A DNA stretch of 64,000 nucleotides from a virus (IMGVR_UViG_3300008107_000014:32001-96000); one strand, 5' to 3'. Counted from the stretch's first letter, positions 1-64,000 are shown. Program-made: numbers and translations. Notes: a model not told the origin generated them from the sequence alone.

Positions 1-1
1 T

Positions 2-1336
2 TCTGCCGATGCGCTATTCTTTAAGTATGACGGAATTAATAATTCTATTATCATTGGACAAGATCCTCTATACAATCCTGGTAGTATTGATGTTAGAAAT
101 ATTAAAGTTTATATTGATGAGCAGCCAATTGACTTTATTAGACAATGGAGCTTCAATGGTATCGATAATCGATTAACAGTGCTTACAGAATATTTAAAAC
201 TTGGAGCAGAAATAAGAATAGAAGTTCAACGAGATGACTTTTATCGAGTTGAAAATGATAATCTACGTTTATTGCCATCGTTGACAATAGCAGCCGGTGA
301 TATTATTAAAGTAACATGGTTCAGTGAATATCCAACAATGTCAATTATCAAAGATAGATTTCCGGGAAATCGAGGAGTCTTTAAATTAAGACGACAGGTT
401 GATAATTTTTCAACAGTATGGATTTACAAAAATGGTACAAGATTGACTCCTGATGTTGATTACTCAGTTGACATCAACTTTAGTTTTATTAAGTTAAAAA
501 ATTCTGCGTTAGCAACAGACGCTATTACATTGATTGTATTTGGACAAAAAGATTATGAATTGCCTATCTCTTATGAAATTTTTAAAGATATGCTAAACGT
601 TAATCATTATAAGCGTTATTCAATCGGCACAGTAAAATTAGATCAGCCATTGAATTATTACGATACTGAAATTATTGTGAATAATGCATCTGATCTAATT
701 ACGCCTGATCTGCCAAATAGAGTACCTGGCATGTTGTTAATCAACAACGAACGTATCGAATACTATACTAAAACAGGTAATGTCCTGGGTCAGTTGACTA
801 GGGGAATTCAAGGATCTTCTACACCAGAAGTACACGCCGCAGGAACTGATGTTGCCGATGTATCGGTAACTGAAAGTTTACCGTATCGTGAATATCAAGA
901 AAAAGAAGAGTTTATCAGCGATGGTAGTAGTTTATTAATTGGACCGTTAATGAATACCCCAGTAAAGGCTACTCCGACTACATGGTATCGATCATCAATT
1001 CCTAGTAACTTTGGACCAAATCATCAGTACGAAGTGTTTGTTAACGGAAAACGTTTACGTAAAGATCCGTATGCGCAATACTTGGAAAATAATGGATCTT
1101 ATAGTCCAGCAGCCGATATTAATGTTGAAGCAGAGTTCTCCGTTGACGGAACTACAGCATATATTAGACTTACGTCAAAAGTACCTGCAGGAACCAAGAT
1201 TACAATCATTAGTCGTAGCGGTAAAATCTTCTACGATAGTGGGTTAACGACACCTGCATCGGGTGCTTCACTAATTTTAAACGATTCTGTGGTCGCTAAG
1301 TTTTTAAGAAATAAGCGCACAAAATTACCAGAATAA
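2..1336 (+). CDS. Virion structural protein, probably baseplate (5'-truncated by window edge)
   Basis: Frame is open from position 2 with no upstream stop. Beta-rich repetitive sequence, located upstream of tail-fibre genes. Confidence 0.55.
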   Translation, partial: SADALFFKYDGINNSIIIGQDPLYNPGSIDVRNIKVYIDEQPIDFIRQWSFNGIDNRLTVLTEYLKLGAEIRIEVQRDDFYRVENDNLRLLPSLTIAAGDIIKVTWFSEYPTMSIIKDRFPGNRGVFKLRRQVDNFSTVWIYKNGTRLTPDVDYSVDINFSFIKLKNSALATDAITLIVFGQKDYELPISYEIFKDMLNVNHYKRYSIGTVKLDQPLNYYDTEIIVNNASDLITPDLPNRVPGMLLINNERIEYYTKTGNVLGQLTRGIQGSSTPEVHAAGTDVADVSVTESLPYREYQEKEEFISDGSSLLIGPLMNTPVKATPTTWYRSSIPSNFGPNHQYEVFVNGKRLRKDPYAQYLENNGSYSPAADINVEAEFSVDGTTAYIRLTSKVPAGTKITIISRSGKIFYDSGLTTPASGASLILNDSVVAKFLRNKRTKLPE

Positions 1337-1339
1337 ATA
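1333..1339 (+). promoter_or_regulatory. Late-promoter-like motif ATAAATA
   Basis: Resembles T4 late promoter TATAAATA. Lies just before the next structural gene and recurs before many genes. Confidence 0.5.
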
Positions 1340-1355
1340 CACTGTGAGAAATATT

Positions 1356-1994
1356 ATGTCGAACAAAGAAAATGAAAAAATTATGACTAAACCGAACGAA
1401 ACGCTAGGCTTTCATATTGAAGGCCATATTAAAATATGGGATCCAGCAACTGGTGAAATATTTCGTGATAAACGAAATGCAATTCATTATGAAAATATGA
1501 GCCAGGCACTAGCCCAAAGCTTATCAGTTCAGGGCAAGGGCACTGTTTATCAAATGGTATTCGGAACCGGCGGCACAACTGTTGACCCTACTGGGCTGAT
1601 TACTTATCTAACTCCAAATACTACAGGTACTAATTCTAGTCTTTATAATCAAACCTACGCCAAAGTAGTTGATCAAAGTGCTAAAGAAAATTTGGATCCT
1701 GTTAGAAATAAGATGGAAGTTAGACATATTAGTGGTGCAACTTATTCCGACATTATTGTAACTTGTTTCTTAGACTACGGAGAACCTTCCGGACAAGAAG
1801 CCTTTGACAACAGTCAAACGATGGATGGTAATTTTATATTTGACGAACTTGGATTAAAGGGATTCGATGCAGCCGGTAACGGTAAGTTGTTAACTCATGT
1901 TGTTTTCCATCCAGTTCAAAAATCTTTGAACAGACTGATGCAGATTGATTACACTGTACGTATTCAAAGTTTAACTGGTTTTAACGAGGTATAA
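1356..1994 (+). CDS. Putative baseplate/tail structural protein
   Basis: Context, plus FDELGL...LLTHVVFHPVQKS...IDYTVRI C-terminus like tail-fibre attachment proteins. ATG at 1356 preferred over GTG 1344. Confidence 0.5.
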   Translation: MSNKENEKIMTKPNETLGFHIEGHIKIWDPATGEIFRDKRNAIHYENMSQALAQSLSVQGKGTVYQMVFGTGGTTVDPTGLITYLTPNTTGTNSSLYNQTYAKVVDQSAKENLDPVRNKMEVRHISGATYSDIIVTCFLDYGEPSGQEAFDNSQTMDGNFIFDELGLKGFDAAGNGKLLTHVVFHPVQKSLNRLMQIDYTVRIQSLTGFNEV

Positions 1995-1995
1995 C

Positions 1996-4125
1996 ATGCC
2001 ATATATTGTAACGTTTACTGAAAAAGATCAAAAGGTACCTATTACTGTATATGACAATACGTCAAATACTGATACCTCTATTACACTGCCTGGCCGTAAT
2101 GTAACCGGCTATGGGCAAATTATTGCAGAAAATTTTATTAGATTGTTAGAAAATTTTGCAGGACCGGGAAGACCGACCAACCCCGTTGAAGGACAGTTGT
2201 GGTATAACACAACCAACGAGCAATTACAGATATGGGATAATGTTGACTGGAAAGCAGCTAGTAATATTCAAACTAGTGTTGCTACACCAGATGCAGCGGC
2301 TAGTAGAAAAGGCGATTTATGGGTTGATACTAATAAACAACAACTTTCTATTTACTCCGGCAACAAATGGATATTAGTTGGTCCATATGTTAGTACAATT
2401 GACGGAAAACGAACCGGACCTATTGTTGAAACTATCATTGGATCGGATAACTTAGATAAGACAGTAGTAACGTTTTATATTGATGATTCTCCTATTATGA
2501 TTATCAGCAAGGAGCAATTTTATCCCAAAGCAGATATTGCGGGATTTACAGCACAGGGGATTAAACCCGGAATCAATATTACCGCAGAAACATTTGTAAC
2601 AGGATTTCCAACTAGATTACTGGGAGTTGCTACATCGTCTGAAGCACTTAGAGTTAACGAAGCAGATGTTGCTGCATCTTTATTTTTAAGATCCGACGCA
2701 ATTAACACCACCGAATATCAACTTAATGTTCGAAATAATTCTGGTATTACAGTTGGTGCTGATAGTACATTTAATATTTTAAGTGGTTCATCGGGCGGCA
2801 AACTTTATAATTCGTTGGCCGGTGGATCAATTGACATTCAAACATCTAAATTAGGTTTGCCAGCTACGATTCTTCGTGTTAAAGAAGATAATGTCGGCAT
2901 TAATACACTTGAACCACAAGCGTCCTTGCATGTCACTGGCGATGCAATTATTACTAATGTAGTTAATTTAACCAGCGCAACTGATGCAGTTAACGTCAAT
3001 AGTGGAGCATTACAGGTCACAGGCGGTGTTTCAATTAAAAAGAAATTAGTAGTTGGCGGTAACATTGATTCTCAAAGCACATTATCTACAAGAACAATTC
3101 TACCAGCCGTATCTAACACCTACGATATTGGAACAAGCGAACTTAGATATAACAACATCTATTCTAAAAAAATAACAGCCCAAGAGTTTGATGGTGCATT
3201 TACAGGTAACATTTCCGGTAATGCTGATACTGCTAATGCATTAAAAAATACAACAACCTTTAAATTCAAAGGAGCAGTTACATTAAAAACTGACGTTGTC
3301 TTTGACGGATCTGGAACAGCAACTGTCAAAGAGTTTGATACTGTACTGTCGCTTGACTTTATTGCTAATCAGAACACCCTAAGTACTTCGACTTATGATA
3401 CTAGTGTATTGGTATATGTTCCTCGTTCATTGTCATCTAATAAACTTGGAAAAATGACTCGAGACGACTTTGTTGGAGAACTAGGAGTCCCCATTGGTAC
3501 AATTATGCCATTTGCTGGTGACATTGTGCCTAAGGGTTATTTGTTGTGTGACGGTAGTGAAGTTTTTAGAAATCAATATTCTGATTTGTATAATCTTATA
3601 TTAGACAAATATGTTCCTAGTGGATATGTATGGAAATCAGGATCGGACTATCAAACATATTTTAAATTACCTGATCTTCGAGGTCGATTCCCACTAGGCG
3701 CAGACAATATGTCTAATGGATTAACAATAGCATCAACATCTGTTTCGGCAGGTGGCGGCTCAGTTAATCGCGTATCTGGTACAGAAGCAAGTAGACTAGG
3801 CGGATCATCTGGTCAAGCTGCCTATGGATTAACAACTGGTAATTTACCGCAGCATCAACATGATATGAGAGGTGTACGTCCAGACGGAACACCAGGCGAA
3901 CAGTACTATGCGGTTAACGCAACCACCGCAACTCCTATTGATGCTAGTGCAACATTAAGAGCAGGCGGTGTGCCTGTAGCTGGTCAGTTAGCTAGTTTAG
4001 CAAGTTCTGGAAATATCAAAGATCAAACTCAACTGGCTCAACAATTTCCATTGATGAACCCATACCAAACTATTAATTACATTATTAGATATGGTCGCGA
4101 CTTCTTTGATGCAGCTAATAGATAA
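1996..4125 (+). CDS. Tail fibre protein with phage tail-collar domain
   Basis: C-terminal PIGTIMPFAG..PKGYLLCDGS..FKLPDLRGRFPLG collar motif. N-terminal GYGxxxxENFxxLLENFA domain shared with three paralogues. Confidence 0.8.
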   Translation: MPYIVTFTEKDQKVPITVYDNTSNTDTSITLPGRNVTGYGQIIAENFIRLLENFAGPGRPTNPVEGQLWYNTTNEQLQIWDNVDWKAASNIQTSVATPDAAASRKGDLWVDTNKQQLSIYSGNKWILVGPYVSTIDGKRTGPIVETIIGSDNLDKTVVTFYIDDSPIMIISKEQFYPKADIAGFTAQGIKPGINITAETFVTGFPTRLLGVATSSEALRVNEADVAASLFLRSDAINTTEYQLNVRNNSGITVGADSTFNILSGSSGGKLYNSLAGGSIDIQTSKLGLPATILRVKEDNVGINTLEPQASLHVTGDAIITNVVNLTSATDAVNVNSGALQVTGGVSIKKKLVVGGNIDSQSTLSTRTILPAVSNTYDIGTSELRYNNIYSKKITAQEFDGAFTGNISGNADTANALKNTTTFKFKGAVTLKTDVVFDGSGTATVKEFDTVLSLDFIANQNTLSTSTYDTSVLVYVPRSLSSNKLGKMTRDDFVGELGVPIGTIMPFAGDIVPKGYLLCDGSEVFRNQYSDLYNLILDKYVPSGYVWKSGSDYQTYFKLPDLRGRFPLGADNMSNGLTIASTSVSAGGGSVNRVSGTEASRLGGSSGQAAYGLTTGNLPQHQHDMRGVRPDGTPGEQYYAVNATTATPIDASATLRAGGVPVAGQLASLASSGNIKDQTQLAQQFPLMNPYQTINYIIRYGRDFFDAANR

Positions 4126-4138
4126 TAGGGTATAAAAC

Positions 4139-6052
4139 ATGGCATACATAGTTAATAAAACAGACGGCAATATTTTATCAACTGTTTCAGATGGGCAGAT
4201 TGATCAATTAAGTTCGTCTTTAACATTAATTGGAAAAAATTACAGCGGGTTTGGAGAATATCTTAACGAAAATCTTGTTAAGTTATTAGAAAATTTCTCG
4301 AATAATACTCGTCCTTCTCGATCAATACGGGGACAATTGTGGTTCGATACCGGTGAATTACGTTTAAAAGTTTATACAGGATCTGACTACAAAGCAGTTG
4401 GATCAGCAGCATTAACATCTATCCAACCAGTTGGGTTGGGATCTGGAGATTTTTGGTATAACACCAGTAAGGATCAATTATTCTTTTATGACGGTACTAC
4501 TCCGTTATTGGTATCACCTGCATATAGTAAAACACAATTAAAGAGTGGATTTATAATTGAGACAGTTAGAGATACATTAGGATCGGACCAAACTGTTGTT
4601 CTACTCTATGCTGGCGGTAATTTATTAGGTGTGTTTAGTAAAGCGCGATTTAAACCAGTTAATCCTATCATTGGTTATCCAGCTGATTCTTTCATTAACA
4701 TTGGTTTTAACTCTGGAAAATTTCCAGGATTAGAAACAGATTCTGCGTATGATGTTAAATTTGACACCACTGTAAGTAATTCGATATTATTAAATGGGCA
4801 ACCTATTACATCTTTTGTTAGAACAGACACACCCGCTGTTACTATTTTAGGTTCTATTACAACAGCCAGTGACGACGGTTTTACGTTTGGATCTCAAAAC
4901 CAAGGCAGTTTAAAAATTTCCGCACTAGGCGAGCTAGTACTCTCAAACAGAGCTAGAGGGCAAGACATCAATATTCAAGTTAATAAAAACGACGTTGAAT
5001 ATAGAACAGTAATTGCAATTTCAGCGGCTACTGATGTAACAAACATCTATCAAAACGTTCCGGACAGTTTACTTAAAGTTGGCGGCAGTGTTGAGATTAC
5101 TGGTAATCTATCGGTACTGGGCGATGTTTTAACAGTTAATACATCAGTAATGACCATTGAAGATAAGAATATTGAGCTTGCTAGAGTCCCAAGTCCAAGC
5201 GATGATATTGCCAGCGGTGGCGGACTGATACTCAAAGGCGGCACAGTCGGTGGCGGACTAAAAGACCATGTGTTAATTTGGTCACAGACTAACGAAGCAG
5301 CAGTCGGAACACTTCCGGCATTAAAGTCACAGGCATGGAATAGCTCAGATGATTTCAATATTGCAGCTAATAAAGCATATTACGTCAACGGTGCCAAGGT
5401 AATTGACGGCAGTTCTTTGGGCGTTGGGATTACATCTGCTCCGGGATTAACATCCTTTGGTACATTTAGTGACTTTACAGTTGATGATATTTTTATTAAT
5501 GACAATGAAATTTCAACTCGATTCACTAACACTGACTTAGTGTTTAATCCATCTGGAACTGGTACAATTAGAGTAAGTGGCACTGAAATTAAAGATCTAA
5601 AATTTGTTTACAACTCGTTTACACAACAAGTTGAAAGTCCACTATTGCCAAATGATGCAGCGCCTAAGGGTTATGTTGACTTTGCAGTTAAAAAAGCTCC
5701 TTTGGCGTTTGCCATGGATATAAGTGATCCTAGTAACCCAGGTTCGCAATTATCAAACGCTGCGATTGCTGTTTTCCTAGCACAGGTATTTCCAGTCGTC
5801 GAACACATAGCTGGAACAACACTAAGAGTATTATGTTCATATCTTACCAACAGCGTTGAAACATTATCTATCAGTACAGAATTAAACAAACAATATAGAA
5901 CAGTTGTTACTGGAGTAAGTCCAACTACTACGGGCACTGCATTGGAAGACATAACTATATCATCGATCACGTTACCGACCAGCGATTTAATTCTTACTAG
6001 AACAGTTAAGACTTACACGCTTGATTCGGGTGTGTGGACTTTCCAATCATAA
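4139..6052 (+). CDS. Tail fibre/baseplate-associated protein (paralogue 2)
   Basis: Shared N-terminal LIGKNYSGFGEYLNENLVKLLENF..GQLWFD domain. Confidence 0.7.
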   Translation: MAYIVNKTDGNILSTVSDGQIDQLSSSLTLIGKNYSGFGEYLNENLVKLLENFSNNTRPSRSIRGQLWFDTGELRLKVYTGSDYKAVGSAALTSIQPVGLGSGDFWYNTSKDQLFFYDGTTPLLVSPAYSKTQLKSGFIIETVRDTLGSDQTVVLLYAGGNLLGVFSKARFKPVNPIIGYPADSFINIGFNSGKFPGLETDSAYDVKFDTTVSNSILLNGQPITSFVRTDTPAVTILGSITTASDDGFTFGSQNQGSLKISALGELVLSNRARGQDINIQVNKNDVEYRTVIAISAATDVTNIYQNVPDSLLKVGGSVEITGNLSVLGDVLTVNTSVMTIEDKNIELARVPSPSDDIASGGGLILKGGTVGGGLKDHVLIWSQTNEAAVGTLPALKSQAWNSSDDFNIAANKAYYVNGAKVIDGSSLGVGITSAPGLTSFGTFSDFTVDDIFINDNEISTRFTNTDLVFNPSGTGTIRVSGTEIKDLKFVYNSFTQQVESPLLPNDAAPKGYVDFAVKKAPLAFAMDISDPSNPGSQLSNAAIAVFLAQVFPVVEHIAGTTLRVLCSYLTNSVETLSISTELNKQYRTVVTGVSPTTTGTALEDITISSITLPTSDLILTRTVKTYTLDSGVWTFQS

Positions 6053-6066
6053 CAGGAAATTAAAGC

Positions 6067-7881
6067 ATGTCATATCAGATTAATAAATGGAACGGTGACG
6101 AATTAACTGTTCTTGAAGACGGAAGGATAAATGCCAACACTAGTATTAAACTAGTAGGCAGAAATTATTCAGGCTATGGTGAGATTCAAAACGAAAACTT
6201 TTTGTTTTTATTAGAAAATTTTGCAGGACAAGGTGCTCCGGCTAAACCGATAACTGGACAAATTTATTATAATACAGTAACTAAAATTTTAAGTTTGTAT
6301 GATGGAAATGATTGGAATCCGGTATCAGCAGCATCCATTGCTGATGATCCGTCTATTACTCCTGCCGAAGGTGAACTTTGGATTAAAAATTCTACTAAAC
6401 AACTTTTTATCTATGACGGCACTTCGCCGTATACCGAAGCAGGTTGGAAATTAATTGGTCCGGAAGCAGTTGAGCCACCATTTGGTGTTACTAGATTAGT
6501 AAGTGCAAGAATTCGAGATTTATCTTTAAATTATCATGCTATCAGCAAATTAATAGTCAACGACATTGTATTAGCAATTCTTAGTGCTGATATCTTTACA
6601 ATTAATTCGTTGGATGCAATTCCTGGTTTTTCGTCAATCACTAAAGGCATTAACCTATCGTTACTAGCAGGATTCCAAGGGGACGTTAGCGGCAATGCTG
6701 GTAGTGCCAATCAATTAAGAATACCAAGAAAGATCAACGGAGTTGATTTTAATGGAACAGCAGATATTTCAATCAGTGCCACATTAATAAATTCCCTTTC
6801 ACGCGGAACACATCTAATTGGCGGCGCCACCGGATTTAATGGATCTGCTAGTTCGACTTGGAGTGTAGATGCATCTACTACCCAAAACGGTAAAATTGTT
6901 TTAAGAGATATTATTGGTAATTTCACAGCTAACGAAATTACAGCAAACCTAGTAGGCAATGTAAGAGGTGATCTAACTGGTGATGTTTATGCAACTAGTG
7001 GCACAAAAGTTTTAGAAAGCGGCACAACTGGCGGTAATGCTACGTTTACAGGTAGTGTTACTGGTAATGTTACTGGTAATGCAGATACTGCAACTAAGCT
7101 AATACAGTCTAGGACAATTAACGGTGTTGCATTTGATGGTACTCAAAATATTACTATCAGTGCATCGGCAGCATCGGGATTAACAGCCGGTGCATATATT
7201 ACTGTTAACGGGGGATCTGGATCTACATTCAATGGCGCAGAAATACAAACATGGAATGTAAAAGCCGATACCGGACCAGTTCCATTATTTTTAGTTGCTA
7301 GAGATGCTTCGGGTGATTTTGCTGCGAGAGAAATCACAGCAACTAAGTTTATTGGAAATGCAGACACTGCTACAAAATTAGTTTCTGCAAAGAATATTAA
7401 CGGTGTAGCATTTGACGGCACACAGAGCATTACAATTAGTGACAACACTAAGATGCCAAACGCTGGCGGACAGTTTACCGGGTTTATAACCTTACATGCT
7501 AGACCAACACAAGAATTTCATGCTGCTACCAAAGAATACGTAGATTATAAAACGAAGTCTGTTGCAGATTCAATCCCGCCTATTTTTATTAGCTTAGATA
7601 CTCGTGGATTAAATGAAACTACATCCGGTCCTGGTACAGTAGTTGAATTATTAAACACATTAGCACCTCCGAGTCAGTTTGCAGCAGGCGTGTTGTGTCG
7701 AGTGGCATCAACTATTCAAAACGTAAGCACTTCAGTTACTGCATCTACTGGTAGTTTTATTGGTAGAGCGTTTTTAACAGGTGTATCAGTGACCACTACA
7801 GTTAGTGATCCTGGTAGAAACAATGATTTAGTTTATAGAACTAATAGTCTAAGAACAAGTTGGGAATATGTATCAGGATAA
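6067..7881 (+). CDS. Tail fibre protein (paralogue 3) with GNADTATKL..INGVAFDGT repeats
   Basis: Shared N-terminal domain and three 29-aa fibre repeats. Confidence 0.75.
   Translation: MSYQINKWNGDELTVLEDGRINANTSIKLVGRNYSGYGEIQNENFLFLLENFAGQGAPAKPITGQIYYNTVTKILSLYDGNDWNPVSAASIADDPSITPAEGELWIKNSTKQLFIYDGTSPYTEAGWKLIGPEAVEPPFGVTRLVSARIRDLSLNYHAISKLIVNDIVLAILSADIFTINSLDAIPGFSSITKGINLSLLAGFQGDVSGNAGSANQLRIPRKINGVDFNGTADISISATLINSLSRGTHLIGGATGFNGSASSTWSVDASTTQNGKIVLRDIIGNFTANEITANLVGNVRGDLTGDVYATSGTKVLESGTTGGNATFTGSVTGNVTGNADTATKLIQSRTINGVAFDGTQNITISASAASGLTAGAYITVNGGSGSTFNGAEIQTWNVKADTGPVPLFLVARDASGDFAAREITATKFIGNADTATKLVSAKNINGVAFDGTQSITISDNTKMPNAGGQFTGFITLHARPTQEFHAATKEYVDYKTKSVADSIPPIFISLDTRGLNETTSGPGTVVELLNTLAPPSQFAAGVLCRVASTIQNVSTSVTASTGSFIGRAFLTGVSVTTTVSDPGRNNDLVYRTNSLRTSWEYVSG
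6691..7440 (+). repeat. Three dispersed 87-nt (29-aa) tail-fibre repeats at 6691-6777, 7075-7161 and 7354-7440
   Basis: GNAGSANQL..INGVDFNGTADISIS / GNADTATKL..INGVAFDGTQNITIS / GNADTATKL..INGVAFDGTQSITIS. Confidence 0.8.
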
Positions 7882-8365
7882 AATTAAAAAGATAGAAAAT
7901 TTTTTAACCAATGCTGATGAAATTATTGCGTTAGCAGAGCAACATATTGAAAAATTTTCTATCAGAAGTCCTGGAAAGTTAGATAATTTTGAAACACCGT
8001 ATGGTAGTAGCAATTTAAAAAGTTTGTTTTACTATAATGCCAGTCAAGAGTTACAAGACGCAGTATGGAAAACTCTTCCGTATGACAAATACACTAGGGG
8101 AGATTTTGTTATTAACAGATACGATCCGGGTGATTTTTTATTAAGACACAAGGATAGTCAAGGGTGTTATTGGAAGTTTCAATTGGTGTTTTTGCAGTCC
8201 GACGAAAACCATTTTGTTTGGTATGACGAAGATAACAATCAAAACATAGTTGAAGAAAAACCGGGCATGTTATTAGACATGCCTCTATATGTAGAACATG
8301 AAGTTACTACAATAGGAATAAATGAAAGACCTAAATACAGTTTAGTTCTTTATTGGGGAATATAA
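7868..8365 (+). CDS. 2OG-Fe(II) oxygenase
   Basis: NRYDPGDFLLRHKD (HxD), distal HEVT and KYSLV, the prolyl-hydroxylase-like DSBH pattern. Confidence 0.75.
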   Translation: MYQDKIKKIENFLTNADEIIALAEQHIEKFSIRSPGKLDNFETPYGSSNLKSLFYYNASQELQDAVWKTLPYDKYTRGDFVINRYDPGDFLLRHKDSQGCYWKFQLVFLQSDENHFVWYDEDNNQNIVEEKPGMLLDMPLYVEHEVTTIGINERPKYSLVLYWGI

Positions 8366-8842
8366 ATGGCAAAAGAAACAAGAACGTTATTATTTTTAAA
8401 ATCTACAGGTGTGCTCATTGGCGAGTTGTCTGACAAAACATCAACTGAGTTTATGGATCTTGCTAAGTTTGATACTAAATCTGTAGACCTAGATGAAGGC
8501 GCCGGGGATTATTACTACGGTGATTATGCAACAGGCGAAGTACGGAATCACTATGAGAAGCCAGTCATTAACGAAAGTCTCGTTAAGTATGCCGCTAACG
8601 TAAAAATTTTAAATGCTTACCCTATACACAAGCAGATTAATATCATTATAGAGATGTTAAATGCCAATGAATCCTTGGTAAAAACTGAAAAATTCAATGA
8701 AATGATTGCATTTTTAAATGCACAGCGTCAGGCTTACATTGACAAAGTTGCTGGTTTTTCAGATCCCAATTCATTCCACTGGATCGGTGAAGCGGAAGAG
8801 CAGGCTACAAAAGTAGCCAAGCGCGGCGTGAACCTATTGTAA
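8366..8842 (+). CDS. Hypothetical protein (possible tail-fibre assembly/accessory)
   Basis: Intact ORF abutting the oxygenase, between fibre genes. Confidence 0.45.
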   Translation: MAKETRTLLFLKSTGVLIGELSDKTSTEFMDLAKFDTKSVDLDEGAGDYYYGDYATGEVRNHYEKPVINESLVKYAANVKILNAYPIHKQINIIIEMLNANESLVKTEKFNEMIAFLNAQRQAYIDKVAGFSDPNSFHWIGEAEEQATKVAKRGVNLL

Positions 8843-8849
8843 CAAACAA

Positions 8850-8856
8850 ATAAATA
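8850..8856 (+). promoter_or_regulatory. Late-promoter-like motif ATAAATA
   Basis: Intergenic, upstream of GGAG RBS and ATG 8874. Confidence 0.5.
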
Positions 8857-8873
8857 TAAGAACGGAGCAGACA

Positions 8874-10718
8874 ATGGCATACCAAGTTGATAAATTTAAT
8901 GGAACTTTCCTAACTAACGTACCGGACGGTACAATTGATTCTACTACAGATCTACGATTTGTTGGTAAGAATTATGCTGGTTACGGTGAAGTTCAGAACG
9001 AAAACTTTCTACATTTACTAGAAAATTTTGCAAATACCACGCAGCCCCCAAAGCGTATTTCTGGACAAATTTGGTATGACAGCGGTAAGAAGCGTTTGCG
9101 ATTCTTTGACGGTTCTCAATTCAAAGTTGCTAACGGTGCTGAAATCGGCGATATTGCTCCTACAGGATTGCAAATTGGCGAGATGTGGTTAGACACTGGT
9201 ACAAATCAACTTAAAGTATGGACGAATACTGGATTTGTATTGGTTGGACCACAGACAGCACCTGGATTTGGTGCTTCGACATTTAGTGCAGTGGTAGTTA
9301 GAGCCGAAGGCGGTACAAACTATGCTATTGTAAAGGTATTAGTTGCTGACGAAACTGTTGCTGTTATCAGTAAAGCTGCATTTAAAATTGATTCAACAAT
9401 TAATCCGGTTCCGGGATTCAGTGAAATTAAAAAAGGATTTACTCTACCAGAGGCTAATGGTACTACTGGAGTTACTGCATTAAACTGGAAATTCTGGGGT
9501 ACGGCAGCAAATGCAGATAGACTAGGTGGTGCACTGGCCAGTGAATACATTAAAACCAGCGAAGCTAGCTTTAGTAATCCAGTTACATTTACCAACGACG
9601 GTTTTGAAGTTGGTTTTCCTGGAGGTAAACCATTTAGAGTGTTTATTGAAGGCGGCGAGTTTCCAATTATTCAAAACTCTAAAGGTCTTAACGGTGACCC
9701 GGGTACACTAACGTTTCGAATTAAACAAGTTGACGTAGATAGAGATCCGATCGTAATTAATAAAGATGGATTTTATCCTATTCTTCCGTCTGGCACAACT
9801 TTACCTGTATTTGATATAGGTAAAACAGATAGCAAATATAGAAACGTTTATGCTACAACAGTGTATGCAAATACCCAAGGTAATGTCATAGACTCTACAG
9901 GAACTAAAACATTACTAAATGTCACTGATAGATCATTTGCTGGTAATATTATTGCCAATGACGGTACTACATCGTTTAACGCTCAGACTAGAGTTTTCAA
10001 CGGATTCTTTACTGGATCTGTAGGAACAACCCAAGTACCTGCGGCAGTTATCGGAGACGTTACAGGCAACGTTACTGGTCGTTCGGGCACATTGGTAGTT
10101 GACGGCGGCGAAGCTAGATCTGCAACATCAACCGGCATACTAGTCAACACAGTAGCAGCTAGGGATGTCAATGGCGACTTAACTGCCCGTATTTTTAAAG
10201 GCACTTCGGAAAAATCCGATAAATTAAAAGTAGGCAGTTCCGAATATTATACTGCATCGATCGCAGTTCCATCAGGCGGCGACAAAACTTCCATTGTATC
10301 TAGAGACAACAACGGCGATATCAACGTTAATGTTATGAACGGTACTGCTACCGCAGCACGTTATGCTGACTTAGCAGAAAAATATCTTCCTGATGCAGAC
10401 TATGAAGCTGGCACTGTAGTGGTGATTGGTGGAGAGAAAGAAGTTACTGCTAGTTCATGGGGACAACGTGCTATTGGTGTAGTAAGTACTAACCCAGCTT
10501 ATATGATGAATAAAGACCTAGAAGGCGGCGTATATATTGCACTTAAAGGTCGTGTACCAGTTAAAGTTATTGGTCGCGTTAAAAAAGGCGACGAATTGAT
10601 TGCAGCAGATAATGGATATGCAATGATGGCAGTTCCTCATGCTAGCAGAGTTTTTGCAGTAGCTTTAGAAAGTAATAATGACGAAGGCGGGAAGGTCATT
10701 GAAGCTTTAATTTTATAA
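8874..10718 (+). CDS. Tail fibre/spike (paralogue 4) with C-terminal intramolecular-chaperone (peptidase G2-like) domain
   Basis: Shared N-terminal domain. C-terminal YADLAEKY..GTVVVIGG..IGVVSTNPAYMMN..IALKGRVPVKV. Confidence 0.75.
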   Translation: MAYQVDKFNGTFLTNVPDGTIDSTTDLRFVGKNYAGYGEVQNENFLHLLENFANTTQPPKRISGQIWYDSGKKRLRFFDGSQFKVANGAEIGDIAPTGLQIGEMWLDTGTNQLKVWTNTGFVLVGPQTAPGFGASTFSAVVVRAEGGTNYAIVKVLVADETVAVISKAAFKIDSTINPVPGFSEIKKGFTLPEANGTTGVTALNWKFWGTAANADRLGGALASEYIKTSEASFSNPVTFTNDGFEVGFPGGKPFRVFIEGGEFPIIQNSKGLNGDPGTLTFRIKQVDVDRDPIVINKDGFYPILPSGTTLPVFDIGKTDSKYRNVYATTVYANTQGNVIDSTGTKTLLNVTDRSFAGNIIANDGTTSFNAQTRVFNGFFTGSVGTTQVPAAVIGDVTGNVTGRSGTLVVDGGEARSATSTGILVNTVAARDVNGDLTARIFKGTSEKSDKLKVGSSEYYTASIAVPSGGDKTSIVSRDNNGDINVNVMNGTATAARYADLAEKYLPDADYEAGTVVVIGGEKEVTASSWGQRAIGVVSTNPAYMMNKDLEGGVYIALKGRVPVKVIGRVKKGDELIAADNGYAMMAVPHASRVFAVALESNNDEGGKVIEALIL

Positions 10719-10731
10719 TTAGGATAATACA

Positions 10732-11649
10732 GTGGCAAATATTACAGCTGACTCATTTAATATTGATCTAAGGCAAAAAATTGCAAGTGTTCTTGTAAGT
10801 GGTTACGGCGGTACGATGTTGTCTTCGCCAATTATTCGAGATCCAGGAACAAATTTGTACCCCTTAGTTGACGACTCAGAATGGGATAATTTAAGATTAG
10901 ATGCTCTAGCAGCTCGTGTACATCAGATTGGTACATCGCCTGCATTTGCTGAAGTAAATGCCAATGATCTAATTTCCACAGCAGTATTTGATCGATATCT
11001 AACCCTAGCAGAACAAATAGTATTAGACTCGGGTGATGTTGCAGTTGGGCAGTATCAGGATATTGTGCCAACTAATTTAGTCAATCCAACACTAACAGTA
11101 AGTTTTGGTAAAACTGCATATCATAGAACCACTGTGACTTTTGCTAATGCCGCGGCCGCTAATCAATTTTTTAACTCGGGCGGCGGATTTTTAATGAGAT
11201 TTGAATTTACTCCTACCCTTACTGGGCCGGCAGGTGCTCAAAGTAGAATATTTGAATCATTGAGCAGTCAAATGGGTCAACAATTTTATGGAAAAACCCA
11301 GTGGACATCAGCAACAACTAACTATGTAAACTGGGCAACTCCCACAGTGTCTGCTGATTCGGCATATGGCGGTAACTATCTTAGATTCAGAGCAGCAACA
11401 AATACTTCTAATCACTTACTAGCAACTCAATTAACCTTTGAAGTATTGCTAGAGTCTGTATATACCACATTTGGTCCTAGCGGAAGTGGTGCTGGAGCAA
11501 TTAGCTACGGCGATCAAGTTGGTGGATTTGCAGCTATTGACATTGTACAACGAAGAAGTTATATAAACAATCCAAGTCCGGTAACCACTGAGTTTTGGAA
11601 CTACGATGCTAATTGGACTGTTCAGGGTCAGCCTGTTACCTATCCGTGA
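10732..11649 (+). CDS. Putative virion structural protein (paralogue of 11683-12669)
   Basis: GTG start after AGGA. Shares ADSFNID, EWDNLRLD, FFNxGG, LESVY and GAGAxxYGD motifs with its neighbour. Confidence 0.55.
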   Translation: MANITADSFNIDLRQKIASVLVSGYGGTMLSSPIIRDPGTNLYPLVDDSEWDNLRLDALAARVHQIGTSPAFAEVNANDLISTAVFDRYLTLAEQIVLDSGDVAVGQYQDIVPTNLVNPTLTVSFGKTAYHRTTVTFANAAAANQFFNSGGGFLMRFEFTPTLTGPAGAQSRIFESLSSQMGQQFYGKTQWTSATTNYVNWATPTVSADSAYGGNYLRFRAATNTSNHLLATQLTFEVLLESVYTTFGPSGSGAGAISYGDQVGGFAAIDIVQRRSYINNPSPVTTEFWNYDANWTVQGQPVTYP

Positions 11650-11682
11650 GTAGATATATAATAAGATAACAGGAAAAATACA

Positions 11683-12669
11683 GTGCCAAAAATTAGTGCA
11701 GATTCGTTTAACATAGATATAAGAAAACCCCTGGGGGCAGTGCTTGACAGCGGCAATACCTATTGGGTAGTTGGCGATACACAATATGCTAATAGATTCC
11801 AATTTGGTTACGGTGTACCCCTAGCACAATCAGTAGCGATTACAAAATCAGATAACATCGACGACCCCGAGTGGGATAATTTAAGATTAGATTTAATTAA
11901 AGCTAGAACTCACCAAAAAGGTCTTACGTGGGTTACTAATAACTTAGGTCTGCAAAACGATAGAACTGGAAATAATAACGCAAATGATGTAACCACAGGC
12001 GATAAGGTGTTAAATTCAGTATACACCAAATATCAAACTGTTGCATCTGATCTATTAACTGATAAATTTTTAGTTGCCTCTGGAGAATTTGAAGAAATAA
12101 CTCCAGCACAATTGAGCTCATCAGCAACAACTATAACATTTTCAACCAGGGCAACTTGGCAATTTGTAGTAACTTGGGCTAATGCTGCTGCTGCTAACGC
12201 ATTCTTTAATGCAGGCGGTGCATTCCTTTTTGGTATTGACGCCACCAACGGTGTTTACACGGGCTTTCAGCGATTACAAAGTGATGCATTTGCTAATTTA
12301 CTCGCCCCTGGCGGAACTCCAACTTTGTTAACTTTTCAAGCAGCAAACTGGTATGGAAACGCAAGCACAACTGGGTATACTTTGATATCTTATAATCTAG
12401 CAGATGCTCGATATAGTACAAATCGAGTTGATATTAGAGTACTAACTAATACAAATACAATCGGCTCTTCAAGCAGACTAACCATACGAGTTGTACTCGA
12501 GTCAGTTTATGCAGGTGGTGCGACGAGTGGCGGGGGTGCTGGAGCGGTCGGCTACGGAGATTCGGTGTCGTTGACTTTAGAACCCCAAGTCACTGAACGT
12601 CGAAGTACTAATACTATTATATCACCTGTGCCGACTAGCTATGCATACGGCACTTGGTCCTTCAATTAA
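11683..12669 (+). CDS. Putative virion structural protein (paralogue of 10732-11649)
   Basis: Same motifs as neighbour. Thr/Ser/Gly-rich. Confidence 0.55.
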   Translation: MPKISADSFNIDIRKPLGAVLDSGNTYWVVGDTQYANRFQFGYGVPLAQSVAITKSDNIDDPEWDNLRLDLIKARTHQKGLTWVTNNLGLQNDRTGNNNANDVTTGDKVLNSVYTKYQTVASDLLTDKFLVASGEFEEITPAQLSSSATTITFSTRATWQFVVTWANAAAANAFFNAGGAFLFGIDATNGVYTGFQRLQSDAFANLLAPGGTPTLLTFQAANWYGNASTTGYTLISYNLADARYSTNRVDIRVLTNTNTIGSSSRLTIRVVLESVYAGGATSGGGAGAVGYGDSVSLTLEPQVTERRSTNTIISPVPTSYAYGTWSFN

Positions 12670-12691
12670 GCAAAATATAAACAGAGTACTT

Positions 12692-12699
12692 TATAAATA
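12692..12699 (+). promoter_or_regulatory. T4-type late promoter TATAAATA heading the glycosylation island
   Basis: Exact TATAAATA in the intergenic gap, 25 nt before ATG 12725. Confidence 0.55.
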
Positions 12700-12724
12700 A
12701 CTGCATACAATTACAGGGTTATTT

Positions 12725-13075
12725 ATGGAAGATATTCTTAAATCTGCTTTAGAATTTTCTAATTTTAGAAAAAATCTTGAACTACAAAAGAAAACATTAA
12801 AAGATAAGTTAGCTGCAAACTTAACGATTGGGTATGACGGCGGCATATTTCATATTGATCAATCGTTGATAGTTTTTGTAGAATTTTTAATTTCAAAATC
12901 TCGAATTGAAAATATTCCTATAATTGATTGCAATCAAAATCCAATCAATGTAAAAAGTGTTTTAGAATTTCAAGAAAAAATACTCGATGTGTATTTTACT
13001 TCTACTAACAATTATTTGTTAGAATTTGAAAAACTTAAAGTTACACGCTCAAATACTGATTTGTTAAAACTATGA
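12725..13075 (+). CDS. Hypothetical protein
   Basis: Intact ORF with ATGA overlap to the next gene. Confidence 0.6.
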   Translation: MEDILKSALEFSNFRKNLELQKKTLKDKLAANLTIGYDGGIFHIDQSLIVFVEFLISKSRIENIPIIDCNQNPINVKSVLEFQEKILDVYFTSTNNYLLEFEKLKVTRSNTDLLKL

Positions 13076-13887
13076 GTCGTGGTATTTTAATATACGCTCA
13101 TAACAACGAAACGCTCGACTATGTTTCGTTGGCATGTGCATCGGCTAAATTAGCATCGACTCATTTAGGTTATCCCGTGACATTAGTTTCTGACAACGAA
13201 TCTATCAATTCAACTTCGTCATCTTATTCTAAATATTTTGAAACGGTTGTATTAGTTGATAAACCCCACAATCAAAATAAACGTATTGTCAACGGAAGTA
13301 TTTCTTCTTTTTTAAATGGTAATCGATCTTCGGCATGGGATACTACCCCCTATGATCATACTCTTGTAATTGATGCAGACTATTTTACCTTCACAGACAA
13401 ATTAAACAATTATTGGGATATTGATCAAAGTTTTATGATTGCTAGTGCGGCTAATTTTTTTATAGATTCATTAAAGGGGTTTTTAGATAACAAAACATCT
13501 AGTCAAGGACTTCCTTTAAAATGGGCTACCACTCTGATGTTTAAAAAGGATCAGGAATCGAAAATGATCTTTGATCTTGTGGACTCAATTAAATCAAACT
13601 ACCATTATTTTTATAGTCTTTATAACTTTGATAATCGAATATATCGCAACGATATTGCATTCACAATTGCCTGCCATATTCTAAGAGGACATTTAACCGG
13701 ATCAGATTACGAACTTCCTGCAATTAATACGGTATATAGTCAAACCTCAATTATTAGCATTGATCCGGATTCAAAATTAAAATTATTAATTCAGCCTCAT
13801 GATCCTTATATCCTTTCCACAAGTGGCATTGATTTGCATTTTTTAAACAAAGAGGATTTAATGCCTCACTTAGGAAAATTTTTATGA
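13072..13887 (+). CDS. GT-A fold glycosyltransferase-like protein
   Basis: TPYDHTLVIDADY (DxD) nucleotide-diphospho-sugar transferase pattern. Confidence 0.65.
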   Translation: MSRGILIYAHNNETLDYVSLACASAKLASTHLGYPVTLVSDNESINSTSSSYSKYFETVVLVDKPHNQNKRIVNGSISSFLNGNRSSAWDTTPYDHTLVIDADYFTFTDKLNNYWDIDQSFMIASAANFFIDSLKGFLDNKTSSQGLPLKWATTLMFKKDQESKMIFDLVDSIKSNYHYFYSLYNFDNRIYRNDIAFTIACHILRGHLTGSDYELPAINTVYSQTSIISIDPDSKLKLLIQPHDPYILSTSGIDLHFLNKEDLMPHLGKFL

Positions 13888-14732
13888 GCTTTGGATATTT
13901 AATAATTGTTTCCGATAGTTCAACAGCAAATTACCACAGACTTGCTCATGCTCTAGCATTGTCTATTAAAACTACCCAACCTCTAGGATATGATAATGTT
14001 GCAATTGTAACTGACAGTGAAGAATGGCTTCCTATCCTTAGCCATATATGGGCGTTTGATAAAGTTATATTTTGGAATAAAGAAACATACTGGGACGGCC
14101 GATCGCATATGGATGAATTAAGTCCATGGGACTCAACAGTGTGCCTTGATGCGGACATGTTATTTCTTTCGGATTACAGTCACTGGATACAAAAACTTGA
14201 AGAATTTACACCATTATATATTCCGTCAACAGTGACTACATTTAGGGGTGATATAGTTACTAGCGACTATTATCGTCGACTACAAACTTTAAATAACATC
14301 CCTACGCTTTATTCGGCATTCACATATTTTAAAAAAGCTGATCCAATGACAGCAGAATTTTTTAATTTAGTAAGATACATAACTAAATACCCTGATGAGT
14401 TTAGAAATCTATTGTTAAATGTTGATAACGGGGTAGTTTTAGGAACCGACGAAATATTTGGATTAGCTTCAAAAGTCCTAGGACTAACAGATAATATATC
14501 TTTTAGTCTACCGTTTCCTAGAATAGTTCATATGAAATCGCAGATACAAGATTGTATGAATTTAAACGAAGATTGGGTTAATGATTTAAAATTTTCTTTT
14601 GATAGAAGTGCAACTCTAAAAATTGGAAATTATGAACAGACTGATATTGTACATTATGTTAACAAGAAATTAATTACAATTGACGAAATTAATACCTATA
14701 ATAGAATAACACGAAAAAGGATTAAACTATGA
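13884..14732 (+). CDS. GT-A fold glycosyltransferase-like protein (GT8-like)
   Basis: SPWDSTVCLDADMLF, GTDE and VHMK. Paralogous to the preceding gene. Confidence 0.7.
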   Translation: MSFGYLIIVSDSSTANYHRLAHALALSIKTTQPLGYDNVAIVTDSEEWLPILSHIWAFDKVIFWNKETYWDGRSHMDELSPWDSTVCLDADMLFLSDYSHWIQKLEEFTPLYIPSTVTTFRGDIVTSDYYRRLQTLNNIPTLYSAFTYFKKADPMTAEFFNLVRYITKYPDEFRNLLLNVDNGVVLGTDEIFGLASKVLGLTDNISFSLPFPRIVHMKSQIQDCMNLNEDWVNDLKFSFDRSATLKIGNYEQTDIVHYVNKKLITIDEINTYNRITRKRIKL

Positions 14733-15358
14733 GTTTCCAAGAAAAAGTAGATCAATTTATTAAAGACGCCACTCCGGTTTGGCATATTACCTACAACGAA
14801 GTAAATTATAGAATCTTGGGAATACATCCTAAAGATCCTAGAAATTCTCCAATTCAAAATCCACTACTTAGTGTTCGAGTTAAACCAATTGATGATGATC
14901 AATTATCGTTGGTTGAAGAAATACTAGCTAGAGGAATTTTTAATTATGATGTAGATAAAGATACATTAAAAATTAAATTAAGAGACAGATCTAAATCTGC
15001 TAACGACTACGGTGATTTTGTTAGAATCGAATTTACACCAGATCTAGATCCTACAAATTTAGATACATCTTTGTCAATTTTGTTAGCGCAAAAAGTTTTT
15101 AAGGTTAAATTATTAACAGATGCAGCAGTTGCTAGAGTCTCTTCAATGTTAAACACTCCTGAAGAAGATCCTAAGATGCGATTTTATATTACTGAATATA
15201 ATAATCCCAACAAATTATTGCATCCGATTGTACTTCCAGCTAGAGTACTAGCAGAACAACGAGAAGTTGATATACATTTTGACGGTGCTGATCTTCCTCA
15301 AGATATTAGCATCTACTATATTAAGATCTTTGATAATATTAGATTTGAGGTTCGATGA
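14729..15358 (+). CDS. Hypothetical protein
   Basis: Intact ORF, ATGA-coupled at both ends. Confidence 0.6.
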   Translation: MSFQEKVDQFIKDATPVWHITYNEVNYRILGIHPKDPRNSPIQNPLLSVRVKPIDDDQLSLVEEILARGIFNYDVDKDTLKIKLRDRSKSANDYGDFVRIEFTPDLDPTNLDTSLSILLAQKVFKVKLLTDAAVARVSSMLNTPEEDPKMRFYITEYNNPNKLLHPIVLPARVLAEQREVDIHFDGADLPQDISIYYIKIFDNIRFEVR

Positions 15359-16248
15359 AAGTAATAGAATTTGATACTGTTTTTCTTAGCTATGACGAAC
15401 CAAATGCTGAGAAAAATTATGCAGACTTGTGCAATAAGGTACCTTGGGCTAAACGCATCCATGGTGTTAAGGGCAGTGACAAAGCACATAAGGCAGCAGC
15501 AGACATTGCAGAGACTGAGTGGTTAGTTACTGTAGATGGAGACAATGTTGTTGACTCCGGTTTCTTTGACATGGACCTTGACATGTCAAATCCTAAGATA
15601 CAAGTATATGGCTGGTGTGGGATTAATTCCATTAATGGACTCCAATACGGTAATGGCGGATTAAAAATTTGGCATCGTGACTTTATTAAGAATATGAAGA
15701 CTCACGAAGAAGCAGAGACTCCTCAAGCACAGGTAGATTTTTGTTGGGAAGATGGTTACAAAAATCACCCTAAGACATTTAGTCAAAGCAACATTCATTA
15801 TACTCCATACCAAGCATGGAGAGCAGGGTTCCGAGAAGGTGTTAAGATGACTTTGCTCGACGGAGTTAAAGTTAAACCTACAGAAATCAAACGGTCAGTA
15901 TGGTGGCACAATATACATAGACTTAAGATATGGTCAACAGTTGGTGCTCATGTTGACAACGGTCTATATGCAGTACACGGTGCTAGACTTGGAACATATA
16001 TGACAAACTGCACCGATTGGGATTATGTTCAGGTTAGAGATTTTGAAGTACTTAAAGAAATATACGAACAAAAAGTAAATCATGATAATCTCGAACAAGA
16101 TATAAAAGATCTTGGTTATGAGTTACACACTAAGTTAGGATTTGATTGGCCTTACTTAGATGAAAAACAAAGTAAATTTACCGTGGACATTTATAGAGAA
16201 ACTATGGATCTTTGCGCTACTTATTATTTTCCAGATCGTAATGTATGA
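15355..16248 (+). CDS. Glycosyltransferase-like protein (GT-A, DxD)
   Basis: FLSYDE..IHGVKG..AH..VDGDN..YGNGG..AWRAGFRE. Paralogous to the next gene. Confidence 0.55.
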   Translation: MKVIEFDTVFLSYDEPNAEKNYADLCNKVPWAKRIHGVKGSDKAHKAAADIAETEWLVTVDGDNVVDSGFFDMDLDMSNPKIQVYGWCGINSINGLQYGNGGLKIWHRDFIKNMKTHEEAETPQAQVDFCWEDGYKNHPKTFSQSNIHYTPYQAWRAGFREGVKMTLLDGVKVKPTEIKRSVWWHNIHRLKIWSTVGAHVDNGLYAVHGARLGTYMTNCTDWDYVQVRDFEVLKEIYEQKVNHDNLEQDIKDLGYELHTKLGFDWPYLDEKQSKFTVDIYRETMDLCATYYFPDRNV

Positions 16249-17278
16249 TTTATTTTTCATTGATCAAGGTACTCCGTCGTCAACAGAACGATGGCACCTT
16301 TTAAAAAAACAATTTCCTCACGCTCAAAAACGAGCATCGGTGCAAGAAGCACTATCGCATACTTTTACTAAATTTGCTTGGATTGTAGACGACGACTGTG
16401 ATATTAATTATACATTTGATTATGTTGTTCCGGATTGGGACAAACAATATATTCATCGATTTTTACAAGACAATAAAAGCTATCTAGGTGTATACCTGAT
16501 TCCACGTGGAACACAAATTACAAATAGAGAATGGCAGTATCAATTCTTTACCGGTAAGATTAAAGATATTCAGATTAATGCCACTTGCAGTATTCCAAGT
16601 GATGTTGTCTTTATTTCCTACAACGAATCTTTTGCTGATAGAAACTATAAAATGCTTCTTAAAGCCTGTCCTACGGCAAAGCGTGTACACGGTATTAAAG
16701 GCATACATCAAGCGCATATAGAAGCTGCTAAACAAGTTACAACACCAATGTTTTGGGTAGTAGATGCAGATGCAGAACTAGTCGACGACTTTAACTTTGA
16801 TTACTATGTTCCAAAGCACGATAGGGATATTGTTCATGTTTGGAGAAGTCGCAATCTAGTTAACAACTTAGAATACGGCAACGGCGGAGTTAAGTTATTA
16901 CCTACTAACTTAACAATTACAGTCGATGTTAACAGTCCGGACATGACAACTAGCATAAGCAAAAAGTTTAAATCTATGCCAGCAATTAGTAATGTCACTG
17001 CATTTAATGTAGATCCGTTTACAACCTGGCGCAGTGCATTTAGAGAATGTGCGAAATTAAGTAGTCGAACAATTATTGGTCAAGTCAACGATGAAACGCA
17101 GCAGCGTCTTGATGCATGGTGTACTGTTGGTGCAGATAGTGCATTTGGTGAATATGCAATATCAGGAGCCATTGCTGGTCGAGATTACGGTACAACTCAC
17201 AAAGACAACATTACTGCCCTTAAACATATAAATGACTATATGTGGCTAGAGGAGCAATTTAATGCAAGACATAAGTAG
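16241..17278 (+). CDS. Glycosyltransferase-like protein with duplicated DxD module
   Basis: ATG 16241. WIVDDDC and WVVDADA motifs, plus FISYNE, YGNGG and WRSAFRE. Confidence 0.55.
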   Translation: MYDLFFIDQGTPSSTERWHLLKKQFPHAQKRASVQEALSHTFTKFAWIVDDDCDINYTFDYVVPDWDKQYIHRFLQDNKSYLGVYLIPRGTQITNREWQYQFFTGKIKDIQINATCSIPSDVVFISYNESFADRNYKMLLKACPTAKRVHGIKGIHQAHIEAAKQVTTPMFWVVDADAELVDDFNFDYYVPKHDRDIVHVWRSRNLVNNLEYGNGGVKLLPTNLTITVDVNSPDMTTSISKKFKSMPAISNVTAFNVDPFTTWRSAFRECAKLSSRTIIGQVNDETQQRLDAWCTVGADSAFGEYAISGAIAGRDYGTTHKDNITALKHINDYMWLEEQFNARHK

Positions 17279-18626
17279 AATCAAAAAGTTCATTCCAATA
17301 ATGGAAGAAATTTCTCCTACATTTTGCATGGCCAAGTGGCATCACACTACTATCTACTTACAAACAGGAGAGACACATAGTTGTTATCATCCTGCTCCTC
17401 ATGCAATTCCGTTAAAAGAGATTATGATTAATCCTAACGCATTGCATAACACACAACAAAAAATTTCAGAAAGAGCTGCAATGGTTGCAGGAGAAAAACC
17501 CGCAGGTTGTAACTATTGTTGGAATATCGAATCTTTAGGTGATGAGTATATAAGTGATCGTAAAGAACGTAATGCCAGCATTTATACCGATCAAAGATTT
17601 GCCGATATAAAACAATCTCCATTAAAGCCAGTTAACCCGCAGTACATTGAAATTAGTTTTGGCAATGAATGTAATTTTAAATGTGGATATTGTCATCCAA
17701 AGCATAGCAGTGCCTACTACAAAGAGATCAAAGACTTTGGTCCGTATGACATGGTTAAAAATCATCGTAATGATATCGATTGGTTTCAAATCAATGAAGA
17801 GGAATCTAATCCTTATGTTGCAGCCTGGTGGGAGTGGTGGCCAGAGGTTCGTAAGTCATTAACAATCTTACGTATCACAGGTGGTGAACCATTATTGCAA
17901 AAAAGTACATGGAAGTTATTAGAAGATTTAGAAAATAATCCACTGCCAGATTTAGAATTAAACATTAACAGTAACTTTGGTGTTAAGCCTATTCTTATCG
18001 ATCGACTTGTAGAAAAAGTTAATAGTCTAGTTAGTAATAAAAAAATTAAAGATTTTAAAATATTTACAAGCATTGACACTTGGGGTAAACCGGCTGAGTA
18101 TATTCGCACTGGATTAGATTTAGAATTATGGGAACGTAATTTAGATACCTATCTAACTAAAACTAATATGCCAATTACATTTATGATAACATTTAACATT
18201 TTATCAGTTACCAGTTTCCAACTGTTGTTAGAAAAGATTTTAGAATGGCGTGTTAAGTACAACGGCACTGATCAAAACAAATGGCAACGTATTCGATTCG
18301 ATACTCCTTTTCTAAAAGAACCACTACAGTACGACATGAATATCTTACCTAAAGAAGAATTTATGTCGTATATGTACAGTCATTTGCAATACATTAAAGA
18401 CAATCTAAATGACACCGATAGATCAAAATTTAGTGACCTTGAATATGAGAAGTTTTTACGTGTTGTTAAGTACATGGAAACTACTAACTATAGTGAAGAA
18501 AAGATAGTAGAAGGTCGTCGAGATTTTTTTAATTGGTTTGTTGAATATGATCGCAGACGCAATGTCTCATTTTTAGAAACATTTCCAGAGCTTGCTGATT
18601 TTTTTATTAATTGTAAAAATGTCTAA
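17262..18626 (+). CDS. Radical SAM protein with N-terminal auxiliary Cys cluster (twitch/SPASM-like)
   Basis: CNFKCGYC (Cx3Cx2C), ITGGEPLL, and N-terminal C..SCYH..CNYCW. Confidence 0.85.
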   Translation: MQDISRIKKFIPIMEEISPTFCMAKWHHTTIYLQTGETHSCYHPAPHAIPLKEIMINPNALHNTQQKISERAAMVAGEKPAGCNYCWNIESLGDEYISDRKERNASIYTDQRFADIKQSPLKPVNPQYIEISFGNECNFKCGYCHPKHSSAYYKEIKDFGPYDMVKNHRNDIDWFQINEEESNPYVAAWWEWWPEVRKSLTILRITGGEPLLQKSTWKLLEDLENNPLPDLELNINSNFGVKPILIDRLVEKVNSLVSNKKIKDFKIFTSIDTWGKPAEYIRTGLDLELWERNLDTYLTKTNMPITFMITFNILSVTSFQLLLEKILEWRVKYNGTDQNKWQRIRFDTPFLKEPLQYDMNILPKEEFMSYMYSHLQYIKDNLNDTDRSKFSDLEYEKFLRVVKYMETTNYSEEKIVEGRRDFFNWFVEYDRRRNVSFLETFPELADFFINCKNV

Positions 18627-19923
18627 AAAAATAAATTTAGTATATGAATGGATCGGGCCTCGGGGCCCAATAACGAATAATCGAGTGCCTACGCTAATTG
18701 ATATAGCAACAGCCGCTACTGGCGAAAGTTTTGAGAATTCCGGTTACAAACATGATCTGCATCAGCGTCCGCATTTCTATCGACGATTCACTGGACTTGT
18801 TAATTATGTTCCTGCATTTGATGCTGATGTATCGCCGTTCTTATACGAGTTAAATTTTCATAATTATCATTATCGAGATATTCTTAATGCGTTTAATCAC
18901 AATGACGGATTGATTGAAAATGCTAGTCCTAGCAGAAATATTATAACACTCATTAAAGAAAAAAAAGGTTATGTGTTGGTAACTTTATTGTATGAAGGGT
19001 TCTTAGACGATTTATTTTTAAAAGGATTAACTGAATATTTTTCTAGAAAAAACATTCCGTTAACACAGATCGTTTATGTTTCGAATTGTTATAATGGACA
19101 GGAAGTCTACGAAAATTTTTGTAAAAGAAATAATATTCTTCCAGAAATAAAAACGGAATATCTTCCAGTATTTAGAATTGATAAAACTGATATTGCATTA
19201 ATTTTGAATACTAATATTTCTTATAGTACAGCCCCAAAGAAAAAACTGTTCCTTTGTTTTAATCGAAGACATACAGAGCATAGAATTTTATTCTATATTA
19301 TGATGTCAAAATTGCAATTAATTGATAGGTGTTTTTATAGCATGAGCAAAGAACACCCCGGGTCAGAACAGCCATTTATTGAAAATGCAAAAAATTTAAG
19401 TTCTAAGTACAAAGAACTTTACATTCTAGATAATGACATTACGGTTGCAGATGCACAACTTCCATTAATACTTGATACTGGTGATTTTAGTAAGTATCCT
19501 ATGGAAATTGGAATAGATGATGTAAAGCCGTTCTATGATAATAGCTATATTAATATTGTAATGGAAACATATTTTTTTAATAACATCATCCACATAACTG
19601 AAAAAACATATAAGCCAATTGCATTCATGCAACCTTTTATTATGTTTGCCGCACCCAATGGTTTACAGCATATTAAGGATATGGGATTTAAAACATTTAA
19701 TCAATTCTGGGACGAAAGCTACGATAGCGAAACTGACCACATAATTAGATTTTTAAAAATTGCTCAAGAAATTAGAAAAATATCAAACTGGTCGCAAGAA
19801 ACACTTGATCAGTTTGCAAAAGATGTCCGACCTATTCTAGAATTCAATAGGGAACATCTTAAAAATATGAAAGACATTGAAGTAGATCAGTTTGTTGAAA
19901 AATACGGAGTAGAAGGACAATGA
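18619..19923 (+). CDS. Putative glycosyltransferase-like protein (ITEKTxKPI family, paralogue 1)
   Basis: LCFNRR..HR, ETYF..ITEKTYKPI..PFI..GFKTF..DESYD. The TEK motif recalls GT10 fucosyltransferases. Confidence 0.45.
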   Translation: MSKKINLVYEWIGPRGPITNNRVPTLIDIATAATGESFENSGYKHDLHQRPHFYRRFTGLVNYVPAFDADVSPFLYELNFHNYHYRDILNAFNHNDGLIENASPSRNIITLIKEKKGYVLVTLLYEGFLDDLFLKGLTEYFSRKNIPLTQIVYVSNCYNGQEVYENFCKRNNILPEIKTEYLPVFRIDKTDIALILNTNISYSTAPKKKLFLCFNRRHTEHRILFYIMMSKLQLIDRCFYSMSKEHPGSEQPFIENAKNLSSKYKELYILDNDITVADAQLPLILDTGDFSKYPMEIGIDDVKPFYDNSYINIVMETYFFNNIIHITEKTYKPIAFMQPFIMFAAPNGLQHIKDMGFKTFNQFWDESYDSETDHIIRFLKIAQEIRKISNWSQETLDQFAKDVRPILEFNREHLKNMKDIEVDQFVEKYGVEGQ

Positions 19924-20882
19924 AAAAAATATTAGTATGTGGCGCTGGGGGATTTATTGGCAGTCATTTAGTAACAAGTTTAAAACAACAAGGGCATTAT
20001 GTAATTGGTGCTGATTTAAAATATCCCCAATTTAATGAGATTAATGCAGATGAGTTTTATATTAGAGATCTCCGAGATCCTAATACTGTAGCAAATTTAA
20101 TTACAGAAGATTTAGATGAAGTATATCAACTTGCGGCCGATATGGGCGGCGCCGGATTTATTTCTACAGGCGATAACGATGCTGACATCATGCACAATTC
20201 CGCAATGATTAATCTTAACATTGCAAGTGAAATGACAAAAAAAGGTGTAAAGAAAGTATTTTATACAAGCAGTGCATGTGTTTATCCAGAGCATAATCAA
20301 GAAGACCCAGATAATCCGTTATGCAGTGAAGATAGTGTATACCCTGCTGATCCCGATAGTGAATATGGATGGGAAAAGTTATTCAGCGAAAGAATTTATC
20401 TTGCATATGCTAAAAATCATGGTCTTGATATTCGTATTGCCCGCTTACATAATATATATGGTCCGCAGGGTTCGTGGAATGACGGAAGAGAAAAAGCTCC
20501 CGCAGCTCTGTGCAGAAAAGTTGCAATGTGTGCCACTGGTGGAAATATTGAAGTTTGGGGACCAGGTATACAGACACGTAGTTTCTTATACATTGACGAA
20601 TGTATCAAAGGTATCCATAAGTTAATGGACAGTGATGTTAAACAGCCAATTAATCTAGGCAGCGAAAGATTAATTAGTATCAATGAGCTAGTTGAGTTAA
20701 TTTCTAAAATTGCAGACAAGGAAATTACTGTAGTAAACATTGAAGGTCCGAGGGGGGTTATGGGAAGAAATAGTCATAATAAATTAATTAAAGAATTATT
20801 AAATTGGACACCAAATGAGGACCTAGAGTATGGTATGGAACAAACATATATCTGGATTAAGGAACAAGTTGATGCTTTATAG
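19920..20882 (+). CDS. NAD-dependent epimerase, GDP-mannose 3,5-epimerase-like
   Basis: GAGGFIGSHL, LAADMGGAGFI, SSACVYP, YGWEK, GREKAPAALCRK, TRSFLYIDEC and GVMGRNS. Confidence 0.85.
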   Translation: MKKILVCGAGGFIGSHLVTSLKQQGHYVIGADLKYPQFNEINADEFYIRDLRDPNTVANLITEDLDEVYQLAADMGGAGFISTGDNDADIMHNSAMINLNIASEMTKKGVKKVFYTSSACVYPEHNQEDPDNPLCSEDSVYPADPDSEYGWEKLFSERIYLAYAKNHGLDIRIARLHNIYGPQGSWNDGREKAPAALCRKVAMCATGGNIEVWGPGIQTRSFLYIDECIKGIHKLMDSDVKQPINLGSERLISINELVELISKIADKEITVVNIEGPRGVMGRNSHNKLIKELLNWTPNEDLEYGMEQTYIWIKEQVDAL

Positions 20883-22020
20883 TAAAACAGGAAAGTTTCA
20901 TCACATCAAATATAACTGTGTTGCTACACTAGATAACTGGTCTCCAAACGACCCTGGAATATTCTATCATCATTTTTATGATGATCAACAACACGGTGTT
21001 AGATTTGCCAATTGTCTCGACGAAGTTCATTGGGAATATTTAAGAAATAATCCGTCTGCAAAACTGTTGCACGAAAATTGTGGCGAAACATTTAATATGC
21101 TATTTGTTGATGAGATATCAGAACTAATAGCTAATCACAACATTAATCCTTCTCAAATTTTTATTATTGTAGCCGATGAGTTACATAAATCTTTTTTAGT
21201 AACAAATTTGATTAGCCGAGACATTAACGGAGTTAATATTGAAATTTATAATTTTCTAATGAGTAAGGTATCAATGGATTCTTTTGATGTGCCTATTATT
21301 AAAAAATTTAGCGTATTGAGTCGTAACTATCGATCTTCTCGACTGCAACTGTATTGCAAATTGTTAGAGGCAGATTTATTAGACCAATTTTTATATTCGT
21401 TCTACAATATTCATCCATATGAAAAAACTATATTCTCTGTAAAAGATATGATATTAGATTTGCAGAATGCAACGGTGCCGGTAACTGATAAAATTATAGA
21501 GTGGTTATACGGTGTGCCTTATTCTATTAGCACCACTGATAATGTTTACGATAAGTGGGCCGATGTTACATATCAAACAGTAGCATCAGCTGATTTTCAT
21601 ATCATTATTGAAACATTCTTTGATCCGTTTTTAAGCCACATTAACGGAAAATATAAAAAAGGATATGCTCCTAATTTTATAACAGAAAAATTATATAAAC
21701 CTATTGCTTGTAAAAAACCATTTATTGTATTTGGTCCACAGTATATGCTTGAGGATCTACAATCGATGGGCTATAAAACATTCGATAGATTTATAAACGA
21801 ATCGTATGATATAGAAGAATCTCCCGAAAAACGTCTTGATATGATAGTTGACGAAATTAAGAAAATACTAGCTTTGCCAAAAGACGAATATCAAAATATT
21901 GTAAATAGTATGCAGGATATTTGCAATTATAATTATAATGTGTTAGCCGCTCAGAAAAATTACACTATTACAAATCCAGCATTTACTTTTATAAAAGATA
22001 ATACAGGATGGAAATACTAA
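20872..22020 (+). CDS. Putative glycosyltransferase-like protein (ITEK family, paralogue 2)
   Basis: ETFF..FITEKLYKPI..PFIVFG..GYKTF..NESYD. ATG 20872. Confidence 0.45.
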   Translation: MLYSKTGKFHHIKYNCVATLDNWSPNDPGIFYHHFYDDQQHGVRFANCLDEVHWEYLRNNPSAKLLHENCGETFNMLFVDEISELIANHNINPSQIFIIVADELHKSFLVTNLISRDINGVNIEIYNFLMSKVSMDSFDVPIIKKFSVLSRNYRSSRLQLYCKLLEADLLDQFLYSFYNIHPYEKTIFSVKDMILDLQNATVPVTDKIIEWLYGVPYSISTTDNVYDKWADVTYQTVASADFHIIIETFFDPFLSHINGKYKKGYAPNFITEKLYKPIACKKPFIVFGPQYMLEDLQSMGYKTFDRFINESYDIEESPEKRLDMIVDEIKKILALPKDEYQNIVNSMQDICNYNYNVLAAQKNYTITNPAFTFIKDNTGWKY

Positions 22021-22700
22021 ACTTTTTTAAAAATTTATCTAATACTGATAACTTAGCTGCTCAGTATACATCTGCAACTCCGCTGCCTCACGTAATTGTA
22101 GATAACTTCTTGCCGGATGAAATTTTTAAAAATTTATGTACAGACATTCGACAGTATCCTCCTAATAAATGGATTGTTAAACAGTTAAGCGATACTAGCG
22201 GAATTCGAAAAGAAGCAAGAGATTTTAACGATTCATATACTCTGCAAAACATTATGCTTAATCTTACTGGCCATAATTTTGTATCTTGGATGAATAAAAT
22301 AACCGGCGCTACTAATATAATTCCCGATCTCCATCATCTTGGCGCAGGATTAACAGCAGCACCTTCTGGTGCAACACTAGGGCTTCATGTTGATTTTAAT
22401 TGGAACGATACTTTAAAATTAAACAGAAAATTTAATTTAATTTTCTACGCAAATGATTCGTGGGAAGATTCGTGGAATGGTGAATTAGAGTTTTGGAATA
22501 AAGAAGGAACAAGTTGCCTTTATACAATTAAGCCAACTCCTAATAGATTGGTATTTTGGGAGTATGAGCAAGAATTAATACACGGATTTACAAAACCGTT
22601 AGCTTGTCCAGCCGGCGTTGAACGATTAAATTTAATGACAATTTACTATACAAGTAATGCATCGCCGACATCGGATCCTCATAAGTCTCGATTTTATTAA
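22008..22700 (+). CDS. 2OG-Fe(II) oxygenase
   Basis: LGLHVDFN (HxD), WNGELEFW, PNRLVF, IHG and distal R. Confidence 0.8.
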   Translation: MEILNFFKNLSNTDNLAAQYTSATPLPHVIVDNFLPDEIFKNLCTDIRQYPPNKWIVKQLSDTSGIRKEARDFNDSYTLQNIMLNLTGHNFVSWMNKITGATNIIPDLHHLGAGLTAAPSGATLGLHVDFNWNDTLKLNRKFNLIFYANDSWEDSWNGELEFWNKEGTSCLYTIKPTPNRLVFWEYEQELIHGFTKPLACPAGVERLNLMTIYYTSNASPTSDPHKSRFY

Positions 22701-22701
22701 T

Positions 22702-23292
22702 ATGGCAAATTTTCATAAGTATTCTATTCCTCATTTATTATATGCATCGTACAACAAAAGTGACGATATTATTGTAGAAATAGGTAGTGAGCGCGGAGAA
22801 GGTTCTACTAAATTTTTTGATACCTATTCTAAAGATTTAGGAATTCCGTTTTACAGTATTGATATAGAAGATAATGCAAAGATCCAACTCAGCGAATTAA
22901 AGCACACTAATTGGATAATTTCCTCAGGCTCGGTTTGGTCTAAAGAACAATTACCGTTATTAAATAAAAAAATCAAAGTGTTATATCTTGATAACTTTGA
23001 TTGGAATCATAATCCAACAATTCCAACAGAAACTGGGTTTGATAAATTATACGAGAAACATAATACTATCTGGACCAACTTAAATTGTGTTGCCGAGCAT
23101 CTTCACCAGATGATTAACTGTTTACCGTATATGGCCGAAAAGTCTATTATCATTTGTGACGACACTCCTTATCAAGATCACAGCGGAATCTATATTGGAA
23201 AATGTAGTGCAGTTATTCCGCTGCTTATAATTCACGGTTATACAATTGTTCACTCAGCAAACAACGGCGTAATATTAATTCGAGATTCCTAA
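22702..23292 (+). CDS. Class I SAM-dependent methyltransferase-like protein
   Basis: IVEIGSERGEGST motif I, YSID, LYLDNFD and IICDDT. Confidence 0.6.
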   Translation: MANFHKYSIPHLLYASYNKSDDIIVEIGSERGEGSTKFFDTYSKDLGIPFYSIDIEDNAKIQLSELKHTNWIISSGSVWSKEQLPLLNKKIKVLYLDNFDWNHNPTIPTETGFDKLYEKHNTIWTNLNCVAEHLHQMINCLPYMAEKSIIICDDTPYQDHSGIYIGKCSAVIPLLIIHGYTIVHSANNGVILIRDS

Positions 23293-24528
23293 GTGAGATG
23301 TTATTTTGATAATCATAGACAACTTAACATTAATTTAGTTAAGCAAATAAACAGCATACGATCGTTTGATGATTTTGAACTTAGGTATTGTCATCCTAAT
23401 TTAAATTTTACATATAGCACAAATTATGATTCTCAAGGAATATATCTTGTCGAAGTTAGCACACATGCGCACCTTTGGTGTAGTTCAAACCATCATAGCA
23501 ATAGTTTTAATTTAATTGAATCTATTCCTCATCACGTAATAGATGCTGCAAAACTAAAAAAAATACGAATAGTAATTATTGCAGTAGTCGAAGGGGATAG
23601 CTACGAAAACGATGGAGTAGATGCATACGAAGAATTAACTGCATCAATGTGGAAAATTGGACTACCGCAATATAGCGTACTAATTATTAGTGGCAATTTA
23701 AATGCAAATGCTCAATATTTAGAATGGTGTAATAAAAACGAAGAATTTCCTTGGATTGAATTCTCAGAAGGTATTGATTGGACAGGGCAGCGTAACTGGC
23801 CTAAACAAATAGATCCTATTTTTTCTAAATCTCTAACAACTGCCAAATTTCTTTATAACAGCTTAAATCGTGCTCATCGTAGCCACAGATCTGAGCACTT
23901 ATATTTTTTAGCACATAACAATCTATTGACAAACGGATTGGTATCCGGTGGCATATGGTTTAACGACATGCCTGGATACGATAAAAACTTAGACCTAATT
24001 TCGTCACCAGAATATATTGACGCATATATAGACAACTATCGAACAGTACTAAGAGCAAATTATCCAAAGACAGTCGATTCAAATGTAACTTCTCTACGCA
24101 ACAATCATTTTGCGGGAATAAGCAATTTGAATATTTTTAAGGATTCGTTACTAACAGTATCTACAGAAAGTCATTTTGATGACAATCAAGGTTTGTTTAT
24201 AACAGAAAAAACGTTTCGCCCTATAGCAATGGGACATCCGTTTATAGTATTAGGTCAGCCTAATCTTTTAAAAAAATTACAAAGTTTTGGATTTAAGACT
24301 GATTTTATTGATACTAGTTATGATGAAATTTTAGACAATAAAAAAAGATTCGCAACATTTCACGAATCTTTTTTAAATTGGATCAACGACGATAAAGAAA
24401 AATACTTTGCAAAATGGCAGTTATATGTTGAACATAACTTATACATATATCAACATACAAACTTTAGAAAACTATACATCGGCGATGCAGTAGAACGCAC
24501 AACTAGATATTTTAAAGAATTGTCTTAG
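23293..24528 (+). CDS. Putative glycosyltransferase-like protein (ITEK family, paralogue 3)
   Basis: SLNRAHRSHR and ESHF..FITEKTFRPI..PFIVLG..GFKT..DTSYD. Confidence 0.45.
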   Translation: MRCYFDNHRQLNINLVKQINSIRSFDDFELRYCHPNLNFTYSTNYDSQGIYLVEVSTHAHLWCSSNHHSNSFNLIESIPHHVIDAAKLKKIRIVIIAVVEGDSYENDGVDAYEELTASMWKIGLPQYSVLIISGNLNANAQYLEWCNKNEEFPWIEFSEGIDWTGQRNWPKQIDPIFSKSLTTAKFLYNSLNRAHRSHRSEHLYFLAHNNLLTNGLVSGGIWFNDMPGYDKNLDLISSPEYIDAYIDNYRTVLRANYPKTVDSNVTSLRNNHFAGISNLNIFKDSLLTVSTESHFDDNQGLFITEKTFRPIAMGHPFIVLGQPNLLKKLQSFGFKTDFIDTSYDEILDNKKRFATFHESFLNWINDDKEKYFAKWQLYVEHNLYIYQHTNFRKLYIGDAVERTTRYFKELS

Positions 24529-24817
24529 TAGATTTTTTAATATCGGTTTTTAGTTTACTAATATCAATGTCAAAGTCAACGCCTTTAATTTCTTCATGAT
24601 ATTCTTTAAATGTGTCAAGTAATTTAGTTGATAATGCATCGCTGCCTATTTCCTCAACAAGTTCTGCAACATTAATTTCCCATACCCTTCCATCTTCAAA
24701 TTTAATTTGCATTACTTTTGTATAATGCAAAGGCATGGTACTCATATACATATCTTCAAAAATTTCAGGCCACTCTTTAATTATTTTACTAGGTGGTCTA
24801 AAGAATTTTTTAGGCAT
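24512..24817 (-). CDS. Hypothetical protein
   Basis: Last gene of the minus-strand block. Its 3' end overlaps the convergent gene. Confidence 0.6.
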   Translation of the reverse strand: MPKKFFRPPSKIIKEWPEIFEDMYMSTMPLHYTKVMQIKFEDGRVWEINVAELVEEIGSDALSTKLLDTFKEYHEEIKGVDFDIDISKLKTDIKKSTKTIL

Positions 24818-25424
24818 CAGCAGTTTCTTTAGCCTTAGTTGCTTTCTTAACAGGTGGATCTAATTCATCTGCCTGTTTGCGCAACTTTGCAGCTTCCTTA
24901 TACATGGCATCTGCTTGGCTACGGAACTGTTTAGCAAGTGCTGAATCGTCAAGTACATCTGGCGCTTTTTCTGTTTCCTGCACTGGCACTTCGTTGACAC
25001 GAGCAATTTCTTTAACTTCGGCGCCCGGTTTAACTCCGATAAATCCTGCTAGCTCATCAATAGCTAGACCTTTTTGCTCGGCAATTAGCGCATTTAGTTC
25101 TGACAACTGAACTATATTACTAGTATCAGGTGTCATCAATACATCCGATGTACCTACCTTAATAAGTTTACCGTCTGAATGTAATGCTTCCAACATTAAA
25201 CGCCCGTCTGGAAAATGTCTAATACCTAGAATATCTCCGAACTCATTTGCATCTTGTGCTTGTGCGCTTTCAACTAATTGAATAATTGCGTTGTGATAGC
25301 TATCGGACAAACTTGCTGTGCCAACAACTAATCCAAAGTATGGGTCACCGGGTAGTGTACGAAAAACAACAAGCACTTTCGCGTTGTTATTTTTCATTTT
25401 CCCAACGTGTTTAATTTGGGCCAT
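24810..25424 (-). CDS. Hypothetical protein
   Basis: Intact ORF with AGGA RBS and coiled-coil C-terminus. Confidence 0.65.
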   Translation of the reverse strand: MAQIKHVGKMKNNNAKVLVVFRTLPGDPYFGLVVGTASLSDSYHNAIIQLVESAQAQDANEFGDILGIRHFPDGRLMLEALHSDGKLIKVGTSDVLMTPDTSNIVQLSELNALIAEQKGLAIDELAGFIGVKPGAEVKEIARVNEVPVQETEKAPDVLDDSALAKQFRSQADAMYKEAAKLRKQADELDPPVKKATKAKETADA

Positions 25425-25426
25425 GA

Positions 25427-25648
25427 TTATTGTCCTTTAGTAACTTGTGTTAAAAAGTTGTTTAAACGATTATACGTTTTGCCAACAGCTTCTAGTTCGT
25501 TGGCTTTGAATGCACCGCGTCCGCTTGCGACATCGATGATTGCTTTTAATGCCTGTAGATCGCTGATGTTTAATTCAGTTGATTCTGCAGGTGCTTCCTG
25601 ACCAGTAGTTTGTTCTTCTGGGACTGGTTGTGTTACTTGCTCTTCCAT
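25427..25648 (-). CDS. Hypothetical protein
   Basis: AGGAG RBS. ..IDVASGRGAFKANEL.. small phage protein. Confidence 0.65.
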   Translation of the reverse strand: MEEQVTQPVPEEQTTGQEAPAESTELNISDLQALKAIIDVASGRGAFKANELEAVGKTYNRLNNFLTQVTKGQ

Positions 25649-25924
25649 TTAAGTTCTCCTTATGTTTGGATATGCTAACATAAAAAAAGTAAGTTCTTTT
25701 GAATCTTCAAAAGCTACAAACTTCTTTGTTGTTGTCTTGTTACCGTCCGACGAGTGAGGCAAGTTTACAATTGCGTACCTACCATGTAGTTTAGATTCAA
25801 TCCAATCTTCCATGGTATTATCAAACAGAAAATCTTGTTCTGCTACCTGTATCTTTGAAAAATGAACAGGCAGAAAACTAACTTTCCTTTTCTTGCAAAC
25901 ACTCAAAGGGTTTAATTTTAACAT
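25649..25924 (-). CDS. Hypothetical protein
   Basis: Intact ORF in operon. Confidence 0.55.
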   Translation of the reverse strand: MLKLNPLSVCKKRKVSFLPVHFSKIQVAEQDFLFDNTMEDWIESKLHGRYAIVNLPHSSDGNKTTTKKFVAFEDSKELTFFMLAYPNIRRT

Positions 25925-25945
25925 ACTTTTATTTAAACTACAGAT

Positions 25946-26347
25946 TCAATCGTGGCTTGATTCTTGAGCGAGTAATTTAGCAAGTGCCTTGCTGGCACCC
26001 ATCTTCTTTACATCTCCAGAAAATAAGTACAGCTCAAATGCTGTTTTTTCCGACAATACTGTAATACCTTTCTTGTTTATGAAATATGGTGATTTTATAA
26101 AGTTGTCTAACCATATTAACACCTGCGGTGTAACACTTAGACCTTTTGGAAACTCTATAAAGTAAGATTTTATCTCGGCTTTGGTAGTTACAAACTCTAA
26201 GCCTTGTTCGGTTAATCGCAGCCCGCCCTCATTTTTATTTCTAAAATTTAACCACCAAACAGATTTGTAATCCTTAAGGGCAGTTTCGGTTGGTGTAATG
26301 TTAACTGCTTTTAAAAATACAGCAGTATAGCGATCTTTTACATCCAT
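25946..26347 (-). CDS. Hypothetical protein
   Basis: Intact ORF in operon. Confidence 0.6.
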   Translation of the reverse strand: MDVKDRYTAVFLKAVNITPTETALKDYKSVWWLNFRNKNEGGLRLTEQGLEFVTTKAEIKSYFIEFPKGLSVTPQVLIWLDNFIKSPYFINKKGITVLSEKTAFELYLFSGDVKKMGASKALAKLLAQESSHD

Positions 26348-26348
26348 T

Positions 26349-26636
26349 TTAAATTGTTATTTCTTCACCTGATGTAAGTTTATATACTGCGAAGTCTGAA
26401 GTTTTAAACAAACGATTTAATTTCTTTGCTAGATTGTGTGCATGTCCGGGATTACTAAATGATACTTTTTTATATTTAGGTCCAGGATAACTAGCCACTA
26501 GGCTACCGCTCTTTAGATTAAAAGGTTGCCCTTTAAAAAACACCGCCCAGATAGCTTCCGACTCTAGGATTTGTTCTAGTTTATAATTATCCTTGCTAGC
26601 GTGTTCTAGAAGGACTTTAGGTTTTGGTCGACTCAT
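26349..26636 (-). CDS. Hypothetical protein (MSRPKPK..)
   Basis: ATG 26636 lies downstream of an ATAAATA motif (26663-26669). Confidence 0.6.
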   Translation of the reverse strand: MSRPKPKVLLEHASKDNYKLEQILESEAIWAVFFKGQPFNLKSGSLVASYPGPKYKKVSFSNPGHAHNLAKKLNRLFKTSDFAVYKLTSGEEITI

Positions 26637-26673
26637 ATATGCATATCCGTTATGTACGCATATATTTATCTCT

Positions 26674-26922
26674 CTAGAACGATCCGCCGTCCATCTTAAC
26701 TTCAACAACACCTTGATTTGCTTCTAATTTATGTAGACTTTCACGTATATCTTGCACATGATTAGCCATTTTGGAAGTCAATATAGATAAGTCGGTTATA
26801 ATCTCTCGAGCTTCTTGTATTGACATCTTGATTTCTCGTTGATTACTTAATTCAGCACTTTTTAAGCGTTGTACTAGTTTTTCAACACTAGTTAATCGTT
26901 CTGGTAGTTTATCGTGAGACAT
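26674..26922 (-). CDS. Hypothetical protein
   Basis: Intact helical ORF. Confidence 0.55.
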   Translation of the reverse strand: MSHDKLPERLTSVEKLVQRLKSAELSNQREIKMSIQEAREIITDLSILTSKMANHVQDIRESLHKLEANQGVVEVKMDGGSF

Positions 26923-27385
26923 TTGATAGCGCCTGTTTTAAATCGTTTTCTGTTTTATATGGACCACGATATTCGTATCTATCAAGTGTGATAAATTTTG
27001 GACAAAAACTTTTAACCCAACCTTTATCGAATTTAATGATGTAATGACCTGCACAATATAAACTTTTAGAATCACTGCTTTTGGTAAACAGTGGTAGTCG
27101 TCTTTTAATGTCAAACATTGCATTATGTGGTTCAACACTTGTAGAGTATCCGTGTACTTCGTTTACTGGTGCGTTGTCTGCTTCTTTAATAATCTTTGCA
27201 ATAAAAAAGTCTTTACCAAATTGTTTAGTAACACTTTCTTTATTTTTAAAAATTTTAATTCCAGTTGCATTAGACATTACAAATCTATTTTCTTCGTCTT
27301 TTCGTAATGTAGCGTATCTACTTCCGTCTTTCTCGACGATCCAGAATTTATTTTCAATTACTGGTTTTGCCTGTAAGTCTGTCAT
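26909..27385 (-). CDS. Hypothetical protein
   Basis: Intact ORF coupled to RNase H by ATGA. Confidence 0.6.
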   Translation of the reverse strand: MTDLQAKPVIENKFWIVEKDGSRYATLRKDEENRFVMSNATGIKIFKNKESVTKQFGKDFFIAKIIKEADNAPVNEVHGYSTSVEPHNAMFDIKRRLPLFTKSSDSKSLYCAGHYIIKFDKGWVKSFCPKFITLDRYEYRGPYKTENDLKQALSNVSR

Positions 27386-28368
27386 TGTTTATACCTCGCA
27401 TTTAATGGTTCGGCATATGCTTGAGCTTGATCTGCAATTTTCTTTAGGTCATAAAGATTGCAAAACTTTATCAATCTAATACCTACCTGGCTGATATTTT
27501 TATCGGCTGCAATAGCAGTATCGATAGTATCAGTAATTATAGTTCTAATTTCGTCTGGTTGTTTTGTTAGATCAATCAAAGTGCAATTTCGAGTGTAGTC
27601 ATCTAGTACACGATGCTCTACACCTTCATGATCGGTCCAACGTTGCAACATCATGTTGTTCCAGTTGAATCCTTTTGTGTTGCGATCTGCAAATGCTTCT
27701 TTTAATCCAACTTTTTTCTTTGTGCCTTCTTTGCGAACACCTGGATATGCACTAAACACATTATCGCTAGTATCACCTCTCATGCACTTTTCAAATAACA
27801 ACCATTCTGGATTTGGAATTTCTTTAGGCAACTGTGTTTTCTTATCGATTACATAATTACCTTTTTCGTCAAAGTATCCTTCGTGTGTAATTGTTGTTTC
27901 GCTTACACCGTTGTATTGTTTTACATTGGGTGCAATTAATTGAACAAAGTCTGTGTCAGTGCTAATAATTACATGATCATCATTTGGATGACTTTGAATC
28001 CATCCAGCAATTAAATCATCGGCTTCTAACTGCGAATGTTGCAATACTGTGCAATTAGTTTTTTCTGTAATGAAGTCTTTAAATGTATCAAATGCTTCCC
28101 AGAACAATTTTTCTTCTTCTTGTTCACGTTCGTTATGTGCAGCACGGGCATCACTACGATTTCTTTTATATGGAGCATAATGGTCTTTGCGCCAACTGCG
28201 CCCTTCAAGGCAAAAAATTACATGACTTCCGTTAAAGTCTTTCCATGCTTTCTTGATGGAGTTTAACGTAATGTGAAAAGCCATGCCAAGCTTGATATCA
28301 GCGTCACCGTTGATAACATGCCTAGCACGGAAAAAAGTATTTGCTGTATCTACTAAAATATATGTCAT
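27382..28368 (-). CDS. rnh: T4-like RNase H / 5'-3' flap exonuclease
   Basis: YILVD, SWRK..YKRNR, LEADDLIAG, ISTDTDFVQL and GDTSDNV. Confidence 0.88.
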   Translation of the reverse strand: MTYILVDTANTFFRARHVINGDADIKLGMAFHITLNSIKKAWKDFNGSHVIFCLEGRSWRKDHYAPYKRNRSDARAAHNEREQEEEKLFWEAFDTFKDFITEKTNCTVLQHSQLEADDLIAGWIQSHPNDDHVIISTDTDFVQLIAPNVKQYNGVSETTITHEGYFDEKGNYVIDKKTQLPKEIPNPEWLLFEKCMRGDTSDNVFSAYPGVRKEGTKKKVGLKEAFADRNTKGFNWNNMMLQRWTDHEGVEHRVLDDYTRNCTLIDLTKQPDEIRTIITDTIDTAIAADKNISQVGIRLIKFCNLYDLKKIADQAQAYAEPLNARYKQ

Positions 28369-28820
28369 GAAACTTCTGCTTTACCTGGGGCAATTTTCTT
28401 AACGTCAACATATCCTGCCCCACGGCGATCCATGCTAACACCTTCCTCTTGTCCAATGTCTCCGCACAATGCACGGAACCATCGATCTGCAATTTCTTCA
28501 TCTGGATCACCATCATAGCCATATCCTTGCAACTTCAATTGTACAATAAACTCATCGTTCCAATCAAGCTCAAAGAATCCATTACGTAGATTGTCTTTGT
28601 TAACATGTGTGTCAAGTACAGCTACCCACGGCTCGCCCTTTTGTGTAGCACGTTCTTTAGGAGTTAACTTAGCTTCTGCTGCTTTTGCTTCAGCTGCAAT
28701 TGCTTCTTCTAAATGCTGTTTAGCAATACTCTTTGCAGTCTCTGCTTCTGCTAGTGCGTTTTGTGTTGCATCTTCTAATGCTTGTAAGCCTGTAATCTTT
28801 TTAAAGAATTGTTTAATCAT
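28365..28820 (-). CDS. Hypothetical protein
   Basis: TAATG-coupled to queE. ..NGFFELDWNDEF.. Confidence 0.6.
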   Translation of the reverse strand: MIKQFFKKITGLQALEDATQNALAEAETAKSIAKQHLEEAIAAEAKAAEAKLTPKERATQKGEPWVAVLDTHVNKDNLRNGFFELDWNDEFIVQLKLQGYGYDGDPDEEIADRWFRALCGDIGQEEGVSMDRRGAGYVDVKKIAPGKAEVS

Positions 28821-29674
28821 TAAGTTCCCCACTCATTTTTAAATAACGGTACTTGTAGTCTGTCGCTATAACGTAAACCGTTTTTCATTGCTAGTAATGC
28901 TACATTCTTATTGTTTAATGCGTAGACACTTTCAACACCACCTACCGGCATTAGATAAACATGTCCTTTAAAGCCTGCTTTGCGATATGCGGCAATAGCA
29001 CATTCGGCATCGGTAAAATCTTGTTCTGTGGCAATAACAAATTTCAAATATGCTGTACCGAAATTTTCGTATTCACAAACTACTTCTGGAAGAATTGCTT
29101 CTTCCCATTTCTCTCCACTACATGGTAGTTTAGCACTTACGCTAAATGTAACTTCTCTAGCAAAATCCATGTTAGGCATTTGCCATTCTACCAGATATTC
29201 TTTAAACTCTTCTGTTAGCTTTTGAGTGCCATTTGTTTCAAATGTAATCTCTTTCAAGCCTGACATCTTAGGGTGACTCAACAAGTCTGGATAAGCACGT
29301 TGCCAACCCAGCAATGGTTCACCGCCTGTGATAACAAGATGCTCGTCCTTCCAATGATCTTGCGGAAGTATTTCCATAATTCGATCTACGATAGCATCAC
29401 TTGTAAGCATTGGACTAAGATCCTTAAAACTAGGATGCCAGCTAGCATAGCTATCACACCCCGTAGAAACCAAAGGTAGTTCTTCATATTTGTTATATAG
29501 ATATGCAACTTCTGCAATATCTTCAGCTTCGTTGCTTAATTCACCACGACTCATGCCAAAACCTGCACATTTAAAGTTACAACCAAATGTGCGTAAAAAC
29601 ACAGAAGGCACACCCATGTAGCGACCTTCACCTTGAATGCTGTAAAACAGCTCTGCGATTTTAATTTTACTCAT
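28820..29674 (-). CDS. queE: 7-carboxy-7-deazaguanine synthase (radical SAM)
   Basis: ELFYSIQGEG..G.PSVFLRTFGCNFKC..GCDS, VITGGEPLL, ETNGT and RLQV. Confidence 0.88.
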   Translation of the reverse strand: MSKIKIAELFYSIQGEGRYMGVPSVFLRTFGCNFKCAGFGMSRGELSNEAEDIAEVAYLYNKYEELPLVSTGCDSYASWHPSFKDLSPMLTSDAIVDRIMEILPQDHWKDEHLVITGGEPLLGWQRAYPDLLSHPKMSGLKEITFETNGTQKLTEEFKEYLVEWQMPNMDFAREVTFSVSAKLPCSGEKWEEAILPEVVCEYENFGTAYLKFVIATEQDFTDAECAIAAYRKAGFKGHVYLMPVGGVESVYALNNKNVALLAMKNGLRYSDRLQVPLFKNEWGT

Positions 29675-29679
29675 ACGTT

Positions 29680-29708
29680 ATTATACACTCTTTTTTGTTA
29701 AAGTCCAA
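29680..29708 (-). promoter_or_regulatory. Sigma70-like promoter (TTGGAC-17-TATAAT), 5 nt before the queE ATG
   Basis: Spacing counted directly. No Shine-Dalgarno present, so possibly leaderless. Confidence 0.45.
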
Positions 29709-29854
29709 GAGCCATCCTTGTTATCTGTCCAAACAAGTGTATCTCCTTCTTTCCAACCTGCTTGTTCTAATAGCTCAGGCGGAAATGTTATTATTGCATC
29801 GCCGGTATCTGGATCTTCCTCAACCGGTACAGTCCATTTAGATAAGTTGTTCAA
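29681..29854 (-). CDS. Small AbrB/MazE/SpoVT-like DNA-binding protein (57 aa, not in ORF track)
   Basis: TTG start after AGGAG. MNNLSKWTVPVEEDPDTGDAIITFPPELLEQAGWKEGDTLVWTDNKDGSWTLTKKSV matches the swapped-hairpin pattern. Confidence 0.6.
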   Translation of the reverse strand: MNNLSKWTVPVEEDPDTGDAIITFPPELLEQAGWKEGDTLVWTDNKDGSWTLTKKSV

Positions 29855-30299
29855 CAGTTACTCCTGATTTTTCCAGAAACGTGATACCACTGGTATCCCT
29901 ATAAGTGTTCCGATATAAAACACTGCTAATACCACTTTGGTAGATAAGTTTGGCACAGTCCAAACATGGAGCATGGGTAATAAACATAGTAGCACCCAAA
30001 CCAGATTCGTTAGATTTAGCCAGTTTGGCAATCGCATTTGTTTCAGCATGTAATACCTCGGGTCTAGTTTTTAACTCACCGGTGTTGACTAACTTACTGC
30101 CAACACCGTATTCGGTTTGAAATTCTGTTACTTCATATTCACAGTTATTATCCCAACCTGCTGGCATACCATTGTAGCCAATAGAGATAATCCTATCATC
30201 TTTGGCTACGATTGCACCTACATGCAATCGCCGAGCATGACTAAGCTCTGCAAATGTCTCCGCAGTTTTCATGTATGCTTGTTTTAATTTTTGTTTCAT
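29838..30299 (-). CDS. dCMP deaminase
   Basis: VGA..IGYNG, HAETNAI and PCLDCAK zinc motifs. Confidence 0.88.
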   Translation of the reverse strand: MKQKLKQAYMKTAETFAELSHARRLHVGAIVAKDDRIISIGYNGMPAGWDNNCEYEVTEFQTEYGVGSKLVNTGELKTRPEVLHAETNAIAKLAKSNESGLGATMFITHAPCLDCAKLIYQSGISSVLYRNTYRDTSGITFLEKSGVTVEQLI

Positions 30300-30484
30300 T
30301 CGGGTAGGCTTGTAAAGCGTTGTTCAAAACTTTCTATATAGCAACTATATTCTCTAGGCTCAAGAACTTTGTCATCTCGATAATGAACCCATGTATGTCC
30401 ATCAACTTCAACTACATGGATTACAATAAATTTTTTATCAGTGCCTGAACCCCAACGACTTCCTGGTAAAATTTCTTTCTTCAT
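30296..30484 (-). CDS. Hypothetical protein
   Basis: ATGA-coupled small ORF. Confidence 0.5.
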   Translation of the reverse strand: MKKEILPGSRWGSGTDKKFIVIHVVEVDGHTWVHYRDDKVLEPREYSCYIESFEQRFTSLPE

Positions 30485-31014
30485 TTTGTCCACCACTCCT
30501 CATAAGGAAATTCAATCCAAACATCTTCTTCGGCTTTGTTTACTTCCATGCCCCAATAATTCATTGGAGCTTTACATTTACTAGATAGATTATCTACAAT
30601 AACTGCAAATCGAACATTGTTATTCCAAATTTCTTCCCATCGTTCGTCATTTGGAAAACAACCACTCGGCCAGTCTTCCATAATCCAGTTTAGTGTACTA
30701 CCTTGATCATTGATATCGTCTACAATAAGGATATTTTTTCTACCATCACCTGATGACATTGGGTCGTGATTGATATACCCAAACGCATCTTCTGCCATAC
30801 CTAGATTACTAACGCATTCGCCTCCGTCACGCAGACTAACGTCTAATGATTGCATGGGTACATTTAAGTAATGACTAATCATAACAGCAGGTAGTAGCCC
30901 GCCTCTAGTTAATCCCACAACATAATCAGGTTTCCAGTTGCTTAATGCAATATCTCTACAAATCTTATTGACTAGACCTTTAAAGTCGTCATTGTTAATT
31001 ACTAACTTTTTCAT
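30481..31014 (-). CDS. Type I phosphoribosyltransferase (xanthine/guanine PRT-like)
   Basis: VVGLTRGGLLPA, NILIVDDINDQGST (PRPP loop) and WIEFPYE. Confidence 0.8.
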   Translation of the reverse strand: MKKLVINNDDFKGLVNKICRDIALSNWKPDYVVGLTRGGLLPAVMISHYLNVPMQSLDVSLRDGGECVSNLGMAEDAFGYINHDPMSSGDGRKNILIVDDINDQGSTLNWIMEDWPSGCFPNDERWEEIWNNNVRFAVIVDNLSSKCKAPMNYWGMEVNKAEEDVWIEFPYEEWWTK

Positions 31015-31459
31015 ATCTTTCCTTAAGGTACTGCTCGTGTTGCACCCACTTATTATTAACTAAAAATCCCCATTCTCTTTTTTGAGGACCCGGCATAAAC
31101 AAAGTCCAAGCAGTTATTCCAGGAACCAATTCGATACGATGATAGCTGTGAGAACTGCATAAGCGGAAGTGACCAGGACCACGCCAATGCTTTGTTTCTC
31201 CAACCATTTTGCCATATTCGAAATTAGGAGTGTATTCATAGTAACCACCTTTGAGTATTAGTGTAGCATACGGCCACGGATGATCATGAACATCATCTGG
31301 GTCGCCCTTTAAAAACTTATGTAGGAATATATTAAATGGAAATGTTTTCCTATCTTTTAGAAACAAGTAATAGCGTTCAAGATACGGCTCGTCGCATTGA
31401 CGATCCATAACAATACGCTTACGACCTAGCCGATCTAAAAGATTAAGAAACCATTTCAT
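30995..31459 (-). CDS. Cupin-like protein
   Basis: HDHPW..LILKGGYYE..HRIEL metal-binding pattern. Confidence 0.55.
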   Translation of the reverse strand: MKWFLNLLDRLGRKRIVMDRQCDEPYLERYYLFLKDRKTFPFNIFLHKFLKGDPDDVHDHPWPYATLILKGGYYEYTPNFEYGKMVGETKHWRGPGHFRLCSSHSYHRIELVPGITAWTLFMPGPQKREWGFLVNNKWVQHEQYLKERYEKVSN

Positions 31460-31674
31460 TCTACATCCTCACTAAACCACTCGTCTACCATATCCTCGGC
31501 TTCGTCTTGTGTTAATGCAGGAACAAATAACCTTGCTGGTTGTCCTACAGTATGTTGAATATTAAAACGAACAATGCCAGTTGGAATTTGATCAAAGTCT
31601 CTTTCTACAATAAATTCTTGAAGATTCTTTGCACGATAGATTAAATGATCTGTTAGGTCTTTAGCTGTTGTCAT
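31456..31674 (-). CDS. Hypothetical protein
   Basis: ATGA-coupled to folE. Confidence 0.55.
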   Translation of the reverse strand: MTTAKDLTDHLIYRAKNLQEFIVERDFDQIPTGIVRFNIQHTVGQPARLFVPALTQDEAEDMVDEWFSEDVE

Positions 31675-32369
31675 CTTGGGGCAAACTCCTGTTGTAGTTT
31701 AATGTTGTCAAAGAATTCCTTCTTTGTATGAGGATCATTTTTAAATGTTCCTTTTAATACTGTAGTCTGTGTTAGACTGCTATGTGCCATGATGCCGCGA
31801 TTTTCACAGCAACCGTGTGTTGCTTGAATGTAAACTGCTACGTTCTCTGAGTCAGTAGCTCGGCTAATCTCGCGGGCGATGTCGTTACAAAGTTCCTCCT
31901 GGAGAGTACCCCGTCTTGCACACCACTGTGCGATTCTTGTGTACTTGCTAAGTCCGATAAGTTTTTCGGCAGCAATAATACCAATATAAGCAACGCCAGC
32001 CACAGGTTGGTGATGATGACTGCACATACTACGCAGCTCACTACGAACAACCAACATGCCTTCATAACGGTCTTGCGAGTCATTTGGAAACGCTGTTGCA
32101 TCTGGGGCTGCTTCATATCTACCTGCCATTATTTCGTTAAAGTACATTTTAGCAAGTCTACGTGCTGTGCCCTTGCTGTTGGGATCGTTTTCACGATCAA
32201 TAAGGAGTGCGTCGAGAACGCCTTCGAATGCTACTGTTGCTTCTTCAATAAGATAGTTTTTATCAAACTCATCTTTAACGTATTCGCTGATATTGTCACC
32301 AGCCCAAAAACGTTTGTTATCTCTTTTCATGTTTTCGCGGATAACTTGCGATAGATTTTTTTCTGACAT
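31671..32369 (-). CDS. folE: GTP cyclohydrolase I
   Basis: SMCSHHHQP, IGLSKYTR, LQEEL and HGCCENRG. Confidence 0.92.
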   Translation of the reverse strand: MSEKNLSQVIRENMKRDNKRFWAGDNISEYVKDEFDKNYLIEEATVAFEGVLDALLIDRENDPNSKGTARRLAKMYFNEIMAGRYEAAPDATAFPNDSQDRYEGMLVVRSELRSMCSHHHQPVAGVAYIGIIAAEKLIGLSKYTRIAQWCARRGTLQEELCNDIAREISRATDSENVAVYIQATHGCCENRGIMAHSSLTQTTVLKGTFKNDPHTKKEFFDNIKLQQEFAPR

Positions 32370-32405
32370 ATTTTCTCCGAGTTAATGTCGAGGATGACTT
32401 AGTAG

Positions 32406-33500
32406 TTATTTTAAGTTGTCTAGTAGTCGACTACAACTGAAAAAGTTCTCTCTTAAAACATCTACCTGTTTATTTAGGCTAGGTAGACGAGATTTATAAT
32501 TTTCCATGTGTGTGACAATTTCTCTACACACGTCCGGACGATACTTGTTATATGAGTTCCAGCTTTCTGTCCACTCACTAGGATACTTAAACACATCCAT
32601 GGCCATTTCGCTGTAGCTTAATCTATCCGGAACCATTGGGATTGCATCTACGATTGCACCTTCATACCAGCTAATACCTAAGGTCTCTTGTAAGTTTGCG
32701 CTGAACACTAACTTAGCTTCGCCTAATAAATTGTGATATTCACGTTTAGTTAATTGCTGTTCTTGACAGATGACAAATTCGTATTGCGGTAAATGTTCTT
32801 TTAGGTCACGGAAAATTTCAACTTGTTTTTCTGGGGCAATGCGATGTGGAAATAAAATAAGATCACGTTTTTCCATGCCTTTATACATAGACAACGTATC
32901 TTCCATGTATTCCATAGGCCATCCTGTGCGTACTACTTTATTATTGAACACAGTATCTTCTATCACAGTCTTATACATTGTTTGTCTACGATCTGGATCT
33001 GCTTGGATCAAGTTTTTGTAAAACATATGAATGTGAAAGTCAGTGGCAAAGTAGTTGTGATCAAACGCATAATAGAAACTCTTCTCAGCATGTCTAACCC
33101 AAGGTTTATCTCCTACAAGCCGTCCTAGGAAGTCTTGAGGATCATAACTGCCCGCATGCCATAGACCGTGAGTAGTTACTGGAATACTCAATAACTCACT
33201 CATGTACTTTAAGTTTATAATACCTGGATGCCAAGCATCAGTAAAAATAAAGTGATCGCCGGGATGAACGGCTCCGCTACAAAATAAACGGCCCATCTGC
33301 TCAACTTGACTAGCCTTGTATATATTAGTGCCGCCAAAGTTAAGAAACGCTCCCGGAGTGGTAGCACTAGGAATGTCCGTAGGACCTGATATAACGTTGA
33401 CATTGTGTCCCGCCTTTCGTAAGAGTGCAGGCAAGTGGGTTTTCCACTCGCCTGTGTACCTTGTTTCAACTGCTTCTAAATCAACAAGGTATATCGACAT
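32406..33500 (-). CDS. GT-B (GT4-like) glycosyltransferase, GTDC1/QTMAN-like
   Basis: FPHRIAPEK and QETLGISWYEG..PMVPDRLSYSE (Ex7E). ATG 33500. Confidence 0.75.
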   Translation of the reverse strand: MSIYLVDLEAVETRYTGEWKTHLPALLRKAGHNVNVISGPTDIPSATTPGAFLNFGGTNIYKASQVEQMGRLFCSGAVHPGDHFIFTDAWHPGIINLKYMSELLSIPVTTHGLWHAGSYDPQDFLGRLVGDKPWVRHAEKSFYYAFDHNYFATDFHIHMFYKNLIQADPDRRQTMYKTVIEDTVFNNKVVRTGWPMEYMEDTLSMYKGMEKRDLILFPHRIAPEKQVEIFRDLKEHLPQYEFVICQEQQLTKREYHNLLGEAKLVFSANLQETLGISWYEGAIVDAIPMVPDRLSYSEMAMDVFKYPSEWTESWNSYNKYRPDVCREIVTHMENYKSRLPSLNKQVDVLRENFFSCSRLLDNLK

Positions 33501-33730
33501 TATGAACGTGTCCGATAGTGTTGCTGTCCTCGAGGTTTCCACTCCTTTCGTTCGCCATTACGATCATTACGATCGAAGTGTCGACGAGGGCGTTTAGATG
33601 CCTCGTAAGATTGCCAAACTTTACTCTGGCGGTTATACAAATCTGCCGGATTATAAGGCAGAAGTTCTAATCTGCAAAAATCCAACAGGGCGTCGAGATC
33701 GTTAAAAATCTTCTCAACTTCAGTTTTCAT
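33500..33730 (-). CDS. Hypothetical basic protein
   Basis: AGGA RBS and Arg-rich tail. Confidence 0.55.
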   Translation of the reverse strand: MKTEVEKIFNDLDALLDFCRLELLPYNPADLYNRQSKVWQSYEASKRPRRHFDRNDRNGERKEWKPRGQQHYRTRS

Positions 33731-33745
33731 CGGTAGTTCCTTTAA

Positions 33746-34135
33746 TTAGTATTTGATGAATGAACCATTTTCTCCGTCTTCGGAGACCTCAATCCAAATC
33801 TCTCGACCTGGATACTTATTGGAAATGCTGTCATATAAATCACCTGACATCATTTCACAACTCTTGTAATCTAGTTGTAGTGTACCTTCTTTGTAAAGGT
33901 TTTCCAACCAGCGTTTAAATTGAATAAATTCAATATCGCGATCATCGTGTGTAACACTAATCCATACTTTGAAATGGAATGTGTGACGATGCGGATAACC
34001 TAGAAAACTTACATCATATTCGTCGCCTGTAGCAAGATTAGGATCTGTAAGTGCTGCTGGATATTTGTGAATACCTTCTTTTTGCAAGGTAACCCAAATC
34101 ATTTTGTTAGGACGAGTGTCTTGTCTAATAATCAT
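33746..34135 (-). CDS. queD: QueD-like 6-carboxytetrahydropterin synthase (T-fold)
   Basis: EGIH..HRHTFH..DIEF..SCEM..VSED pattern, located between folE and dpdA. Confidence 0.65.
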   Translation of the reverse strand: MIIRQDTRPNKMIWVTLQKEGIHKYPAALTDPNLATGDEYDVSFLGYPHRHTFHFKVWISVTHDDRDIEFIQFKRWLENLYKEGTLQLDYKSCEMMSGDLYDSISNKYPGREIWIEVSEDGENGSFIKY

Positions 34136-34359
34136 GATGCCAACAAACCCTTGCAAAGTTCTCCAATTTCTTCTTTAGTCATAAAGAAGTTATATGTACT
34201 TGCATGTTCTACGTTTCCGTCTTTATCAAGACATTCTTGAATAAAGTCGAGATTGTATAATCCTTTGGGACTAATTACTTCCCAAGTTTCTACACGCACT
34301 CTAAATGCACCATTATCTTTAATGGTAAAATTGTTAATTTTTAAACTTTCATGTAACAT
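34132..34359 (-). CDS. Hypothetical protein
   Basis: Coupled ORF. Confidence 0.55.
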   Translation of the reverse strand: MLHESLKINNFTIKDNGAFRVRVETWEVISPKGLYNLDFIQECLDKDGNVEHASTYNFFMTKEEIGELCKGLLAS

Positions 34360-34670
34360 TATCGTAATCCTTCCACTGTAATAATTTTGCTTAGTTCTTC
34401 GCCTAAGTCTTTATCATCCATTATAACATAAATTGCATTCTTATGTCTATCGTTTACGTTATCGTATTTGTTCAATTCAATAATAGTTCCACCAGTTGCC
34501 TTGTGTACTTTAAAATTAAATCCGTGATTGTCTATAGTACGTTCACTGCTCATAGAGATGCCTTTGCTAAGTCTAGGTCGATTTACATGGATATCTTCTT
34601 CACGAATTTTATCCCAGTCTTCGCGAACCCAGCGGACAATGATTTTTTTAAACCAGTTCATTTTCTTCAA
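34359..34670 (-). CDS. Hypothetical protein
   Basis: Coupled ORF. Confidence 0.55.
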   Translation of the reverse strand: MKKMNWFKKIIVRWVREDWDKIREEDIHVNRPRLSKGISMSSERTIDNHGFNFKVHKATGGTIIELNKYDNVNDRHKNAIYVIMDDKDLGEELSKIITVEGLR

Positions 34671-35196
34671 TACTCCATAGTTTTCCTTCAGATGATTCTT
34701 CTACATCAAACAGGCTGTTAAATTCATTGATCTGCATAGTTCGAATATCTAATCCCCACTTATGAAAAACTTTGTCTGCTAAAAACGAGTGTGAATATTG
34801 TTCAGACGGTATTCCAAAAGGACAGTTTCCACTATTTGCGGCAGAATATGGTTGTTCTAATTCACATTTAGTAATCAATAAATTTGATGATGTTATTATG
34901 TTGTTAATTGTGGTTAGTAATTCTTCTTCGGGAATTTTAAACATTTCGGTCTGTGATGAAATGTTATTGAGGTATTTGCCAGATTTATATATCAGGGCTT
35001 GTTTAATCTTTGATTCCAATCTGCCTATATCTCTAGGTGCTCCGAAATAAACATGATTAAGACTAAACTCCTTAGAACAAAACTTTTGTCTAGCTCTAAC
35101 AGCAGAATACGGCGTCATAGCTACTCCAATCTTTTTCCAATTAGAGTCTCCGTTTAAATCGTCGTGTATGTAAAAGAAAAAACTTTTTTCGTTCAT
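34648..35196 (-). CDS. Hypothetical protein, possible T5orf172/GIY-YIG-like nuclease
   Basis: FFYI..KKIGV..P..R..LESKIK..TEMF loosely fits the T5orf172 pattern. Confidence 0.35.
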   Translation of the reverse strand: MNEKSFFFYIHDDLNGDSNWKKIGVAMTPYSAVRARQKFCSKEFSLNHVYFGAPRDIGRLESKIKQALIYKSGKYLNNISSQTEMFKIPEEELLTTINNIITSSNLLITKCELEQPYSAANSGNCPFGIPSEQYSHSFLADKVFHKWGLDIRTMQINEFNSLFDVEESSEGKLWSIEENELV

Positions 35197-35744
35197 TTTA
35201 AAATCTCGTCCTTTCTATATTTGTCCCAGCTTGTAAACTTATCTCGTCCGAGCAAGTCGTGTAGGTTGTGACACCATACACCGGGATTAGTTGCATTAAA
35301 ATCTTTGTCGTCTAACTTAATTGTAGCATTATACCCTAGCTGTTGCAAATAGGGTAGCTTTACTGAAATTTGCGGAATGAACTGTTGCTTCTCTACAAGT
35401 CCGCTTTCTAACAATCCTTCAACATCTCTCACGTCAAGATCTAATGTACACCAGTATCCTGCTTCAAGACAAACGTATATCATATCTTCCCACGGACGCC
35501 ATGTGTCTACATCGTTAGTTCCATTAGGTTTAAAACTTTGATTAGCGCCAAAGTAGATATGTTTAATTTTTTTAGATTCGTCTACATATGACTTTGTATC
35601 ATCAGCAATATGCAATATTGTATACGGATCGTGAACGCCTACAACAAACAGTGTTTCCATTCCGTATGCAGGCGTAGTTTCAATTTCCTTACCTGTGAAG
35701 AAGGTAATAGATTCGGCTTTGCCGGTATTATAATCTCGTTTCAT
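35193..35744 (-). CDS. Hypothetical protein in the deazaguanine cluster
   Basis: ETLFVVG, HIYFGANQSF, KLDDKDF..TNPGVWCH, located near dpdA. Confidence 0.6.
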   Translation of the reverse strand: MKRDYNTGKAESITFFTGKEIETTPAYGMETLFVVGVHDPYTILHIADDTKSYVDESKKIKHIYFGANQSFKPNGTNDVDTWRPWEDMIYVCLEAGYWCTLDLDVRDVEGLLESGLVEKQQFIPQISVKLPYLQQLGYNATIKLDDKDFNATNPGVWCHNLHDLLGRDKFTSWDKYRKDEILK

Positions 35745-35911
35745 TTTGTCTTTCTAAAAAGATTTTTAATTGATTGAACTAGATTGTAATATCTAGCTTT
35801 ATACGGATCGCCAATAATTAAATCAATCATTGGCGGGTGGAGTGGACAGCGACCTTGTTTAAAGTCGCAGTCCGGAGTGTACTGCTTATTACAAACGGTA
35901 CAATGTTTCAT
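35741..35911 (-). CDS. Small Cys/His-rich protein (56 aa, not in ORF track)
   Basis: MKHCTVCNKQYTPDCDFKQGRCPLHPP... Fills the gap exactly, with an ATGA overlap. Confidence 0.5.
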   Translation of the reverse strand: MKHCTVCNKQYTPDCDFKQGRCPLHPPMIDLIIGDPYKARYYNLVQSIKNLFRKTK

Positions 35912-35913
35912 AG

Positions 35914-37470
35914 TTAGTCACTGTTAAGTTGTTGTTCTAGTTTACGAAGGTCGTCGTCATCTTGTTGATCAAAAATCGGTTGTCCGTCTTTATCGTATTG
36001 CAATTGTTTGTGTCCATCAACTATAAACAAACTATTAAATTCGTTATCAGCAGGACCGCCTTGTAGTCTAGCACCTTCTAATGCTTTTAAGAAACCTTTG
36101 GCATTAAAAATAAGTTGAAACGCTTCGTCTTTGGTTTTAGTATTAAACAATTCTTCAATGAATGTTGCAAAGTAAAGAATCTTACGAGGTACCCAATCAC
36201 TGTATTCAGTTTCTTTCTTACCTTCTAGACTCCACATGCGCCAATCTGGTTTGTACTTAGCACACTCAATGTCCATGTATTGCTGGGCACGTTGTACTGC
36301 CTTAATATGACACTCAACATTATGACCCATCATTAATGCATAAGCAAAACTATCCCAACTAGTTTTACCTTCTTTTTTAATTTTGTTTAACATGCCTGGT
36401 GCATAGTAACATACATCGCCCATTGCTAATCTACTGCCAACTTCACTTTCGAATGGGAACGGTATATCGGAGCCTGAAAGAGCCTTGGTATCTGGCGCTT
36501 TGTCCATGATAACTGACCATCGTTTGTTTGTGTGTTGAGCGTTTGTGTAGACAAGTCCATGTGCCGTTGCAATGAACGGTGAGGCGCAATCAAAAGAGAT
36601 GGTAAGTTCTTCATTAATGTGCTTTCGTATTTGACGTTGAATTAAAGTTAAGTAGCAAGACCAATCTAATTGAGCAGTGCCCAAGAAGTGGATCCAATTT
36701 TTGCCTTTCAGCAAACCGTCTTCACGCATCGTCATTAGACGTCTAAGCGTAATATCCATTTTACACATGTTAGCACCACCAAAGGCCCAACCTTCTGCGG
36801 CTTTATCACCCCAGACTTTTTCATCGCTAAATTCTTTAACACCGTTGTACCACGTCTCCGCAGTTTCCCAGTTACTACCTTGTAGCACGTTTAAGAACTT
36901 AGTAGTTTTACCGTCTCGGTTCTCTAAAAAGAACTTATTGTTAAATTTAGTTTTATTCAAACAATCGTCAAAATCTTTTAATCCTGTCTTAGGCGCATGG
37001 ATGTGATCGCAGGCCCAAGTAGGAACGTCTAACATCATTGACCAGTCTGCGGTAAGTTCAAGCCAACGAAGAATGTCTAAGCGTGTTTTGTTTGCACTAG
37101 GACCATCAAAGTTCAGCCAGTCAAACTTAAGAACACCTTTACCAATCTGATACCCACCTGAATCTCCAACAATAACAGTATTGTCTCTGTCACGTTGTTG
37201 AATCATTGCCTCTTGAATAACACTTTTTTCAAGATTAAGTTGTGCATGACCTGCTGAGTACAGACCGTATTTGTATGTAAAGTATCCTTGTTCGGGATTT
37301 AAAAAGTTCATGCCTTCAATGCCTCTATCAAATCCGTCGGGGATTCGATCCGCAGCAATAAATTCTTCTACACGTTGCTTTGCAATGTATGTGCTATAAA
37401 AAGAACTGATAGCTGGCAAGTATACTGCGTAGTCTTTCTGTAATGGTGATAAGTTAACTGGTGGTTTCAT
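35914..37470 (-). CDS. dpdA: DpdA-like (TGT-family) DNA 7-deazaguanine transglycosylase
   Basis: GDSGGYQ, MMLDVP, NVLQG, GWAFGG, IHFLG and SFDCASPF TGT-barrel motifs. Clustered with folE/queD/queE. Confidence 0.78.
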   Translation of the reverse strand: MKPPVNLSPLQKDYAVYLPAISSFYSTYIAKQRVEEFIAADRIPDGFDRGIEGMNFLNPEQGYFTYKYGLYSAGHAQLNLEKSVIQEAMIQQRDRDNTVIVGDSGGYQIGKGVLKFDWLNFDGPSANKTRLDILRWLELTADWSMMLDVPTWACDHIHAPKTGLKDFDDCLNKTKFNNKFFLENRDGKTTKFLNVLQGSNWETAETWYNGVKEFSDEKVWGDKAAEGWAFGGANMCKMDITLRRLMTMREDGLLKGKNWIHFLGTAQLDWSCYLTLIQRQIRKHINEELTISFDCASPFIATAHGLVYTNAQHTNKRWSVIMDKAPDTKALSGSDIPFPFESEVGSRLAMGDVCYYAPGMLNKIKKEGKTSWDSFAYALMMGHNVECHIKAVQRAQQYMDIECAKYKPDWRMWSLEGKKETEYSDWVPRKILYFATFIEELFNTKTKDEAFQLIFNAKGFLKALEGARLQGGPADNEFNSLFIVDGHKQLQYDKDGQPIFDQQDDDDLRKLEQQLNSD

Positions 37471-37819
37471 ATTCTCTCGATAATTTTATTGTTACGTCTA
37501 ATTGACGTTTTGCCTGTTCTAGATTGTCTAGTGCTATTTTAACAGCTTTGTTCTCAGAAGCCAAGCTTTCCCAAGCCCGTTCTTCGTCACGTTTTTTACG
37601 TGCCCATTGTATGCTATCTAAAACATCTTGATCCATAGTAACTGTGGCATAACTGCTTGATAGCTGTTGCCAACTACTTCCGTTGAACACTTCAAGTTCT
37701 GTCATATTAATACGTACCATACCTGTCATTGGATTACTGCTGTTAGGTGGCACATAAGGCAGAGTTGTATTTCCGCCTGATACTGTAATACCGCATGTGC
37801 CCATTAGACCTTTAATCAT
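37454..37819 (-). CDS. Hypothetical protein
   Basis: ATG 37819 after AAGGA RBS. Confidence 0.55.
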   Translation of the reverse strand: MIKGLMGTCGITVSGGNTTLPYVPPNSSNPMTGMVRINMTELEVFNGSSWQQLSSSYATVTMDQDVLDSIQWARKKRDEERAWESLASENKAVKIALDNLEQAKRQLDVTIKLSREYETTS

Positions 37820-37838
37820 AGTTAAATCCTTTACAAGT

Positions 37839-37867
37839 AGTGTACAGCCACAGCAAGGTTTTTGCAA
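37839..37867 (-). promoter_or_regulatory. Sigma70-like promoter (TTGCAA-17-TACACT) upstream of the dpdA operon
   Basis: Spacing counted directly. Intergenic. Confidence 0.5.
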
Positions 37868-37871
37868 CCGT

Positions 37872-38639
37872 TTAGAGCAAACATACTTTATTGACTATTT
37901 CAGTAGCCCATGCAGCTATAGTTTTTGGACCCGCATGTAACCCATCGGCGGCTCGATCAGTATACTTGGGTAAACAGTCTGCATCTATCCACCGTGTACT
38001 ATTAGAGTTTTCAACAACGGTAAATGTATAAAACGGTACGTGTTGCCAGATATGCGTAATACTAGCCCATTGCAATGCTCCATGTACTTCAGCATTGGGT
38101 TCGTGGTGTATCCAACCTTTATAACAATCATCGATGCCCTCGGGCAATTGTTCTTGATGAGATGTTAACATGCTGGCTAGCCATTGAGAACGCTGTATGG
38201 CCTGAGACATGTGTACTGTGTTAGTTGGCACCATATGCACAGGTGATGACCATGTAAAATATGCCAATCGTGTAAGCTCTGGTGCAACCAATATAACAGC
38301 ACGTGGTCGAATACCTTGTTTTACTAGAGCTAGGCTATTGTACAGTTGCACAGTCATACTACTAGCACAATAGCCTAGATTGATTACAGGACAATTGAGC
38401 ATATGCTTTAACTGCCCTGGCAAACTATGCTCTACATTTACACCTACACCTAACACATGGCTACAACCTAAGACTATCACACTGTCGGACCATGTAATAC
38501 TGTCCCATTCATCGGTGCGATAGCCATTGCTGTTAAATTGATAGTTAATCTTGCCTGAGATATCTGTAGTACACTGATTACCTGACTGATAAGGAGAGGG
38601 TAATAGTAAGTGAGACTCGTCCCAGGGCAAGTTTTTCAT
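37872..38639 (-). CDS. SGNH/GDSL hydrolase-like protein
   Basis: LGCSHVLGVGV, VINLG and C-terminal DGLHAG (DxxH). Confidence 0.55.
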   Translation of the reverse strand: MKNLPWDESHLLLPSPYQSGNQCTTDISGKINYQFNSNGYRTDEWDSITWSDSVIVLGCSHVLGVGVNVEHSLPGQLKHMLNCPVINLGYCASSMTVQLYNSLALVKQGIRPRAVILVAPELTRLAYFTWSSPVHMVPTNTVHMSQAIQRSQWLASMLTSHQEQLPEGIDDCYKGWIHHEPNAEVHGALQWASITHIWQHVPFYTFTVVENSNSTRWIDADCLPKYTDRAADGLHAGPKTIAAWATEIVNKVCLL

Positions 38640-38642
38640 ATT

Positions 38643-39383
38643 TTAGACAGCTTGTGCTGGAATAATATATTTGTAAGTTGCTAAACCGCTATCTAATGTA
38701 ATTTGAATAGCACCTTCATTTGACAAACTCATCTTTGTATTATTAGCATCGGCATTGCTTAGGATGCTCATGATCGGAGCAACCGGCCATGTCCAGCCGC
38801 GATCTAATTTACCTGCAACATTTGATGCAAATACAAACTCACCACCGTGTGTGCTAGCATCACCAAAGATAAACTTTAAATTGCCGCTGTCGGTCTTAGC
38901 CAAGAATGTTGGCTGTTCATTATTAGCACCAGCTTGGAATTTAAAACGCTTGACTGCTTCAACAGTTGGCTCAACTTCAACATCCCACTTGACGCCACGG
39001 AACTTAACAGTCTTCATCTTTTCGTTGATGATTTCTGTGTTCATAAAGCGATAATCATTTTTAAAATCGCTGTCTTTGTTTTCAAAGTGCAATCCTGTTG
39101 GAACAGTTGCTCCGTTGCGTTCTGCTGTAGTAACAGCAATTTTAGCATCGTCTTTGTAGACATCGCCGTCTAACAAATATTTCAATTTGTTAAGCTGTGG
39201 CATACCAAATACACCTAGCATCTGTGGATATGGATTAGCAGTCTCTGCTTCCATAATAACAGAACGATTGTCTGCCATTGCATTTAATACAGTCTTTTCG
39301 TCTGTACCAGTTACTTTAACTGTAGTAAGCAATCCGCCAATATCATGTGTGTGGCGAACGATGTCTTGTAAAATATCTTTCAT
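38643..39383 (-). CDS. Putative DNA sliding clamp (gp45/PCNA-like)
   Basis: 246 aa, directly downstream of DNA polymerase. C-terminal ..SNEGAIQITLDSGLATYKYIIP. Confidence 0.6.
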   Translation of the reverse strand: MKDILQDIVRHTHDIGGLLTTVKVTGTDEKTVLNAMADNRSVIMEAETANPYPQMLGVFGMPQLNKLKYLLDGDVYKDDAKIAVTTAERNGATVPTGLHFENKDSDFKNDYRFMNTEIINEKMKTVKFRGVKWDVEVEPTVEAVKRFKFQAGANNEQPTFLAKTDSGNLKFIFGDASTHGGEFVFASNVAGKLDRGWTWPVAPIMSILSNADANNTKMSLSNEGAIQITLDSGLATYKYIIPAQAV

Positions 39384-39407
39384 TGAGAATTCTCCGTTAG
39401 TGTTAAG

Positions 39408-39436
39408 ATTATATTTAGATCGTTGACAAAGAGCAA
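39408..39436 (-). promoter_or_regulatory. Sigma70-like promoter (TTGCTC-17-TATAAT) overlapping a TAAATA motif
   Basis: Intergenic, upstream of the clamp gene. Confidence 0.45.
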
Positions 39437-39443
39437 ATTAATT

Positions 39444-42110
39444 TTACTCAAAATCAAACAATTTTCCGAATGTGTTGTCACTGCGAGTTGAGCTGATGTC
39501 CCATTCCAAGACACCGATCAAGTTTTCTAGCTTTTCGTCGATAACTGCATTTTCCATATCAGCATCGTTAAAAGGCATGTCCTTAAACCACTGAGGTAAT
39601 CTAAGTTCATCTACAGGATACGCTACACTAGTATACCCCATTGGATTGTCTTTAATTTTACAAACAATTACTTTTGCACCGTCTGTAATATTCATTGAAT
39701 ACTTGTCATCCATCATACGCTTTAAAGTATTCCAATTCAAACTAGCACGGACATGTCCGGGCATATTTGTTTTTCCTGCTTTCTTTTCTTTGTTAGCGTA
39801 TTCTGTAATGTTGTTAGCACGTTTAGGACTACCTTTCTCCCAACCAGGTCTTGTTTTAAACTCAGTTCGAAAATTAGTAATGTATTCAAGCACATCTTCT
39901 TGGGTACCATTATTTAGGACCATAGTTAGTACTTCACTTAAAAAGTCTTGAATAACAACAGGCGTATCACTACGCTTAAGGTCTAAGCCCATGGCCTTAA
40001 TCTTACCAGGCTTGCCGTCTACGTCTGCTCGTTTGCCTTCCTTGTCATAGTAAAGTACTGCATATCGTTTCTTCGTGATGAACAGTCCGCGACTTGCAAC
40101 AATTTCACGACCAGCTTTAATAACTTCGCCACGTGACTTTGGACAATGAAATGCGTCTTGCATAAATTTAGGAAACGTATCGTTGACTTCTTCACCAATT
40201 TGATCATAGAGTTGAACAACACTTTCTTTGGTCCACGGCAATCGTCCAGCATCGATTTCTTTTCTTAATGTTGGATATGCTGTAAAGTAACATGAGTCAG
40301 TGTCACCGTAGATAATTGCTTTACCAATATGATTATTTTCACCAGTAACAATTTCGTTGACTTTTCCTGCCATATGTTGTGCAATTGCACGACCTGTTAG
40401 TGTAGTTGATTGTCCGATTCGGTTATCAAAAAATCTACAACCAGGGTTAAGAATAGCACCATACAAACTGTTAAGCAAAATCTTTTTAACTAGCTGACGT
40501 TTATCCCAGTATTCTTCTTCAATCTTATTGCCTGCTTTAATACAGTCTTTAAGTTTAGCCTGCATCTCTTTACGTTCGGCATACCAACGCTTTAGTAATC
40601 CAGGAATAATGCCTTCAATTTCGTAGGTAAAGATTGTGCCGTTGGCACTTAGCATCCAAGGTTGATTGCTGTCAAAGATTAAATCATATACCTGTGCCGC
40701 AGACAACGTATCGCTGCCTCCGTTTGCCCAATCAATGGTTAACTCACGTCCTACCTCTTTGGCCATGACACTTGTGTATTCTACTGCACCAAACATTCCT
40801 TCCCATGCAGCCGCAAAACTTTTACCTTTTGCAATCTCTGCATCGATATATGCCTTGGTTCCGTCTTGACGTAACTGTCCAATAATAGTTTCTGGACCCA
40901 TGTTCAATGCACGAATTGCTGAGGGATACAGTGAGTTAATGTCAAGTGACCCAATCCATTCGTGAATGCCCTTCTTTGGATATGCAACATACGCACCTGC
41001 CGCAGGTTCACTACCTGGCTCACGTTGTATACGGTTAGGAACAATCATTCCTCGGCGATGTGCCTCGTTAATAATAGCCTGTTCGGTTACAGCTACAGCA
41101 CCCATTGTCGTTGCCAACAGCACTGTGTTTTCATGAGCAATGGTATTTGCAAGGTCTAAGAATTTTAATTTTTTATCTAGCTTGTCTAACAGCAATGTAT
41201 CTTGCCTGTTGTATTCAATAAACTTACGGAAGTCTTCGTTATACAACTGATCTAGTGTACCTTCGTAGACTGTCTTTGTATCGCCAATTTCCATTTCTGC
41301 AATAGCATCAAGTCGATAAGTGTGACGTTCTTCATAGGTATACTTACGGTACAGTTCTAAGCTATCTAAGTGTACACGCCCAATAAAGTCATAGGTAACA
41401 GCAGCTTTACCATATTTTTCATATTCTCGTTTCTTTGGAAATTGATTCCATAGACAAAATCTGCGTGTGTCGTCTTTGCTTAGTACTTTAATGACACGAT
41501 TAACAGTGTAGGGAATATCAAAGCCTTCACTGTTCCAGCCACTTAATACATCCGCATCGTCAATTAAGTTTAAAAATGTATCGAGCATTTCTGCTTCGTT
41601 GTCAAACAAAAATGTATTAGGAAAGTCTTTAACTGATTCTTTGGCCTGCACCATTGAAATAGTCTTTGGCGGTATTGCCAAGGTGATTAAACTATCAAGC
41701 CATTGTAAGTATACTGTGATAGCTGTAATTGGCATGAATGCATCGTCTGGTGCCGCATAGCCGCGTTCTGGATCAAAGTCTACTTCGATGTCAAAGAAAC
41801 AAACGTTTAGTTTTGGAGCATCAACATTTAAATAGTTTTCTTCAAAACAACGGAATACAGGTTTAATGTCTGATTCGTATAGTTTCTTACCGCTATAAGC
41901 TCTTAGTTCTTTGTGGAGGTCTTTAAGGTTTCTGCAATTAACTCGTGTTAACGGTTCGCCGAAAATTGATTTGTGTTTTCCTCTTGAATCTTGATAATAA
42001 AAGAGGTGTTTTGCGGGGTATTCTTTATAGTGACGTTGCCCTTTTTCGTCACGCTCAACAACGTTGATAATATCATTATCGCGGTCGTAGAAAGCATCTA
42101 CGTAGCTCAT
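39444..42110 (-). CDS. Family B DNA polymerase (gp43-like)
   Basis: Exonuclease FDIEVD, GWNSEGFDIPY and YNRQD. Polymerase SLDINSLYPS, KILLNSLYG, YGDTDS and KKRY. Confidence 0.95.
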   Translation of the reverse strand: MSYVDAFYDRDNDIINVVERDEKGQRHYKEYPAKHLFYYQDSRGKHKSIFGEPLTRVNCRNLKDLHKELRAYSGKKLYESDIKPVFRCFEENYLNVDAPKLNVCFFDIEVDFDPERGYAAPDDAFMPITAITVYLQWLDSLITLAIPPKTISMVQAKESVKDFPNTFLFDNEAEMLDTFLNLIDDADVLSGWNSEGFDIPYTVNRVIKVLSKDDTRRFCLWNQFPKKREYEKYGKAAVTYDFIGRVHLDSLELYRKYTYEERHTYRLDAIAEMEIGDTKTVYEGTLDQLYNEDFRKFIEYNRQDTLLLDKLDKKLKFLDLANTIAHENTVLLATTMGAVAVTEQAIINEAHRRGMIVPNRIQREPGSEPAAGAYVAYPKKGIHEWIGSLDINSLYPSAIRALNMGPETIIGQLRQDGTKAYIDAEIAKGKSFAAAWEGMFGAVEYTSVMAKEVGRELTIDWANGGSDTLSAAQVYDLIFDSNQPWMLSANGTIFTYEIEGIIPGLLKRWYAERKEMQAKLKDCIKAGNKIEEEYWDKRQLVKKILLNSLYGAILNPGCRFFDNRIGQSTTLTGRAIAQHMAGKVNEIVTGENNHIGKAIIYGDTDSCYFTAYPTLRKEIDAGRLPWTKESVVQLYDQIGEEVNDTFPKFMQDAFHCPKSRGEVIKAGREIVASRGLFITKKRYAVLYYDKEGKRADVDGKPGKIKAMGLDLKRSDTPVVIQDFLSEVLTMVLNNGTQEDVLEYITNFRTEFKTRPGWEKGSPKRANNITEYANKEKKAGKTNMPGHVRASLNWNTLKRMMDDKYSMNITDGAKVIVCKIKDNPMGYTSVAYPVDELRLPQWFKDMPFNDADMENAVIDEKLENLIGVLEWDISSTRSDNTFGKLFDFE

Positions 42111-42122
42111 TGTATTCTCCTA

Positions 42123-42170
42123 TGTCATTTACGGCTGACAAACACCAAACATGCGGTTTATGGCCCGCAT
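42123..42170 (-). promoter_or_regulatory. Twin stem-loops (loops GCCATAAA and GCCGTAAA) directly before the DNA polymerase RBS; candidate translational operator
   Basis: Minus strand: ATGCGG-GCCATAAA-CCGCAT ... TGTCA-GCCGTAAA-TGACA-T-AGGAG. Confidence 0.6.
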
Positions 42171-42177
42171 ACCTTGC

Positions 42178-42471
42178 TTAAAAATTATTTATCATCCTTA
42201 TATAGGCAATTAAGTCTATACTGGCAATTAGTGCATAGTTAGCAATCATACCGGTGCTGCCTCTAGTCCAAGCAGCCCATGCAAATATTGTACACTGGAA
42301 CACGAATAACGGATATAGGTATATAAACGGCGGATTGGGCAATGTATATCCCATCCAGATTGTGCAACCTATACTCATTGTCCATGCCAATAGCTCTAAT
42401 GTGAATCTTAGAGGATAGCTAGCGTAATCCTCTTTGATCCAAATAATTGTCGGCTTAAGCGAATCTATCAT
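42178..42471 (-). CDS. Small membrane protein
   Basis: About three hydrophobic segments. Confidence 0.55.
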   Translation of the reverse strand: MIDSLKPTIIWIKEDYASYPLRFTLELLAWTMSIGCTIWMGYTLPNPPFIYLYPLFVFQCTIFAWAAWTRGSTGMIANYALIASIDLIAYIRMINNF

Positions 42472-42728
42472 TCAGGCAAATGCTTTGTTACACCTAGAAT
42501 CATTTCAATTTCATCCCACTCTTCTTCGTGCGCTTTCCAGTTATCCTTGTGGGCGATTCTAATTGCTTTGTTGATGATGCTTGGTTTGATTTGCAGTTCT
42601 TCTGCTACTGCTTTGACGGTTTCTTTGAGACCTTCTTGTAAATCTTCTAGTTCACGTAATACATTAGAACCCTCGTTGATTAAACGTTCTAATTTTGCTT
42701 TTTCTTCGGGACCGTACATTTTAGCCAT
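42468..42728 (-). CDS. Small dsDNA-binding protein (T4 DsbA-like)
   Basis: ..EDLQEGLKETVKAVAEELQIKPSIINKAIRIAHK.. helical pattern, with strong RBS. Confidence 0.5.
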   Translation of the reverse strand: MAKMYGPEEKAKLERLINEGSNVLRELEDLQEGLKETVKAVAEELQIKPSIINKAIRIAHKDNWKAHEEEWDEIEMILGVTKHLPE

Positions 42729-42748
42729 ATAATTCTCCTTATAAAACT

Positions 42749-42777
42749 ATTATACAGCCAACAAAAAAGCCGGTCAA
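42749..42777 (-). promoter_or_regulatory. Sigma70 promoter TTGACC-17-TATAAT (dsbA-like/DNA pol operon)
   Basis: Near-consensus hexamers with a 17-nt spacer. Confidence 0.7.
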
Positions 42778-42797
42778 CTAATTGCCGGCTTTTTGTT
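42760..42797 (-). terminator. Rho-independent terminator hairpin
   Basis: AACAAAAAAGCCGG ... CCGGCTTTTTGTT inverted repeat with T-runs, downstream of gene 42812-43732. Confidence 0.75.
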
Positions 42798-42811
42798 ACC
42801 AAAGTATTAAC

Positions 42812-43732
42812 TTACTTTGTTTCTGATAGTACGTCGAATAGTTGGAATTCGCCACCCATGCGTTCGTAAACAAATGCTGCCATTGCGTCTGCTGACACAC
42901 CTTCTTGCACTTTGCTAACTGCAACACGTTGAGCCCACTTCCATAAAGCGCCATCAACTGGATCGATCTGTTGTTGACCACCGCTTTCTTTAACTAACTG
43001 TAGGCATTGTTTGAATGAATACTTTTGTTGTACGCTTTCTTTAACTGGACGCTTCTTGCCTTTTGGCATCATTGCACTTTCGGTCTTCTTACCAAAATAC
43101 TTGGCTTGCTTATCGCTCATGCCTTTCTTTCCGTCTTTCTCTTCACCTGACTCTTCGCTATCATCAGCTTCTGTATCTTTGCCTTTACCGAGATCATTCT
43201 TACCCTTACCATCGGCTGCAAATGCTGGAACTTTCTTTCCGTTTACTGTGGTCATTGGCAAACCGCCTTCTGCCATTTTCTTTTTCTTAGCGTCTTTCTT
43301 CTTGTCAGCTTCTTCTTTCTTAGCTTCAACCATTGATTGGAACTTAGAACGTGCAGCTTTTTGAGCTGCTGTAGACTCTTCAACACCTTTCTTAGCGGCT
43401 TTCTTAGCAGCTTTTTCGTCTGCTTCGTCGCTGTCTTCTTCTTTATCTTCGTCTGAGCTACCACCGTAGGCCTTGCCTTTTACAGCAGTTCCTGTGTGTG
43501 ACTTACCGGACTTGTCTGTCCATGATTTGTCAGCTTTAGTAGCTTCTTTAACTGTTTCATCTTTAGCTTTACGTCCTTCTTCAAGGATTGAGCTAACACC
43601 TGCTAAAACTCTCATTTGAGCGTCTTCTGCAAGTACAACCTTTGGTTGTTGTGTTGATTGGCTGCTCGCTACCGCTGTCTTTTCGACTGGGTTAATAGAG
43701 TCCAATTTCTGTAGCATTTTGTGAAAGTCCAT
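42812..43732 (-). CDS. Highly charged low-complexity protein (possible head-internal/scaffold-like)
   Basis: K/E/D-rich with many hydrophobic-x-E motifs. Preceded by ATAAATA (43768-43774). Confidence 0.5.
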   Translation of the reverse strand: MDFHKMLQKLDSINPVEKTAVASSQSTQQPKVVLAEDAQMRVLAGVSSILEEGRKAKDETVKEATKADKSWTDKSGKSHTGTAVKGKAYGGSSDEDKEEDSDEADEKAAKKAAKKGVEESTAAQKAARSKFQSMVEAKKEEADKKKDAKKKKMAEGGLPMTTVNGKKVPAFAADGKGKNDLGKGKDTEADDSEESGEEKDGKKGMSDKQAKYFGKKTESAMMPKGKKRPVKESVQQKYSFKQCLQLVKESGGQQQIDPVDGALWKWAQRVAVSKVQEGVSADAMAAFVYERMGGEFQLFDVLSETK

Positions 43733-43770
43733 GTATTTCTCCGATTGTTCTTTACAGGCGTATATGTTAT

Positions 43771-44025
43771 TTATCTTTTGATAGCGTTACTGCCACCAAA
43801 TAAACTTGTATTTTGATCTAGGGCACTAACAGCAGTACCGTCTTTGTTCTTTTTTTGCTTGACTTTTGGCTGCGGAGGCGCTTTTGTGCCGGATTTACCC
43901 GGACTACCTATGTAACTGGTCTTGCCTCTTGCAGTGCCAGGGCTAATGTGCGGATTTTCAACCGTACCAATATTAGCAGTGGATGTTGTACTGGCATCTG
44001 TTTCCAAAAGTTCTCTTATTTTCAT
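43771..44025 (-). CDS. Small basic protein with MKIRELLE N-terminus
   Basis: ATG 44025 just after ATAAATA (44031-44037). Confidence 0.55.
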   Translation of the reverse strand: MKIRELLETDASTTSTANIGTVENPHISPGTARGKTSYIGSPGKSGTKAPPQPKVKQKKNKDGTAVSALDQNTSLFGGSNAIKR

Positions 44026-44029
44026 ACTA

Positions 44030-44818
44030 TTATTTATTATAATTTGAAAGGTATCTGTATAACTCTTTCTTAATCTTATTCCAAGACCCTTCCTTGCTAG
44101 TTTTAAGAAATCGCCCATAATATTCAAGAGCATTCCAAAGAACGTTTAAGTTAGGAACTTGTATGATTTTACTACCAACAACCGCATAATCTTGTCTTTG
44201 CGCCTGTTTAAGAATATTGTCAATTAATCCAATGCCCTTATCCCCCACAGCATTGTGTATGTCGTTGGCTATCTGCGCTACCCAAGCATCTCTTTCCATG
44301 TTATTCAGCATATAGATGTAATACTTGTCGCGTTCGTTGTGTGCCACAGGTGGCTGCTTTTTCCAAACATCTGTTTCGATGTCGTAAACACTATCATCGT
44401 CTGTTGCTTTTTTAATTTGACTTGTTCGCTGACTAGCGTGTGCAAATTCATGCACCATAATAGAACTTAATCTATCAATAAAATTCTTAGCAGTCTTTTC
44501 GTCTGTTGGTGCATGTGCTACATTTACTTCAACTGTAACAGTATGCTCTATTGGAATGCCGCTGATTTCGTGTTCTGCGTTAATAACAGAGTAGGCAACA
44601 TCCGGACGATCAAGCATCTTATGTTTAATTGACAGCTTGCGATCGATGTGTTGTTCTTTCCATGCTGCTAGTTCTCTACTGGCATTTAAATTCTTAAAGA
44701 ACTTGGTATACCATTCGAGGTCGTTTTTATAGTTGCCAATTTTAGCAACCGCAGTGGCAATCCATGGGCGTATCCATGATGTTTCTGTGCGTTCTTTTAG
44801 TATTTCGTATGATCTCAT
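44030..44818 (-). CDS. Zincin-like metallopeptidase-motif protein
   Basis: MVHEFAHASQ (HExxH) with downstream ERDA. N-terminus MRSYEILKE. Confidence 0.5.
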   Translation of the reverse strand: MRSYEILKERTETSWIRPWIATAVAKIGNYKNDLEWYTKFFKNLNASRELAAWKEQHIDRKLSIKHKMLDRPDVAYSVINAEHEISGIPIEHTVTVEVNVAHAPTDEKTAKNFIDRLSSIMVHEFAHASQRTSQIKKATDDDSVYDIETDVWKKQPPVAHNERDKYYIYMLNNMERDAWVAQIANDIHNAVGDKGIGLIDNILKQAQRQDYAVVGSKIIQVPNLNVLWNALEYYGRFLKTSKEGSWNKIKKELYRYLSNYNK

Positions 44819-45975
44819 TTCATTGCTACCTGGAACGCTCGTTGTTTTTCTTGTCGTTTGTCTAGATGTTTCATTCCCGGATTAATCGATTTGGTAACAT
44901 CTTTGGTGTCTTTAAAGTTATCAACCCTGGGCGCAACTCGATTTTTCCAATACCATATTGCGGTTTGGGCAGCTATTTCTGGTTTCTCAACAAGTTCGGG
45001 ATGTTTAGCCAACGGTAGCCCTAACGCTTGCCCGGCCCTTTCATAATTGTCTTTTCCAGTTAATTGAATGTAACCTCGACCTTTATATTTTTCGCCGTCG
45101 CCTACTTTGTCGTTGCCTAATTTTTTAGCTTTTTTAGGAGCATACTTAATATCGTACTTGCGAAAGTCTAGACTACCACCTAGTTCTTTAAGACTTTTAA
45201 AATCCATAGTTTCATGAGCACACTGACTTAAAAATGCCACAAGCTCATTACCAGTGATGCCTGCTCTTATTGCGGCCTTTTTAAGAAACTCTTCATGCGG
45301 ACTTCCAGTTACTGTATTAGCAGTATTGTCTTTGGGGGATTGATTAGAATTAACTTTTTGTTGAGGTTCTGTTTTTTGTTTAACATCTTGTTTCTTGGCA
45401 ACGGGCATTTCTTTAGCATTGTCTGGAACTTTAACCATCTGCCCCGGTTTTAGTTTGGTGTCTTTATTAAACTGATTTAACTGCATGACAAATTGCGGAG
45501 TTACATTATTCTGTCTAGCAATAGAATAAACAGTATCACCGGGTTCAACTAGTTGTCGAACAATATTAGCATTTGCACCTAAAGAAGCAGCTCCTAATGC
45601 AGCTCCTGCAACCCAGTCTTTCCAATCTTCTTCTATATTTTCATTTTTTGCACGACCAGCTTTCATGTTGGCCAGCCAGTGTGCCATGCGAGCTTTTTCG
45701 CCTGTGCTGTTTTTAGCAGTTTTTCTTAGATCACTAACACTGGCTTTGGTATTGACACCGCTACGTTTAGCAAGTCCTTTACGTCCGGGCTTCTTTCCAT
45801 CCGCAAAGTTTTCATGCTCGATGCTTTCGCCACTACCACCTTCACCACTATTACTAGAGTCTCCGCTATATCCAGCATAATATCCATATCCGCCGTAGGG
45901 ACCTGGCCCGTAAGCAGCCCATCGAGATTTACGTTTGCGTTTTTTTGTTTCGCTAATAAACTCGTAGGCTCTCAT
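44815..45975 (-). CDS. LysM + GH19 (chitinase/lysozyme-like) peptidoglycan hydrolase, probably virion-associated
   Basis: VEPGDTVYSIARQ..LKPGQMVKVP (LysM), FLSQCAHET, YKGRGYIQLTGKDNY and AIWYW. Confidence 0.82.
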   Translation of the reverse strand: MRAYEFISETKKRKRKSRWAAYGPGPYGGYGYYAGYSGDSSNSGEGGSGESIEHENFADGKKPGRKGLAKRSGVNTKASVSDLRKTAKNSTGEKARMAHWLANMKAGRAKNENIEEDWKDWVAGAALGAASLGANANIVRQLVEPGDTVYSIARQNNVTPQFVMQLNQFNKDTKLKPGQMVKVPDNAKEMPVAKKQDVKQKTEPQQKVNSNQSPKDNTANTVTGSPHEEFLKKAAIRAGITGNELVAFLSQCAHETMDFKSLKELGGSLDFRKYDIKYAPKKAKKLGNDKVGDGEKYKGRGYIQLTGKDNYERAGQALGLPLAKHPELVEKPEIAAQTAIWYWKNRVAPRVDNFKDTKDVTKSINPGMKHLDKRQEKQRAFQVAMK

Positions 45976-45976
45976 A

Positions 45977-46762
45977 TTAGCAATTCCAGCGACGTCTTGC
46001 TTTGCAAATTGCCTTGTCTGGAGTTTTACTACAACTAATATTGTGCATTTTCTGTTGTCCAGCGGATCTAGAACAATAGCTACTACGGCGTTTGCTGGCC
46101 TTACTACCTTTCTTTAGTTTACTAGGTTTAGTAGTAACCGCAGTTTTTAGTTTGCTACCTGGATTTTCTCTACGATAGGCATTGACAGCTTTCTTGCTCA
46201 TGCCGTCAGTTTTATCTCGCTTATTGGCTTTTTGCCAATCTTCGTTAATGGGTTCTGATGTTACAGCAAACACATATAGTTCGTCGTCTGTGAGACTTGA
46301 CAAATCTTCCCATACAAGATCAACATCAATATCATGATGATCTGCAATTTGTTCGATGATGCTTTCAATCATGTCAAACTCTTGCTGTAAGTCTTCCGCC
46401 GTACCTTGCTGACCCATGGCCGCTTTAACTCGCTGCACAACTTCATCTCTATACTCTTGGCGATTAGGAACACTTGTCCAACCATATTCAGCAAAATTAA
46501 CGATAGTCTGTGCATCTTTAGGACTTAAATTTGGAAACTCCCCTATTAAGTCTTGGGCGTTATAGTGTCCATATCTATTCCAAATGGCACTGTCATCCAT
46601 TGAGCCTTCTACCGCTACATCTTCTTTTTTAATTTTTTCGCAGTCGTTAACACGCTTGCCTTTGTTTTTACCCGTGCCAGGCTGAGTACCGGTTTTTCTA
46701 TAACCTGGCCAGCAGTTTTTAGGTCCTGCTACACCTTCTGTTAAAATTTCATAAATTTTCAT
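45977..46762 (-). CDS. Modular hypothetical protein (CWPGY..NDC module; C-terminal [16 protein letters not shown] module)
   Basis: Short modules separated by xxE motifs. N-terminus MKIYEILTE. Confidence 0.55.
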
Positions 46763-47085
46763 ACTGAAAAACTACTCCCACAACCACAGCTGGTCTTAGC
46801 ATTTGGATTACTAATTACAAATTGACTGCCCATTGTTTCCTCTTTGTAATCAATAGTAGCACCTTGTAGATACTGCATACTCATTGCATCTACTAGTACA
46901 TTAAAGTTTGTGTCTATTGGAAATTCAAAATCATCCTCATTCTTTTCTTCGTCAAATGTAAATCCATAGCTAAAGCCACTGCATCCACCACCTTGAACAA
47001 AGGTACGTAATGCTAGATTAGGATTATTTTCTTCCAATAATAAATCTAATATTTTAATTTTTGCTGATTCTGAAATTTCAATCAT
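46759..47085 (-). CDS. HesB/IscA/ErpA A-type Fe-S carrier
   Basis: [18 protein letters not shown] and [14 protein letters not shown]. Confidence 0.92.
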
Positions 47086-47341
47086 CTAGTTCCATCCCTC
47101 CATCTTCGATATTCTTAAGTGAGTCAATTACATAATCCCAATAATAACTACCATAAAATTCTTCGTGATCGTTGATAAAGTTTTCTAGTCCCGGATAGTG
47201 ATCTGTTAGCCTATTATAATCTTCACCGTCTTGAATGTAAGAAATAATTTCTTCTGCATCCCTTTCGGATAACCCCCAATTATTACCTTTGTTATATTCA
47301 CTAAGGTCGGGAGATTCTTTTATAATTTCAAAGATTTTCAT
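47078..47341 (-). CDS. Acidic hypothetical protein with [10 protein letters not shown]-terminus
   Basis: Intact ORF. Confidence 0.55.
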
Positions 47342-47415
47342 ACTGGACTATATGGATTTCTAGGACGATCATAACCGTCGTCTTCCGGATATACTGGGTA
47401 ATCATTTGGATTCAT
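47338..47415 (-). CDS. 25-aa microprotein [25 protein letters not shown]
   Basis: ATGA overlaps at both ends with GGAG upstream. Fills the gap exactly. Confidence 0.45.
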   Translation of the reverse strand: MNPNDYPVYPEDDGYDRPRNPYSPV

Positions 47416-47690
47416 TTTTTCTTTTCTCCAGTCATGTACGGTAAACTAAACCACAATTTAAACCATTCTGGTGTTCCTGGTTTAATATTTAATTCTCGTT
47501 GTATACGACCGTTTTCGCTGCCGGTAACACTTATATTGCTGCCTTTTAATTCCTGTAATCTTTGTTGACTACCTAGTCCTGCTAATTCCTGTAATGCTTT
47601 AATTTCATGCACAGGATCGTCCGGAGACAGATAACAATCATCATTGCTGTCTTGATTTAAATTTGCCGTAGTGACCCGATATTGTTTCAT
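47412..47690 (-). CDS. Hypothetical protein
   Basis: ..IKPGTPEWFKLWFSLPYMTGE. Confidence 0.6.
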   Translation of the reverse strand: MKQYRVTTANLNQDSNDDCYLSPDDPVHEIKALQELAGLGSQQRLQELKGSNISVTGSENGRIQRELNIKPGTPEWFKLWFSLPYMTGEKKK

Positions 47691-48349
47691 TTTTTATTGT
47701 GTGCTTTCCAAGCAGCGCCATAGGCCTTGCTTTTTTCAACTGCTGTTAATTTTCCGTCTTTGGCATATCCTGCTTTAATATGCTTTACCATACGTTCTGC
47801 TTTAGCACCTGGTGGCGCAACTTCTTCAACGCTAACTGGCTGCTTGTGTTTTTGACCACGTACCTGCTGCACAGATTTTTTTGAATCTTTGTGTTGACCT
47901 GAACCACTAGTCTTTGCATTCTTTGCAACAAAATTTCTAGGTGTAGTAGCTGGCACAGTATTTGACTTAGTTGCCTCTCCGATACTTTCTTCTGGATAAC
48001 TACGCTCTTCAATTTCGTACTCGACGTCTCTGATTGCACTTGCAACTTCTTCTTCGATATAAAAAATTGCAGAGGTTGCTTCCCTTAGTTTCTCAGTGAT
48101 GTTTCTAACATCGTATTCCGATACACCTGCAATTTTAGCAATTTCATCTAGTCCCGATGCTTCGCTTTCGATTTCTTCAATTTGGGCATATAGTTCTCGA
48201 GTCTTAGCTTTGGTCGCAGCATATGCGGTCTCTAATTCACTTAGACGTTTTTGTAATTGTTCATCACTGAATTTCGCCCAACGACTTTCATATTTTTGTT
48301 CTTCGTTGATGGCTTTTTTTCTATTTGTAAATAACTCATTCAGTCTCAT
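47687..48349 (-). CDS. Modular hypothetical protein with MRLNELF N-terminus
   Basis: ATG 48349. Modules separated by INE, IGE and VEE. Confidence 0.55.
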   Translation of the reverse strand: MRLNELFTNRKKAINEEQKYESRWAKFSDEQLQKRLSELETAYAATKAKTRELYAQIEEIESEASGLDEIAKIAGVSEYDVRNITEKLREATSAIFYIEEEVASAIRDVEYEIEERSYPEESIGEATKSNTVPATTPRNFVAKNAKTSGSGQHKDSKKSVQQVRGQKHKQPVSVEEVAPPGAKAERMVKHIKAGYAKDGKLTAVEKSKAYGAAWKAHNKK

Positions 48350-48689
48350 GATGATAATCGCCTTTTTTAATAAACTCCGCCTGCTCTTTAGCAACAGTGT
48401 GGGCCAACTCTAATAATGCTTCGTCTGTAAAGATCTCATCTTTACTGTGAAGTAGATCGTATTCTTCGCAATATGCTTCACTGCATTTTTTTAACGGTTC
48501 GATATAGACTTTGTATACATCTTCGTCGTCAAATTGCTGTTTATGTTTTTTAACAGCCGGAAAGAATATCTTAGACAACATTTCGTCATTGTTGCTAATC
48601 CAAAATTTTAAATCATCCAAGTAGTCAACATCCGAATCAAATTTTTGATCCGCATCCTTAACTGGATAAAACAATTCCATTAGTTTCAT
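48336..48689 (-). CDS. Hypothetical protein with MKLMELF N-terminus
   Basis: Intact ORF. Confidence 0.55.
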   Translation of the reverse strand: MKLMELFYPVKDADQKFDSDVDYLDDLKFWISNNDEMLSKIFFPAVKKHKQQFDDEDVYKVYIEPLKKCSEAYCEEYDLLHSKDEIFTDEALLELAHTVAKEQAEFIKKGDYHHETE

Positions 48690-49111
48690 AATGAGTCCTG
48701 GTTATCTTTTGATTTCATGTAATCACGGGCGGTGTCTAGATAATCAACAGCCATGGTAATCTTTGATTGAACCCATTCTGGAAGATTTTCGTCAGCATCT
48801 AAAATACTACGTAATTCTGCTGCGGCAGCTTCTGCGGTGGTAAGTTGACCCTTGGCCATTCCTGCTTCATCATCATATTCTGATGAGTCATCAAACGCTT
48901 CTTTTACAGATAGGCCGTTTTCTTTGGCTTCTTTGTTAAGATCAGCAAGACGCTGCATAATAGCTTGTTTAATGGTAGGATCGTCGGACGCTGGGTCCGT
49001 TTGGAGGTCTTGTAATGCCTTGCGTTTAGCGGCATAGTCCTCGGCTGGGTTATTAGGATTCAATGCTGTTTCGAACATTGTAACCTGTAATTTTATAATA
49101 ATATCGCGCAT
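48686..49111 (-). CDS. Hypothetical protein (EYDDEAGMA..LPEWVQSKIT module)
   Basis: First gene after ATAAATA (49136-49142). Confidence 0.55.
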   Translation of the reverse strand: MRDIIIKLQVTMFETALNPNNPAEDYAAKRKALQDLQTDPASDDPTIKQAIMQRLADLNKEAKENGLSVKEAFDDSSEYDDEAGMAKGQLTTAEAAAAELRSILDADENLPEWVQSKITMAVDYLDTARDYMKSKDNQDSL

Positions 49112-49151
49112 AGTATGTTCCAAAAGGATATACTATATTTATCGCGATTGT

Positions 49152-49817
49152 TTATATGGTTACATATTCGTAGACGGCACCTATAGCGTCACTATTCTTT
49201 AATTTAAGCATTAAAAGCGACTTTTCGTTGTCTACAAACACGTATCTGCGATCCCAATTCCATCTAGTGTTCATAAACCATTCTTCTACTGCGCTAGAAA
49301 TTCGAATAGTGTCTCCGCTGTTTTTAACAAACTCTACAAATTCTGATCGTTTGCTATCGCCAGTTGGCAATTTATGAGGTGTTAGGAATACCTTAAATTG
49401 ATATTTTTTATGCGGAAGATGCTTGCATAATACCCGCTTCTGATCACTTAGTAAATGTTCTGTCTGCGGAGTTGGTGCAAATCTACGCCAGGTAAACAAT
49501 GCAAATTCTCTGCTAGCTTCTTCAAAGAATAGTTTGTCGTTTGTGTAAATGTCAATTGCATCGCTTTCAATTCGTGTTCCGTATACTTCTTTTGGCCACT
49601 TAGACAGAATGTCTGCTAGTGCATACATATTGCGATTATTGTTGTATGCTTTATCGTAAGTGGCATACATGTTTTGTTTGTCATGTGGCTGCGACAAAAA
49701 TTCTTTAATCTCGTCACAGCTTTTATAGCGAAGAAGCGAAGCCCCCGGGCACCGGAGGCTAAGCTTGTAATGCCATTTATTGTAAAATTTACGTTTAACG
49801 GGCCTGGTCGAAATCAT
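49152..49817 (-). CDS. Hypothetical protein
   Basis: ATGA-coupled to clpA. Confidence 0.6.
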   Translation of the reverse strand: MISTRPVKRKFYNKWHYKLSLRCPGASLLRYKSCDEIKEFLSQPHDKQNMYATYDKAYNNNRNMYALADILSKWPKEVYGTRIESDAIDIYTNDKLFFEEASREFALFTWRRFAPTPQTEHLLSDQKRVLCKHLPHKKYQFKVFLTPHKLPTGDSKRSEFVEFVKNSGDTIRISSAVEEWFMNTRWNWDRRYVFVDNEKSLLMLKLKNSDAIGAVYEYVTI

Positions 49818-52114
49818 GTAGTGATATTAGTAAAACCAATCTCTGCAACTTCGACGTCTGGCTTAACTAGTTTCTTTTTGTTATCAGCAATATCAAAATC
49901 TAGTTTTCCATCAACAACTGTTATAGTGATCTTGCCACCGCCTTGCAATTCTCCAAATAGAATTTTGCGACTCAGCGGACTTTTAATCTCTGTATCAATA
50001 ACACGTTGCAGCGGACGAGCACCCATTTTACTATCAAAGCCCTTTTCTGCTAGATACCTAATAGCATCTTTATTAGCATTAATAGTGATGTTTTTATCTT
50101 TTAGTAGACCAGACAACTCAGAAACAAACTTTTCAACAATACTATAAACAATATCCTGACCTAGTTTATTGAACTTAATAGTGGCATCTAATCGATTGCG
50201 AAACTCTGGTTTAAAGAATTTCTTAACTGCTTTATCGTCCTCGCCTGTGCGTTCAGCACTGCCAAAACCAATTACACTCTTTTCGCTGTCAGCAGCACCT
50301 AGATTACTTGTCATAATCAAAATTGTATTGCGACCGTCTGCTACTTTACCGTTGGAACCTGTTACAAATCCATTATCCATAAATTGCAACATAATGTTAG
50401 AAACATCCGGATGTGCTTTTTCAATTTCATCTAGCAATAAAACGCAGTTGGGATTTTCCTGCAATTTAGTAATCAATTGACCTGCATTATCATCAAATCC
50501 AACATAGCCCGGAGGAGCGCCGATCAATTTAGCAACTGAATGCTTTTCCTGGAATTCGCTCATATCGAAACGAATCAAAGGCATTGACATCTTTTCTGCA
50601 AGTTGTTTAGCAGTTTCTGTTTTACCGCAGCCAGTTGGACCAAGGAATAGAAAACTACCGATCGGTTTGTTAGGGCTTTTCATTCCGGCTTGTGCCACAA
50701 AAATTTTATCTAGCAAATTATCGACCGCACTATCTTGACCAAACACAGCAGCTTTAATATTCTTTTCTAGGTTGCCAAGATTTTTACTTTCTTTTTGTGC
50801 AATATTTTCAACAGGCATATTAATCATCTTACTGACTTCAAACATAATTTGTTCAACATCAACAATATTAATAACATCTGTGGTATCGTCATCACGCAAT
50901 TTGTAACGTGCTGATGCACAGTCGATAACATCGATTGCTTTATCTGGCAACTTTTTATCGGCCATATACTTAATTGATAACTTAACAGCTTGTTCAATAG
51001 CAGCATCAGTAATTTTAACGTTATGGTGTTTTTCGTAATACTTTTTAACACCTTTAACAATTTTAACTGCAAGTTCTGGAGTAGGTTCATCGATTGTGAT
51101 ACGTTGGAAACGGCGCATTAATGCACGATCACTTTCAAAGTGCTTGCGATATTCTTCCCAAGTAGTTGATGCAATTAGTTTAATAATACCTTTTGTAAGT
51201 ATTGGTTTGAGAATATTTGCTAGGTCGTTGGCGCTTTGATTAGCAGCCCCTGCACCCTGCATCATATGTGCTTCGTCGATGAAAAGAATAATATTGCCTT
51301 TCTTTTCCAATGCAGCTAATACAGCCTTAATCCGTTCTTCAAAGTCTCCACGATACTTACTGCCGGCAAGTAGAGCACTGATGTCTAATGTGTATACTTG
51401 ATGATCCTGGATAAACTTAGGAACTTTCTTTTCGTGAATTTTACGTGCTAGTCCTTCGGCAATAGCAGTCTTGCCTACACCAGGATCACCAACCATTAGC
51501 ACGTTACATTTATTACGTCGAGCAAGTACCAATTGAACTTTTTCAAGTTCTTCGTCCCGCCCAATTACAGGATCGATCTTTTTCTGTTTAGCTTGTAGTG
51601 ACAGATTGGAACAAAATGAATTAATAATTTTCTCTACCTGATTTGAATTTGTTATTTGATTAGGTTCTTCATTTTCTTCACCGCCAAAGTTTTCTTGGCA
51701 ATATTTAATAAATTTTTCTTTGCTAATCCCACCCTTGGACAAATAGTAATATGCAAACGAATTCTTTTCACTGAGCATACTTACTAATACATCGATTGGT
51801 TCAATGGTTTGCCTTCCACTAAACAGTACTTGTGTAAAGCAGCGATTTAATACACGCTCTACACTGTTTGTTTTTTTAGGTTTATCGCCGTCGGAATTTT
51901 TAAGCTCATCAAGATTATTTTTAACAAATAATGCTAATTGCTCTTTAATGTATTTTGAATTAGCACCGAATTCTTCTAGAATTTTAAAAGAGTCGTTGTC
52001 TAACATAATACTGTATAGAACATGTTCTAGAGTTATATACTCATGCGTATTATCTTGAGCGATTTTAATAGCTTTCTCAAAGATTATCTGCAAGGAGTCG
52101 CTGGGCTGAATCAT
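49814..52114 (-). CDS. clpA: ATP-dependent Clp protease ATP-binding subunit ClpA-like
   Basis: N-domain HEYITLEH, two Walker A motifs (GDPGVGKT, GPTGCGKT), IDEAH, LDEIEKAHPD and GAPPGYVG. No ClpB middle domain. ATG 52114. Confidence 0.9.
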   Translation of the reverse strand: MIQPSDSLQIIFEKAIKIAQDNTHEYITLEHVLYSIMLDNDSFKILEEFGANSKYIKEQLALFVKNNLDELKNSDGDKPKKTNSVERVLNRCFTQVLFSGRQTIEPIDVLVSMLSEKNSFAYYYLSKGGISKEKFIKYCQENFGGEENEEPNQITNSNQVEKIINSFCSNLSLQAKQKKIDPVIGRDEELEKVQLVLARRNKCNVLMVGDPGVGKTAIAEGLARKIHEKKVPKFIQDHQVYTLDISALLAGSKYRGDFEERIKAVLAALEKKGNIILFIDEAHMMQGAGAANQSANDLANILKPILTKGIIKLIASTTWEEYRKHFESDRALMRRFQRITIDEPTPELAVKIVKGVKKYYEKHHNVKITDAAIEQAVKLSIKYMADKKLPDKAIDVIDCASARYKLRDDDTTDVINIVDVEQIMFEVSKMINMPVENIAQKESKNLGNLEKNIKAAVFGQDSAVDNLLDKIFVAQAGMKSPNKPIGSFLFLGPTGCGKTETAKQLAEKMSMPLIRFDMSEFQEKHSVAKLIGAPPGYVGFDDNAGQLITKLQENPNCVLLLDEIEKAHPDVSNIMLQFMDNGFVTGSNGKVADGRNTILIMTSNLGAADSEKSVIGFGSAERTGEDDKAVKKFFKPEFRNRLDATIKFNKLGQDIVYSIVEKFVSELSGLLKDKNITINANKDAIRYLAEKGFDSKMGARPLQRVIDTEIKSPLSRKILFGELQGGGKITITVVDGKLDFDIADNKKKLVKPDVEVAEIGFTNITT

Positions 52115-52608
52115 TATTTGGTCTTCCTTAATTTTTTCATAGCTAATTGTAACTTCATCTGCGACACTTTGTCTACAAAACAAATGCCATCTAAATGATC
52201 GTACTCGTGTTGGAAGCATCTAGCAAGATAGCCGTCTATCTTTACCTCGTGCAAATTACCTTTTGAATCTTGATATTGTGCAACAATCCAGTCCGGACGT
52301 TTGATAGTTAACCATAAGTCTGGATAACTTAAACACCCTTCTTTGAATAATGCTTGCTCAGTACTGTATTCTAAGATGTGTGGATTGAATACTGCAAACG
52401 GCTGCGGGAATCCCGGAACATTATCACTGCCGATTACAAATACTCGCTTGTTCAAGCCAAATTGATTAGCAGCAAGACCAACTCCATGATTTGCAACCAT
52501 GAACTCGATCATTTCTTTTTCAAGTAATTCTGCATCACCGTCTGTTTTAAAATCCCACGCTATACTCGGTGTAGTAAGCGTATCATGAACACCTAATTTA
52601 ATTTCCAT
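52114..52608 (-). CDS. def: Peptide deformylase
   Basis: GVGLAANQ, EGCLS and QHEYDHL. Confidence 0.93.
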   Translation of the reverse strand: MEIKLGVHDTLTTPSIAWDFKTDGDAELLEKEMIEFMVANHGVGLAANQFGLNKRVFVIGSDNVPGFPQPFAVFNPHILEYSTEQALFKEGCLSYPDLWLTIKRPDWIVAQYQDSKGNLHEVKIDGYLARCFQHEYDHLDGICFVDKVSQMKLQLAMKKLRKTK

Positions 52609-53440
52609 GTTTAAGTCTGGTGACAAGTTCTCGTTGCTCTTCTGTTAAATTTTTAGGAATGCCAACTTTAACTTTAACCATTAGTTTACCTTTAATTTTA
52701 TTATGCACATCTGGTAATCCTTCGTTAGAACAACTAAACACTGTGTCAGGCTGTGTTCCTGGTGGAATAGTGATGCTAATTACTCTGTTGTCTAGGGTAT
52801 GAAGTTCGATGGCAGTACCTAGCATTGCATCCCATACTGACATTTTCCACTCGCAGGTTAAATTGTTATGCTCTCGTTGAAAGACATCGTGTGGTCGAAC
52901 TTTAATATTTACAATTAAATCACCAGGTGGCGTATTGGGTATACCTGTGTCGCCCATGCCGCCGTATTTAATTTGTTGACCGTGATGTACACCTGCTGGT
53001 ATATTAATAGTTATTAATTTACGTTGCCCGGCAGGCATTCCGATCTCAGCTTCTATGTTTTTTCCGTGGAGCACATCGGCCAATGTAACTTCTACTGTGA
53101 CTTGAATGCTGGAATTTCTACGCTGGCGTTGCTGATGAAATCCACCAAAGGGATTAAACCCAAAGTGATTAAACACATCTTCAAATCCAGGATGCCCGCC
53201 AAATCCAAATCCACCTTGCTGTGGCCCACCGCCTTGTTGTTTAAGCGGATCTACTCCCATATCAACCATTTGTTTTTTCTGCGGATCACTGAGTACATCA
53301 TATGCTTCACTGACCTGTTTAAACATCGCTTCGTTGCCTCCGCGATCTGGATGATGTTTCATTGCTGCTTTTTTATAAGCTTTTTTAATTTCGTCTGGAG
53401 AAGCTCCAGGTGTAAGTCCAAGTGTTGAATAATATTCCAT
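52598..53440 (-). CDS. DnaJ-class co-chaperone lacking the zinc finger (CbpA-like)
   Basis: J-domain with HPD, G/F-rich linker, and C-terminal PGDL..IPPGTQ domain. Confidence 0.9.
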   Translation of the reverse strand: MEYYSTLGLTPGASPDEIKKAYKKAAMKHHPDRGGNEAMFKQVSEAYDVLSDPQKKQMVDMGVDPLKQQGGGPQQGGFGFGGHPGFEDVFNHFGFNPFGGFHQQRQRRNSSIQVTVEVTLADVLHGKNIEAEIGMPAGQRKLITINIPAGVHHGQQIKYGGMGDTGIPNTPPGDLIVNIKVRPHDVFQREHNNLTCEWKMSVWDAMLGTAIELHTLDNRVISITIPPGTQPDTVFSCSNEGLPDVHNKIKGKLMVKVKVGIPKNLTEEQRELVTRLKHGN

Positions 53441-53447
53441 AGTCTTC

Positions 53448-53476
53448 ATTATACATGTGAAAAAGGACTGTGTCAA
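53448..53476 (-). promoter_or_regulatory. Consensus sigma70 promoter TTGACA-17-TATAAT, 7 nt before the dnaJ ATG
   Basis: Perfect hexamers and spacer. No SD before ATG 53440. Confidence 0.8.
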
Positions 53477-53487
53477 ACAGTCCTTTT
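53461..53487 (-). terminator. Rho-independent terminator ending the lysis region
   Basis: AAAAGGACTGT-gtcaa-ACAGTCCTTTT perfect inverted repeat. Confidence 0.75.
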
Positions 53488-53513
53488 ATTTACTTCAGTA
53501 TAAGCTGGATAAA

Positions 53514-53756
53514 TTATTTTTTATCTTTTGTAGCACCTTCTACTTTAGTGCCTTCGTGTTTTTTGTGTACTTTAACTTCTTTACAGCTTTGTTTTACTTT
53601 ACCGGTCTTTTTATCCATTTCTGGTTTGCCGTCTTTGCCTTGTACATCAATACATATTTTTTTAGTTTTTGGAGCTTCTTCAGCCATTGCTGGATTATTC
53701 CATGACAAGAAAGAAACGCTTGCTACTACACATAATGCCCAAAATAAATTTTTCAT
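53514..53756 (-). CDS. Small secreted protein (signal peptide, two Cys, Lys-rich)
   Basis: MKNLFWALCVVASVSFLSWNNPAMA signal peptide. Confidence 0.6.
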   Translation of the reverse strand: MKNLFWALCVVASVSFLSWNNPAMAEEAPKTKKICIDVQGKDGKPEMDKKTGKVKQSCKEVKVHKKHEGTKVEGATKDKK

Positions 53757-53765
53757 ATTTTTTCC

Positions 53766-54242
53766 TTATAGTTCTGGTTCTGCTGGTTGTACAGGCATTG
53801 CTTTTCCTGTACTAGATATTGCCGGCGCTGCTGGAGCAACAGCAGCTGGTGCTATTGGAGTTGTACCCCAACTTGGTGCTGGTGTAAAACTTGTGCTTGG
53901 TGCAGCAACTGGCATTGGTGCAGGTGCGCTAAAATTGCTTGATGGTACTTGTGCTCCACCATTGTTTGCTCCACCTAATTTTTCTTGTGTGCGACCAAAT
54001 GCCGCAATACCAAGTACCGCACCCATTGCAATGTGGAATAATCCAGCACCTTGCAAGGTCAGTGGATTCCATTGTGTAATTTGTGTATGGGTAAATGTCT
54101 GTAATAGACTCCATAGAATTGGGAATATAACCATGTCCATGGTACAGACTAGCATGTACATCCAACCCATCATTGGACGCCACTTACTGTTCATCCAATC
54201 TTCTTTTTTACTTTCGCTCGCACTTTTTACTTCTTCTGACAT
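53766..54242 (-). CDS. Putative holin (3TM/GTA-holin-like) with Pro/Ala tail
   Basis: KWRPMMGWMY..TM..GAVLGIAAFGRTQEK, in the lysis region. Confidence 0.55.
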   Translation of the reverse strand: MSEEVKSASESKKEDWMNSKWRPMMGWMYMLVCTMDMVIFPILWSLLQTFTHTQITQWNPLTLQGAGLFHIAMGAVLGIAAFGRTQEKLGGANNGGAQVPSSNFSAPAPMPVAAPSTSFTPAPSWGTTPIAPAAVAPAAPAISSTGKAMPVQPAEPEL

Positions 54243-54262
54243 AGTTCGCTCCTATTTGTCTG

Positions 54263-54379
54263 TTACTTCTTGGCAATCATAGTTTGAATTTTTTCTTGTA
54301 TTGCTTTAGCCCAAAACGGTTGAGGAAAATTCCATCCTATAAATGCGCCAACTGCTACCCATAATAAAATATCTAACAT
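54263..54379 (-). CDS. 38-aa single-TM microprotein (not in ORF track)
   Basis: MLDILLWVAVGAFIGWNFPQPFWAKAIQEKIQTMIAKK with strong AGGAG RBS. Confidence 0.6.
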   Translation of the reverse strand: MLDILLWVAVGAFIGWNFPQPFWAKAIQEKIQTMIAKK

Positions 54380-54406
54380 AGTTCGCTCCTATTGTATACG
54401 TATTTA

Positions 54407-55180
54407 TTATCTTCCGATATATATTTTAGGTTCTGCTTCAGAACGACGTCGTTCTTCATTTTTAGGAAACAGATCATCGCCATATTGCGGATATTTTCTC
54501 GAACGATCGTAGGCTACCCACATAAACAATGCACCCATAGCAAGGATTATTATCATAATAGCAATCCCTACAATAAATTCACTCTGTAATTGCTTTAATC
54601 TAGCATTCCTGCGTCGATCCTCAATTGCCTGCCTCTTCATCTGTTGGGTTATAAGAACCTTCTGTTCCAACCCCATCTTTTTCATCATAGCATTTACATC
54701 AGTCCATAATGCGCCTAGTTCTGGTGGACTTTGGTAAATCATGATTTCTTGTAATTCTGTACCCATTTGTTCCAATTGTTTTTTCATTAGAACACGCTGT
54801 AAGGCACGTTTTGCTAGACTGTCGTCGCCTGTGTAAACCTGAGTCTTGCTACGCTTTTCTTCTTCTTCAAACACTGCCATGCACTTGTAGAAATTATCAT
54901 AGTATACGCCTAGATGATTGCCTATTTCTGTGTAAATGGATGTGGTTTCTTCGCTGCGCTTGTTTAGATCTTTAACACGAGCTTTTTCTTCTTGTAACTG
55001 TTTCTTTGCTTCTGGTGGAACTGGTTTACCATCATACATTTTGTGGAACTGGGAATCAAGGTCTTTTAATACATCCTTGACTTCTCCTGCTGCACCCTTT
55101 ATGTCCTTGTATAGTTTACATCCTGCTTTGACAGCAGAAACTGCACCATTAGCAAGGGCAAATAGGGTTAGTGGATCCAC
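54407..55180 (-). CDS. Coiled-coil protein with C-terminal TM helix
   Basis: FIVGIAIMIIILAMGALFMWV TM segment. GTG start after AGGAG. Confidence 0.6.
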   Translation of the reverse strand: MDPLTLFALANGAVSAVKAGCKLYKDIKGAAGEVKDVLKDLDSQFHKMYDGKPVPPEAKKQLQEEKARVKDLNKRSEETTSIYTEIGNHLGVYYDNFYKCMAVFEEEEKRSKTQVYTGDDSLAKRALQRVLMKKQLEQMGTELQEIMIYQSPPELGALWTDVNAMMKKMGLEQKVLITQQMKRQAIEDRRRNARLKQLQSEFIVGIAIMIIILAMGALFMWVAYDRSRKYPQYGDDLFPKNEERRRSEAEPKIYIGR

Positions 55181-55192
55181 ACCCTTGGCTCC

Positions 55193-55756
55193 TTAGAACC
55201 AAAGGAACAGACCATTTAGACTCAATAGTATACCAAACCCTGCTACTGCAAAACTACCCCAGAACATGGCCATGCTTACTGCTAAAATACTTGCAGATAA
55301 CACAACAATGGCTAACTGGTAAGCTGTACTTGCGTATCCAATCCATGGACTAGACTTTTTAGCTTCTTCACGTAGGGCTTCCATTTCTCTTGCTTTGACA
55401 GCAATTTCTTTCTTGTCAGCATCCATGCGTTCTTTTTCAGCTAGAAATTCTGCTTTAATTTTTGGATCAGCAGTTGTTTTAGCAGCAATTTCGTAGCTAA
55501 CGCCACGACCTGCTTTGGCTTGATACTGTGCCCATGTGTTATTAGCACCCAGTGTATTGTTTAATACTGTACTAGATAACTTGCCACCGTACCATGCGTT
55601 AACTGCTAGTAACAATGCAAATATGGAAATAACCATACCCGCTTTGTCTTTTAGTTTTGCTTCACGCTCTGAACGTGATCCAATCGGAGGCTTTGGTGCG
55701 TCCGGATCTTTTGGTTGTTTGTTGATTAGATTTAATACGCTGTCTATTAATGCCAT
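55193..55756 (-). CDS. Membrane protein, DUF4337-like
   Basis: N-terminal TM, NTWAQYQAK, coiled coil and two C-terminal TMs. Confidence 0.6.
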   Translation of the reverse strand: MALIDSVLNLINKQPKDPDAPKPPIGSRSEREAKLKDKAGMVISIFALLLAVNAWYGGKLSSTVLNNTLGANNTWAQYQAKAGRGVSYEIAAKTTADPKIKAEFLAEKERMDADKKEIAVKAREMEALREEAKKSSPWIGYASTAYQLAIVVLSASILAVSMAMFWGSFAVAGFGILLSLNGLFLWF

Positions 55757-55779
55757 GTTCGCTCCTGCTTAATATACTA

Positions 55780-56400
55780 CTATTTAACTGATTCGAAGAT
55801 TTTCTTCTGCTCTCTATACCATTCTTGCCATGCACTTAGCTTTTCTCTTACTTCGTTACAGGTTCCGTAGTTTTGGACGACTGTGTCGAGGAGTTCAGAG
55901 GCTTTAACGGTGCTGGGGGTTCCATCAGTTGACTCGGCACGTCCGGCCACTTCATTACGACTGGCGCTGTCGTGCAAGCTGACAGTAGACTTAGGCAAAG
56001 TACACTGATTATCAAGCTGCTTGCCTGCAACTTCTTTAATAACTTCTCTGTTGATATAAACATTTTCTTTAATCACCTTAACTTTAGTTACAACTTTGGT
56101 TTCGATAACAGTGTTAACCTGTTGGCTCTTTTCTTCTGCTATTTTAACTTTTGCTTCTAATTCTTCAACTCTAGCCCGCCACGCCATTTCAGTACCGTAG
56201 CTGCCAAACAAATATGTACCAACAACTAACACAGCTACGCCAATTAATTCTGCAGGCAACTTATACTGCCCCATTAACGGAATCCATGCAACTAATTTAC
56301 TGGCAATATACAATCCGACACCCAATGTCATCAGTGCATATGTTATCCAAATAAAAATACTATCCGGAATAAGACTTATCATCCATCCGAGTTGATGCAT
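55780..56400 (-). CDS. Inner-membrane spanin (Rz-like)
   Basis: N-terminal TMs, periplasmic coiled coil and two Cys. Directly after the endolysin. Confidence 0.7.
   Translation of the reverse strand: MHQLGWMISLIPDSIFIWITYALMTLGVGLYIASKLVAWIPLMGQYKLPAELIGVAVLVVGTYLFGSYGTEMAWRARVEELEAKVKIAEEKSQQVNTVIETKVVTKVKVIKENVYINREVIKEVAGKQLDNQCTLPKSTVSLHDSASRNEVAGRAESTDGTPSTVKASELLDTVVQNYGTCNEVREKLSAWQEWYREQKKIFESVK
55848..56063 (-). CDS. Outer-membrane spanin lipoprotein (Rz1-like), embedded out of frame in the i-spanin
   Basis: Hydrophobic stretch, lipobox LSAC and Pro-rich mature part. Confidence 0.7.
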   Translation of the reverse strand: MFISTEKLLKKLQASSLIISVLCLSLLSACTTAPVVMKWPDVPSQLMEPPAPLKPLNSSTQSSKTTEPVTK

Positions 56401-56402
56401 AA

Positions 56403-57032
56403 TTAATGAGCTCCAAATATATGCAATGCATGTTCATAATGTTTAATACGATCTTCTAGGCCAATGTAACCGCCATTGATTTTTCTTGTCATTGTTTTAA
56501 TGTCGCCTGCATCTGCTTCTTTATTCAAACCAGTGCTTTCCCAGAAATAGCAAGCAGACTGGACTGCGCCTTCAAATGTTTGTAGATATTCTGAACATTC
56601 TTCAACAGAAATATCTAAGCTACCGGCAAACAACGTATAGTTGTTTTTACCAGTCAGTTGAATTAACCCCCGCCCACAATAGCGATATCCGTCTCCGCTT
56701 TCTTCTGGACCGTTGCCCATGCGGTTAGCATAGACTCTATTGGCAATCATTTCGCCTTTGTTTGCATAACGTGCCGCAGTTGCATCGTCAGTGAAGTACT
56801 TGGGAAATACCTTACGTAGACTTGCAGCTTTATAATTTAGATTTTCTTTTAAAAATTTAAAACCGCCAGATTCGTGAGCGCATTGAGCTAAGAATGCTGC
56901 TACACGGTGCGGTGTATTAATTTCATACTCTGGTAAAATATCGCATAGTGCTTCGTACCAGTGATCAACATATTGATTGCCTGGAATTACCTGTGCTAGT
57001 TGTTGTTTTTTAAATTCAAATGTAAAACTCAT
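56403..57032 (-). CDS. Endolysin, glycoside hydrolase family 19
   Basis: AAFLAQCAHESGG, ENLNY, YCGRGLIQLTGKNNY and TRKINGG. Confidence 0.9.
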   Translation of the reverse strand: MSFTFEFKKQQLAQVIPGNQYVDHWYEALCDILPEYEINTPHRVAAFLAQCAHESGGFKFLKENLNYKAASLRKVFPKYFTDDATAARYANKGEMIANRVYANRMGNGPEESGDGYRYCGRGLIQLTGKNNYTLFAGSLDISVEECSEYLQTFEGAVQSACYFWESTGLNKEADAGDIKTMTRKINGGYIGLEDRIKHYEHALHIFGAH

Positions 57033-57787
57033 GTTAGTTTCTCCAATACTAAAGACTCGTTCTTATTCTTTAATAAGAACTGTTCACCAATTTTAGTAAT
57101 ACCATAGTCGCCTAGAACCTTGGTTAACCAAAATACTTCTCCCATGCTTGCTGAATCGAGTTGAATGTTTACTGCTGTGTTTTCTAAAATGTTTTTTGCT
57201 GTATCTTCTGGAACTAGTTTAAATTTAAGTTGCTGATTAAATGGCTTGTGAATAGTAATAACATTTCCATCTAATGTTAAATCATCCATTAATGTTTTGC
57301 TAAAGAATTTTTTAATGCCTTCGGTTTTAACTTTGGTCATAAGTCCGTCATATTCTTGAGGATTATTAGGAACAAAGTTTTCTAAGGCTTGCTCGTCAAT
57401 CTTGTGAGTGGTAAAGTTTTTGTGATATCTAAAACCCCACTCACTTGTATCTGTTAATCGTTTTAGTCCTTCGATAATTTCTTTAATTTGATCGTGCAAT
57501 TTATCTTTACGCTCTAGTTCGACGAATACAGTGTATCCGCCGTCCATGTCTTCTCCGCTGCTAACGTCTGCGTCTAAAACAAAACTGTAGCCTCTCTCAA
57601 TAAATTCCATCATGTCTTTTGCTGGCAATCTATCTTTAACAGAGAAGCTTAGTACACAGACATCACGGTCTTCTCCCATCTTACTACGATGGCGATCGAT
57701 TTCGAACATTGGTTCGATGAGATTGTTTAAATCTCCCGGACGAAGTCCTTCGTTAAGCTGCTGGTGCTGCTGCTTCTGGTTGTGCAT
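57029..57787 (-). CDS. Hypothetical protein
   Basis: Intact ORF, ATGA-coupled to the endolysin. Confidence 0.6.
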   Translation of the reverse strand: MHNQKQQHQQLNEGLRPGDLNNLIEPMFEIDRHRSKMGEDRDVCVLSFSVKDRLPAKDMMEFIERGYSFVLDADVSSGEDMDGGYTVFVELERKDKLHDQIKEIIEGLKRLTDTSEWGFRYHKNFTTHKIDEQALENFVPNNPQEYDGLMTKVKTEGIKKFFSKTLMDDLTLDGNVITIHKPFNQQLKFKLVPEDTAKNILENTAVNIQLDSASMGEVFWLTKVLGDYGITKIGEQFLLKNKNESLVLEKLT

Positions 57788-58298
57788 TTTGAATATCCTG
57801 TACTTGTTGTTCTACGTTATCTTGTTCTAATTGCATACCTGCACGTTGGTCTAGTGCATCGTCGATTTTATTCTGATCTAATTCTTTGTAGCCTTGATCA
57901 ATATCGTGCATTAATTTTTTCGGCATTGCAATTTCAACAATCCATACCGGCACCTGATCAATTTTTCCCTTGCGTGTACCTGGACGAATATCACCGGGAG
58001 TACGAATTTTTCGTACTTTAGAAATTGATTCTTCGGAATAGTTAATTCTGCAGCCGTAATCAGTTAGGCGTTTTGCAGCAATAGGGTTTGGCATCTTTTT
58101 ATGAGGCCACATAAACTTGCAAGATACCCAATATCTTGACTCTTTAGGACCCTCAACAAGCTCGCCGTCGATCCAGTTTTCATAAACGTAGCAATCCAGT
58201 TCGTCAACAACACGCTCAAAGTCTTTTAGCATCTTTAAACTGCTATTAGAACCGTATATTGTTTCAATGTTACGGATTACGTCTTTAATATCTAGCAT
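57753..58298 (-). CDS. Hypothetical protein
   Basis: GGAG RBS, downstream of ATAAATA (58315-58321). Confidence 0.65.
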   Translation of the reverse strand: MLDIKDVIRNIETIYGSNSSLKMLKDFERVVDELDCYVYENWIDGELVEGPKESRYWVSCKFMWPHKKMPNPIAAKRLTDYGCRINYSEESISKVRKIRTPGDIRPGTRKGKIDQVPVWIVEIAMPKKLMHDIDQGYKELDQNKIDDALDQRAGMQLEQDNVEQQVQDIQNAQPEAAAPAA

Positions 58299-58314
58299 AG
58301 AAATTCTCCCATTG

Positions 58315-58372
58315 TATTTATCGACGCAAAAAATTAACGTAACTTATAACTTTCTGTCCAAAACGTTAAATA
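58315..58372. promoter_or_regulatory. Divergent TAAATA late-promoter-like pair
   Basis: ATAAATA on the minus strand (58315-58321) and TAAATA on the plus strand (58367-58372) between divergent genes. Confidence 0.45.
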
Positions 58373-58442
58373 ACTTTGTGTTCGGTCCCGGGCACTACGG
58401 TCAGAAGGTCCGTGCCGAACGCATAAAATAGGAGGCTAACCT

Positions 58443-59180
58443 TTGAGAAAACAGAGAAAAACAGCTAGAAAGCTGGATGTAATGCACGAAGACGACAACA
58501 ACGTTGTTCAGTTCAACAAGTATCTTCCAAGAAAGAAGAATCGCGTTTTAATTTCACCCAAGAACCTCAATCAAGAAAACTACCTACTTAAATTACAGGA
58601 CGAGCAAAAAAATATTATTTTTGCAGTAGGTCCTGCCGGTACGGGCAAAACCATGATTGCGTGTCAATGGGCAGTAAAAATGCTGCATGAACAACAAATT
58701 GAAAGAATCATTATAACCAGACCTGCTGTGAGTGTAGATGAGCAGCACGGGTTTTTACCAGGCGACCTAAATGAAAAAATGGCCCCTTGGACAAGACCCC
58801 TAATGGATGTGTTCGAGGAATACTTCAATGCTAAAGAAATCGAAACTTTTATTCGTGAGGGGGTGATCGAGATTAGCCCTTTAGCATATATGAGGGGAAG
58901 GACTTTTAAGAATGCACTAGTAATTGCAGATGAAATGCAAAATGCCACACCTAGTCAAATGAAGATGCTGCTAACTAGGCTGGGCCAAGACTCTAGGATG
59001 ATAATTACGGGAGATTTGAATCAAGCAGACAGACCAACAACTAACGGCCTGCTAGAGTTTTTGAAATTATACGACAATTTTGATAATCATAGGTATGTTG
59101 ACTTATGTCGATTTACAGCTAAAGACGTAGAACGCCACCAGGCGGTTAAGGAGATTTTAGCAATTTACGGCGACTCTTGA
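58443..59180 (+). CDS. phoH: PhoH-like ATPase
   Basis: GPAGTGKT, ITRPAV, GFLPGDL, YMRGRTF, DEMQN and GDLNQAD. TTG start after GGAGG. Confidence 0.92.
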   Translation: MRKQRKTARKLDVMHEDDNNVVQFNKYLPRKKNRVLISPKNLNQENYLLKLQDEQKNIIFAVGPAGTGKTMIACQWAVKMLHEQQIERIIITRPAVSVDEQHGFLPGDLNEKMAPWTRPLMDVFEEYFNAKEIETFIREGVIEISPLAYMRGRTFKNALVIADEMQNATPSQMKMLLTRLGQDSRMIITGDLNQADRPTTNGLLEFLKLYDNFDNHRYVDLCRFTAKDVERHQAVKEILAIYGDS

Positions 59181-59413
59181 GGTAAGTGGGGGGTCAATTG
59201 ATCCCCCAACTGCCGTTTATAAAAATCAAGCATGTCCTCAAACCCTGCTTCAGGGTTTAGTCCATTCTTAACACATGTCTTATTTTTGAAGTCAAGTATA
59301 ACCTTTGCTGTTTGTACATGACTGGTCTTAAGACTATTTTTGAACTCCGTTAGTTCATCCCACTTACCATTGGGTTTTTTAATATAGGTTACAATCATAT
59401 ACCGTGCTGTCAT
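59165..59413 (-). CDS. Hypothetical protein
   Basis: Intact ORF with convergent overlap with phoH. Confidence 0.55.
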   Translation of the reverse strand: MTARYMIVTYIKKPNGKWDELTEFKNSLKTSHVQTAKVILDFKNKTCVKNGLNPEAGFEDMLDFYKRQLGDQLTPHLPQESP

Positions 59414-59414
59414 A

Positions 59415-60329
59415 TTAAATCCTTGACAGCCGAATTAATGTAGCGGCTAGATTAATTTCCGGGTCACTTACTAGTCCGTGATCTGCAAGTCCTGCTTTAA
59501 TAACCAACAATGCAGAATCTTGTTTAGCATCATCACCAAATACTTGAATGTTATCGTACATCCATCGATACATGTCTTCCATTTCTTCTGCACGAAGTTT
59601 TCCGCATAGCAATTTACGTGCTTCTGCAATACGCCCTGTTTTAAACAGGTCAATCATAGTAAACTTCCAGTCCATGTCAGCAGCATCTGCCTTGTTTGGA
59701 GGTACTAGTTTATCTTCATGAACACTTTGTTGAACTAAATTGATGCATTTACGCAGGTCTGGGTATGTAGAACTTATGTAGATGTCCAGTGTGTCTAAAT
59801 CAAACTCAACATTTTCTTCAACAAGGATAGTTGCAACACGAGCAGTGAACTCTGTTTGATCAATTTTCTCAAAGTGAAATTGTTGGCACCGACTCTTAAG
59901 TGCATCCATGATCATATGCGGCTTGTTGCAGGTTAAAATAAACCTTGCTGTGCTATGAAATTCTTCCATAACACCACGCATACTTGCCTGCGCTTCTTGT
60001 GTAAGATAATCTGCTTCGTCTAGCAATACAACCTTAAACGGACCAAACGGAATCATTGATACAAAGTTTGTAATTGTATCACGAATAGTATCAATACCAC
60101 GTTGACGGCTTGCGTTAATTTCTAATACATCGTAATCTTCAATGCCAATTTCGTGAATTAGCATTTTTGCCATGGTAGTTTTTCCAATGCCAGGCGGTCC
60201 ACTTAGCAATAAGTGAGGAATACTTTTATCTTTGACCCAGGACTCAACAGTTTTACGTTGATTGTCATCACGCCATACATATCCGCCTAGTTTATTAGGA
60301 CGGTATTTTTCTACCCATAGTTCTTTCAT
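59415..60329 (-). CDS. Clamp loader ATPase subunit (RFC small/gp44-like)
   Basis: WVEKYRP, GPPGIGKTT, EINAS, LDEADYL and SRC. Confidence 0.92.
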   Translation of the reverse strand: MKELWVEKYRPNKLGGYVWRDDNQRKTVESWVKDKSIPHLLLSGPPGIGKTTMAKMLIHEIGIEDYDVLEINASRQRGIDTIRDTITNFVSMIPFGPFKVVLLDEADYLTQEAQASMRGVMEEFHSTARFILTCNKPHMIMDALKSRCQQFHFEKIDQTEFTARVATILVEENVEFDLDTLDIYISSTYPDLRKCINLVQQSVHEDKLVPPNKADAADMDWKFTMIDLFKTGRIAEARKLLCGKLRAEEMEDMYRWMYDNIQVFGDDAKQDSALLVIKAGLADHGLVSDPEINLAATLIRLSRI

Positions 60330-60517
60330 TCTTTTGCCTTATTAATAATGTCTTGTGTTATTGTACTATTTCTACTGTCAAAGAGCGAGCATTCATGTAA
60401 TCTATCAGCACAGTTTCGGATATCGTCATGTAATTGACCTACGCCAATTTCTTCCGCCACTGTGCGAGCAATTTCGTGTAATGCAATTACTGCATCTACT
60501 AATTTAAGATTTCTCAT
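60326..60517 (-). CDS. Hypothetical protein
   Basis: Coupled small ORF. Confidence 0.5.
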   Translation of the reverse strand: MRNLKLVDAVIALHEIARTVAEEIGVGQLHDDIRNCADRLHECSLFDSRNSTITQDIINKAKE

Positions 60518-61312
60518 TTATTTTCTGTGTTTTTTATTAATCGACTCGACTCGTTGCATTAATTCAAAGTCAAGACCTAGTTCTATGCTTTCCTCTATTA
60601 TAGCAGCTATATCTTTAGGAAAGCAAGCACCGCCCCAACCAAATTGCCCATCGGGGCCAGGAACATCCATGTGACTCTTACCAATACGATCTTCATATGT
60701 AATCAGAGTTTTAACATCGTTCCAATCAATTCCCTCGGCATCTGCAAGCAATTTAAAATCATTCATGAACGTTACTTTTGTTGCCAGGTAACTGTTCATC
60801 ATGTATTTGTATAGTGCGGCAGTTTTTATATCAGTAATAATAAATCTATCATGTGTAACTGATACACCAAGATGAATAACCTCTCGGGCCCTTACACACC
60901 AATCGTATTGACCGCCTAGCACAAAATATTCTGTGTTCATGTAGTCGGTGAGGTTATTTGCAGCAGTTAAAAACTCTGGACAATGCACAATGTTAGGATA
61001 TTCTTTTTGTAAACGTGCATATACACTAGGTGGAGCAGTTGTTTTACAGATGATTGGAATTTGTTTATTAATTAAAACAAACAATAATTTTTTGAGTGTT
61101 TGTTCTAGTATTGACGTGTCGCACTTACCGTTCTCTAGAGTAGAGTCTACACAGGGACTAGGAACACAGACAAATACTGCATCACAGTCTACAAATTTGT
61201 CTAAGTCAGCGGATGCTTTTAATTTTGGATCTCGAATAATAATATCCTGATCTCTGTGGGCCCAGGCAATTGCACCGCCCACATAACCAAATCCTATAAT
61301 ACCAATTCGCAT
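60518..61312 (-). CDS. UDP-glucose/GDP-mannose dehydrogenase family protein (lacks C-terminal domain)
   Basis: GFGYVG, FVCVPSP, PEFL, KYMMNSYLATK and GWGGACFPKD. Confidence 0.82.
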   Translation of the reverse strand: MRIGIIGFGYVGGAIAWAHRDQDIIIRDPKLKASADLDKFVDCDAVFVCVPSPCVDSTLENGKCDTSILEQTLKKLLFVLINKQIPIICKTTAPPSVYARLQKEYPNIVHCPEFLTAANNLTDYMNTEYFVLGGQYDWCVRAREVIHLGVSVTHDRFIITDIKTAALYKYMMNSYLATKVTFMNDFKLLADAEGIDWNDVKTLITYEDRIGKSHMDVPGPDGQFGWGGACFPKDIAAIIEESIELGLDFELMQRVESINKKHRK

Positions 61313-61314
61313 AG

Positions 61315-61551
61315 TTAAGACTTTAAAATCTTAATTATACGCTTTTGTTCTTGTTCAGTCAACCATTGTTCTTCGTCTGCAAAGGTGGGGCATTGTTTTA
61401 ATGCTTCGTCTAACACAAATTTTAGTTGATACAGATCTTGTTTAGCATACCATTGCGTGTATCCGTCATTATACGGACTAATACAGGTAGCTGCTATTGC
61501 TCGGATTTGGGAGCTAACATCGCTAGCATCCCAGTTCTTTTTAAACCCCAT
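61315..61551 (-). CDS. Hypothetical protein
   Basis: Coupled ORF. Confidence 0.55.
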   Translation of the reverse strand: MGFKKNWDASDVSSQIRAIAATCISPYNDGYTQWYAKQDLYQLKFVLDEALKQCPTFADEEQWLTEQEQKRIIKILKS

Positions 61552-61910
61552 TACTTTTTAAGGAATGGTACCAGATTAGGTGCAACCCACCCAAGTGGTT
61601 TAAGAACTTTACCGTCTTCACGCTTACGAACTTTGCCAGTATCTTTATCAATCTTAGCAAAATTAGTCTGCATAACTTCTTTCCATGCACCTTCGGCATC
61701 GAATCCTGCACTATGAATAGCACCTATAGTTACAACTAAGATATCAATTAGTGCATCTAGTTCAGCCTCCATGTCAAAGGCTTCTTGAAGTTCTTTAAAT
61801 TCTTCATCGATTAAACTCTTGTACATGTTGTACTGTGCTTCATCGAATGCGTCCACGCTTTGATCACACGCCCGCATGAACTTTTCTTGATCTCTAAAAG
61901 GGTTTGTCAT
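61551..61910 (-). CDS. MazG-like / all-alpha NTP pyrophosphohydrolase
   Basis: LIDEEFKEL..ELDALIDILVV..TNFAK..REDGKVLKP. Confidence 0.8.
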   Translation of the reverse strand: MTNPFRDQEKFMRACDQSVDAFDEAQYNMYKSLIDEEFKELQEAFDMEAELDALIDILVVTIGAIHSAGFDAEGAWKEVMQTNFAKIDKDTGKVRKREDGKVLKPLGWVAPNLVPFLKK

Positions 61911-62299
61911 TTGTTTTCCAATCTATAAGCATCCACAGCCTGCGGAACGTCAAACGTTTTAGCAATATGAACACCGTCTGGTTTTTCTTTAGACCACATT
62001 AAAATACATTTAAGGTCCACCATTCGAATTGTTGTTGGTTCTAGATCTTCGTCTTCGGCATAATCAATGCCTCGAGTCCATCGACCGTGTTCAATAAGAA
62101 TCCAGTCACCAACTTCAAAGTCCTCTGTACTAGATGGACCCTTGGCATAAACTTGACCCCAACGAGGATATATACCGCGATCTTTTCCGTCATCGCCCAT
62201 AATGACGATCCCTCCGCTAGAATGCTGTTCGCCAAAGTGCATATTATGCACAATGACCTTGTCATTGATAGCGCGAAGCTTACCTCTAACTTTACCCAT
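61907..62299 (-). CDS. GroES-like co-chaperonin
   Basis: LRAINDKVIV..SSGGIVI..GQVYAKGP..VGDWIL. Confidence 0.8.
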   Translation of the reverse strand: MGKVRGKLRAINDKVIVHNMHFGEQHSSGGIVIMGDDGKDRGIYPRWGQVYAKGPSSTEDFEVGDWILIEHGRWTRGIDYAEDEDLEPTTIRMVDLKCILMWSKEKPDGVHIAKTFDVPQAVDAYRLENK

Positions 62300-62301
62300 T
62301 A

Positions 62302-62529
62302 TTAGCCTTTCGTGCGTTTGCTGGTTTCTTCTTCGATTGCTCGAGCATTATCTTTATAATAATCTTTGAGAATATCTTCTCTTGTTCTGATAATTTTACC
62401 ATTATCGCCAATCTCGTCTCCGCGAGCATTGACTTTCATATTTCCAATTGCAGGAGTTAATTCGTTCTTAATTGAAAGCTTCTCCATGTCAATTACCTTA
62501 CCTTGCATACTTGTATAAACATTACCCAT
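62302..62529 (-). CDS. Hypothetical protein
   Basis: AGGAG RBS. ..GNMKVNARGDEIG.. Confidence 0.6.
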   Translation of the reverse strand: MGNVYTSMQGKVIDMEKLSIKNELTPAIGNMKVNARGDEIGDNGKIIRTREDILKDYYKDNARAIEEETSKRTKG

Positions 62530-62530
62530 T

Positions 62531-63010
62531 CTATTCTCCTTTGAAGAACTCGCCTATTGGCAGATTGTATTTAACACTATCTATCTTGTGTACCCCTATC
62601 AAATAGAGTACATAACTTGCTACACTACTTCCCCGCCCAACTCCCCAAACTATATTATTTTCTCTAAGAGTATCTACGATATATTTCATAACGTGTAATA
62701 CATCGTACATTCCGTGTTTTATGAATAACGTTAATTCCATGCTCACGCGATCAGTTTGTTCCGGAGTTGTGCAACACCCGTACAAATATTCTGTTAAGTT
62801 TGGATAATAGTCATTGGGAATAAACCATTTAGAAATATCTATTTCTGTTACTGGTTTTGGATAATTTAAAAATTTTTCTGTTAGATTTTCAAAATACTGT
62901 GAAACATCAACATTGTTTGAATCGTAGACGCAGTCATTAAGGACTTCTGGTCCAAAATTTAATACGCCTTCGATTAAGTCTTCGGTTGTGTTTACTGTAT
63001 TAGTCGACAT
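62531..63010 (-). CDS. Stand-alone fragment of DNA polymerase III alpha (DnaE)
   Basis: RVSMEL..YIVDTLRENNIVWGVGRGSSVASYVLYLIGVHKIDSVKYNL. Confidence 0.75.
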   Translation of the reverse strand: MSTNTVNTTEDLIEGVLNFGPEVLNDCVYDSNNVDVSQYFENLTEKFLNYPKPVTEIDISKWFIPNDYYPNLTEYLYGCCTTPEQTDRVSMELTLFIKHGMYDVLHVMKYIVDTLRENNIVWGVGRGSSVASYVLYLIGVHKIDSVKYNLPIGEFFKGE

Positions 63011-63236
63011 TAATTAATTGATCCAGGTCTCTATCTTGGCCACTTTGTAATTTGCTTCTAAAGCGATTACTTAGTTCACTTTTGTATATTGTAACAAAAG
63101 TAGAGAGCTGTGTCAACAATTCTTGGTTGCCCGTGCGGGCCGCTATGAAATATTTCTTTGTAAGATCTTGAAGGCGATCTTCAACTTCGTTGTCTTTTAA
63201 TTGACTAAGATCGCCTTCAAATGGATGAAAAAACAT
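63000..63236 (-). CDS. Hypothetical protein
   Basis: ATG 63236, TAATG-coupled. Confidence 0.55.
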   Translation of the reverse strand: MFFHPFEGDLSQLKDNEVEDRLQDLTKKYFIAARTGNQELLTQLSTFVTIYKSELSNRFRSKLQSGQDRDLDQLINVD

Positions 63237-63832
63237 TAGACAAACGTTCCCACGTAGTTCAAAAAGATAGTGTTTGCATTGTTTGACCAAACTTCTATGA
63301 TTACCGGATTGGTTGCTGATGTTACCTTAACTGGATTTGGAAAACTAACAGTTGAATTTGTAGAAGTAGTTACAACACTGCGTTTAAAAGTTGTACCACC
63401 TTGAGCAATCAGTGTAAGAGTTCTTTCGGTGCCGTCACCGTAGAGTTCTAAAGTAACTTTTCCGCAACCTACAGATGGAAAATTTAAGAATGCAACGTTA
63501 ACACTAGCATCAAATCTATAAATTTGGTAATGCCCATTTAAGAAGTCAACGTTAGCAATGCCATCGACGGTAAATTCACTGCCAACAGTGCCGGCATTGT
63601 GAGCATATTCTAGATTATTCTGTAAAACAGCATTTCTAATTTTAACGCCTGCAAAATCGTTGTCCGTATTTGTTCTAGCGGTATTAGCCTGTAAACTTGT
63701 AATTTCGTCATACGCATCGAGAAAGTTTTGTTTGATGGTATTAAAATTATCTCTAAAAGTTTGAGTATCGTTGTCCTGTCCTGCAATAGGGAAATTTTCG
63801 TTTATCCCTGCATAATTTATGTTACTAGTCAT
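63236..63832 (-). CDS. Putative virion structural protein
   Basis: INENFPIAGQDNDTQTFRDNF N-terminus and beta-rich C-terminus. Preceded by ATAAATA (63866-63872). Confidence 0.5.
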   Translation of the reverse strand: MTSNINYAGINENFPIAGQDNDTQTFRDNFNTIKQNFLDAYDEITSLQANTARTNTDNDFAGVKIRNAVLQNNLEYAHNAGTVGSEFTVDGIANVDFLNGHYQIYRFDASVNVAFLNFPSVGCGKVTLELYGDGTERTLTLIAQGGTTFKRSVVTTSTNSTVSFPNPVKVTSATNPVIIEVWSNNANTIFLNYVGTFV

Positions 63833-63999
63833 TTAAGTTTTTCTCCACGCTGCGGAAATGCAATGTATTTATCCCCTACATTTTTGTTGAGATAATCTAT
63901 GACAATTCTGTCTGCTTCAAAGTTAATTAGCTTGAAGTCAAATCCGCTGGCTTTAATTTTGGTTACAATTTCTGCTGCTTTGCCAGGTTTAGCATAGCA
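63829..63999 (-). CDS. C-terminal end of a gene truncated by the window edge (likely structural)
   Basis: Open frame CYAKPGKAAEIV..DKYIAFPQRGEKLK* with ATGA overlap. Confidence 0.55.
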   Translation of the reverse strand, partial: CYAKPGKAAEIVTKIKASGFDFKLINFEADRIVIDYLNKNVGDKYIAFPQRGEKLK

Positions 64000-64000
64000 G

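Follow-up and report, generated by a model that had tools for sequence, protein, structure and literature searches.

The pathway closest to the one described here is that of Cellulophaga phage phiST, in which DpdL and DpdA3 give rise to 2'-deoxy-7-deazaguanosine (dDG) (Cui, Hutinet et al. 2023, PMC10516641). DpdL carries the signature LxxxHRHxF in place of the CxxxHGH of QueD, and its role as a decarboxylase of 7-carboxy-7-deazaguanine (CDG) is a proposal (PMC10516641). Phage glycosyltransferases (GTs) for hydroxymethyl-pyrimidines include the alpha-GT and beta-GT of T4 and the 5mYOX-associated enzymes; all of these act on a hydroxymethyl group of cytosine or uracil, and purines go unmentioned in the work on the 5mYOX-associated enzymes (bioRxiv 10.1101/2023.12.21.572611). 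Glycosylated 7-deazaguanine in DNA has no description in the searchable literature.

The window, meaning the whole 64,000-nucleotide stretch of DNA analysed, derives from a giant freshwater phage, a jumbo phage related to PA5oct, and contains a 7-deazaguanine DNA-modification module of the QueC-less, DpdL type (Table 1). The cluster genes are co-oriented, as the preliminary description had stated, and all lie on the minus strand; the positions that it gave them hold. The module resembles that of phiST in combining FolE, QueD, QueE and DpdL with a divergent DpdA in the absence of QueC, and in its LxxxHRHxF signature. It differs in that the whole genome of phiST is devoid of GT-family genes, and in that the window DpdA belongs to another, longer subfamily for which BLAST finds no link to the phiST DpdA.

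Table 1. Features of the 7-deazaguanine cluster and a nucleotide-sugar gene in the window, with the evidence for each assignment
Feature	Coordinates	Strand	Evidence
DpdA-type DNA guanine transglycosylase, 518 aa, divergent subfamily labelled DpdAx	35914..37470	-	motifs, fold, hhalign
p183, conserved 183-aa partner protein	35193..35744	-	homology to ACP17 ORF
DpdL, QueD paralogue, proposed CDG decarboxylase	33746..34156	-	LGYPHRHTF signature, homology
GT-B, GT4-like retaining-type glycosyltransferase, 364 aa	32406..33500	-	AF2, VIA, conserved motifs
FolE, GTP cyclohydrolase I	31671..32369	-	PF01227 2.2e-40; phrog_2197 2e-45
Small cupin	30995..31459	-	phrog_4786 1.6e-37
Purine (Gpt/HGPRT-like) phosphoribosyltransferase (PRTase)	30481..31014	-	PF00156 2.7e-11
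dCMP deaminase	29838..30299	-	PF00383 3.9e-21; phrog_174 1e-50
QueE, 7-carboxy-7-deazaguanine synthase, radical SAM	28820..29674	-	phrog_2076 5.3e-50
Nucleotide-sugar epimerase/dehydratase	19920..20882	+	PF01370 6e-45; phrog_540 7e-76

The nearest cultured relative is the Pseudomonas jumbo phage PA5oct (Wroclawvirus), at locus EST35_0316-0322, whose genes are annotated as hypothetical. Identities to the window are 51% for DNA polymerase, 52% for RNase H, 41% for DpdA (EST35_0316), 43% for the GT and 56% for DpdL, and the two loci share the order polymerase, DpdA, GT, DpdL, PRTase, QueE, RNase H. In the window, FolE, the cupin and dCMP deaminase are inserted among these genes, and no homing endonuclease interrupts the polymerase, in contrast to PA5oct. 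PA5oct DNA resists several restriction enzymes with G-containing sites and is targeted by modified-G sensors, according to passages of PMC12191111 that mention neither the GT nor DpdL.

The families of FolE, QueD and QueE make CDG. The preliminary description had proposed a plain CDG pathway, of which FolE and QueE in the cluster stand; the set as a whole is instead QueC-less and of DpdL type. FolE was confirmed by its Pfam match, and QueE by phrog_2076 together with PDB sequence matches to the CDG synthases 6nhl and 4njg; it is 30% identical to the annotated CDG synthase of PA5oct. The gene first called queD-like proved to be dpdL: its motif LGYPHRHTF fits LxxxHRHxF, the catalytic Cys is missing, and the ORF has no match to Pfam PTPS. 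The true QueD lies elsewhere in the genome (G000:C1:111958-112470), about 44 kb away and outside the window; DpdL stands with FolE, QueE and DpdA in the cluster. No QueC was found in the window's own record, which is 33% complete, or in the genomes of PA5oct, ACP17 and Phosso. The DpdL HMM matches phiST gp040 at 2.6e-19, and the window protein shares 31% identity with phiST DpdL (tblastn, E 2e-7) and 72%, 55% and 53% with the GT-adjacent ORFs of Phosso, ACP17 and BUDD, respectively. Translation of DpdL likely begins inside the ORF, at an ATG near 34135 or 34105.

Motifs and profile-profile comparison uphold the reading of the 518-aa protein as a DpdA-like TGT, and the modelled fold points the same way at low confidence. 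The TGT motifs DSGGYQ, NVLQGS, GWAFGG, FLGTA and SFDC are readable in its sequence, and 20 homologues show no variation in the motifs, DSGG[FY]Q and the aspartate of FDC among them. Its AF2 model is poor (pLDDT 52.5), and with this low-confidence model the three highest-scoring of 48,161 chains in VIA were the TIM-barrel proteins QTRT2, ArcTGT and TGT (Z 11.3, 10.7 and 10.5; rmsd 5.1-5.3 A over 251-263 residues), with DpdA 7ui4 at Z 9.9. In hhalign, the protein matched the phage DpdA family (ACP17, VH7D and Ps15) with 89.6% probability (E 1.9e-6, 197 columns), and the motifs of the two line up. PF01702 (TGT) matches neither this protein nor the 20 homologues, nor anything else in the genome; the annotated DpdAs of ACP17 and BUDD also have no Pfam match, which indicates that the PF01702 model is insensitive to phage DpdAs.

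The GT is predicted to be a genuine, catalytically equipped glycosyltransferase. The motifs quoted for it earlier are present in the translation, and its AF2 model (pLDDT 93.4, pTM 0.90) has the two Rossmann-like domains of the GT-B fold that had been assigned to it. Its best VIA matches are SPS, BshA, MshA and GlgM (Z 24-25.5 over 300-318 residues), and among the best 50, full-length matches to GT4, GT5 and GT20 enzymes span Z 20.8-25.5. A set of 58 diverse family members retains the diphosphate-binding pair R220 and K225 as well as E272-x7-E280, and 38 of them match PF00534 (Glycos_transf_1) at E <= 0.1 (best 1.3e-8); the window GT itself has no PF00534 match, and its BUDD homologue scores 45.7 bits against a cut-off of 26.4. 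The family comprises 1051 representative clusters at 50% identity, and the Atlas clusters nearest to the GT are 95-100% viral. BshA and MshA, which align best over the full length of the structure (Z 24-24.7, rmsd 2.6-3.5 A, 297-316 residues), have the same donor-site motifs, but sequence identity is only 9-12% and the N-terminal acceptor domain of the window GT has conserved aromatic and acidic residues of its own (W19, W90, Y99, H115, D120, D123, W134 and E139). The window GT is like the hydroxymethyl-pyrimidine GTs in being a phage nucleotide-sugar transferase inside a DNA base-modification cluster, with evasion of host nucleases as the presumed purpose; it differs from them in that its partner pathway yields a purine analogue without a hydroxyl. 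Neither T4 alpha-GT nor beta-GT (GT63/GT72) is among the best 50 Foldseek or VIA matches, where the nearest folds are small-molecule GT4 enzymes, and the family is acidic (median pI 5.8); the small-molecule folds and the acidic pI speak against a glycosylated DNA base.

The proposed kinship of the GT to QTMAN/GTDC1 was not borne out. QTMAN acts on the cyclopentenediol of queuosine in tRNA. Both enzymes are GT4-type GT-B proteins with R-x4-K and E-x7-E donor-site motifs, and both would modify a 7-deazaguanine derivative in nucleic acid; the phage target, however, would be DNA or a free base. The GT4 domain and these motifs are common to all GT4 enzymes and so do not discriminate, and since the R-x4-K and E-x7-E blocks also align in AmGGT (8xsg) and WlaC, the motif match to GTDC1 is generic. 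PF12038 (QTMAN_N) was detected neither at E <= 10 in the genomes of the window, PA5oct, ACP17, Phosso and BUDD nor at E <= 0.1 in any of the 58 family members; the structural neighbours are ordinary GT4 enzymes (SPS, BshA, MshA). The phage record, 33% complete, has no QueC or TGT-family Pfam match, so the phage would be unable to make the cyclopentenediol of queuosine. A queuosine-tRNA acceptor is disfavoured by this context and by the partners of the GT, DpdL and a DNA-directed DpdA.

Linkage of the GT to dpdA in related phages, put forward earlier as a check, holds across many unrelated phages: the GT lies beside DpdL, DpdA and QueE in PA5oct-like phages, ACP17, Phosso, BUDD/X1, BCSR5 and BUCT-ZZ01, a cyanophage with the same GT neighbourhood as Phosso and BUDD. 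DpdA, GT and DpdL adjoin or overlap one another in PA5oct, where QueE follows 1.8 kb downstream, and in ACP17, where it follows 4 bp downstream. We counted neighbours of the GT in 37 diverse IMG/VR loci whose flanks reach 8 kb or more on either side (31 clusters at 90% GT identity, 10 at 70%). DpdL and DpdA were present in every one, QueE in 36 and FolE in 34, and compact five-gene modules (DpdA-DpdL-GT-FolE-QueE) were found, such as L133 and L135. By profile search, seven genomes that lack DpdL or carry it without the GT, dDG-containing phiST included, have no GT; none was found in VH7D or Ps15, whose DpdA clusters are of QueC/QueF type. In Vibrio phage 2.275.O, a DpdA of the window's subfamily goes with QueC and QueF, and the 15.5-kb region surrounding dpdA contains neither GT nor DpdL. 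Among clusters without QueC, the GT thus follows DpdL. No GT occurs in at least five lineages with DpdL (phiST, RHph_I1_18, Ahp1, Bakedbeans and D479), which suggests that the sugar is an add-on.

Other genes of the cluster are less constant. The p183 protein, found in 21 of the 37 loci, is 31% identical to a 161-aa ORF directly upstream of ACP17 DpdA and has no Pfam, PHROG or convincing Atlas match. The cupin, which overlaps the start of the PRTase gene by 20 nt and has only weak cupin_2 matches in the PDB, occurs in just nine loci and is therefore an optional extra. The PRTase (21 of 37 loci) matches purine PRTases in the PDB (1vdm, 1.3e-9; 4trb, 3e-5), and PRTases also lie within the deazaguanine clusters of BUCT-ZZ01 and the QueC-type phage Ps15. 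The dCMP deaminase is ordinary nucleotide metabolism outside the conserved module. Of the nucleotide-sugar enzymes announced for the window, one epimerase was found, on the strand opposite to the GT and 11.5 kb from it; it is a possible but unproven donor-supply gene.

Since the GT tracks DpdL, and since PA5oct DNA is reported to bear a modified G (PMC12191111), the best reading, and one that we consider moderately probable, is that the GT is an integral member of the module and makes glycosylated 7-deazaguanine in phage DNA. A further hint in its favour is that dDG did not form in E. coli when only the DpdL and DpdA of ACP17 were supplied (PMC10516641). FolE, the distant QueD and QueE would supply CDG, which DpdL would convert to 7-deazaguanine in its proposed role (PMC10516641); the divergent DpdA, judged by its family, would exchange this base for guanine in phage DNA. 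The GT would then move a sugar from a nucleotide sugar onto the deazaguanine product, either as the free base before insertion or in DNA afterwards, and virion DNA with glycosylated 7-deazaguanine may be shielded from restriction. The acceptor is probably the product of DpdL, because the GT is found only with DpdL and never with QueC, which points away from CDG and preQ0; position C7, which decarboxylation leaves free, is all that sets 7-deazaguanine apart from guanine. Against the reading, the decarboxylase role of DpdL is itself a proposal, several DpdL lineages do without the GT, 7-deazaguanine has neither a hydroxyl nor a carboxyl handle and so offers no obvious acceptor for O-glycosylation, we know of no precedent for a C- or N-glycoside from a GT4 enzyme, and no dedicated nucleotide-sugar pathway adjoins the GT in the window.

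A reading that we consider unlikely confines the GT to small, free pathway molecules, whether CDG, an intermediate of pterin type or 7-deazaguanine itself, with a product other than the base that ends up in DNA. The sugar could then be a transient protecting or solubilising group, could keep the base from the host tRNA TGT, or could form a pterin glycoside, like the biopterin glucoside made by cyanobacteria. Pterins are made by FolE and QueD-family enzymes, the fold neighbours BshA, MshA, SPS, GlgM, OtsA and LmbT glycosylate small molecules, and the family has an acidic pI. A tetrahydrobiopterin glucosyltransferase (9v0l) also matches the GT at VIA Z 20.8, but it ranks 50th, and the fold is no nearer to it than to dozens of GT4 enzymes. 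The presence of DpdA in all 37 loci, with genes often overlapping, links the GT with the exchange of bases in DNA, not with pterin metabolism, and PA5oct DNA is reported to contain an unusual G (PMC12191111).

Very unlikely is a GT whose target has nothing to do with deazaguanine (for example the cell envelope, a protein of phage or host, or hydroxymethyl-pyrimidine in the DNA) and which sits in the cluster merely through packing of early or DNA-metabolism genes. In the Xanthomonas PhiXhv/Ep026 phages, a remote offshoot of the family (25% identity) does have GlmS and a deacetylase as neighbours and no deazaguanine genes close by, and PA5oct and Phosso have one ThyA-family gene each. None was found in ACP17 or BUDD, however, so that a hydroxymethyl-pyrimidine could not be made there by that route and no rival acceptor is available. 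GT and DpdL also remain neighbours across jumbo phages, T4-like phages and cyanophages although the gene order has been reshuffled, the co-occurrence is complete (37/37), and QueC-type DpdA phages have no GT. Equally improbable is a nucleotide-level pathway modelled on toyocamycin/tubercidin biosynthesis, in which the PRTase would make a deazaguanine nucleotide for incorporation by the phage polymerase and the GT would modify nucleotide or DNA. The PRTase is translationally coupled within the cluster and recurs in PA5oct, BUCT-ZZ01 and Ps15 as well as in the 21 loci; yet 16 loci and ACP17 do without it while DpdA is always present, its occurrence in QueC-type clusters means that it is not GT-specific, and a simpler role for it is to recover the guanine that base exchange sets free.

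Under the preferred reading, glycosylated 7-deazaguanine, the DNA is predicted to contain a purine that bears a sugar. Attachment of the sugar directly at C7 as a C-glycoside is a speculative proposal that we regard as improbable. Decarboxylation by DpdL would expose an electron-rich pyrrole carbon able to capture the oxocarbenium-like transition state of a GT4 enzyme. This would account for the restriction of the GT to clusters with DpdL, none of them with QueC, and for compact five-gene modules that have no separate handle-forming enzyme. If true, such a C-glycoside would give DNA its first glycosylated purine and would also be the first base hypermodification of C-glycosidic type.

The window covers bases 32001-96000 of a source record that is 115 kb long, with a CheckV completeness of 33%. 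All sizeable ORFs in the window between 28820 and 37470 lie on the minus strand, which bears out the co-oriented cluster claimed in the preliminary description; as a whole, that observation was largely right. The genes are listed in the direction of transcription, with DpdA first and QueE last. The glycosyltransferase (GT), DpdA, DpdL and the 183-aa protein (p183) were all without a Pfam match, the Atlas yielded nothing usable for p183, and no phage genome was matched when the entire cluster was queried by megablast. The Pseudomonas jumbo phage PA5oct is a distant relative (DNA polymerase 51% and RNase H 52% identical), and the two phages share one gene order all the way from polymerase to RNase H. 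The family-B DNA polymerase of the window phage is a single intact 888-aa ORF (39444-42110), while that of PA5oct (locus L001:2605-7831) is interrupted into two parts by a Hef-like homing endonuclease gene. Also encoded in the window are a ClpB-like double AAA+ chaperone (49814-52219; AAA_2, 3.5e-57; ClpB_D2-small), a full DnaJ with J domain and DnaJ_C (52598-53476), and a probable endolysin with LysM and GH19 chitinase-like domains (44815-45975). The Cys-rich ORF of the cluster is possibly a zinc ribbon.

Genes of the deazaguanine cluster, in the direction of transcription (window positions)
Feature	Position	Strand	Basis or remark
518-aa DpdA-like protein	35914-37470	-	TGT motifs, fold ranking, profile alignment
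56-aa Cys-rich ORF (CxxC ... C ... C)	35741-35911	-	directly downstream of dpdA
183-aa protein (p183)	35193-35744	-	
182-aa protein, then two small ORFs	between p183 and DpdL	-	
136-aa protein (DpdL), then 76-aa ORF	33746-34156	-	LGYPHRHTF signature
364-aa GT	32406-33500	-	fold and family motifs
FolE	31671-32369	-	PF01227, 2e-40
Cupin	30995-31459	-	phrog_4786
Purine PRTase	30481-31014	-	PF00156; matches PDB purine PRTases
dCMP deaminase	29838-30299	-	
QueE	28820-29674	-	phrog_2076, 5e-50; PDB CDG synthases

The 136-aa ORF is DpdL and not QueD, as it had been labeled. Its LGYPHRHTF motif is the LxxxHRHxF signature that replaces the CxxxHGH of QueD, it matches the DpdL of Cellulophaga phage phiST, and it is not matched by Pfam PTPS. 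The genuine PTPS/QueD of the record lies outside the window (G000:C1:111958-112470, in coordinates of the whole record), and no QueC was detectable in this 33%-complete record. Decarboxylation of 7-carboxy-7-deazaguanine (CDG) to 7-deazaguanine by DpdL has been proposed but is unproven, and 7-deazaguanine is present in phiST DNA (PMC10516641). In Vibrio phage Bakedbeans (gp176; L178:5182-6363), DpdL is fused to an N-terminal domain of ~265 aa that had no Pfam match and no homologue among the loci collected; this domain may point to the real partner or substrate of DpdL.

We regard the 518-aa protein as a divergent DpdA subfamily. Neither Pfam TGT, a single-sequence PDB search (noise only) nor a PDB search with the DpdA-family profile gave a match. 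The assignment was drawn from four other lines of evidence. Five TGT motifs are present and invariant among 20 homologues. Despite a poor AlphaFold model (pLDDT 52.5), the best fold matches among 48,161 chains were QTRT2, archaeosine TGT and bacterial TGT (Z 10.5-11.3), with DpdA 7ui4 at Z 9.9. A profile of 55 members aligned over 197 columns with the phage DpdA family of ACP17, BUDD, VH7D and Ps15 (89.6% probability). Finally, in Vibrio phage 2.275.O (L176:6908-8698) the same long subfamily is found beside QueF, a YhhQ-like transporter, QueC, Gat and FolE, and neither DpdL nor the GT is encoded in the 15.5-kb region around dpdA; the subfamily is thus not tied to one deazaguanine product.

As a single sequence, the window GT had no Pfam or PHROG match and only noise in a PDB sequence search. 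Its AlphaFold model, built from a 58-sequence alignment (pLDDT 93.4, pTM 0.90), is a complete GT-B fold that superimposes on sucrose-phosphate synthase, BshA, MshA and GlgM over ~300 residues (Z 24-25.5). Glycos_transf_1 was matched by 38 of the 58 relatives, with the BUDD homologue scoring above the gathering threshold, and the donor-site residues R220/K225 and E272-x7-E280 are kept across the family. Based on this predicted fold, the matches of relatives and the conserved residues, the GT is a GT4-like enzyme that appears catalytically equipped. The family is large (thousands of metagenomic members; >8000 clusters at 90% identity and 1051 representatives at 50%), and no fused forms that might hint at a partner were found above 638 aa. 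The best PDB match of the family profile, 8xsg, is a glucoside glucosyltransferase of bacterial origin that has no DNA link, and it was discarded as a clue to a DNA role. Isoelectric point likewise could not tell whether the target is DNA or a small molecule, since DpdA is acidic as well as the GT family.

The kinship to QTMAN/GTDC1 suggested in the preliminary description was rejected. At a cut-off as lax as E <= 10, QTMAN_N (PF12038) was found neither in the window genome nor in four genomes of related phages, and it matched none of the 58 GT relatives at E <= 0.1. The motifs that had been quoted as GTDC1-like are the R220/K225 and E272-x7-E280 donor-site blocks, which are generic to GT4 and to which AmGGT and WlaC align equally well, and the Atlas clusters closest to the GT are viral families with a GT1 domain. 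A literature search for QTMAN together with bacteriophage found nothing.

Linkage of the GT to dpdA in related phages, whose absence the preliminary description had named as grounds for refutation, was found both in cultured phages and in metagenomes. The module occurs in at least six cultured phage groups (PA5oct-like, ACP17, Phosso, BUDD/X1, BCSR5 and BUCT-ZZ01). DpdA, GT and DpdL are consecutive in PA5oct-like phages, with QueE 1.8 kb downstream; ACP17 has the order QueD, FolE, p183 homologue, DpdA, GT, DpdL, QueE, with genes that overlap or abut; and BUDD has FolE, GT, DpdA, DpdL, QueE. The GT start is overlapped by DpdL in Phosso, where FolE and QueE come after, and 2.8 kb separate GT and DpdL in BCSR5. 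In cyanophage BUCT-ZZ01, DpdA, DpdL and the GT lie in a row with a second GT-B gene upstream (GT-B genes at L175:4665-6008 and L175:7656-8822). The downstream GT-B belongs to the window GT family (HMM 5e-42) and the upstream one, of 447 aa, matches Glyco_trans_1_4 (3.4e-5); a disaccharide is possible in this phage.

An IMG/VR scan seeded with distant GT family members gave 37 loci with 8 kb or more of flank on each side. DpdL and DpdA lay within 10 kb of the GT in all 37, QueE in 36 and FolE in 34, and these GTs are diverse, being 30-76% identical to the window GT and forming 31, 10 and 3 clusters at 90%, 70% and 50% identity, respectively. Among the matches listed, >570 IMG/VR stretches encode DpdA and >590 encode the GT. 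The GT profile, which was positive in BUCT-ZZ01, had no match anywhere in the genomes of VH7D and Ps15, whose DpdA is of the QueC/QueF type, or of the DpdL-bearing phages phiST, RHph_I1_18, Ahp1, Bakedbeans and D479. As far as these searches reach, the GT is confined to phages with DpdL, DpdL can occur without the GT, and the GT is never found with QueC. A distant branch of the family (25% identity) is present in the Xanthomonas PhiXhv phages; in PhiXhv-12 (L086:5669-8903) its gene follows those for GlmS and a PIG-L/BshB-like deacetylase, and the neighborhood contains no deazaguanine genes. This locus may serve an amino-sugar pathway in which the acceptor is another one.

FolE, QueD and QueE produce CDG, and DpdA exchanges a guanine in DNA for a 7-deazaguanine. 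DpdL would decarboxylate CDG to 7-deazaguanine, and the GT would place a sugar on the product downstream of DpdL. Predicted action of the GT on a product of the deazaguanine pathway is well supported by comparative genomics. Since compact five-gene modules (DpdA-DpdL-GT-FolE-QueE) exist without another tailoring enzyme, and the cupin (9/37 loci), PRTase (21/37) and p183 (21/37) are optional, the acceptor would have to be a product of FolE, QueD, QueE and DpdL. The cupin was rejected as a universal handle-forming oxygenase on the same count. For the PRTase, salvage of released guanine is the simplest role, given that this enzyme also occurs in QueC-type clusters. Donor supply by a dedicated gene is unproven for the nucleotide-sugar epimerase at 19920-20882; it shares a plus-strand block (16160-24528) with a 454-aa radical SAM protein (17262-18626) and otherwise unannotatable genes, a block that may encode a second pathway for sugars or modification.

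Neither ACP17 nor BUDD has a ThyA-family gene, so in these phages a hydroxymethyl-pyrimidine is an unlikely acceptor. A sugar on N2, O6 or N1 of the base would make the deaza pathway unnecessary. The sole new feature of 7-deazaguanine is C7-H, so that attachment at or near C7 is favored, and a C-glycoside is the boldest reading consistent with the data. As to timing, analogy with the small-molecule GT4 neighbors would favor glycosylation of the free base before insertion; to our knowledge, all known nucleic-acid glycosylations (those of T4, base J and QTMAN) act on the polymer.

The proposed system joins the modification of DNA with deazaguanine to the glycosylation of phage DNA, both of which are known. 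DNA glycosylations named in the literature consulted are always on a pyrimidine, and a survey of phage DNA glycosyltransferases published in 2023 deals with cytosine only (bioRxiv 10.1101/2023.12.21.572611). No glycosylated deazaguanine in DNA was found in this literature, which is weak evidence of absence given that most subscription journals lie outside its coverage. A PA5oct study mentions QueE and PTPS homologues and leaves the structure of the modified G open (PMC12191111). Expression of ACP17 DpdL and DpdA in E. coli gave no 2'-deoxy-7-deazaguanosine, and the authors suggested that other enzymes are perhaps required (PMC10516641); the GT module may explain this failure. With at least six cultured phage groups carrying the module, the proposal is directly testable in cultured phages. 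If true, a purine analogue that carries a sugar would add a new class to the natural DNA bases, with bearing on restriction, CRISPR and glycosylase-based defenses, on the sequencing and cloning of module-carrying phages, and on phage-therapy candidates such as PA5oct, which is reported to bear a modified G.
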